Positions 1 through 34,562 of a DNA stretch of 34,562 bases are shown here, piece by piece (position 1 is the first letter of the stretch; the number at the start of each line of letters is the position of its first letter). The notes below the pieces were generated by a model. It did not search any database. It was not told where the DNA came from and saw only the letters and a list, made by a program, of their open reading frames with translations. The stretch comes from a bacterium (lineage in GTDB: Bacteria; UBA10199; JADGCS01), in the NCBI GenBank assembly GCA_018812345.1, contig JAHJDR010000077.1, positions 1 to 34,562 of the forward strand. Direction: 5' to 3'. The translations under genes were made by a program, and so were the position numbers.

Positions 1-160
1 AACATTAAAAGAAGGCACTGAAATGGTCATGCCTGGTGAAAACGTAGCTGTAAGCGTAGAGCTGATCACACCGATCGCTATGGAAAAAGAATTACGTTTT
101 GCAATACGTGAAGGTGGCCGCACAGTAGGTGCTGGTGTTGTAACGGAAATTATTGAATAA
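1..160 (+). CDS. tuf: Elongation factor Tu, C-terminal fragment (5' end outside the window)
   Basis: The frame starting at nt 2 reads [52 protein letters not shown] then TAA at 158-160. This is the canonical EF-Tu domain III C-terminus. Confidence 0.95.
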
Positions 161-172
161 GAATACGACTAA

Positions 173-229
173 GGACTAAAGACTAAAGACTAAAGTCAGT
201 TTATGACTTTGGTCTTTGGACATTAGTCC
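173..229 (+). repeat. Heptamer-built hairpin in the tuf-rpsJ spacer (GACTAAA x3 against TTTGGTC-type units)
   Basis: The left arm 173-198 (GGACTAAAGACTAAAGACTAAAGTCA) pairs with 204-229 around the 5-nt loop GTTTA. That gives 22 of 26 positions paired, including G-U at 191/211 and 184/218. No U tract follows. Confidence 0.85.
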
Positions 230-243
230 TTGGTTCTAATAAT

Positions 244-567
244 ATGGCAACAGATTACAAAGGACAAAAAGTCAGAATTAGATTGAAAGCATTTGATCAT
301 AAATTGCTTGATCAATCGACTTCTGAAATTGTTGAAACAGCGAAAAGAACAGGTGCCAGACTTTCTGGACCAATTCCTTTACCAACAAAAATATCTCGTT
401 ACGCTGTATTGCGATCACCACACGTTGATAAAAAATCAATGGAACACTTTGAATTGCGTGTGCATAAAAGACTTTTGGATATTTTGGAACCAACACAGCA
501 AACAATTGATGCTCTCATGAAGCTTGATTTATCTGCTGGTGTAGATGTTGAAATAAAAATGATCTAG
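244..567 (+). CDS. rpsJ: 30S ribosomal protein S10 (uS10)
   Basis: 107 aa. [18 protein letters not shown]...[25 protein letters not shown] matches the S10 pattern. It is the first gene of the S10 operon order. Confidence 0.96.
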
Positions 568-577
568 TGGGGTTAAT

Positions 578-1279
578 ATGTTTGGAATGATAGGCGAAAA
601 ATTAGGGATGACCCAAGTATATGACAAAGACGGCTTGGCTGTACCGGTAACAGTTGTTATGGTTGAGCCAAATGTTGTTGCTTCTGTTATGACAAGTGAT
701 GCTAATGGTTACAATGCCATTCAGTTAGCGCATCAAGAGCAAAAAGCAACAAGACTGTCAAAAGCGATGCAGGGTCATTATAAGAAAAACAAAGTTAGCA
801 CCTATAAACACTTGAAAGAATTTAGAACAAACCGTTCTTCAGAGTATCAGGTGGGTATGAAAGTTACCGTTTCTTGTCTTGAAAATGGCGATAAAATAGA
901 CATTCAAGGCATGTCAAAAGGTAAAGGCTTTCAAGGTGTCATGAAAAGACATAATTTTCGTGGTGGTTGTGATTCTCATGGTAACTCGGTATCACATAGA
1001 GTTCCTGGTTCAATTGGTATGTGTACATATCCTGGACGTGTTATTAAAGGTAAAAAGATGCCAGGACAAATGGGACATGAAAACACAACTGTGAAAAATC
1101 TTGAAGTTGTTGGCACAGAACTAGATCAAAATCTCGTTCTCATCAAAGGCGCTTTGCCTGGAGCTAACCACTCACGTATTTATATTTATCCTCACTCCAA
1201 TGACTTTGAAAACAAAGTCTTGGCGGCTAATAAGCCTGCAGGGGAAGTAGGGGAAAATAAAGAAGTCGAAAATGCCTAG
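578..1279 (+). CDS. rplC: 50S ribosomal protein L3 (uL3)
   Basis: 233 aa. It has the (MFG)MIGEKLGMTQVYDKDG N-terminus and the FRGGCDSHGNSVSHRVPGSIG core. A GGGG run lies about 9 nt upstream of ATG 578. ATG 587 is an alternative start. Confidence 0.93.
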   Translation: MFGMIGEKLGMTQVYDKDGLAVPVTVVMVEPNVVASVMTSDANGYNAIQLAHQEQKATRLSKAMQGHYKKNKVSTYKHLKEFRTNRSSEYQVGMKVTVSCLENGDKIDIQGMSKGKGFQGVMKRHNFRGGCDSHGNSVSHRVPGSIGMCTYPGRVIKGKKMPGQMGHENTTVKNLEVVGTELDQNLVLIKGALPGANHSRIYIYPHSNDFENKVLAANKPAGEVGENKEVENA

Positions 1280-1297
1280 GCAAAATAGAGGTTTGTT

Positions 1298-1915
1298 ATG
1301 GATTTACAAGTAATTGATATAAATAATAAGAAGATATCACAAATCGATGTTAGTGATGTCATGGCTGAAAAAGTAAATAAAAAAATATTGTACTATGCTG
1401 TTAAAGCAGCGCGCAATAATTTGCACCATGGCACAGCAAAAGTAAAAGATCGTAGTGAAATCAATAAAACGAATAAGAAAACGTATCGTCAAAAAGGTAC
1501 TGGTAATGCTCGTCACGGTGCTCGTCGTGCTAACATCTTTGTTGGTGGCGCTTCAACGCATGGTCCTAGACCTCGTTCGTTTTCAGAACAAGTTAACAAA
1601 CAGTTTAAAAAACGTAGTTATCAAGAAGTATTCAAGTATCTTATTCAAGAAAACAAATTAAAAGTATTGAATGAGATTAACTTTGCAAAGGCTTCTACAA
1701 AAGAAGCTGCAGCTATTCTTGCAAAATTAGAGCTCATCAAAGCCCTTGTCGTTTTACCAGCAGAAAATGAGACGGCTAAAAAATCTTTTAGAAATCTCAA
1801 AGATGTTGGCGTTGTTAACGAAATAAATATAAATCTATATGACATGCTTCGTTATGATGCGGTTGTCATGACGGAAGAGTATTTCAAGCAAGTTAAAGAG
1901 AGATACGCATTATGA
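1298..1915 (+). CDS. rplD: 50S ribosomal protein L4 (uL4)
   Basis: 205 aa with the KGTGNARHGARRANIFVGGASTHGPRPRSF core. AGAGG lies upstream. Synteny supports the call. Confidence 0.94.
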   Translation: MDLQVIDINNKKISQIDVSDVMAEKVNKKILYYAVKAARNNLHHGTAKVKDRSEINKTNKKTYRQKGTGNARHGARRANIFVGGASTHGPRPRSFSEQVNKQFKKRSYQEVFKYLIQENKLKVLNEINFAKASTKEAAAILAKLELIKALVVLPAENETAKKSFRNLKDVGVVNEININLYDMLRYDAVVMTEEYFKQVKERYAL

Positions 1916-2196
1916 ACTTATACGATGTAATAAAAAGACCGATTGTAACGGAAAAAAGTAGCCTCTTAAAAGAGGTGAATAACACTTATGTGTTTGAAGT
2001 TGATAAAAAAGCAAACAAAGAACTCATTCGTACCTGTGTTGAGAAGGCTTTTAATGTTAAAGTTAAAGATGTGAAGACCTTGATTCAGCGTGGACATGTG
2101 AAGCGTTTTGGCAAAGGTCACGGTCGTGCGAAGAGCTGGAAGAAAGCTATTATTACCTTAAGAGAAGGTAAAATTGAGATCTTTGAAGGAGTATAA
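1912..2196 (+). CDS. rplW: 50S ribosomal protein L23 (uL23)
   Basis: 94 aa with an LYDVIKRPIVTEKS N-terminus. It has a 4-nt ATGA overlap with rplD. Confidence 0.94.
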   Translation: MNLYDVIKRPIVTEKSSLLKEVNNTYVFEVDKKANKELIRTCVEKAFNVKVKDVKTLIQRGHVKRFGKGHGRAKSWKKAIITLREGKIEIFEGV

Positions 2197-2198
2197 TT

Positions 2199-2262
2199 GA
2201 TCGCAGATAACAGATCGCTGATCGCACAGCAAAAGCGATGAGCTGATCAACGAGAGCGAAAC
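2199..2262 (+). repeat. Heptamer repeat / imperfect hairpin in the rplW-rplB spacer (WGATCGC units against GCGATGA / GCTGATC)
   Basis: The sequence runs TGATCGC AGATAAC AGATCGC TGATCGC, a loop, then GCGATGA GCTGATC. The inner stem 2220-2226 / 2236-2242 pairs 6 of 7 positions. The spacer is 85 nt. Confidence 0.7.
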
Positions 2263-2281
2263 AAGAGGATGGAGTAAAAAA

Positions 2282-3106
2282 ATGAGACGTTTTAGACCAA
2301 CAAGTCCTGGTGTTAGATTTAGAACAGTACCTGATTTTAATGAAATTACACGGGGACAACCAGAAAAAAGTTTAACAGAAACGCTTGTACGGCATGCTGG
2401 TCGTAATGCACACGGACACATCACAAGCCGTTATCGTGGTGGTGGACATAAAAGAAGATATCGCATTATTGATTTTAAGCGTAACAAAGTTGATGTGCCA
2501 GCAACAGTTACTCATATTGAGTATGACCCCAATCGCTCAGCTAATATTGCTTTATTAGTTTATGCGGATGGTGAAAAATGTTACATGATTGCACCAGAAG
2601 GACTCAAGATAGGACAAAAAATTGTTTCTTCTAATAAAGTTGTTGAAATTGAAGTTGGAAACACTTTGCCACTAAAAGAAATTCCCATTGGTGCAGCTGT
2701 TTACAATGTTGAGCTTAAGCCAGGTGCTGGTGGTAAGATTGCACGTAGTGCGGGAACATCAGTTCAGCTTATGGCTAAAGAAGGTAGCTATGCTCAAATT
2801 AGACTGCCTTCGGGAGAAATGAGAAAAATATTGCTTACTTGTCGTGCGACAATTGGTAATGTTGGTAATCGTGATCACGAAAACTTAACTGTTGGTAAAG
2901 CTGGCCGTAATCGTTGGGCTGGAAAACGTGGACATGTTCGTGGTACTGTGATGAACCCTGTTGACCATCCACATGGTGGTGGTCATGGTAAAGATCATGG
3001 TGGTCGCCATCCTGTAACGCCATGGGGTAAGTCAACAAAAGGTTTGCGTACGAGAAATAACAAGAGAACAGATAAATTTATTGTTAAGTCTCGTAGAGCA
3101 AAATAA
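2282..3106 (+). CDS. rplB: 50S ribosomal protein L2 (uL2)
   Basis: 274 aa with [16 protein letters not shown] and [14 protein letters not shown] motifs. GGATGGAG lies upstream. Confidence 0.96.
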
Positions 3107-3130
3107 TATTTTTTATGAAAGAGTGAAGTT

Positions 3131-3397
3131 ATGGCAAGATCAATTAAAAAAGGACCTTTCATTGATGAGAGTTTAGAAAAGAAGGTCGCAGAAGCACAAG
3201 GTTCAGGTGGTCGTAAGGTGATTAAGACATGGTCGCGACGTTCAACTATTTCACCTGATTTTATTGGTTTAACTTTTGCTGTTCACAATGGAAAAAAGTT
3301 TATTCCTGTTTATGTCTCTGAGAATATGGTGGGTCACAAACTAGGCGAGTTTTCTAATACCCGCCAATATGGTCAGCATCCTGGAGGCAGAAAATAA
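3131..3397 (+). CDS. rpsS: 30S ribosomal protein S19 (uS19)
   Basis: 88 aa with [12 protein letters not shown] and [11 protein letters not shown]. Confidence 0.96.
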
Positions 3398-3423
3398 AGA
3401 TTATTGAGAGTTAAGGAGTTAAC

Positions 3424-3762
3424 GTGGAATTTAAAGCAAAAACACATTACATGAAAGTATCACCCCGCAAGATCGGCCTTGTAGCTGATATGGTGCGAGG
3501 CAAGGACGTGCAACGGGCAATTGATACTTTAAAGTTTAGTGACAAAAAATGGTCAAATAATTTTATTAAATTGATCAACTCAGCTGTTAATAATGCATCG
3601 GGACAACGTGGTATTAATGTTGATGCCTTGTATGTTAAGACAGTGGAGGTTGGTAAATCAGTGACCTTGAAACGTTTCATGACCCGAGCTCGTGGTAGTG
3701 CTTCTCAAATTTTAAAGAGATGCTCTTGCGTGACGGTTGTTTTGGAAGAACGTACTAAATAA
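3424..3762 (+). CDS. rplV: 50S ribosomal protein L22 (uL22)
   Basis: 112 aa. A GTG start lies about 6 nt after [22 protein letters not shown] is the typical N-terminal motif. Confidence 0.92.
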
Positions 3763-3772
3763 GGAGTTTTTA

Positions 3773-4402
3773 ATGGGACAGAAGACACATCCAATAGGAT
3801 TTAGAGTTGGCATTTCAAAACCTTGGTTATCAAAATGGTTTGCGGGTAAGGATTATGCAACCTGGTTACATGAAGATATAAAGTTTAGACAAATTATTAA
3901 GAAGCAACTCTACACTATGGGTGTTTCTCATATTGATATTGAAAGAGCGGCTACAAAGTTAAAAATAACTATTCACACCTCGCGACCCGGTCTTGTGATT
4001 GGTAAAAAAGGTAGCGGTATTGATCAATTGAGAAGTGAGCTTCAAAAGAAAACAAAGAATGAAGTTTTTCTTAACATTCAAGAAGTGCGTAAAGCAGAAT
4101 TAGATGCACAGCTTGTTGCTGAGAACATTGCTTTACAACTTCAAAGACGTGTTGCTTTTAGACGCGCTATGAAAAAAGCTGTTCAAACATCCATGAAATT
4201 TGGTGCTAAAGGCATTAAAGTTATGAGTAGTGGACGTTTGGCTGGAGCTGAAATTGCCAGAACAGAATGGTATCGTGAAGGTCAAGTGCCTCTGCATACT
4301 TTAAGAGCCAATATTGATTATGGTTTTGCTGAAGCATTAACAACATATGGAATTATTGGTGTTCGTGTATGGCTCTATAAAGGTGACGTCGTAATTAATT
4401 AG
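3773..4402 (+). CDS. rpsC: 30S ribosomal protein S3 (uS3)
   Basis: 209 aa from ATG 3773 ([13 protein letters not shown]...). AAGGAG at 3761-3766 lies 6 nt upstream. The track's longer TTG 3737 start would overlap rplV and adds a non-conserved leader. Confidence 0.94.
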
Positions 4403-4412
4403 TATTGAATTT

Positions 4413-4440
4413 GCTGACAGTTAGTAGCTGACAGCTAAAA
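4413..4440 (+). repeat. Short heptamer array in the rpsC-rplP spacer (GCTGACA GTTAGTA GCTGACA GCTAAAA)
   Basis: Four 7-nt units lie in register. TAGCTG-A-CAGCTA is a small palindrome at 4425-4437. Confidence 0.6.
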
Positions 4441-4455
4441 TTAAAAGGTGATTTT

Positions 4456-4881
4456 ATGTTGATGCCAAAAAAGACAAAGTTCAGAAAGATGCAAAAAGGC
4501 CGCATTAAAGGCAAAGCGTGCCGTGGTGTCAATCTGGCGTTTGGTAATGCTGGCTTACAAGTAGTCGAAAGTGGTTTTATTACTGCGAGACAAATTGAAG
4601 CTGCCCGTATTGCTTTGTCACGTTCAATAAAACGTGGTGGTAAAGTGTGGATTAGATTTTTCCCTGACAAACCCATGTCTAAAAAGCCTGCTGAAACCCG
4701 AATGGGTAGTGGTAAAGGCTCACCAGAATATTGGGTAGCTCCTGTAAGAGCTGGGAAGATTCTTTATGAAATGGAAGGCGTAGATTTTCCGGTGGCTGTG
4801 AAAGCTCTCATTGCAGCAGGACATAAACTGCCACTGAAAACGAAAGTCATATTAAGGGAAGAGACATATCGTGAAGTATAG
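4456..4881 (+). CDS. rplP: 50S ribosomal protein L16 (uL16)
   Basis: 141 aa with an [17 protein letters not shown]-terminus. AAAGGTG lies upstream. Confidence 0.95.
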
Positions 4882-5068
4882 TGAACTAAATAAAAAAACC
4901 ATAGAGGAACTTGATCAACAAATACGTGAGTTGCGTGAAGACTTGTTCATGTTACATATTAAAAACAAAACAAACCAATTAGAAGATAAAAGTCAGATTG
5001 GTAGAACAAGGAAAGATATCGCTCGTATTCTTACAAAAAGAAATGAGCTGCAACAAAAGAACGCTTAA
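4871..5068 (+). CDS. rpmC: 50S ribosomal protein L29 (uL29)
   Basis: 65 aa. A GTG start overlaps the rplP 3' end by 11 nt. The sequence is [30 protein letters not shown]. There is no in-frame ATG until residue 27. Confidence 0.88.
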
Positions 5069-5119
5069 GTGTTTGATTAAGTTAGGTAAGTCAAAGATTT
5101 AAGAATAACGGTAAATGTT

Positions 5120-5374
5120 ATGAATAAAAACAAAAAGGTATTTGAAGGCGTTGTGATTGGCAATAAGATGGATAAGACAGTAGTGGTTCAAATCAGCCAT
5201 CTTGTTAAACATCCTGTTGTGAAAAAATACATAACAGTTAAAAAGAAATATAAAGCTCATGATGAAAAGAATGAGTGTATGATTGGTGACAAAGTGCTTA
5301 TTCGAGAGACACGACCTATTAGCAAAGAAAAAAGCTGGGTAGTGAGCAAAGTATTGGAGAGCCAAGCATCTTAA
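5120..5374 (+). CDS. rpsQ: 30S ribosomal protein S17 (uS17)
   Basis: 84 aa with [18 protein letters not shown]...[30 protein letters not shown]. Confidence 0.95.
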
Positions 5375-5433
5375 TTTAATAACTATCAGAGTTGTGTTGT
5401 TTTCACTGACTCTGTTACTAAAGGTGTCATGTT

Positions 5434-5802
5434 ATGATTCAAACAAATACAGTATTAAATTCGGCAGATAACTCAGGAGCCAAAAAACTTTATTGTATTA
5501 AAGTTCTTGGTGGATCTGGGCGTAGATATGCAACAGTTGGCGACATTATTGTTGTTTCTATTAAGGAAGCTATCCCGAATTCAAAAGTAAAAAAAGGTGA
5601 TTTGAAAAAAGGTGTTGTTGTTCGCATGAGAAAAGAAGTGAGACGAAAAGATGGAACATATATTCGTTTTGATGAAAACTCATGCGTACTGATTGACCCA
5701 AATGGAGAACCTATTGGGACTCGTATTTTCGGCCCTGTGGCGAGAGAATTACGTGCCAAGAAGTTTATGAAGATTATTTCGTTAGCTCCCGAGGTTTTAT
5801 AA
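5434..5802 (+). CDS. rplN: 50S ribosomal protein L14 (uL14)
   Basis: 122 aa. It runs [18 protein letters not shown]... to ...[10 protein letters not shown], a normal full-length L14. Confidence 0.97.
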
Positions 5803-5839
5803 TCCTTGCGTTTTAACGGTTGATCAACCTTGTTTATGA

Positions 5840-6388
5840 ATGAGTAAAGTTATGTATTTACAAGAAAAATATAAAAAAGAAATCGCACCTCAACTTAAAG
5901 AAAAGTTAGGTATTAAAAACAACATGCTGATTCCCAGCTTAAAAAAGATCGTTGTTAATGCTTCTACAAGTGAAGCTTTGCAAAACAGCAAAATATTGGA
6001 CACGGTCGCCTCTGAAATAGCTCAAATCACAGGACAGCGTCCTGTGATCACAAAAGCTAAGAAGTCCATTGCGAACTTCAAACTTAGAGAAGGGATGCCT
6101 ATCGGTGTGTGTGTGACAATGCGTGGTGAAAGAATGTATGAATTCTTTAACCGTTTGGTGAATATTGCTTTACCACGAGTACGCGATTTTAAAGGTATGC
6201 CTAGAAAAGGTTTTGATGGTAATGGTAATTATTCTTTAGGCTTAAATGAACAAACAATTTTTCCAGAAATTGTTCCTGAAAAAGTAGATAAATCACGAGG
6301 TATGAATATTACCATCGTCACATCATCTGATGATGATACTATGGCTCGTGAACTTTTAACAGCAATGGGTTTTCCCTTTAGGAGTTAA
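5840..6388 (+). CDS. rplE: 50S ribosomal protein L5 (uL5)
   Basis: 182 aa with [34 protein letters not shown] and [18 protein letters not shown] 5852 is an alternative start. It follows rplN directly, with no rplX between them. Confidence 0.95.
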
Positions 6389-6389
6389 T

Positions 6390-6575
6390 ATGGCGAAAAA
6401 ATCATGCATTGCTAAAGCAAAGCGTAAACCAAAATTTTCAGCTCGTAAAGTCTATCGTTGTCCCTTATGTGGGCGAGATCAGGCTTACATGCGCAAATTT
6501 GAAATGTGCCGCCTCTGTTTTAGAAAGAGAGCACTTAATGGTGAATTACCTGGCGTTACTAAAGCTAGCTGGTAA
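6390..6575 (+). CDS. rpsN: 30S ribosomal protein S14, short zinc-binding (type Z) form
   Basis: 61 aa with CPLC...CRLC (two CxxC pairs) and a C-terminal ...GVTKASW. Confidence 0.94.
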
Positions 6576-6588
6576 GAAAGGTATTATG

Positions 6589-6680
6589 TAAAGCGTTTAG
6601 TGCTTTTTGTTGCGACTTACGCACAGCGCACAACCCCGCAAAAACGGGGCAAGCGCACCACGCTGAACGAAATTAAGGAA
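6589..6680 (+). repeat. Intergenic element in the rpsN-rpsH spacer carrying a CCCCG-CAAAAA-CGGGG hairpin, flanked by near-duplicate RBS/start sequences
   Basis: The hairpin is CCCCG 6634-6638 against CGGGG 6645-6649, flanked by GCGCA direct repeats. GGTATTATG at 6580-6588 and GGTATATTATG at 6681-6691 bracket the element. Confidence 0.7.
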
Positions 6681-6688
6681 GGTATATT

Positions 6689-7090
6689 ATGGCAACAACA
6701 GATCCAATTGCAGATCTATTGACAAGAATTCGAAATGGTATGCATGCCAGGAAAGATACGTGTGAGATCCCGGCATCAAAAACAAAAGAACAGATTGTTA
6801 AGATCTTAAAAGAAACAGGCTATATTAATGGTTATGTGAGACAAGAAGAAAAGCCACAAGATCGCCTTATAGTACAATTAAAGTACACAGGTAAATTAAG
6901 AAAGCCAGCTATTAACAAAATTAAACGTGTTAGCAAACCTGGCTGTCGTGTTTATCGTGGTTATGATGAAATTAAACCATTACTCGATGGTTATGGTTTT
7001 GCCATCATATCAACATCCAAAGGGTTGATGAAAGATGTTGATGCCATGAAGCAAAAAATTGGTGGCGAAGTGTTATGTGAGGTTTGGTAA
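6689..7090 (+). CDS. rpsH: 30S ribosomal protein S8 (uS8)
   Basis: 133 aa with TDPIADLLTRIRNG. AAGGAAGG lies upstream. Confidence 0.96.
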   Translation: MATTDPIADLLTRIRNGMHARKDTCEIPASKTKEQIVKILKETGYINGYVRQEEKPQDRLIVQLKYTGKLRKPAINKIKRVSKPGCRVYRGYDEIKPLLDGYGFAIISTSKGLMKDVDAMKQKIGGEVLCEVW

Positions 7091-7103
7091 ATATAAAATT
7101 GTT

Positions 7104-7160
7104 TGGATCGGATTTCGATATTCGGAGCTGTTTCGGATTTCGGTATTCGAGTTTCGGATT
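7104..7160 (+). repeat. ATTTCGG-heptamer hairpin element in the rpsH-rplF spacer
   Basis: TTCGGA-type units repeat at 7-nt period. In the fold 7106-7127 / 7133-7154 with loop GCTGT, about 20 of 24 positions pair, 6 of them G-U. It ends 8 nt before the rplF RBS. Confidence 0.85.
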
Positions 7161-7173
7161 TAAGGAAGTAGTT

Positions 7174-7716
7174 ATGTCACGAACTGGAAAACAACCAATA
7201 ACAATCCCTGATAAAGTAAAAGTGAATCTTCAAGATATGCAATTTGTTGCGGAAGGGCCACTTGGAAAAGAAACTATTGTTATTAATTCCTTAGCACAAG
7301 TTACTGTTGAAGATAATCAAGTTATTGTTAAAAGAGTTAATGATTCTAAACACGCGCGACAAGTTCATGGCATGACACGTGCCATGCTCAGCAACGCCAT
7401 TGTAGGTGTTTCTGAAGGCTTTAAACGCAAATTAGAGATTAATGGCGTAGGTTATCGTGCTGATGTAAAAGGAAAAAATTTGGTAATGAGCTTAGGATAC
7501 TCTCATCCTATTGAAGTAGCTATCCCTGAAGGACTTACAGTAGAGGTTCCTGAAGCAGGAAAAATAGCTGTTACAGGCTCAAACAAAGAGATGGTTGGTC
7601 AATTTGCATCACAAATACGTGAATGGAGACAACCTGAGCCTTATAAAGGTAAAGGAATTAAGTATGCAGAAGAAACCATCATAAGAAAAGTTGGTAAAGC
7701 TGCTGGAGGCAAATAA
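7174..7716 (+). CDS. rplF: 50S ribosomal protein L6 (uL6)
   Basis: 180 aa from ATG 7174 ([15 protein letters not shown]...). AAGGAAG lies at 7162-7168. The track's 7084 start would translate the heptamer-repeat spacer. Confidence 0.94.
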
Positions 7717-7717
7717 A

Positions 7718-8062
7718 ATGTCATACAAAAAATTATCACCAAGACAGAAAAGAAAAATACGCATTAGAAAGAAGATTACAGGAACAACAGAAAGACCACG
7801 TCTTTCCGTATTTAGAAGTAATCGTTATCTCTATGCTCAAATTATTGACGATGTGAAACAGGCCACTTTAGTATCTGCCAACACACTGAGTGATGAAAAA
7901 GGTGCTAACAAAGAAGCGGCTGCCAAATTAGGCAAGGAACTTGCTGAAAAGGCTACACAACAAAATATTAAGCTAGTGAGCTTTGATCGCAGTGGTTATC
8001 AATATCACGGTGTGATTAAGGAACTTGCTGGTGCTGCTCGTAAAGCAGGTTTAGAGTTTTAA
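7718..8062 (+). CDS. rplR: 50S ribosomal protein L18 (uL18)
   Basis: 114 aa from ATG 7718 with [20 protein letters not shown]. It starts 2 nt after the rplF stop. Confidence 0.93.
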
Positions 8063-8075
8063 ATTAGGAGGCATT

Positions 8076-8741
8076 GTGACTCAAGAAGAGACAAAAAAAG
8101 CAACCACAGGTGAAACGCCTGTTACAGAAGAAAAAACTGAAGCCGTTCAATCTACAGAGGTTGTTTCTGAAGAGAAGGAAGTGGCTGTGAAGGTTGCAAA
8201 AGAAAATTCTACGAAAACAGCTTCTACGAAAGCAGCCAAATATACAAAAAAAGCTGCTCCCGCAGAATTTGTTTCAGACGAAGATGAAATACGAACAATT
8301 GATAGGGTCGTCCATATTAGTCGTGTAGCTAAGGTTGTAAAAGGTGGACGTCGATTTAGTTTTTCTGCTCTTGTTGTTAGTGGTAATGGCCAAGGCGAAG
8401 TTGGTTTTGGACTTGGTAAAGCTAATGAAGTGCCCGATGCCATTCGCAAAGGTTCTGAAAAAGCAAGAAGAAGCATGACGACATTTCCTGTTAATGAAAG
8501 AACCATTCCACATGATGTGATTGGTCGTTATGGCGCAGGTCGTGTTGTTATGAAAAAAGCAAGCCCTGGTACAGGTGTTATTGCTGGTGGTGCTGTTCGT
8601 GCTGTGTTTGAATCATTAGGTGTTCAAGATATTTTGACAAAATGCATTGGCACAAGCAACCCACACAATGTCGTTCGCGCGGCTTTTAATGGTCTTCAGC
8701 AGTTGAAAGACACTGAAGGAAGAAAGAATCAAAACGTATAG
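8076..8741 (+). CDS. rpsE: 30S ribosomal protein S5 (uS5) with an N-terminal extension of about 65 aa
   Basis: 221 aa. A GTG start lies 5-6 nt after AGGAGG. The conserved core begins near [22 protein letters not shown] at residue ~75. Before it is an E/K/T/A-rich low-complexity lead. Confidence 0.9.
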
Positions 8742-8753
8742 TAGAGATGCTTT

Positions 8754-8933
8754 ATGGAAAAGAAGATAAAAATAAAATACATTCATAGTCCCATTGGTCG
8801 TAAAAAAGATCAAAAAGATACAATAAGATGTTTTGGTTTTACCCGATTAAACCAAGTGAAAGAATTTCCTGATACCCCTTGTATTCGTGGTATGGTGAAG
8901 AAAATTCCTCACTTAGTTCAGGTAGTACAATAA
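8754..8933 (+). CDS. rpmD: 50S ribosomal protein L30 (uL30)
   Basis: Hand-translated because it is below the track's size cutoff. The 59 aa read [59 protein letters not shown]. It sits in the expected position between rpsE and rplO. Confidence 0.88.
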
Positions 8934-8955
8934 TTTTGAATGGAAAAGGTGTTTT

Positions 8956-9399
8956 ATGTTGCTTAATCAACTGAAGGCTCCAAAAGGTGCTAGAAAAAAC
9001 AAAAAAAGAGTAGGGCGTGGTGAATCTTCCGGTTTAGGAAAAACGAGTGGCCGTGGTCATAAAGGACAAAAAGCTCGTTCTGGTGGTTACCATAAAGTTG
9101 GTTTTGAAGGTGGTCAAATGCCTTTGAAACGACGTTTGCCCAAACGCGGATTTACTAATATTTTTAGAAAAGAATATGCTGTTATCAACGTATGTGACTT
9201 GAATCGTTATAAAGATCAGCCTGAGGTTGATTTGGTTTTAGTTGTTGGTAACAAACAGAAGAAGATCAAAAATTTAGAAGGTCTAAAAATCTTAGGAAAT
9301 GGCAATATTGATTTTGCTTTGACAGTAAAAGCAAAGAAATTTTCTCAAATTGCCAAAGAAAAGATTGAAAAGGCTGGTGGTAAGGCAATTGTCATCTAA
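8956..9399 (+). CDS. rplO: 50S ribosomal protein L15 (uL15)
   Basis: 147 aa with [26 protein letters not shown]. Confidence 0.95.
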
Positions 9400-9442
9400 G
9401 GTCAGACAAAAAGGAATAATAGGCTTTTTATAAGGAGTTGTT

Positions 9443-10759
9443 TTGTCAAATCCAATAGTGAACTTAACCAAGATGCCTGATTTGCGACGTCGCTTGGTAT
9501 ATACAGCTGTGATGCTAGCCATTTATAGATTAGGTGTTTTTATTCCCACGCCGGGAATTAATGTTGAAAAACTCAGAACCTTATTTACAGGAACTGGCGA
9601 TCAACAAACGATCTTTGAAATTATTAATTTGTTTTCTGGTGGTGCTTTAGAGCAATTCTCTATTTTTGCTCTGGGAATTATGCCCTACATTAGCGCGTCA
9701 ATTATTTTTCAATTGTTAACTGTTTCTCTTCCTGCCTTGAAAAAGTTGCAGGAGGAAGGAGAAGCTGGTCGCAATAAGATTAATCAATGGACTCGTTATG
9801 GCACAGTTGGTTTATCTCTACTCCAAGGTTTCTTTATTAGTTATGGTTTATTGAACCAAGGGTATGTGATGGGAACTGTCAGCGCACCTCGTTTCTTGTT
9901 CACAACAATGATCAGTTTAGCAGCTGGTACGTGTTTCATCATGTGGTTGGGTGAGCAAATAACAGAGCGTGGTGTTGGTAATGGTATTTCTTTGATCATT
10001 TTCTCAGGTATCGTAGCACGTATGCCCGGTGGCTTTCGTGATGCTTGGGTCAATCGAGGAGATTACTTTGGTGTATTTGGCTTTGTCATGCTTCTTGGTT
10101 TTCTCTTTTTATTGATTTCAACCATTATCTTTTTTGAGAGATGCCAAAGAAAGGTGCCCATTCATTTTGCCAAACGAATTGTAGGGAACAAGATGTATGG
10201 TGGTCAATCATCACATCTGCCTTTAAAAATAAATATGGCAGGCGTGATTCCTCCTATTTTTGCATCATCTATTTTGTTGTTTCCCGCTACGATTGCTAAT
10301 TTTAGTTCGTCAACAAAGTTTCAAGCCGTAGCTAGTTTTTTCACAACAAATTGGGTTTATGTTACTCTGTATGTCGGTGCGATTATCTTTTTCACTTATT
10401 TCTATACAGCAGTGACCTTTAACCCTTCAGATGTGGCTGATAACTTAAAGCGTAATGGTGGTTTTATTCCAGGCATTAGACCCGGGAATCCCACAAGTGA
10501 TTATTTAGATAATATCTTAACAAGAATCACATTGGGCGGTGCTTTATATTTATCTTTAGTGTGTATTTTGCCACAGTTTTTGATTTCTCAATTTAATATT
10601 CCATCAAGCTTAGCTTATACATTTGGTGGAACATCTGTCTTGATTGTTGTTGGGGTCGCGATGGATACTGTCGCTCAATTAGAGTCCCATTTAATCTCAA
10701 GAAACTATGATGGTTTCATGGGAGGGGCAAAATCAGGCCGATTTAAAGGAAGAAAGTAA
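9443..10759 (+). CDS. secY: Preprotein translocase subunit SecY
   Basis: 438 aa. A TTG start lies about 6 nt after AAGGAG. It is a multi-pass membrane protein with ALGIMPYISASIIFQLL and GISLIIFSGIV motifs. Synteny supports the call. Confidence 0.95.
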   Translation: MSNPIVNLTKMPDLRRRLVYTAVMLAIYRLGVFIPTPGINVEKLRTLFTGTGDQQTIFEIINLFSGGALEQFSIFALGIMPYISASIIFQLLTVSLPALKKLQEEGEAGRNKINQWTRYGTVGLSLLQGFFISYGLLNQGYVMGTVSAPRFLFTTMISLAAGTCFIMWLGEQITERGVGNGISLIIFSGIVARMPGGFRDAWVNRGDYFGVFGFVMLLGFLFLLISTIIFFERCQRKVPIHFAKRIVGNKMYGGQSSHLPLKINMAGVIPPIFASSILLFPATIANFSSSTKFQAVASFFTTNWVYVTLYVGAIIFFTYFYTAVTFNPSDVADNLKRNGGFIPGIRPGNPTSDYLDNILTRITLGGALYLSLVCILPQFLISQFNIPSSLAYTFGGTSVLIVVGVAMDTVAQLESHLISRNYDGFMGGAKSGRFKGRK

Positions 10760-11403
10760 TGAATTTAATTTTATTAGGACCTCCAGGAGCTGGAAAAGGA
10801 ACGCAAGCGCATTGGATTTGTGAAAAATTGGGTATTCCCCAAGTTTCAACAGGAGATATATTGCGAGCGGCTCGTAAGGATCAGACAGAACTTGGCAAAC
10901 AAGCAGAAACATATATGGTAGCGGGCAAGCTTGTTCCTGATGAGGTTGTTATTGGTATTGTACAAGAAAGATTGAAAGAAACAGATTGTTTAGAAGGTTA
11001 TGTGCTTGATGGTTTTCCTCGTACAGCAAATCAAGCATTGGCACTTAAAGAAACATTAGCCGCTAATAACACTCAAATAAATGCTGTTATTAGCATCAAT
11101 GTTCCTGATGATTTATTGGTGACAAGACTTTGTGGTCGTCGTGTTTGTAGTCAGTGTGGCGCTAGTTTTCACATTTCTTTTTCACCAAGCAAAACAGAAG
11201 GTGTTTGTGACCAGTGTAGTGGTTCACTGATGCAACGAAAAGATGATACAGAAGAGACAATTAGAGAGCGTCTCAATGTTTATCATGAGCAAACCAAACC
11301 CTTAATTAATTTTTATAAAGGGGAGAATGTGTTGCAATCGATTGATGGAACAGGTGAGATCAGTGATGTATGGTCAAGAATTAATAATATTTTAGGCAAA
11401 TGA
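10759..11403 (+). CDS. adk: Adenylate kinase with a zinc-binding lid
   Basis: 214 aa with a GPPGAGKGTQ P-loop. The lid carries CSQC...CDQC. There is a 1-nt overlap (TAATG) with secY. Confidence 0.95.
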   Translation: MNLILLGPPGAGKGTQAHWICEKLGIPQVSTGDILRAARKDQTELGKQAETYMVAGKLVPDEVVIGIVQERLKETDCLEGYVLDGFPRTANQALALKETLAANNTQINAVISINVPDDLLVTRLCGRRVCSQCGASFHISFSPSKTEGVCDQCSGSLMQRKDDTEETIRERLNVYHEQTKPLINFYKGENVLQSIDGTGEISDVWSRINNILGK

Positions 11404-11404
11404 T

Positions 11405-12157
11405 GTGATTGTCATAAAGTCTAAAGAAGAAATAAACAAAATGCGACAAGCGGGTAAGATTGTCGCTGATGTTCTTTATAAACTGAATGAGTTAGTAAAG
11501 CCTGGTGTAACGACTGAAGAGCTTGATTGTATTGCTCGTGATTACATTGAGTCGCAAGGCGGTGTCCCAACTTTTCTTGGTTATCATGGATTTCCACGTT
11601 CATTGTGTACATCCATCAATGAAGAAGTTGTGCATGGTATTCCCAGTCCAAAACGATTGTTAGAAGAGGGGGATATCATCAGTGTTGATTGCGGTGTTAC
11701 TTTGAATGGTTTTATTGGTGATGCAGCCGTAACGTATCCTGTTGGTTCAATCGATAAAGATGTTGAGCGACTGATTACGGGTACGCAGAAATCATTAGAG
11801 CGTGCGATTACAGCTGTTTTAGTGGATAATCGGATAGGTGATATTGGACATGCTGTTCAGTCCGTTGCAAAAGAATATAAACTGGGTGTTGTTCGTGATT
11901 TTGTTGGCCACGGTGTTGGTCGTAACATGCATGAAGAACCGCAGGTTCCTAATTTTGGGAAACCAGGAACAGGTCCTCGTTTAAGAGCGGGTATGGTGAT
12001 TGCTATTGAACCCATGCTGAATTTAGGTTCGCATGAAGTAGAAGTGTTAGATGATAAGTGGACAGTTGTGACAAAAGATCGTAAATGGTCAGCCCACTTT
12101 GAGCATACCATAGCAGTGACAGAAGAAGGACCAGAGATATTAACTCGGTATGAATAA
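11405..12157 (+). CDS. map: Methionine aminopeptidase type I
   Basis: 250 aa with a GTG start. [16 protein letters not shown], the metal-site context VVHGIP...SVDCG...GDAA...GHGVG...IEPM...EHT are present. Confidence 0.93.
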
Positions 12158-12168
12158 ATGGTGATGAC

Positions 12169-12390
12169 ATGGCAAAAGAAGATGTCATAGAAGTAGAAGG
12201 AAAAGTTATTGAACCATTGCCTAACGCAATGTTTCGTGTAGAACTCCCTAATGGGCACAAAATTTTGGCCCATATTTCAGGGAAAATGCGTATGCATTTT
12301 ATTAAAATTTTGCCTGGTGATAAGGTTAAGGTACAGTTATCTCCTTATGACTTAAATCGTGGACGCATTGTTTTCCGCGATAAGGGCTAA
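12169..12390 (+). CDS. infA: Translation initiation factor IF-1
   Basis: 73 aa with [41 protein letters not shown]. Confidence 0.96.
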
Positions 12391-12410
12391 AATTAAAATA
12401 GGTTGTTATT

Positions 12411-12524
12411 ATGAAAGTAAGATCTTCAGTAAAAAAAATGTGTGAAAAATGCAACATCATCAAACGTCGAGGTGTTGTACGAATTATTTGTAAGAACCCA
12501 AGACACAAACAAAAGCAAGGCTAG
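12411..12524 (+). CDS. rpmJ: 50S ribosomal protein L36 (bL36), zinc-binding form
   Basis: Hand-translated. The 37 aa read [37 protein letters not shown], with a CxxC...C...H pattern. Confidence 0.92.
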
Positions 12525-12541
12525 TGTAGGGATACAAATTT

Positions 12542-12596
12542 TTGAATTTCGGATTTCGAATTTGTTTCGGATTTCGGATTTCGATTTTAGGATTTA
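12542..12596 (+). repeat. ATTTCGG-heptamer hairpin element in the rpmJ-rpsM spacer, homologous to 7104-7160
   Basis: GTTTCGGATTTCGGATTTCGATTTTAGGATTTAAGGA aligns almost base for base with GTTTCGGATTTCGGTATTCGAGTTTCGGATTTAAGGA at 7131-7167. In the fold 12542-12560 / 12566-12584 with loop TTTGT, about 17 of 20 positions pair, 4 of them G-U. Confidence 0.85.
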
Positions 12597-12607
12597 AGGA
12601 GAAAGAG

Positions 12608-12991
12608 ATGCCACGTATTGCTGGTGTAAATATTCCAGGGAATAAAAAACTGCCCTATGCGTTACAATACATTTATGGTATTGGAAAAACATTTGCTTTG
12701 GAAATTGTTGAAAAAACAGGGATTAATCCTGAAACCAGAGCTGATGACCTAAATGATGATGAAATGGCAAAGATTCGTTATCTCTTAGAAAATGACTACA
12801 CGGTTGAAGGTGAACTGCGTCGTGATATCACAATGAATATAAGACGATTGATGGAAATCGGATCTTATCGTGGTATACGTCATCGTAAAGGGTTGCCCGT
12901 TAACGGTCAGCGCACAAAAACGAATGCGCGTACACGTAAAGGCCCAAGAAAGACAGTGGCTGGTAAGAAAAAGGCACCTACATCCAAGTAA
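12608..12991 (+). CDS. rpsM: 30S ribosomal protein S13 (uS13)
   Basis: 127 aa from ATG 12608 ([14 protein letters not shown]...). AAGGAGA lies at 12596-12602. The track's 12542 start would translate the repeat spacer. Confidence 0.94.
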
Positions 12992-13012
12992 TAATTAAGC
13001 CAAGGAGTAAAA

Positions 13013-13447
13013 ATGGCAACGACCACGGAAACTACAAAAAAAACGACTAAGCCCAAAGGTAAAGCAGCGGCCGGTAAGAGAAAGAAAAAAGTAAAAAAGA
13101 ATGTATCAGAAGGTATTGTACATATCCATGCAACATTCAATAACACCATAATAACAGTAACTGATAAAATTGGTGATGTTATTTGTTGGTCAAGCGCTGG
13201 AAATATGGGCTTTAAAGGGTCTAAAAAATCAACCCCCTTTGCCGCTCAACTTGCTTCAGAAGAAGTGGCTAAGCGTGCACAAGAAAATGGTGTTAGATCA
13301 GTTGTTGTGTATGTAAAAGGACCTGGTGCAGGACGTGAAACTGCTTTGAAAGCTTTAGGACATGCAGGTTTGAGAGTGCAACGCATTCAAGATGTGACTC
13401 CCATACCTCATAATGGTTGTCGACCACCAAAGAAGAGAAGAGTTTAA
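13013..13447 (+). CDS. rpsK: 30S ribosomal protein S11 (uS11)
   Basis: 144 aa with [18 protein letters not shown] and a basic N-terminal tail. Confidence 0.95.
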
Positions 13448-13457
13448 TGAAAGAAGA

Positions 13458-13528
13458 AAGCTGAAAGCTGAAAGGTGAAAGGTGAAAGGGAATGCTTCCT
13501 TTGACCTTTGAGCCTTGAGCTATCAGCT
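13458..13528 (+). repeat. AAGSTGA-heptamer hairpin in the rpsK-rpsD spacer
   Basis: AAGCTGA x2 and AAGGTGA x2 sit opposite TTCCTTT GACCTTT GAGCCTT GAGCTAT CAGCT. By my hand count 25 of 31 positions pair, with a recurring G-G mismatch once per 7-nt unit. Confidence 0.85.
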
Positions 13529-13536
13529 AGAAGATT

Positions 13537-14163
13537 ATGGCACGATATAATGATGCAGTATGCAAGAAATGCCGACGAGAAGGCATGAAGCTGTTTATTA
13601 AAGGTGAACGTTGTTATTCTGAGAAATGCGCGATTGAACGTCGTGAATATCCACCAGGGCAACACGGTCAAGGTAGACGAAAGTTTTCAGAATATGGCTC
13701 ACAGCTTCGTGAAAAACAAAAAATCAAACGTATCTATGGTGTTCTCGAAAAACAATTTCGTAAGATTTTCTGGGAAGCTGATAGACGAAAAGGTGTTACA
13801 GGTGACAACCTGATTCAACTTTTAGAAGCCCGTTTAGACAACATGGTTTATCGTCTAGGATTCGCTAACTCTCGTACAGAAGCCAGATTACTTATTGGTC
13901 AAAGACATTTCATGGTAAATGGAAAAACAGTGACTATTCCATCGTACATTACAAAAGCTGGCGATGAAATTGTTGTGAGAGAAAAAAGTAAAAAAATGAC
14001 ACGTATTGAAGAGTCTTTAAAAGCTGTTCAAAGACGTGGCGTTCCTGAATGGCTTGATCTTGATGAGACAAAATATTTGGGTAAAGTTAAGATGCTTCCA
14101 CAACGTGTACAAATTACAATGCCCATGAATGAACAATTAGTAGTTGAACTATATTCTAAATAG
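13537..14163 (+). CDS. rpsD: 30S ribosomal protein S4 (uS4)
   Basis: 208 aa with [26 protein letters not shown] and an S4-domain [12 protein letters not shown]. Confidence 0.95.
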
Positions 14164-14221
14164 GTAATGGGGTATAGGTTACAGGTTCCGGGAAATTTTT
14201 TCTGTCTGTTACCAGTTACCC
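14163..14221 (+). repeat. GGTWAYR-heptamer hairpin in the rpsD-rpoA spacer
   Basis: GGTAATG GGGTATA GGTTACA GGTTCCG sit opposite CTGTCTG TTACCAG TTACCC. The stems are 14170-14174 / 14217-14221 and 14177-14186 / 14204-14213, the latter with one U-U mismatch and two G-U pairs. Confidence 0.75.
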
Positions 14222-14244
14222 ACAAATAAAGGTGAGGATATAAT

Positions 14245-15282
14245 ATGAGTATTCCCATATATAAAAATTGGAGAAGTCTAATTCGGCCTAAGTTTATTGA
14301 AGTAGATAAAGACTCTCGTACAGATAGCTATGCTAAGTTTATTGCAAAGCCTCTTGAGAGAGGTTTTGGTTTAACTCTAGGCAATGCTTTGCGTCGTATT
14401 TTACTCAGCTCACTCCAAGGTGCTTCGATTACAGCTATAAAAATAGAGGGTGTGCAACATGAGTTTTCAACTGTGCCAGGTGTAAAAGAAGATGTTGTGA
14501 ACATTATTCTTAATCTTAAAAAGGTTAAGTTGAAATTACTTGATTCTGAATTTGCAAAAGTACGTTTGCATATCACGGAATCTGGTATTGTGACAGCTGG
14601 TGATATTGATACAGGTGGTCAAGTTGAAATTTTGAATCCTGATCAAATAATCATGACCCTTTCAGAAGATGCCAAAATTGATATGGAAATCGATGTTGAA
14701 ATGGGTAAAGGCTATGTGTTGTCAGAAGAGAATAAAAAAGAAGACGCGCCTTTAGGAACGATCTTTATTGATTCTCATTTCGCTCCTGTCTCAAAAGCTA
14801 ATTACACAGTAACTAACGCTCGTGTGGGACAAGTAACGGATTATGATAGACTGAATTTAGAAGTTTGGACTAACGGTTCTTTAACACCAGAAGATGCGGT
14901 AGCTTTTGCTGCTAAAATTCTAAAGGATCAGGTTCAGGTTTTTGTTAATTTTGATGAATATGAAGAACCAGAAGAAGAAGTTGTTATTGAACATGATAAC
15001 AGTTTCAATGAGAATTTGAATCGTCGTGTTGATGAGTTAGAACTCTCCGTTCGTTCAGCGAATTGCCTTCAAAATGCTAATATTAGACATATTGGCGAAT
15101 TGGTTCAAAAAACTGAAATGGAAATGCTTCGCACAAAGAATTTTGGCCGTAAATCACTCAATGAGATTAAAGAAATTCTCACAGAGATGGGACTTGGTTT
15201 AGGTATGAAAATTGGAGAAGCGTGGAGACCTCCTGAAGGACCACAAGTTGTGCGAAAAGTTGAAGAAGAATTAGAATACTAG
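14245..15282 (+). CDS. rpoA: DNA-directed RNA polymerase alpha subunit
   Basis: 345 aa with an [17 protein letters not shown]-terminal domain and [23 protein letters not shown] in the C-terminal HhH domain. Confidence 0.96.
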
Positions 15283-15283
15283 A

Positions 15284-15346
15284 TAGCTATTAGTAATCAG
15301 TAATCAGCTATCAGTATAATACTGAAGTCTGACGTCTGAAAGCTTA
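15284..15346 (+). repeat. CAGYWAT-heptamer hairpin in the rpoA-rplQ spacer
   Basis: TAGCTAT TAGTAAT CAGTAAT CAGCTAT CAGTATA sit opposite ATACTGA AGTCTGA CGTCTGA AAGCTTA. The apical stem is 15311-15316 / 15320-15325. Further out, only the TCAG/CTGA cores pair, at 7-nt period. Confidence 0.75.
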
Positions 15347-15360
15347 AGGATGAGGTAAAT

Positions 15361-15975
15361 ATGAGACACCAAGTTGCTGGAAGAAAACTAGGTAAAAAAA
15401 CAGCACATAGATTAGCCATGTTGCGTAATATGTCTACTTCCTTGATTAAGCATGGTCGTATTAAAACGACATTGCCAAAAGCCAAGGAACTTAGAAAAGT
15501 GGCTGATAAATTAATTACTCTAGGAAAAGCAAATACATTGCATGCGCGTCGTCAGGCTTTTGATTTTTTGCGCAGTAGGGATGCCGTACAAAAGCTTTTT
15601 GCTGAAATAGCCCCTGCTTTTACAAAAAGAATGGGTGGTTACACACGCATTTATCACATGGGTTCACGAGCTGGTGATGCTGCCAAAATGGCTATCATTG
15701 AGTATCTAGCAGAAGATATTCTTACAGCTAAAGTAGACGGCACTGTTACTGAAGACACAGCAAAAAAGAAAAAAACAGATAAGAAAAAAGTAACTAAGAA
15801 AGCCAAAGCTGAAACAAAAGCGCCAAAGAAGGAAGCAAAAACAGAAAAGAAAACAACAGTGAAGAAAGCTCCTGCTAAAGAAAAGGTTACTGAGAAAAAA
15901 GCTAAGGCAACAACTAAAAAACCAGCTGAAAAGAAAGCGGCAACGAAAAAGCCCGCTGCTAAAAAGACAAAGTAG
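15361..15975 (+). CDS. rplQ: 50S ribosomal protein L17 (bL17) with a Lys/Ala/Thr-rich C-terminal tail of about 85 aa
   Basis: 204 aa. The conserved core runs [24 protein letters not shown]...[28 protein letters not shown](A/T)-rich tail follows from residue ~120. Confidence 0.93.
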
Positions 15976-16003
15976 TTTTCTGATAAAATAAAATTATAAC
16001 ATG

Positions 16004-16036
16004 AACCCGGTATTACTAAGTGATACCGGGTTTTTT
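16004..16036 (+). terminator. Rho-independent terminator of the ribosomal superoperon
   Basis: A 10-bp perfect stem pairs AACCCGGTAT (16004-16013) with ATACCGGGTT (16023-16032) around a 9-nt loop. It runs into a T6 tract at 16031-16036, 29 nt after the rplQ stop. Confidence 0.85.
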
Positions 16037-16040
16037 ATTG

Positions 16041-16160
16041 CGTCAAGCGTTCATCGTCTATCGTCTAGCGTTAGAGAAACAAATACGCTAGATTCCGCAA
16101 ACGGGGCAGGCGACAGACGCTAGACGACAGACCCCGCAAACGGGGCAGGCGACAAACGCT
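16041..16160. repeat. Composite repeat in the convergent rplQ/pelG spacer: CTAKCGT heptamers, an ACGCTAG inverted copy, and two tandem copies of CCGCAAACGGGGCAGGCGACARACGCT
   Basis: TCTAGCGT (16063-16070) pairs with ACGCTAGA (16084-16091) as an 8-bp perfect stem. A ~29-nt unit is repeated at 16094-16122 and 16133-16160 with a 39-nt period. Each copy contains a C(C)CCG-CAAA-CGGGG hairpin. Confidence 0.85.
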
Positions 16161-17552
16161 CTAAGAAGTTTGCTTATGCACAATAATTTTCTGATTTACA
16201 AATGTATAGAAAAGTAGGTGTTTGATACGATAGTTAAATATCACAAATCCCATAAGAAGCGAGATAAGACAGCTGCCAAAATACCCATAACCATACCAAG
16301 AAAATCCTAGATAAATAGAAAGACGTGCAAAAACAATATTAGTGACGGCAAAGATAATAGACATAATCAGGGCATCTGTTCTAAAATCAAAGTACAAAAT
16401 GATAATTAAGAGTGTCTGTAGCAAGGCTTGGAGAAACGTTGCTAAAATGGCAATTTGAAAAACACCTAAGTTAACGGCAGACATGCTGAGATAGTCATAA
16501 ATAACTGGCGAGAGTCCTAAGCCAACCATAGTGATAGTGCCTTGGAGGACAAGGAGACGTCCCAAACTTAATTGAAGATCTTTAATGATGTTTTTCCGGC
16601 GTTCTTCAATGGCAAAATAGGGGTGTTTGTTTAATATAGAAAGAAAATATTTCTGATAATGTATGTAAAAACTTGTTTCAATGCGTACCGTAAACATAGC
16701 CAAAGAGGGAACAATAAAGAGGTAGGCCAAAAAGACTGGTGTGTCATAAACATAGGATGCATGCAGAAAGTTGTGAACCTTTTCATTCGTTTCCGGGGTA
16801 AACCAGAAGACAAATTTATCACCCCAGACACCAATATTATAGAAGGTTGCAATAAAGGCCAGAGAGGCAAAGCGTTTAAAGTATGATATAAAATACCATT
16901 CAACACGCATTCGATAGTCAAATTCTGTGAATATCTGGAGAACAAGTAAAATGACTAATACAACTTGGCCCATCGTAAATCCTGAAATAAGTCCCATGAG
17001 ACCGTAGTCAGAGCAAAGAAAACGGCCTGCCAACACACTAATGCTGGCACCAATGAGAAAAGAAATAAACAATCGGTGGAATTCCTTTGCTGCTGACAGC
17101 ACAATCATGGCAATCCAAAGAATGCCGATATTGACAAAGAGGACAATAGCCATGATTTCTGTTCCAAAATCAAGATCAAGGTACAGAATGCCTACAAACC
17201 CAATAATAGCGTGTAGGATCATAGAGAGTATGGTCATACCAACAAAAGAGGGCACAAGGGCCTTGTAGTCCTTGAGGAATATCTTATCTGCCATGTAGCG
17301 TGTGATAATCATTTGCGCTGGAGACGAGGTAACAAGTGATACACCATAAATGTAAACGACGAGTGTGCGAAAAATCATGACATCTAATGAACTTACGCGA
17401 TCATTTGCTACCCAACTGAGTAAGGCGATAGAAAAAATCGTACATAAAAGAGGGCCTGCAGAAACCATAGCAGCATAGGCATAGCCTTCTAAGAGGTTTG
17501 TATAAGAGTTTTTCGAGAGGATTTTTTCTAATCTAAATCCAATTCCAGCCAT
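16161..17552 (-). CDS. pelG: PelG-like polysaccharide export / synthase-complex membrane protein
   Basis: 463 aa and about 12 hydrophobic helices. The N-terminus MAGIGFRLEKILSKNSYTNLLEGYAYAAMVSAGP matches my memory of the PelG MAGIGF... start. It is the last gene after pelF, as in pel operons. Confidence 0.8.
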   Translation of the reverse strand: MAGIGFRLEKILSKNSYTNLLEGYAYAAMVSAGPLLCTIFSIALLSWVANDRVSSLDVMIFRTLVVYIYGVSLVTSSPAQMIITRYMADKIFLKDYKALVPSFVGMTILSMILHAIIGFVGILYLDLDFGTEIMAIVLFVNIGILWIAMIVLSAAKEFHRLFISFLIGASISVLAGRFLCSDYGLMGLISGFTMGQVVLVILLVLQIFTEFDYRMRVEWYFISYFKRFASLAFIATFYNIGVWGDKFVFWFTPETNEKVHNFLHASYVYDTPVFLAYLFIVPSLAMFTVRIETSFYIHYQKYFLSILNKHPYFAIEERRKNIIKDLQLSLGRLLVLQGTITMVGLGLSPVIYDYLSMSAVNLGVFQIAILATFLQALLQTLLIIILYFDFRTDALIMSIIFAVTNIVFARLSIYLGFSWYGYGYFGSCLISLLMGFVIFNYRIKHLLFYTFVNQKIIVHKQTS

Positions 17553-17562
17553 AAATCGGTTT

Positions 17563-17644
17563 CCGTTTTCCGTTATCCGTTATCCGTTTTCCGTTGTCTC
17601 TTTTGGTTTTCTGTTTACGGGAACCGGACAACGGTCAACGAGCA
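17563..17644 (-). repeat. CCGTTWT-heptamer hairpin inside the pel-like operon, in the pelF-pelG spacer
   Basis: On the plus strand, CCGTTTT CCGTTAT CCGTTAT CCGTTTT CCGTTGT (17563-17597) sit opposite ACGGGAA CCGGACA ACGGTCA ACGAGCA (17617-17644). For 17577-17594 / 17617-17634, 16 of 18 positions pair on either strand. Confidence 0.8.
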
Positions 17645-17645
17645 A

Positions 17646-19112
17646 CTAAATATATTCCTCATACAACGTTCTATACGATACAATCATATCTCTAAAATTA
17701 TATGATGTTCGTGTTCGTTCCAGACCTGCTTTTGCCATTTTTTGATAGAGTTCTTCATCTGAAAGAATTTTAACGACAGCGTCAGCTGTTTTTTCAGGAG
17801 AATGGAACTCCGTGATAATACCACTTTCTCCGAGCATTCTATCATCAGCATCTTTTCCTTCAAGAAGCTCGCGACACGAGCCAACATCTGTTGCCACAAT
17901 GGGAATGCCACAAGCATTGCCTTCAAGAATAACCAATGGTTGGGCTTCACTGATGCTTGTTAATACGAGCAGATCAATATTTTTTAAATAGTTTCGGATG
18001 TCTACGTGGCCTGTAAAAATAACATGATTACTGAGACCCATGGTTTTAATGAGTAAGCTACACTCTTGATAATATTGTGATTCCTCGTCTTGGGGACCTA
18101 AAATGAGAATTCTAATATCCTCTATTCTTTGTGAAATAATTTTACAGGCTTTGATGAAGGTTTTAACATCTTTAATAGGCACAACGCGGCCAATAAAGGC
18201 TATCGTGTTTCTTTTCTTTTTTTCAGGACGACTATTGGCAATGTCTTCATACATTTTTACGTCAACGCCGTTGGGAATAATGGAAATTTTATGTGCTTCT
18301 GCACCGTCCTCAATTTCAGAGATCTTATTTCCGTTGTAGAGTGTGGTGATTTCATCAGCAAACATGTACGTGATTTTGCTCATGACCTCAAAGTAATGCA
18401 TCCACCAATCTTTAAAAAAACCAAACTCTGATATTGCTTTAATGTATTCTGTTTCTTTTTCGTAAAGCCAGCTTGCTTGCGCAATTTCTATGCGTCTTTC
18501 TTTAGTATAAATACCATGCTCTGTAGCGATCATATTGCTGTTGAACTTTATTTTAGCAAGACTCGCCATGATGCCAGCATATCCAGTAGAAATTGTATGA
18601 TAGAGAGGTGCTGGTGGAATTTCAGCTTTAATGAGTTGCATGATAGGCAGAAAAGTAAATCGATAATTCCAAAAGAAGTCGAGAAACGAAACGCTAGGAT
18701 CACCTTCTTCATAGAGTTTTCGTGTGGCTTTCCAAAAATCTCGTGAATAAAAGGAGTAAGTCATATTGAGCTTTTGTCGTTCTTTCAGGCGTTCTAAAAG
18801 GAATAGCTCAATGCTAGATTTGTCTTGGAGTTCTATGCCTTGAAGAAAGAGCCTAAAGAAATCGAAAATTTTAGGTGTTTTCTTGTAATGGCGTTCTTGA
18901 AAATGAAAATCGTGTAAATATATATGACAAATACTTTCTACATTAGTGGGAACATTATAACGTTCAATTTTTGTATCATTAGGTGTGGGCATAATGGAGA
19001 TAAGCGAAAACTTTATTTCAGGCATGGCTGTAATCAACTGATGAACCCACGTGGACACGCCACCACGGACATAGGGATATGTTCCTTCGAGCACGAGACA
19101 AACATCACTCAT
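17646..19112 (-). CDS. pelF: PelF-like GT4 glycosyltransferase
   Basis: 488 aa. The N-terminal DVCLVLEGTYPYVRGGVSTWVHQLI is the PelF-type N-domain hallmark. The C-terminal GT4 E-x7-E region is SEAQPLVILEGNACGIPIVATDVG. It has an ATGA overlap with the upstream gene. Confidence 0.85.
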   Translation of the reverse strand: MSDVCLVLEGTYPYVRGGVSTWVHQLITAMPEIKFSLISIMPTPNDTKIERYNVPTNVESICHIYLHDFHFQERHYKKTPKIFDFFRLFLQGIELQDKSSIELFLLERLKERQKLNMTYSFYSRDFWKATRKLYEEGDPSVSFLDFFWNYRFTFLPIMQLIKAEIPPAPLYHTISTGYAGIMASLAKIKFNSNMIATEHGIYTKERRIEIAQASWLYEKETEYIKAISEFGFFKDWWMHYFEVMSKITYMFADEITTLYNGNKISEIEDGAEAHKISIIPNGVDVKMYEDIANSRPEKKKRNTIAFIGRVVPIKDVKTFIKACKIISQRIEDIRILILGPQDEESQYYQECSLLIKTMGLSNHVIFTGHVDIRNYLKNIDLLVLTSISEAQPLVILEGNACGIPIVATDVGSCRELLEGKDADDRMLGESGIITEFHSPEKTADAVVKILSDEELYQKMAKAGLERTRTSYNFRDMIVSYRTLYEEYI

Positions 19113-21097
19113 AAAACCCCCTCTTCCACAAAAGATTTAGCCAGGCTCTTGGCAATTTCGCCAGACCTAAGCCCCTGGTTTTCCTCAGCAATTTTCACCA
19201 AATCATGAATGATGCTCAAGTCCTTAATAGGAATAAGCAGTTCAATAACTAAACTGCGGACACGATCATCATCAACACGCAAAAGGGCAATGAGTTGTTT
19301 TTGAAGTTGTTTCACGCGGGTCAGTGATGATTTCTTGAGTATGAGAGCCAAAACAGTTCTTTGCCATCCTAGTGATTGTGATGCCAATGTTGTTGTAAAT
19401 TGTTGTGCGACCTCAGTTTTTGTGAAGAATATACGGTACACGTTATCGGCAATGACTTTATGTTCGTTGGCATCTGTGATGTTTGTGTACTTCTCAAAAA
19501 GAATAAGACTTAAATTATGATAAAATGAAATATCTAATGTTATAGGGATGTACCTAATGATATCCTCTGTTTTGCTGAAATCACAATTCCTAATAAAATT
19601 AAAAAGAATATCAGAGTAGTGTTCACAATAATAAGAAAAATTATTTTGAATAACTTCGAGTTCTGAGGTTGTTTGAGATTTTTTATAACAGGAGATAAGA
19701 AAATAGAGTGTTTCTTGTGATGGGGCAAATTCAAGCACTTGTAGGGCAAGATAGCGAACATTAATATTGGTTTCTTTTTCTAGAATTCTCATGATTGTAT
19801 CCAAAAGCTCGTCTGGGGCGAGTCCGAGGCCACGACGTCTGATGAGATACTTTAGGATAATTTGTTTCTGTGTTGGTGAAAACGCTTCATGGCTGACCGT
19901 TTCAAGAATTTTCGATTTGTCATTAATGCGCCACATTTTTGTGAGTGCCATGGCTGCTGCATAAGCACTTGATAAGCCTTCTTTCAATAATAGGTACACA
20001 GTATCATTATCTTCTTGGCGCCACGTTTTACTTAAAGCTACGAGAGCATTGTAAGAACTGGAAGGATCTTTGAAAATAAACTGTGTAATGACCTCGAGAT
20101 CTTGATGATCAGCGATATGGCCAAGGGCTTGTAAACAGGCTTGTATAATGGTTTGATCCTTGCTTTTTAACAGCATTTTTCGGAGATATATTTTATGGGC
20201 ATCATCATCAGATCCAAATTTGCCCAGTCTGAATATTATTTCAGCTTTAATGTGTTTGTCTGAAGTGTTGCGTAACTTAAAAAGATCATCATGCTTAAGA
20301 ACGGATTGTAAGCGATCGAGAGATCGAGAGGCAATAAGCCTCGCTTTTTGATCTTTATCTTGTGTGATAATCTTGAGTAAAGGTTTAATGAGTTTGGCAC
20401 TGGGGATGAGACCAGATATTTTGATGAGTTCATAGCGTGTTTCGACATCCTCCTCTTTTCTTATAACCTTTAGGAAATGACGAACAGCTTTTTTTGGTCG
20501 TCTGAGAGATATTGCGTGCGCGGCCTCTAGTTTAATCTTTTTATCTTTACTGTACATGAGTTTGGTGAATGTTTTCCAGGGAACTTGATAAATCCATTGA
20601 GAAAGGACTTCCACAGCCTTTAGGATAAGAGTTGGGTCTTTGGCCTTAAGGGCTTTGCTAATTGTTTTGGCGCTAAAGGGATCATTGATGCGTCCAAAAG
20701 CTTTTATGATTTCTTGGCAAATTGGTTCGTCATCAATAGAAAATATTTCATTAAGGAAGGGTATGGCGAGTGGATCACCTAAGATTCCCAGAAGCTCAAT
20801 AGCTGTAACCAGGACGTTAGTGTCAGGACTTGCTAATTGATTGATGAAGAAATTTGCCTTCTCCGTTTTATGTGACCAGCTCAAAATACGTTTGATTTCA
20901 AATTTAATGGCTTTTTCTTCAATGAAGTAGATAAGGAAGATTTTAGCTAAGTCTAAATCAGCATATTGATCATTCAGAGATTGGCATTGGTATATTTTTT
21001 CTCCAATAGTGAGTTCGGAAAATTCTTTTTCAAAGGCGACCAGTTGTTCCAAAGATGATGTTTCCGAGAGGATAATATGTTTTATGTGTTTTTTCAT
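19109..21097 (-). CDS. Cytoplasmic HEAT/armadillo-like repeat protein with no canonical Pel counterpart
   Basis: 662 aa with no TM segment or signal peptide. It contains repeated HEAT-like modules, for example VTAIELLGILGDPLAIPFLNEIFSIDDEPICQEIIKAFGRINDP and KDPTLILKAVEVLSQ. There is an internal duplication, SSYNALVALSKTWRQEDN versus SAYAAAMALTKMWRINDK. The start abuts the pelE-like stop (TAAATG), and the stop overlaps the pelF start (ATGA). Confidence 0.7.
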   Translation of the reverse strand: MKKHIKHIILSETSSLEQLVAFEKEFSELTIGEKIYQCQSLNDQYADLDLAKIFLIYFIEEKAIKFEIKRILSWSHKTEKANFFINQLASPDTNVLVTAIELLGILGDPLAIPFLNEIFSIDDEPICQEIIKAFGRINDPFSAKTISKALKAKDPTLILKAVEVLSQWIYQVPWKTFTKLMYSKDKKIKLEAAHAISLRRPKKAVRHFLKVIRKEEDVETRYELIKISGLIPSAKLIKPLLKIITQDKDQKARLIASRSLDRLQSVLKHDDLFKLRNTSDKHIKAEIIFRLGKFGSDDDAHKIYLRKMLLKSKDQTIIQACLQALGHIADHQDLEVITQFIFKDPSSSYNALVALSKTWRQEDNDTVYLLLKEGLSSAYAAAMALTKMWRINDKSKILETVSHEAFSPTQKQIILKYLIRRRGLGLAPDELLDTIMRILEKETNINVRYLALQVLEFAPSQETLYFLISCYKKSQTTSELEVIQNNFSYYCEHYSDILFNFIRNCDFSKTEDIIRYIPITLDISFYHNLSLILFEKYTNITDANEHKVIADNVYRIFFTKTEVAQQFTTTLASQSLGWQRTVLALILKKSSLTRVKQLQKQLIALLRVDDDRVRSLVIELLIPIKDLSIIHDLVKIAEENQGLRSGEIAKSLAKSFVEEGVL

Positions 21098-22099
21098 TTA
21101 ATTTAGCCAGTATTTCATGATATTTTTATTCAGTCCTTTTAACCCTTTTTGTTCTGCAAGTGCTATAAGCTCTTTTAATTCAGTGTATTTTCTTTCTTCA
21201 AGAAGCAGAGCCCATTGAAGTTCATGATATTGGGGTACTTTGTCATTGTTTTGTATACAGCGATTGATGCATTCCTCGGCCTTCTCAAATTTTTTAAGAG
21301 AAAAATAGGTTTTAGCTCTTATGAAGGTGAGATCAGAGGTTTCCTGTATGTTATCAATTATTTTGATAATTTCCTCATAGTAATAAGATGCGGAGACTTT
21401 ATCGAGCAGGTTACTTGTGGCATAGGCCAGAAATACATTTACAAGTTCTTCCCCTAGTTTTTGGTCATGCGGATCTTGTTCAACTTTTAAGGTTAGCGTT
21501 TTGATCTGTCTGGCAAAATCATCTTCAATCTTCCCTAAAATCCCAGCGGCAAGTAAACGAATTTCAATTTCTTTATCCATGAGGGCCAGCATAAGACCAT
21601 TGATCGCTTTTCTGCTTTCAATGCCTCCTAAAAGCTTTACAGCACTTTTCTTTAAAGATGTTTCACTGCTTTTGAAAATATCAACAAAAGGAGCAATGTC
21701 AGCACGGTCCATGACCTCAATTTGACGTGATCGATTGAGAATCTGCTCATAAACTTTGGCATCAGGAACATTTATGACATCTTCCACTATGGGGGGTGGT
21801 CGCGAATCACTTAGCGCTTGAGCCATATAGATAATTATGGAACTGTAAATACCAAAGACAGGCATTGTGAGACATATCGTTGTGGCATAAACAAGCCATA
21901 AGTTGTGATTCTTTTTTCTGTATGCATGTTCATAGGTTAGAAAGAAAAAGCCCGTGATACAGACTAAAGAGCTTACGGCATGGTAATACAGGGCATCTTT
22001 CAGGGTCACAAAATTATTGTGAAAGAGGATGTCAATCACAGGGATCGTGAGCGCGATAGAAACAAGAAAGAGGAAATATGCTATTATTTTGCGTGCCAT
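21098..22099 (-). CDS. pelE: PelE-like inner-membrane scaffold protein (N-terminal TM helices plus a helical-repeat cytoplasmic domain)
   Basis: 333 aa; PelE is of similar size, about 330 aa as I recall. N-terminal hydrophobic helices include IIAYFLFLVSIALTIPVIDILF, VSSLVCITGFFFLTY and LWLVYATTICLTMPVFGIYSSIIIYM. A HEAT/TPR-like helical domain follows (SAVKLLGGIESRKAINGLMLALMDKEIEIRLLAAGILGKIED). The position directly after the pelD-like gene fits. The call rests on architecture and synteny only. Confidence 0.6.
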   Translation of the reverse strand: MARKIIAYFLFLVSIALTIPVIDILFHNNFVTLKDALYYHAVSSLVCITGFFFLTYEHAYRKKNHNLWLVYATTICLTMPVFGIYSSIIIYMAQALSDSRPPPIVEDVINVPDAKVYEQILNRSRQIEVMDRADIAPFVDIFKSSETSLKKSAVKLLGGIESRKAINGLMLALMDKEIEIRLLAAGILGKIEDDFARQIKTLTLKVEQDPHDQKLGEELVNVFLAYATSNLLDKVSASYYYEEIIKIIDNIQETSDLTFIRAKTYFSLKKFEKAEECINRCIQNNDKVPQYHELQWALLLEERKYTELKELIALAEQKGLKGLNKNIMKYWLN

Positions 22100-22100
22100 A

Positions 22101-23501
22101 CTAAAAACCTAATGCTGACAACATGTCATGGGGTCCTTCCATTGTATTTGGGTTATAGGGAACAACAATAACAGAGTCCTCAAATATTTGATTTGTTAGG
22201 ACTTGATCGAGTTTATATTCTTTTATTTTATCAATAATTTTAGTTTTAATACTTTCTGCTTGTGGGCCTGATGTGCACGAGAGCAATAGTGTAAAAGGTG
22301 TTTTGTCGTTGGGCGAATTTGCTAAGATATCAAACTCTCTGAGCTGGTAGTTAATGAGAGAAACAAGCGATGCTATGATGGCCTGCTTTTTATCATCTGG
22401 CAGTGTCATGAGTTTTGGCCAGTTAAAACCCACAAGAGAGAGAGGGAGCATATATAGTTTTGATCGCTTATATTCTTCTTCAAGGCGTGCTGATAAATAG
22501 TGATATTTATACAAGCCTTCTATGTCGCCTGTAATTTGCAGATCTTTAATATCTTGAAACGCATGAGCTGTATTCAGTGATGAGGCTGCTAAACCACAAA
22601 TAATACGAGCTGTTTGAATCGTTGAGTCCGTTAGTTTGATGAGAGGTATTTTCTCAATGCTGGCAACACCATATACTTTGTTATCCATGCCAATAAGAGG
22701 AATTGCCAAAACAGTATCTCCTAAAACATCTGTTTCTAATTGATCAGCTGTTTTCTTTTTAAACAGAATATCTTTGAGTGAATATACTTGTGCTTTTTTT
22801 GCCGCTAGACCAATCAGCCCCTTGCCTATGCGATAGCTTTCAGGTCGTTTATAGTAATCTTTCCAACCCATTGATTGATAAAGCTTAAGATCCTGGTCAG
22901 TGTTTGTGTAATAGGAGCATTCCTCTGCATGAAGATATTTTTGAAAACATTCTAAAAGACCAGTGTAGACAACGTTCGGATCACGTGAATTAAGTTTTTC
23001 AATAATGTCATTAAGTGTGGTGATTGTTTCTTGGGATGTGGCCACATCAACCGAGAGATCTTTATGGGCTTCTTTGATGATCTTGTTTTCTGTCATGAGG
23101 TTATTGTTCAGATTTTCCAGTTCCTCAACACGGGCTGTAAGAAAATCTTCTCTCAGAATAAAGGTGGTTTTAATTTCACCTATAAGAAAACCAATGAGAA
23201 AGAAGAGAAAAGGAAATCGTAAGATCCAAACATTGTCATAGAAATAATCTAGACCTTGCGTGATGAAAAGATATACAAGAAAGGTAAGAGCCGCAAGGAT
23301 GCTGGCTAATAAAGCGCCGCCGCGGCCGTAGCGAGCGGCTATACCAATGACGATAATCCAATACGGGTGAGGGGTGATGTCAACAAAGGCAGGATGCTCT
23401 GGAAAGAGAAAAACATTGAATAGAATGAGGCCTAACAATCCTACAAAGGTTTCAAAATAGAAAAATCGAGTGCGTTTTATTTTAACAAGTCGTTCGTACA
23501 T
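22101..23501 (-). CDS. pelD: PelD-like c-di-GMP receptor (4 TM, coiled coil, GAF, degenerate GGDEF)
   Basis: 466 aa. It has four N-terminal hydrophobic helices and a coiled coil (ARVEELENLNNNLMTENKIIKEAHKDL). A GAF-like segment reads IGKGLIGLAAKKAQVYSLKD...LAIPLIGMDNKVYGVASIE. The C-terminal domain opens like GGDEF (YLSARLEEEYKRSKLY) but lacks GG(D/E)EF, having SPNDK instead. It keeps an RxxD motif (REFD, aa 388-391). Confidence 0.75.
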   Translation of the reverse strand: MYERLVKIKRTRFFYFETFVGLLGLILFNVFLFPEHPAFVDITPHPYWIIVIGIAARYGRGGALLASILAALTFLVYLFITQGLDYFYDNVWILRFPFLFFLIGFLIGEIKTTFILREDFLTARVEELENLNNNLMTENKIIKEAHKDLSVDVATSQETITTLNDIIEKLNSRDPNVVYTGLLECFQKYLHAEECSYYTNTDQDLKLYQSMGWKDYYKRPESYRIGKGLIGLAAKKAQVYSLKDILFKKKTADQLETDVLGDTVLAIPLIGMDNKVYGVASIEKIPLIKLTDSTIQTARIICGLAASSLNTAHAFQDIKDLQITGDIEGLYKYHYLSARLEEEYKRSKLYMLPLSLVGFNWPKLMTLPDDKKQAIIASLVSLINYQLREFDILANSPNDKTPFTLLLSCTSGPQAESIKTKIIDKIKEYKLDQVLTNQIFEDSVIVVPYNPNTMEGPHDMLSALGF

Positions 23502-23505
23502 AAGT

Positions 23506-23883
23506 TTATGAGGTGATGATTTCTCTCACCTTTTCCAATAAGCGATAAGGTTCAAATGGTTTTGAAGCGATATAGGCTTTTAAGTTATTTAAAAAATCTA
23601 TTTCATCATTCACGAGTTGCCGACTGCTCAAAACCAATACAGGAAGTTTTTCTAATTTATCTTCTTTCCGAATAGCTTCTAAAAGCTGAAACCCATTGAG
23701 CTTTGGCATCATGAGATCAATGATGACCATGGCATAATCTTGGTTTAAGAGTTCTGCGACGGCTAGAGACGAGTCATCGAGGGTTTTGACCTCAAAACCA
23801 CCATTAGTGAGCAAAAACTCAATAACATAACTGATGTCTGGTTCATCATCAACATGAAGGATTTTTTTAACTATTTCTGACAT
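23506..23883 (-). CDS. Stand-alone CheY-like response-regulator receiver
   Basis: 125 aa with the receiver hallmarks intact: VDDE acidic pair, IIDLMMP phospho-acceptor Asp, VLSS, and SKPF Lys. There is no output domain. GAGGT lies 8 nt upstream. The gene sits 11 nt after the pelB-like stop and 4 nt before the pelD-like start. Confidence 0.88.
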   Translation of the reverse strand: MSEIVKKILHVDDEPDISYVIEFLLTNGGFEVKTLDDSSLAVAELLNQDYAMVIIDLMMPKLNGFQLLEAIRKEDKLEKLPVLVLSSRQLVNDEIDFLNNLKAYIASKPFEPYRLLEKVREIITS

Positions 23884-23894
23884 AATTACTACCT

Positions 23895-26789
23895 CTAAAA
23901 ACGATAAAGTGTTTGTACAAAAAATTCTTGGTATTGACCTGATGTCAATTGAAGGCTTTCATTAGCAAATCCGTAGTAGCCTAAAATCTCAAATTTCTTT
24001 GAGACAATGTATCTATTTGTGAAACTAAAACCATAAAGATCTAAACCAAAAATCGATAAATTTCTTAAATGATCATGGCCGACGTAAGCCCTGGCTTCTG
24101 TGCGCCATTTATCAGTCCAGTCATGATAAAGTTCAATAGAAAACTCATTGCGCGCAGATTCTTCAATAAGAGGGATGAGATGACTGTACTCATTAATCTC
24201 ATGAAACTTTTGGTAAGTAAAATCATAACCAAATCTTATTTCAGGCTTTCTGTTAACGATGAGATCAGCACTCAAACGGACAACGTCTTCACGGCCAAAA
24301 AGATCTCCCATATCTGTATCTGTTTTGTTTGAATCAACAGCATACCAATTGCTTGTGTACTGTGCGCTGACAAAAGCCTTGGTTGCTATGGCTTTTTCAT
24401 AGGTTATCTGAAAGCCACTTTTGTTCGTATCAAAGTAAACAACTGAAGCAGGAAGGGTGAGGCGTTCGGTAACAAATAGATCAACATTAAATCGACCAAG
24501 CTTTGGATGCTCCCAGTTGCCAATAAGGTGTCCTGATAGCGTGTACTGTGCATCGACGATTTTATGTGTCGCGATGGCAGTGAGATCAAAGAGGGGGTTA
24601 GGACGGAAATTAGCGGTTGTTTTAACGGTGTTAGCATAAATAGCAAAATCAGAATCAAAGTTTACTACGTTTGCTTTGTCGAGATTAAGGCCATATTCAA
24701 ATTCAAACCACCAGGCATTACTGAGAGGATGGTGATAGAGGAAATAGGGTTCAACACTATCATCATTTCCCATACGTACCCAACGCACACCCGCAGCCAG
24801 ATAAGGGTGTGTGAGCTTGAAAATATCATCATGTGTTTTTTGAAGCTCTGTATTCTCAGGGTAGTGATCGCGTAATTCTTCAAAAAGTGGCAGTGCTGAA
24901 AAATACTCTTTCATTGTGCTGTATAAATAGGCGAGCTCTGTTTTTACCGATAGATCAAGGGGGGTTTGTTTGAGTAATTTCTTGAGAATCTTTTCTGCCT
25001 TATAATATTCAAAGCGTAGATTGTGGATACGCGCCTTTGATTTGAGTAAGGCATAATTATCTGGGTATTCTTTTAAATAACGTTTAACAAGGCTATAGGC
25101 TTTTTCCGCTCTGTTTACATCAGCTAATGTGTCAATATAAGCTGTCATGAGTTCTATGCTTTTTGGATCTTTTTTGAGTAACGTCATAAAGAGCTGATCT
25201 GCCTTATCATGTTGATCTAGGAGTGTAAGTATGCGTGCTTTAGTTGTGAGGATTAAGAAGTCTGTTTCCTGATCAGAGATCAGGGTAAGGGCTTTATTGT
25301 AGTATGATTGTGAGATGGCTTTTCTGTTTTGTGATCTGTAGAGTTCTGCCAGACGATAGTGAGGGTAATAATCTTTTGGTCGTTTTGTGGCATAGATTTG
25401 CATGTATTTTTCAGCTTTTAGAGTACGGTTTTGTGTAAAGTAAATATCACCTAGATATTTTAAAATATCGGGATCTGAAGCATTATTTTCTTCAAGATAG
25501 GTGAAAACTTTTAGCGCTTTTTCAAGTTTGTTAATCCAGAAATATCGTTCTCCCAACATTTTCAACAAGGAATAATTTTTTGATTGCCAAGCTGTGCTGG
25601 CCAAAAGATCATTGGCTTTATCTTCCTTTCCGTCTCGATCATACATTTCAACCATCAGAAGAACATATTCTTGATTGTGCGGATATTTGTGAATCAGTTT
25701 TGTGAGTACATTATAAGCTGTATGATAGGCTTTAATATCAAGGAGCATCCATAAAAGTTTTTTATTGTTGTCTTCATTTTCTGGATCTTTTTTAAAACGC
25801 GCTAGGTAAATAGGAATGAGTTTATCTTTTACATTGTTCCATTCATATAGTTGAACAAGCGTTTGATAAAAATAATCGTTTTCATCTGTCGTTTTCACAT
25901 GTTTTTCGAGAAAAGCTATGGCCATCTTTTGTTGGTTTGTGCTGATCATCCACTCGACATACGATTTTTTGAGGTCACCTTTAGACGCATAAGTTTTCAC
26001 CCATTTTTCATACCAATTATTAGCTTCAATAAACTTTTTGTTATTGGTTTCAAAACCGATCAGTCTTTGCCAATGTTTTGGGTTGTCAGCATAGTGCGTG
26101 ATATTTTTTATGAGATATTTATGCGCTTTCTCTAGTTTATTTGAAAAACTAGCCAAGACAAGTAAACGATCTAGGGCAAATTCCTCTTCACTATTATTAT
26201 CAAGAATGTTTTCTAAGAGAGTCATTGTTGCCCAAAGGTCTCCTGTCTTTTCATGGAGGCTAATCAAGTCATTTGTGATTTGTTGATTCCCTTCGCTAGG
26301 ATCTGTGATCTTTTGCCAGTTAAGAATAGCAATGGCCTCTTTGTATTCTTGATCAAGCAAGTAAAAGGCATAGAGCTTATTTAAAATTTGTTTTCCAGCA
26401 TTGTCTTTAAAATAAATGTCTTTTTTGATTCTGTATTTGTACCATTTTCTGTAGATTTCTTTTTCTTTCTCTGGCTGTTCGGTCCAGGAATAAAAACGAG
26501 CGGCTTCGACAAAATAACTTTCTTTTTCTTTTTTGTTAATGAGCTTATCAAAGAATTGACCAGCCTTAATGTGATCACCAACATTTTCAAAACTTTTTGC
26601 TAGGTATTGAATAGCGCGATAGTTGTTTGGATTTTTTTCGTAAAGTTCTGAAAAGGCTTCAATGGCTTTGTCAGAATCTTTGCTTTGATAATACATCCAA
26701 CCCTTTCGCATTTTTGTTGGATGTAAAATGAGAGCTACAAAAAGTACAAGACAGGTAAAGAGGAGAAGTTGCCACCATTTAATTCCCAT
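23895..26789 (-). CDS. pelB: PelB-like protein (N-terminal anchor, long TPR array, C-terminal outer-membrane beta-barrel)
   Basis: 964 aa with an N-terminal hydrophobic anchor WWQLLLFTCLVLFVALIL. About 600 aa are TPR-like, with A/Y/L periodicity such as AIEAFSELYEKNPNNYRAIQYLAKSFENVGDHIKAGQFF. The C-terminal ~280 aa have alternating beta-strand character and end ...FFVQTLYRF, an aromatic OMP terminus. Confidence 0.78.
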   Translation of the reverse strand: MGIKWWQLLLFTCLVLFVALILHPTKMRKGWMYYQSKDSDKAIEAFSELYEKNPNNYRAIQYLAKSFENVGDHIKAGQFFDKLINKKEKESYFVEAARFYSWTEQPEKEKEIYRKWYKYRIKKDIYFKDNAGKQILNKLYAFYLLDQEYKEAIAILNWQKITDPSEGNQQITNDLISLHEKTGDLWATMTLLENILDNNSEEEFALDRLLVLASFSNKLEKAHKYLIKNITHYADNPKHWQRLIGFETNNKKFIEANNWYEKWVKTYASKGDLKKSYVEWMISTNQQKMAIAFLEKHVKTTDENDYFYQTLVQLYEWNNVKDKLIPIYLARFKKDPENEDNNKKLLWMLLDIKAYHTAYNVLTKLIHKYPHNQEYVLLMVEMYDRDGKEDKANDLLASTAWQSKNYSLLKMLGERYFWINKLEKALKVFTYLEENNASDPDILKYLGDIYFTQNRTLKAEKYMQIYATKRPKDYYPHYRLAELYRSQNRKAISQSYYNKALTLISDQETDFLILTTKARILTLLDQHDKADQLFMTLLKKDPKSIELMTAYIDTLADVNRAEKAYSLVKRYLKEYPDNYALLKSKARIHNLRFEYYKAEKILKKLLKQTPLDLSVKTELAYLYSTMKEYFSALPLFEELRDHYPENTELQKTHDDIFKLTHPYLAAGVRWVRMGNDDSVEPYFLYHHPLSNAWWFEFEYGLNLDKANVVNFDSDFAIYANTVKTTANFRPNPLFDLTAIATHKIVDAQYTLSGHLIGNWEHPKLGRFNVDLFVTERLTLPASVVYFDTNKSGFQITYEKAIATKAFVSAQYTSNWYAVDSNKTDTDMGDLFGREDVVRLSADLIVNRKPEIRFGYDFTYQKFHEINEYSHLIPLIEESARNEFSIELYHDWTDKWRTEARAYVGHDHLRNLSIFGLDLYGFSFTNRYIVSKKFEILGYYGFANESLQLTSGQYQEFFVQTLYRF

Positions 26790-26883
26790 AGATGCTAATA
26801 TATATTAATGTTACTTCAATGATGTGTGACGAAAGATGTTTTCTTAATCATGTTAATGAGATGTGGTAACTCAAGAAGCTTAC

Positions 26884-33406: not shown

Positions 33407-34562
33407 TATGCTGACTGTTTTAGCCCACCCCCCCAAACTACCCGTTATCCAAACAACAACGCCTATAAATTCAGCGACACAGCAACCTGGTTGTACTGAT
33501 CTCGTTGTGACAACAACATCTCGAGTGCTTGATTTAGCGCGACCTCAACAAACAACAGCTTTAGTGCGTGCTACGCGTTTTATGGGAGAGCATAAGAAAC
33601 CATTAATTATTGGTGCTACAAGCCTCTCAGCTGCTTTTGCTGCAGGATTTGGGGCTGAAGCATTGATTAACGCAGGTATTTTAACCTCAACAGCAGCTCA
33701 TCTTGCAGGATTAGCTGTAACGGGAGTTGTGGGAGGGGCAACAACAGCACTTCTCTATGGTGGGAAACACATTGCTAGGGCGTATCAGGCAACCCGGGGA
33801 ACAGTGCTTGCAAACAGATTTCTAGAGACACATAAACCAACACAAGAACAAGCTAAGCAATTACAAGAAGCACACCACAATGCCATGCCTTATGTGTGCG
33901 AAAGAATTACTGAACGCATTTTTACCACTGATCCTGAAGATCCCTACAAGTTAGCTGATGAACTTAACAAGCTCACTTTGTTTAATGGATATGGCGTTCA
34001 TGTATTGAAAGAGATTGTAGTTAAAGCGCTGAGTGAGGAAATAGCACGTCCAGATATTGCTCAAAAAGCACTCCTCGCGCTTATTAAAATAGATTCGGAA
34101 GAATCTCGAGATGTCTTGGCGTTTTTGAGGACAGCGGCTGAGTTAGATATTTCTTTAGATCGTGATAAGATGAAATTTGAACTTTTTTTAGGAGCAGTAA
34201 GAGTACATAGAGAATTTACACCTGAGCAAATGGCAACCATCATCCATTGGGGTGGTTTGGGCCATACTTTACAACTTAGGGAAGATGAAATTGTAGCTCT
34301 ATGGCCTCATCTTACAGATCAGGCTAAAGCAAATGTAGAACAAGCGTTATCAGAAGCCTGTGGTAAACTTATCATGGCTAGAAATATGCAAGGCATGGGC
34401 GGTATTAGCAATACAGTCTTAAAAGATAATATAAAAACATATTTATTATTTCTGCAAAAACAATTTGGTCAAGACCTTTTCAGGAGTGTGTCGCACTATA
34501 TTTATGTTAGGGATGCTGCTCAACGAGTTGGGGTTTTGCGTTATGCAGAAGCCTTAAGTGAG
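33407..34562 (+). CDS. Hypothetical membrane-anchored protein, 3' end outside the window
   Basis: The ORF is not in the supplied track because it runs off the window. I verified line by line that the frame is open from ATG 33401/33407 to 34561, giving 385+ codons. AAGGA lies 6 nt before ATG 33407. Residues ~65-118 form a Gly/Ala-rich bilobed hydrophobic block (PLIIGATSLSAAFAAGFGAEALINAGILTSTAAHLAGLAVTGVVGGATTALLYGG). The remainder is helical and soluble-looking with no family I recognise. Confidence 0.6.

Follow-up and report, generated by a model that had tools for sequence, protein, structure and literature searches.

Pel is a cationic GalNAc/GalN polymer. The closest described counterpart of the machinery analysed here is encoded by pelABCDEFG of Pseudomonas aeruginosa, whose inner-membrane synthase complex, PelDEFG, includes a soluble GT4 enzyme that needs to be held at the membrane by partners with helical repeats and transmembrane (TM) segments. 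Additional soluble cytoplasmic proteins are known from cellulose synthase, where the operon-encoded BcsE, BcsQ and BcsR dock on the synthase and provide extra regulatory input. In Myxococcus xanthus, the single-domain receiver CheY7 binds Cpc7, a HEAT-repeat protein of about 27 helices (PMC11514114). Here, we analysed a 34,562-nucleotide stretch of bacterial DNA (hereafter the window), in which a gene for a 662-residue HEAT-repeat protein (19109–21097, minus strand, ATG start; identified from its open reading frame, Pfam HEAT_2 and an AlphaFold model) is inserted between pelE and pelF. In our reading, its product is an accessory protein dedicated to a distinct and widespread Pel-type variant with the gene order RR–PelD–PelE–HEAT–PelF–PelG (RR, single-domain receiver), in which it would serve as a cytoplasmic scaffold or adaptor; we put the probability of this reading at roughly 0.6. 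The scaffold is probably tied to phospho-signalling.

The operon lies entirely on the minus strand and begins with a single-domain receiver, RR1 (29820–30263; PF00072, E=1e-28). It continues with a GH114 hydrolase (28984–29820; PF03537, E=3e-23), a separate gene equivalent to the hydrolase domain of PelA, and with a 695-residue periplasmic protein, labelled PelA2 (26884–28971), which has no Pfam match itself, has relatives with a weak DUF2194 match, and is conserved ahead of pelB in each of these pel loci. A PelB-like TPR protein with a C-terminal region (23895–26789; assigned from TPR families and synteny) is followed by a second single-domain receiver of 125 residues, RR2 (23506–23883; PF00072), with the canonical residues D12/D13, D56, S86 and K108. 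The PelD-like protein (22101–23501; 466 residues) contains TM helices, a GAF domain and a degenerate GGDEF domain, and its profile matches the PelD structure 4euv (E=3e-9) and DgcR; the retained RxxD motif (LREFD) aligns to the RxxD I-site of DgcR and marks a putative c-di-GMP site. The PelE-like protein (21098–22099; 333 residues) carries N-terminal TM helices, one PBS/HEAT-like repeat and a TPR-like C-terminus, an architecture that fits a TM anchor with cytoplasmic helical repeats, and it is conserved across 20 operons. Downstream of the HEAT gene lie the GT4 glycosyltransferase PelF (17646–19112; NF038011, 488.5 bits against a cut-off of 100; DUF3492 and Glycos_transf_1) and PelG (16161–17552; PF16933, E=3e-123, 412.5 bits).

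As compared with the P. aeruginosa system, the PelD-like, PelE-like, PelF and PelG proteins occur in the same order, RxxD is kept in PelD, and a soluble GT4 enzyme again depends on helical-repeat and TM partners. The variant differs by the addition of a 620–680-residue HEAT solenoid between pelE and pelF and of a single-domain receiver before pelD, by the presence of the GH114 hydrolase and the 695-residue periplasmic protein as separate genes upstream of pelB. No pelC gene is present in the window operon, where every open reading frame has been assigned, and a search of the HEAT-type loci with a PelC HMM built from one high-GC clade, too narrow a model to establish absence there, found none. 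A 184–191-residue reading frame lies just before the receiver in the loci L093 and L094; that of L094 is PelC-like, with a weak LpoB match, and that of L093, alike in size and position, has no Pfam match. We rejected the receiver as a simple replacement of pelC, since in these two loci such a reading frame and the receiver occur side by side.

The HEAT gene is tightly joined to both of its neighbours. At the upstream junction, TAAATG (21095–21100, minus strand), the pelE-like stop codon TAA (21100–21098) is followed directly by the HEAT start codon ATG (21097–21095), with no Shine-Dalgarno sequence upstream; at the downstream end, the HEAT stop codon TGA (19111–19109) and the pelF start codon ATG (19112–19110) overlap by 4 nt (ATGA, 19109–19112, minus strand), and a strong pelF Shine-Dalgarno sequence (GAGGGGG) is situated within the final HEAT codons. 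The sequence-only reading had described a gene that starts on the base after the pelE stop, overlaps the pelF start with its own stop, and so belongs to a tightly coupled pelD–pelE–HEAT–pelF block; both junctions read exactly as claimed. These junctions place HEAT, PelE and PelF in one translationally coupled unit. The gene is under purifying selection, with a dN/dS of 0.072 between the window and its closest relative (L013), near the 0.074 of PelE; this value and the full-length homologues on many contigs establish it as more than a chance open reading frame. The arrangement also bears on a different reading, in which the protein would act only transiently, as a chaperone or assembly factor that keeps PelF or PelE stable while the complex forms and that is no longer part of the finished machine. 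Solenoids often serve as assembly chaperones, and the 4-nt overlap together with the absence of an own Shine-Dalgarno sequence suggests stoichiometric co-synthesis with the neighbours. On the other hand, operons that lack the HEAT gene assemble without such a factor, and the present data do not separate a chaperone from a stable subunit; we regard this reading as improbable.

With about 650 residues arranged in about 21 helix pairs, the HEAT protein forms a soluble alpha-solenoid. Pfam HEAT_2 (PF13646) matches it in four stretches (E=5.2e-28; 97.6 bits against a cut-off of 27.7), and the AlphaFold (AF2) model is a 43-helix alpha-solenoid with a pLDDT of 87.6, in agreement with the HEAT/PBS-type helical pairs recognised in the sequence-only reading, which cited among others LLGILGDPLAIPFLNEIF (residues 102–119). 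Neither a TM segment nor a signal peptide was found, as had also been claimed: the sole hydropathy peak (residues 95–113) contains E, D and P and falls within a HEAT helix. The top Foldseek matches of the model are all HEAT/ARM solenoids, among them importin-beta, SF3B1, CAND1 and the PP2A A subunit, with TM-scores of 0.25–0.39 normalised to the query, and profile matches to alphaRep in the PDB reach E=3e-34. The protein thus shares repeat class and solenoid fold with the alphaRep/PBS_HEAT consensus proteins, importin-beta, the PP2A A subunit and CAND1; however, its similarity to alphaRep and the eukaryotic HEAT scaffolds is only generic, and no shared function can be drawn from it. The internal duplication that had been pointed out is real: one helical unit of about 30 residues is repeated in tandem (19916–20059, minus strand), residues 347–364 and 377–394 being identical at 9 of 18 positions. 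It aligns as a lineage-specific 30-residue insertion that the window protein shares only with P0001, P0003, P0004, P0005 and P0007.

In an alignment of 24 sequences of the HEAT family with identities down to 15%, only M1 and Y449 are invariant, whereas R189, A192, D217, L240, Y349, A381, Q412, N444, N446 and L450 are nearly so; the segment NINVRYLAL (19742–19768, minus strand) represents the family-wide signature NxN[IV]RYL, formed by N444, N446, Y449 and L450. None of the catalytic-type polar residues (H, C, D, E, S, K) is invariant in this alignment. These observations speak against the proposal that the HEAT-like repeats form an enzyme or a receptor for a small ligand, comparable to the phycobilin lyases (CpcE/F, NblB) or to a nucleotide or c-di-GMP binder, and acting on the precursor or the polymer. 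A match to NCBIfam NblB (NF045915) does exist, yet at 42.3 bits it stays far under the cut-off of 300; the basic motifs RLGKFG, IRRRG and DQKARL are conserved in the close clade but lost in distant orthologues, no conserved His/Cys/acidic cluster is present, and Foldseek returns scaffolds only, so that such an activity seems very improbable. An MshEN-like interpretation of RLGKFG was dismissed on inspection, because the hydrophobic positions that come after it are a poor match and distant orthologues lack the motif. The isoelectric point spans 5.9 to 9.6 across the family, and charge complementarity with an acidic receiver is therefore not a conserved trait.

The sequence-only reading had staked its proposal on homologues being linked to pel genes in other organisms. 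The proposal withstood this test, as every full-length HEAT relative with visible context sits between pelE and pelF. Among 92 annotated loci (L001–L092, including three redundant fetches), assembled with the help of a PelF-centred scan, 31 show the order RR–PelD–PelE–HEAT–PelF–PelG. It is found in each of the five species-representative genomes that gave a hit and occurs also in metagenome-assembled genomes labelled Deltaproteobacteria, Elusimicrobia and Candidatus Auribacter fodinae; every carrier identified is an uncultured bacterium. For the window itself, the nearest named RpoA relatives, at 77–78% identity, come from metagenome-assembled genomes labelled 'Deltaproteobacteria bacterium' and from 'bacterium K02(2017)', and the name 'bacterium K02' leads only to unclassified Bacteria. 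The relatives in pel loci measure 620–680 residues, and most of them overlap pelF by 4 nt, as in the window; the overlap is 8 nt in L009 and L029, and one clade has small gaps. The linkage holds in lineages whose PelF is 42–48% and whose HEAT protein is 15–20% identical to that of the window, and the position of the gene has been kept across very deep divergence.

An unbiased scan with a HEAT profile extends this picture. Of 1.84 billion proteins, 16,914 match at E<=0.001, and among the best 150 of these the full-length matches are all of 620–664 residues; the distant ones (645–664 residues) each find as best full-length match a HEAT gene embedded in a pel locus, at 23–100% identity. The same best 150 matches contain no fusion that joins the HEAT protein to PelE, to PelF or to a receiver. 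The abundance of HEAT_2 repeats evident from the 16,914 matches might suggest that an unrelated, generic HEAT-repeat gene has entered the operon by chance. We give this reading next to no credence, and it is already contradicted by the linkage data, given that the 620–680-residue relatives lie between pelE and pelF in every visible context under several phylum-level labels and that dN/dS is 0.07. The protein is, as had been supposed, not one of the seven canonical Pel proteins, and among the papers covered by our literature search none ties a HEAT-repeat protein to a pel operon.

A new argument, stronger than those of the sequence-only reading, is the co-inheritance of the HEAT gene with RR2. 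We scored the receiver as a single-domain protein encoded directly upstream of pelD and clustered the scorable loci among those sampled by PelF identity. At 95% identity, 22 clusters carry both the HEAT gene and the receiver, one the HEAT gene only, 16 neither and none the receiver only; at 60% identity the corresponding counts are 10, 1, 4 and 0. The single exception is L027, with a HEAT gene and no receiver. By comparison, the receiver, the HEAT gene and the GGDEF-like domain of PelD have been lost jointly in L008, a lineage sister to the clade of the window. The co-occurrence rests on few independent evolutionary events, since the PelF tree places the HEAT-type operons in a basal grade and shows a single clear co-loss besides a single loss of the receiver alone. 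Within this scope, the HEAT gene is gained and lost jointly with the receiver upstream of pelD.

The near-perfect co-occurrence and the co-loss raise the possibility that the solenoid is the output device of a signalling pathway, a docking target of phosphorylated RR2 that switches PelF or PelD, and no constitutive structural subunit. RR2 has the full set of phospho-acceptor residues, and CheY7–Cpc7 offers a precedent for a receiver paired with a HEAT protein; in the operon type described here the two are co-inherited, and a similar interaction may exist. In contrast to the HEAT protein studied here, Cpc7 belongs to a chemosensory cluster that controls development and is not part of a polysaccharide synthase. 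Against such a device, the RR2 gene adjoins pelD and not the HEAT gene, L027 retains HEAT without RR2, and in an exploratory mirror-tree correlation of distance matrices with PelF controlled for, RR2 distances track PelD best (partial r 0.52, versus 0.30 with HEAT). We treat this reading as a tenable but minority possibility, and it is compatible with the scaffold reading.

In the same exploratory, PelF-controlled analysis, HEAT distances track PelE best (partial r 0.67), a signal confounded by the fact that both are fast-evolving repeat proteins. PelE resembles the HEAT protein in its alpha-helical repeats, its membership of the same module, a PBS/HEAT-type similarity and a similar evolutionary rate; however, PelE is membrane-anchored, half the size and found in all Pel operons, whereas the HEAT protein is soluble and confined to one operon type. 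Direct comparison of the two by BLASTP gives 28% identity over 75 residues (E=0.03). The sequence-only reading had noticed a HEAT-like stretch in PelE and suggested that the two proteins may form an expanded cytoplasmic scaffold recruiting PelF or the receivers. The stretch exists, as residues 136–203 give 22.5 bits with HEAT_2 (below the cut-off) and strong alphaRep matches, but it is also present in PelE of operons that have no HEAT gene. As a general PelE feature, it provides no evidence for a special pair of PelE and HEAT.

On the scaffold reading, the HEAT protein would dock on the helical repeats in the cytoplasmic part of PelE, and possibly on PelD as well; so docked, it would hold or orient the soluble glycosyltransferase PelF at the membrane and make the synthase responsive to whether the receiver is phosphorylated, an input that may run parallel to c-di-GMP sensing by PelD, in which RxxD is retained. 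The reading is supported by the position and coupling of the gene, its linkage to pel, its co-inheritance with the receiver and its selection, and further by a scaffold-like solenoid with no invariant catalytic-type residues, the HEAT–PelE distance correlation and the CheY7–Cpc7 precedent; from these we infer a physical interaction with Pel proteins. It has to be set against the finding that PelE, PelD and PelF are alike in size and architecture where HEAT is absent, so that there is no evident gap for which HEAT would compensate. We found no PelF residue or indel that cleanly tracks the presence of HEAT; S123 and W236 of PelF were considered as an interface signature and discarded, as the HEAT-less L008 retains both. 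BcsE, BcsQ and BcsR are comparable as extra soluble cytoplasmic proteins encoded in the operon, but they are derived from ATPase, REC or GGDEF domains, are not solenoids, and have no sequence or fold relation to the HEAT protein.

A bolder version, which we find rather doubtful, is that RR2 and the solenoid form a phosphorylation-dependent gate, in which phospho-RR2 would dock on a HEAT/PelD assembly and license PelF, and that this form is the ancestral or major environmental one. If so, polymer synthesis would depend on two signals that act after translation, one a phospho-signal from a two-component system and the other c-di-GMP at PelD, and pelABCDEFG of Pseudomonas would be a reduced version of the ancestral or major environmental Pel. 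More generally, the gene content suggests that the HEAT gene is the hallmark of an as yet undescribed form of the Pel biofilm-polysaccharide machine. The two additional conserved cytoplasmic parts of this form may offer another way to study how the glycosyltransferase is kept at the membrane and switched there, and our observations suggest that two-component signalling acts post-translationally on a Pel-type biofilm polymer. The Pel operons of many uncultured lineages, including metagenome-assembled genomes labelled Deltaproteobacteria, Pseudomonadota, Elusimicrobia and Candidatus Auribacter, are organised unlike the Pseudomonas model, and metagenome annotation of Pel capacity by gene content should allow for such variant operons.

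ORF analysis of the window reveals a ten-gene operon on the minus strand. A single-domain receiver (RR1, 29820-30263) is encoded first, followed by a 278-aa GH114 hydrolase (28984-29820), a 695-aa periplasmic protein (26884-28971), a PelB-like TPR protein (23895-26789), a second single-domain receiver (RR2, 23506-23883), a PelD-like protein (22101-23501), a PelE-like protein (21098-22099), the HEAT protein (a 662-aa ORF, 19109-21097), PelF (17646-19112) and PelG (16161-17552). The last two are unambiguously assigned by their matches to NF038011 (488.5 bits) and PF16933 (E=3e-123), respectively. The functions of PelA appear to be split (26884-29820), with the GH114 hydrolase encoded by a gene of its own and adjoined by the 695-aa protein, which has no Pfam match and whose relatives show only a weak DUF2194 match. 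The GTG start of the GH114 gene and the RR1 stop have one base in common. No PelC-like lipoprotein gene is present in the operon, and the place of pelC in pelABCDEFG is taken by RR2. A plain substitution of pelC by the receiver is rejected, because two relatives' loci, L093 and L094, contain a 184-191-aa ORF directly before the receiver (4738-5292 and 4727-5302, respectively), with a weak LpoB match in L094 and none in L093. The operon is flanked on the plus strand by a ribosomal-protein/SecY/RpoA/L17 cluster (244-15975) and by genes for a carbon-nitrogen hydrolase, an agmatine-deiminase-type PAD_porph protein, likely of a putrescine route, and a NIF3 protein (30322-33260). The GC content of the window is 37.9%, and the nearest named RpoA relatives are from Deltaproteobacteria-labelled MAGs (77-78% identity).

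The sequence-only reading had described a soluble HEAT-repeat protein translationally wedged between pelE and pelF, and this observation holds in every detail. The pelE stop runs directly into the HEAT start as TAAATG, the HEAT gene ends within an ATGA that also contains the pelF start, no TM segment is present, the repeats match HEAT_2 (97.6 bits), and residues 347-364 and 377-394 are an internal duplication (9/18 identical). In addition, the HEAT ATG lacks a Shine-Dalgarno sequence upstream, and the strong pelF Shine-Dalgarno GAGGGGG sits within the final HEAT codons (VEEGVL-stop; 19109-19135, minus strand). This double constraint may be the source of the conserved C-terminal E-E/x-G of the close clade. 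The 30-residue tandem duplication (19916-20059, minus strand) is located inside the most conserved HEAT motif and is limited to the window protein and five close relatives (P0001, P0003, P0004, P0005 and P0007).

The AlphaFold2 model, built from a 17-sequence alignment, is a confident all-alpha solenoid of 43 helices and no strand (mean pLDDT 87.6). With a pTM of only 0.58, the model is more reliable for the local repeats than for the overall shape of the superhelix, and confidence is lowest at residues 330-400, the site of the lineage-specific duplication. The Foldseek hits in the PDB are all generic scaffolds of the HEAT/ARM type (importin-beta, SF3B1, CAND1, the PP2A A subunit and alphaRep; query-normalised TM-scores 0.23-0.39). 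PDB sequence searches gave nearly all designed repeat proteins, mainly alphaRep, together with two natural HEAT-repeat proteins whose E-values are far weaker, and the sole NCBIfam match, NblB, is sub-threshold (42 bits vs a cut-off of 300). These matches thus place the protein, by sequence and predicted fold, in the PBS/HEAT_2 class, without a dedicated family model. Across the whole family only M1 and Y449 are invariant, R189, A192, D217, L240, Y349, A381, Q412, N444, N446 and L450 are nearly so, and the signature is NxN[IV]RYL. The alternative that the protein is an enzyme or ligand binder is contradicted, as the conserved positions of the wide family include no catalytic-looking cluster and conserved catalytic-type residues are absent.

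A word-indexed search recovered 16 full-length homologues (587-662 aa, 33-85% identity). Among 185,579 species-representative genomes the close family is present in five, each an uncultured MAG; the label is Pseudomonadota for four of them and 'bacterium' for the fifth. All five genomes and one JGI contig share the order (RR)-GH114-~700 aa-PelB-RR-PelD-PelE-HEAT-PelF-PelG and the 4-nt overlap of the HEAT stop with the pelF start. In the PelF search, identity falls in one step from 58-67% in the window clade to at most 49%, and contexts past this step were also inspected. A gene for a 651-656-aa HEAT_2 protein separates pelE from pelF, and one for a receiver of 114-123 aa precedes pelD, in L009 (a Deltaproteobacteria MAG), L010 (an Elusimicrobia MAG), L011 (a metagenome contig whose PelF is identical to a protein from a RIFCSPLOWO2 Deltaproteobacteria MAG), L093 (Candidatus Auribacter fodinae) and L094 (another MAG); L008 and a Breoghania genome (L012) contain neither. 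Profile comparison with hhalign identifies the L009 protein as a genuine, though remote, homologue (probability 98.5; 413 columns at 21% identity). When 1.84 billion representatives were scanned with a HMMER profile, about 25 close clusters and 14 distant full-length matches (645-664 aa) emerged; all 14 find their full-length best match (23-100% identity) in a pel-embedded HEAT gene of the sampled loci, and the remaining matches are long generic HEAT proteins aligned in the repeat region only. The genomic linkage to pel on which the sequence-only reading had staked its proposal is therefore borne out, and it speaks against the gene being a passenger in the operon, a reading we consider contradicted.

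Furthermore, the HEAT gene travels with the receiver. A PelF-centred scan of metagenome contigs, annotated with locally built HMMs, covered 80 loci (PelF identity 40-96%), the best 80 of 435 confirmed matches by similarity to the window PelF and thus uninformative on the overall frequency of the HEAT type. Of the 92 loci annotated (L001-L092, three of them redundant), 31 have the HEAT gene directly upstream of pelF. Where the region upstream of pelD is readable, 23 loci have both HEAT gene and receiver, one the HEAT gene only, 32 neither and none the receiver only. The corresponding counts are 22, 1, 16 and 0 for PelF clusters at 95% identity and 10, 1, 4 and 0 at 60%, with L093, L094 and the window included. 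The association rests on few independent gain or loss events. The single exception is L027 (4801-5680), where the receiver's place is taken by a 290-residue extension in front of PelD and in one ORF with it; this extension is E/A/K-rich, resembles a coiled coil and has no Pfam match. A neighbour-joining PelF tree contains several deep clades of HEAT-type operons, and the sister of the window clade is L008 (7892-9981), the closest HEAT-less operon, whose PelD of only 357 aa ends just after GAF, lacking the GGDEF-like domain, with a clean pelD-pelE overlap. This looks like joint loss of receiver, HEAT gene and GGDEF-like domain.

Other PelF loci are arranged differently. L040 (4082-6286) and L053 (3873-6092) have the order pelF-pelG-...-pelD-pelE and a 734-739-aa PelD with three successive GGDEF-like segments. 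Eight loci (L022, L028, L030, L032, L035, L037, L044 and L059; seven from sample Ga0272440) encode PelF-like proteins of about 545-560 aa, followed in seven by a ~420-aa REC-containing protein. No PelD, PelE or PelG is detectable nearby, and they may therefore represent an orphan PelF-like system.

Between the window and its closest relative, L013 (PelF 96% identical), dN/dS is 0.072 for HEAT, 0.074 for PelE, 0.029 for PelF, 0.045 for PelD, 0.042 for RR2 and 0.043 for PelG. Mean pairwise identity across 19 complete operons is 21% for HEAT, 24% for PelE, 30% for PelD, 35% for RR2 and 50% for PelF. In an exploratory distance-correlation analysis of these operons with PelF regressed out, HEAT correlates best with PelE (partial r 0.67), followed by PelD (0.43) and RR2 (0.30), and the best partner of RR2 is PelD (0.52).

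TM helices, a GAF domain and a degenerate GGDEF domain are common to PelD-like proteins with and without an accompanying HEAT gene. Their RxxD motif, which reads LREFD in the window protein, lines up with the DgcR I-site, and the profile matches P. aeruginosa PelD structures (E=3e-9); c-di-GMP reception is therefore probably retained. RR2 has the complete phospho-acceptor set (D12/D13, D56, S86 and K108). PelE of both operon types comprises a TM region, one PBS/HEAT-like repeat (residues 136-203; invariant P137, D140, A153 and R181), a TPR-like tail and a C-terminal Trp (W331 in the window). The HEAT-like stretch previously noted in PelE thus exists, but it is conserved in HEAT-less operons too and is a general PelE trait.

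Taken together, the HEAT protein is a dedicated, selected, co-translated, soluble solenoid of one Pel operon type that travels with a receiver. Most likely it is a cytoplasmic scaffold or adaptor, in which the solenoid would bridge PelE/PelD and PelF, and it may be a docking platform through which the phosphorylation state of the receiver reaches the synthase. CheY7-Cpc7 of M. xanthus illustrates that a single-domain receiver can act via a HEAT protein (PMC11514114). Rival readings cast the protein purely as a signalling output or as a transient assembly factor. We favor the scaffold, and the protein remains a candidate new subunit of the Pel synthase complex.

A systematic survey of pel operons reports locus gains, pelB fission and rearrangements and is silent on HEAT proteins and response regulators (PMC7112194). 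In the literature searched, no paper combined 'pel operon' and 'HEAT repeat', and the 12 top-ranked of 98 papers containing both PelF and HEAT offered nothing relevant; within this literature, the HEAT component is undescribed. Every HEAT-type carrier found is uncultured. Accessory proteins in exopolysaccharide operons are unsurprising in themselves, and the HEAT-type operon is a variant of a known system, not a new kind of system. The HEAT gene is nonetheless a real, conserved part of a Pel-type system, and the HEAT protein and the receiver give Pel researchers two new conserved parts.

Follow-up and report, generated by a model that had tools for sequence, protein, structure and literature searches.

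Pel is among the most widespread of the biofilm polysaccharides, and to our knowledge the only post-translational control of its production so far recognized is the binding of c-di-GMP to PelD. PelC is essential in Pseudomonas. It is a periplasmic outer-membrane lipoprotein, arranged as a ring around PelB (PMC12141448). An early survey of pel loci used PelC as a BLAST query (PMC7890745), so that any loci without it would have been missed; the operon survey of Bundalovic-Torma et al. describes pel operons in which loci were gained or lost and PelB was split, and never mentions a response regulator (PMC7112194).

Two other kinds of system are relevant to the locus described here. The eps locus of Myxococcus xanthus encodes a single-domain receiver, EpsW, which binds the phosphoglycosyl transferase EpsZ directly and so activates it post-translationally (PMC12802240, PMC4671073). 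WspR, PleD, and DgcR each combine a receiver with a GGDEF-fold module bearing an RxxD I-site.

The window, by which is meant the whole 34.5-kb stretch of DNA analyzed, has a G+C content of 38%. A ribosomal-protein operon on the plus strand fills its first 16 kb, and is followed by a pel locus of ten closely packed genes, all on the minus strand. At the operon head is RR1 (29820..30263), the second of two single-domain receivers (PF00072, 9.8e-29); translation probably begins at the ATG at 30188, for a protein of 122 aa. PelA is split between the next two genes, one encoding the GH114 hydrolase part (28984..29820; PF03537, 3e-23) and the other the deacetylase and C-terminal part (26884..28971), a 695-aa protein matching residues 439-858 of P. 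aeruginosa PelA (PDB 9cgy, 2.3e-78). The 964-aa PelB-like protein (23895..26789) consists of an N-terminal membrane anchor, TPR repeats (multiple Pfam matches), and a C-terminal region whose ending, ...VQTLYRF, resembles the aromatic beta-signal of outer-membrane proteins. Then come the principal subject of this study, the CheY-like receiver RR2 (23506..23883); a PelD-like protein of 466 aa (22101..23501); a PelE-like membrane protein of 333 aa (21098..22099); a HEAT-repeat protein of 662 aa (19109..21097; HEAT_2, 5.2e-28) between pelE and pelF; the glycosyltransferase PelF (17646..19112; NF038011, 2.7e-146, with DUF3492 and GT1); and PelG (16161..17552; PF16933, 3.1e-123).

Because PelF, PelG, the split PelA, and the fold of the PelD-like protein are all recognizable, this is a genuine pel locus, but a diverged one. 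PelB, PelD, and PelE are too far removed from their Pseudomonas counterparts to be matched by sequence only: a search of PelD and PelB of this kind against the solved Pseudomonas structures gave no match, and a fold search was needed for PelD. The PelD-like protein, with an N-terminal membrane helix bundle, a GAF domain, and a degenerate GGDEF domain, is not itself matched by any Pfam family. A profile built from 31 orthologues matches GAF (3e0y, 1.6e-7) and GGDEF (6zxm, 1.4e-6) structures, with 6d9m also among the matches, and when an AF2 model (pLDDT 81) was compared with the PDB by Foldseek, the best match was P. aeruginosa PelD (4etz_A, 9e-9). Its RxxD motif is R388-E-F-D391, in which the arginine is nearly invariant and the aspartate invariant, and which aligns with the diguanylate cyclase inhibitory site; the protein thus appears to keep the predicted c-di-GMP site within its degenerate GGDEF domain. 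The PelE-like protein was assigned by position and by its hydrophobic N-terminal helices; its cytoplasmic helical-repeat domain has weak HEAT_2 and TPR matches, and homologues occupy the same position in 30 loci. The HEAT-repeat protein has neither a signal peptide nor a membrane segment, which indicates that it is cytoplasmic.

Set against pelABCDEFG of P. aeruginosa, the window therefore shares PelF, PelG, the PelA domains, a PelB-like TPR protein, and a PelD-like protein with an RxxD motif, all in canonical order; it differs in having no PelC, in the splitting of PelA, and in having three extra cytoplasmic genes, those for RR1, RR2, and the HEAT-repeat protein. The same ten-gene order is found in the fetched loci L001 (GCA_043818055.1), L003 (GCA_018645265.1), and L004, all of which have an RR1 orthologue (121-123 aa) at the same position.

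RR2 is fitted closely between its neighbors. The original prediction gave its distances as 11 nt after pelB and 4 nt before pelD, and these are exact: the PelB-like ORF ends at 23895, 11 nt from RR2, and the RR2 stop codon is 4 nt from the PelD-like ATG at 23501. The RR2 ATG is preceded, at a distance of 9 nt, by a GAGG ribosome-binding site that overlaps the PelB stop codon. A scan of the operon for promoters and terminators returned counts at chance level, with none near RR2.

That RR2 is a 125-aa single-domain receiver with all its phosphorylation residues in place, as first proposed, was borne out on every point. It matches Pfam Response_reg (PF00072, 3.4e-19) over residues 8-120, with the full model covered, and the solved structure that it matches best is that of RR468, a single-domain response regulator (1.3e-15). 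Its AF2 model (pLDDT 92.3) has the (beta-alpha)5 fold, with five strands and five helices, and Foldseek comparison gave TM scores of 0.86-0.90 to CheY4, RR468, and CheY. The acidic pair D12/D13, the phospho-acceptor D56, S86, and K108 are all intact. Among 30 RR2 orthologues, D12, D13, D56, and K108 are invariant, the residue at position 86 is S or T, and the motifs DLMMP..GF and KPFEPxRLLEKVRE are invariant or nearly so; D56 and K108 are also kept in more distant receivers linked to pelD. RR2 is thus an ordinary receiver by fold and chemistry, and looks phosphorylatable. Conservation is not even along the protein: it averages 0.71 overall, and reaches 0.82 in alpha1, 0.98 in the beta5-alpha5 loop, and 0.82 in alpha5. 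Raised conservation of the kinase-docking surface, made up of alpha1 and the beta5-alpha5 loop, and of alpha5 would fit a receiver with one fixed kinase and one fixed target.

An aromatic switch residue (Y or F) on beta5 is common in receivers, if not obligatory. At the corresponding position of RR2 (105, three residues before the conserved Lys), members of the window's clade have I, V, or M, while the receivers of four other pelD-linked loci (L006, L044, L048, and L012, described below) have F or Y. Since the aromatic residue is not conserved, the usual Y/F-T coupling may not operate in RR2 of the window's clade.

The N-terminus of RR2, MSEIVKKILHVDDE, has no hydrophobic segment, signal peptide, or lipobox, and the protein is accordingly predicted to be cytoplasmic. 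With the CheY and Cle proteins it shares a stand-alone (beta-alpha)5 receiver fold of 120-130 aa (TM 0.85-0.88 to CheY), but it differs from them in its non-conserved switch position, its C-terminus, and its surroundings. A Cle-like role in binding c-di-GMP was considered and rejected, as RR2 ends with alpha5 and has no Arg-rich C-terminal extension. A role as a chemotaxis CheY was likewise set aside: no che or flagellar genes were found in the 34.5-kb window, or in L001, L003, or L004.

No output or DNA-binding domain was found in either RR2 or RR1, which excludes direct transcriptional control by these proteins. The original prediction had placed the phosphorylation input at the synthase complex rather than at transcription, and with no DNA-binding domain in either receiver, a post-translational phosphorylation input is the most reasonable reading. 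No histidine kinase is linked to the locus in the window, and none is conserved near related loci; a Cache-HAMP kinase 3.7 kb downstream of pelG is found in L007 only, and the genes on either side of the locus are not conserved.

RR2 orthologues were searched for among 5.8 billion proteins. The search yielded a tight set of about 51 (E <= 1e-28, 47-91% identity), after which the next match drops to 1e-14. A similar search with the PelD-like protein found 33 homologues, and in 19 receiver/PelD pairs both members come from contigs of the same distinctive length. For a wider view, diverse PelF representatives were aligned and the resulting profile scanned against one genome per GTDB species, yielding 80 pel loci from many phyla; ORFs were called locally and labelled by HMMs or phmmer built from the window's proteins.

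Eleven loci have a receiver directly upstream of pelD. Besides the window, these are L001, L003, L004, L006, L007, and L008, which like it are labelled “Pseudomonadota” or “Deltaproteobacteria” or have no taxon; L044 (Bacteriovoracales) and L048 (Bacteriovoracaceae), in the phylum Bdellovibrionota; L012 (“bacterium AUK210”); and L041 (Planctomycetota). In 10 of the 11 the gap between receiver and pelD is between -8 and +4 nt, which indicates translational coupling. In L006 (GCA_040960375.1) the receiver is only 34% identical to RR2, but again precedes PelD-PelE-HEAT-PelF. A partial contig designated “Bdellovibrio sp.” (L009) has a PelF of 63% identity, and its sequence ends before pelD. In the PelF-seeded sample, the receiver is present in 6 of 51 loci with recognizable PelD and PelF. 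The original prediction had allowed that receiver insertions might prove to be common in pel loci and already described; they are indeed common within this subfamily (about 51 orthologues and 11 loci, in several differently labelled lineages), but no published description of receivers in pel loci was found in the literature.

All 11 loci with a receiver before pelD also have a gene of ~650 codons for a HEAT-repeat protein between pelE and pelF. This gene is the hallmark of the pel subfamily carrying RR2; it is found without a receiver in two loci from Elusimicrobia, L010 and L011. Most HEAT-type loci fall into two adjacent groups in a neighbor-joining tree of PelF, with L012 sister to the window's clade and L041 apart on a long branch. 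RR2 has diverged at much the same pace as its neighbors: its identity to the L001 orthologue is 66%, vs. 64% for PelF, and in a mirror-tree comparison its divergence tracks that of PelF, PelD, and the HEAT-repeat protein (r about 0.92-0.93). These results suggest that RR2 is an integral, co-inherited part of a distinct pel subfamily with the order receiver-PelD-PelE-HEAT-PelF-PelG. Measured with the RR2 profile, however, the receivers of L044, L048, and L012 do no better than RR1, so that a single origin of all pelD-linked receivers is uncertain. The L012 receiver is also degenerate, with E-L in place of D-D and G in place of S/T, and is nevertheless at the same position.

What RR2 does there can be framed by comparison with EpsW and EpsZ, the closest experimentally supported precedent. 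EpsW and RR2 are both stand-alone receivers with no output domain, encoded within an exopolysaccharide locus, with an unlinked kinase, and for both direct binding at the cytoplasmic face of a membrane biosynthetic machinery is proposed. The pathways differ: EpsW belongs to a Wzx/Wzy pathway and its partner is a phosphoglycosyl transferase, whereas RR2 would act in synthase-dependent Pel production, with its own c-di-GMP receptor. The EpsW system also includes a large monotopic phosphoglycosyl transferase (EpsZ) and a CheA-like kinase (DifE); neither the window nor related loci encode proteins of these two types. RR2 and EpsW are not orthologues: RR2 is best matched by RR468-, PhoB-, and CheY-type receivers at 26-33% identity, and the likeness is in mode of action only.

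In our estimation the chances are about even that RR2 is a phosphorylation-responsive regulatory subunit of an inner-membrane complex of PelD, PelE, the HEAT-repeat protein, PelF, and PelG, where phosphorylation, partner, and direction of effect are what we infer. The grounds for this reading are the coupling to pelD, the co-divergence with pel genes, the conservation of the kinase-docking face and alpha5, and the fact that L012 has kept a degenerate receiver, which speaks for binding to the complex, or a structural part in it, rather than for a pure phosphate sink. As a sequence of events, an unlinked histidine kinase would phosphorylate D56 of RR2; phospho-RR2 would then bind the Pel synthase complex of the inner membrane on its cytoplasmic side, most likely at the juxtamembrane coiled coil of PelD together with its GAF/degenerate-GGDEF module, with the HEAT-repeat protein as the alternative target; and this binding would tune polymerization after translation, alongside c-di-GMP at the RxxD site of PelD. 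As PelD keeps the RxxD motif, phosphorylation would add to c-di-GMP control rather than replace it.

PelD is favored as partner because its gene is adjacent, because the order of receiver, GAF, and GGDEF mirrors that in fusion proteins, and because it has the highest, though weak, partial correlation with RR2. Fused REC-GGDEF and REC-GAF-GGDEF proteins exist, with DgcR (6zxm) and 6d9m, both matched by the PelD profile, as cases in point, and the succession of receiver and PelD genes here corresponds to the REC-then-GGDEF domain order of WspR, PleD, and DgcR, the last of which (6zxm) is the best sequence match for the GGDEF-like region of PelD. Such fusions may by analogy be taken as generic domain-fusion support for coupling of a receiver to a GGDEF module. 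[quoted passage not shown] A broader proposal, possible but advanced more tentatively than the regulatory-subunit reading, is that these loci constitute an unrecognized Pel subfamily with a cytoplasmic module of receiver and HEAT-repeat protein, in which two-component phosphorylation is wired into PelD and polymerization needs or integrates both Asp phosphorylation and c-di-GMP.

The HEAT-repeat protein is the main alternative partner, because it always co-occurs with the receiver. Phospho-RR2 would in that case bind the HEAT solenoid rather than PelD, and the solenoid would scaffold or gate PelF and PelG; we consider this rather unlikely, if still the best of the alternatives. It is consistent with the presence of the HEAT gene in 11 of 11 receiver-pelD loci, and with the cytoplasmic location of the HEAT-repeat protein, the same as that predicted for RR2. 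The mirror-tree partial correlations also bear on it: those with RR2 are 0.39 for PelD, 0.30 for HEAT, and 0.01 for PelE, and that between PelD and HEAT is 0.47, but the RR2 values are weak and not independent, and too weak to choose a partner. Before this correction RR2 correlates about equally with PelD, HEAT, and PelF. The genetic arrangement points the other way: RR2 always adjoins pelD, two genes separate it from the HEAT gene, and L010 and L011 have the HEAT gene but no receiver. Nor was a REC-HEAT fusion found, there being no PF00072 domain among 20 HEAT matches; the same is true of the 33 PelD-like matches, and there is no receiver inside the long “PelD” ORFs of L010, L027, and L075.

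The presence of two receivers in one operon, RR1 and RR2, only 30% identical to each other, raises another alternative: the two could belong to one branched pathway in which RR2 serves as a phosphate sink or shuttle, modulating the phosphorylation level of another regulator instead of binding Pel proteins. Receivers of the sink type, DifD of the Dif system among them, are known from chemosensory pathways controlling EPS, and the highly conserved alpha1 kinase-docking face of RR2 would suit one. A sink would not, however, need a conserved coupling to pelD across differently labelled lineages; the L012 receiver, having lost its acidic pair and S/T, would be useless as one; and RR1 is absent from L044, L048, and L012, where the receiver upstream of pelD is present. 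A sink or shuttle is thus improbable, and less likely than action through the HEAT-repeat protein.

Slightly less probable again is that RR2 controls a local source or sink of c-di-GMP, a diguanylate cyclase or phosphodiesterase feeding PelD, and leaves the synthase itself untouched. PelD does keep its RxxD site, and of the three closest relatives of RR2 outside pel loci that were examined, two are in kinase/receiver operons with c-di-GMP-type enzymes (HK-RR-EAL in L005, and RR-hybrid HK-GAF-HD_5 in L087). These two contexts are anecdotal and therefore weak evidence, though, and the third relative (L088) is in an unrelated context; neither the window nor the portion conserved among related loci has an active GGDEF, EAL, or HD-GYP gene.

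The place of RR2 between pelB and pelD is where pelC is found in P. aeruginosa, and the original prediction held both that no PelC or lipobox-bearing ORF is present in the locus and that the receiver fills the pelC position. The first of these was upheld by each of the searches made. No credible lipoprotein emerged when all window ORFs of at least 50 aa were scanned for a lipobox; a PelC HMM that had been started from canonical loci of Gammaproteobacteria and extended by iteration to 24 members had no match among the window ORFs; and on a six-frame translation of the window its best E-value was 0.94, vs. 1.5e-52 and 4e-43 for the positive controls L012 and L041.

The second is true of the gene order here, but not as a statement of function or descent, since PelC and a receiver coexist in L012 and L041, where the order is PelB-PelC-receiver-PelD-PelE-HEAT-PelF. 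The PelC of L012 is a 190-aa ORF that matches P. aeruginosa PelC over its full length (9h80_C, 1.7e-5) and the PelC HMM at 2e-52; neither it nor the L041 protein is related to RR2. The coexistence of the two in L012, which is sister to the window's clade, suggests that the receiver belongs with pelD and that PelC was lost separately. Its absence from that clade looks secondary; on the simplest history, the ancestral locus would have had PelC as well as the receiver, and pelC would have dropped out of it along the lineage of the window. The adjacency of RR2 and PelB would then reflect a pelC loss unrelated to RR2, rather than a replacement. The PelB-like protein of the window was also compared with that of the PelC-bearing L012 locus: the two are collinear over residues 309-945, including the C-terminal 300 aa, and the difference in length is in the N-terminal TPRs. 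A lost PelC-docking region was sought in this comparison and none was discernible, so that it is uninformative on this point.

That RR2 replaces PelC is accordingly very improbable, its gene-order position in a window without PelC notwithstanding, as it has no signal peptide or lipobox and is predicted to be cytoplasmic while PelC forms a periplasmic lipoprotein ring (PMC12141448), as L012 and L041 encode both proteins between PelB and PelD, and as many pel loci have neither.

On this last point, 27 of the 80 loci in the survey have a recognizable PelC, as judged by home-made ORF calling and PelC model in flanks of up to 10 kb, so that PelC elsewhere in any of these genomes is possible. Both PelC and a receiver are missing from at least 16 loci with 7 kb or more of sequence upstream of pelD; most of these belong to Alphaproteobacteria, Myxococcota, SAR324, Riflebacteria, and Acidobacteria. 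By this survey, pel loci without PelC are common in diderm bacteria, and one may ask how the polymer leaves through PelB where there is no PelC ring. L012 and L041, with both PelC and the receiver, and their PelC-less sisters provide a natural comparison.

The pel subfamily with a receiver before pelD is little studied, and its partnership of receiver, PelD, and HEAT-repeat protein is unusual, conserved, and apparently undescribed. A conserved receiver coupled to pelD, always in company with the HEAT-repeat protein, suggests that the Pel synthase receives a second input, based on phosphorylation. If RR2 does act as a regulatory subunit there, the idea drawn from EpsW and EpsZ would be extended from Wzx/Wzy to synthase-dependent pathways; and were two-component phosphorylation wired directly into PelD, as in the more tentative proposal, no earlier case would be known of a phospho-relay with direct input to exopolysaccharide machinery of the synthase-dependent kind.

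The HEAT-repeat protein encoded between pelE and pelF in the window (19109-21097, minus strand; 662 aa) is cytoplasmic. A HEAT gene inserted at this point defines a pel subfamily, whose loci are labeled as Bdellovibrionota, Elusimicrobia, Omnitrophota, and Planctomycetota, or belong to unclassified MAGs. The gene diverges faster than its neighbors, with 33-43% identity where PelF has ~63%. In a distant member of the receiver/HEAT subfamily (L006), a GlnE-like adenylyltransferase gene (7455-10091; 878 aa) lies between pelF and pelG.

PelA is encoded in two pieces in the window (together 26884-29820, minus strand), the GH114 hydrolase by one gene and the deacetylase/C-terminal part by another; four other loci (L044, L048, L035, and L046) have the GH114 gene relocated downstream of pelG. 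PelB is a single 964-aa gene in the window and two successive TPR genes (~420-460 and ~570-620 aa) in several close relatives: L003 (5852-9105), L004 (6401-9375), L007, and L008. The iterated PelC profile used to label survey ORFs had matches within far longer ORFs (536-685 aa) in four loci: L019 (5614-7671), L016 (5701-7704), L041 (3302-4912), and L047 (8322-9968). These could be genuine fusions of the PelB C-terminus with PelC, or could reflect over-extension of start codons in high-GC contigs.

At the downstream end of the operon, a strong hairpin (16003-16033, plus strand), with a 14-bp stem followed by a T-run, sits between the converging ends of rplQ on the plus strand and pelG on the minus strand; it probably acts as a terminator, either shared by the two genes or bidirectional. 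Toward the other end of the window, a long open frame (33392-34562, plus strand), spanning 390 aa or more, continues past the 3′ end.

The single-domain receiver at the operon head, RR1 (29820-30263, minus strand; PF00072, 9.8e-29), probably starts in fact at 30188. It shares just 30% sequence identity with RR2, the receiver upstream of pelD. Orthologs of RR1, 121-123 aa long, occupy the same place in the operons of L001, L003, and L004. Two alphaproteobacterial pel loci (L074 and L085), which are without RR2 and without the HEAT gene, have a comparable receiver of 122 aa ahead of pelA. The pelD-linked receiver of L012 (5257-5616) is degenerate, with the acidic pair D-D replaced by E-L and the Ser/Thr by G; the phospho-acceptor Asp and the Lys are retained, and it may be a pseudo-receiver.

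Two of the three closest relatives of RR2 examined outside pel loci are single-domain receivers adjoining c-di-GMP-type enzymes, one in an HK-RR-EAL operon (L005, 6386-9637) and one in an RR-hybrid HK-GAF-HD (HD_5) operon (L087, 2287-5895). In Pel-like loci of candidate division KSB1 (L017, 5315-9878; L018, 9532-9939; L021, 9576-9974), a receiver is encoded directly 5′ of pelF, and L017 additionally encodes a hybrid histidine kinase of 675 aa that combines HisKA-HATPase with receiver domains. The KSB1 loci are an independent instance of two-component genes within pel loci.
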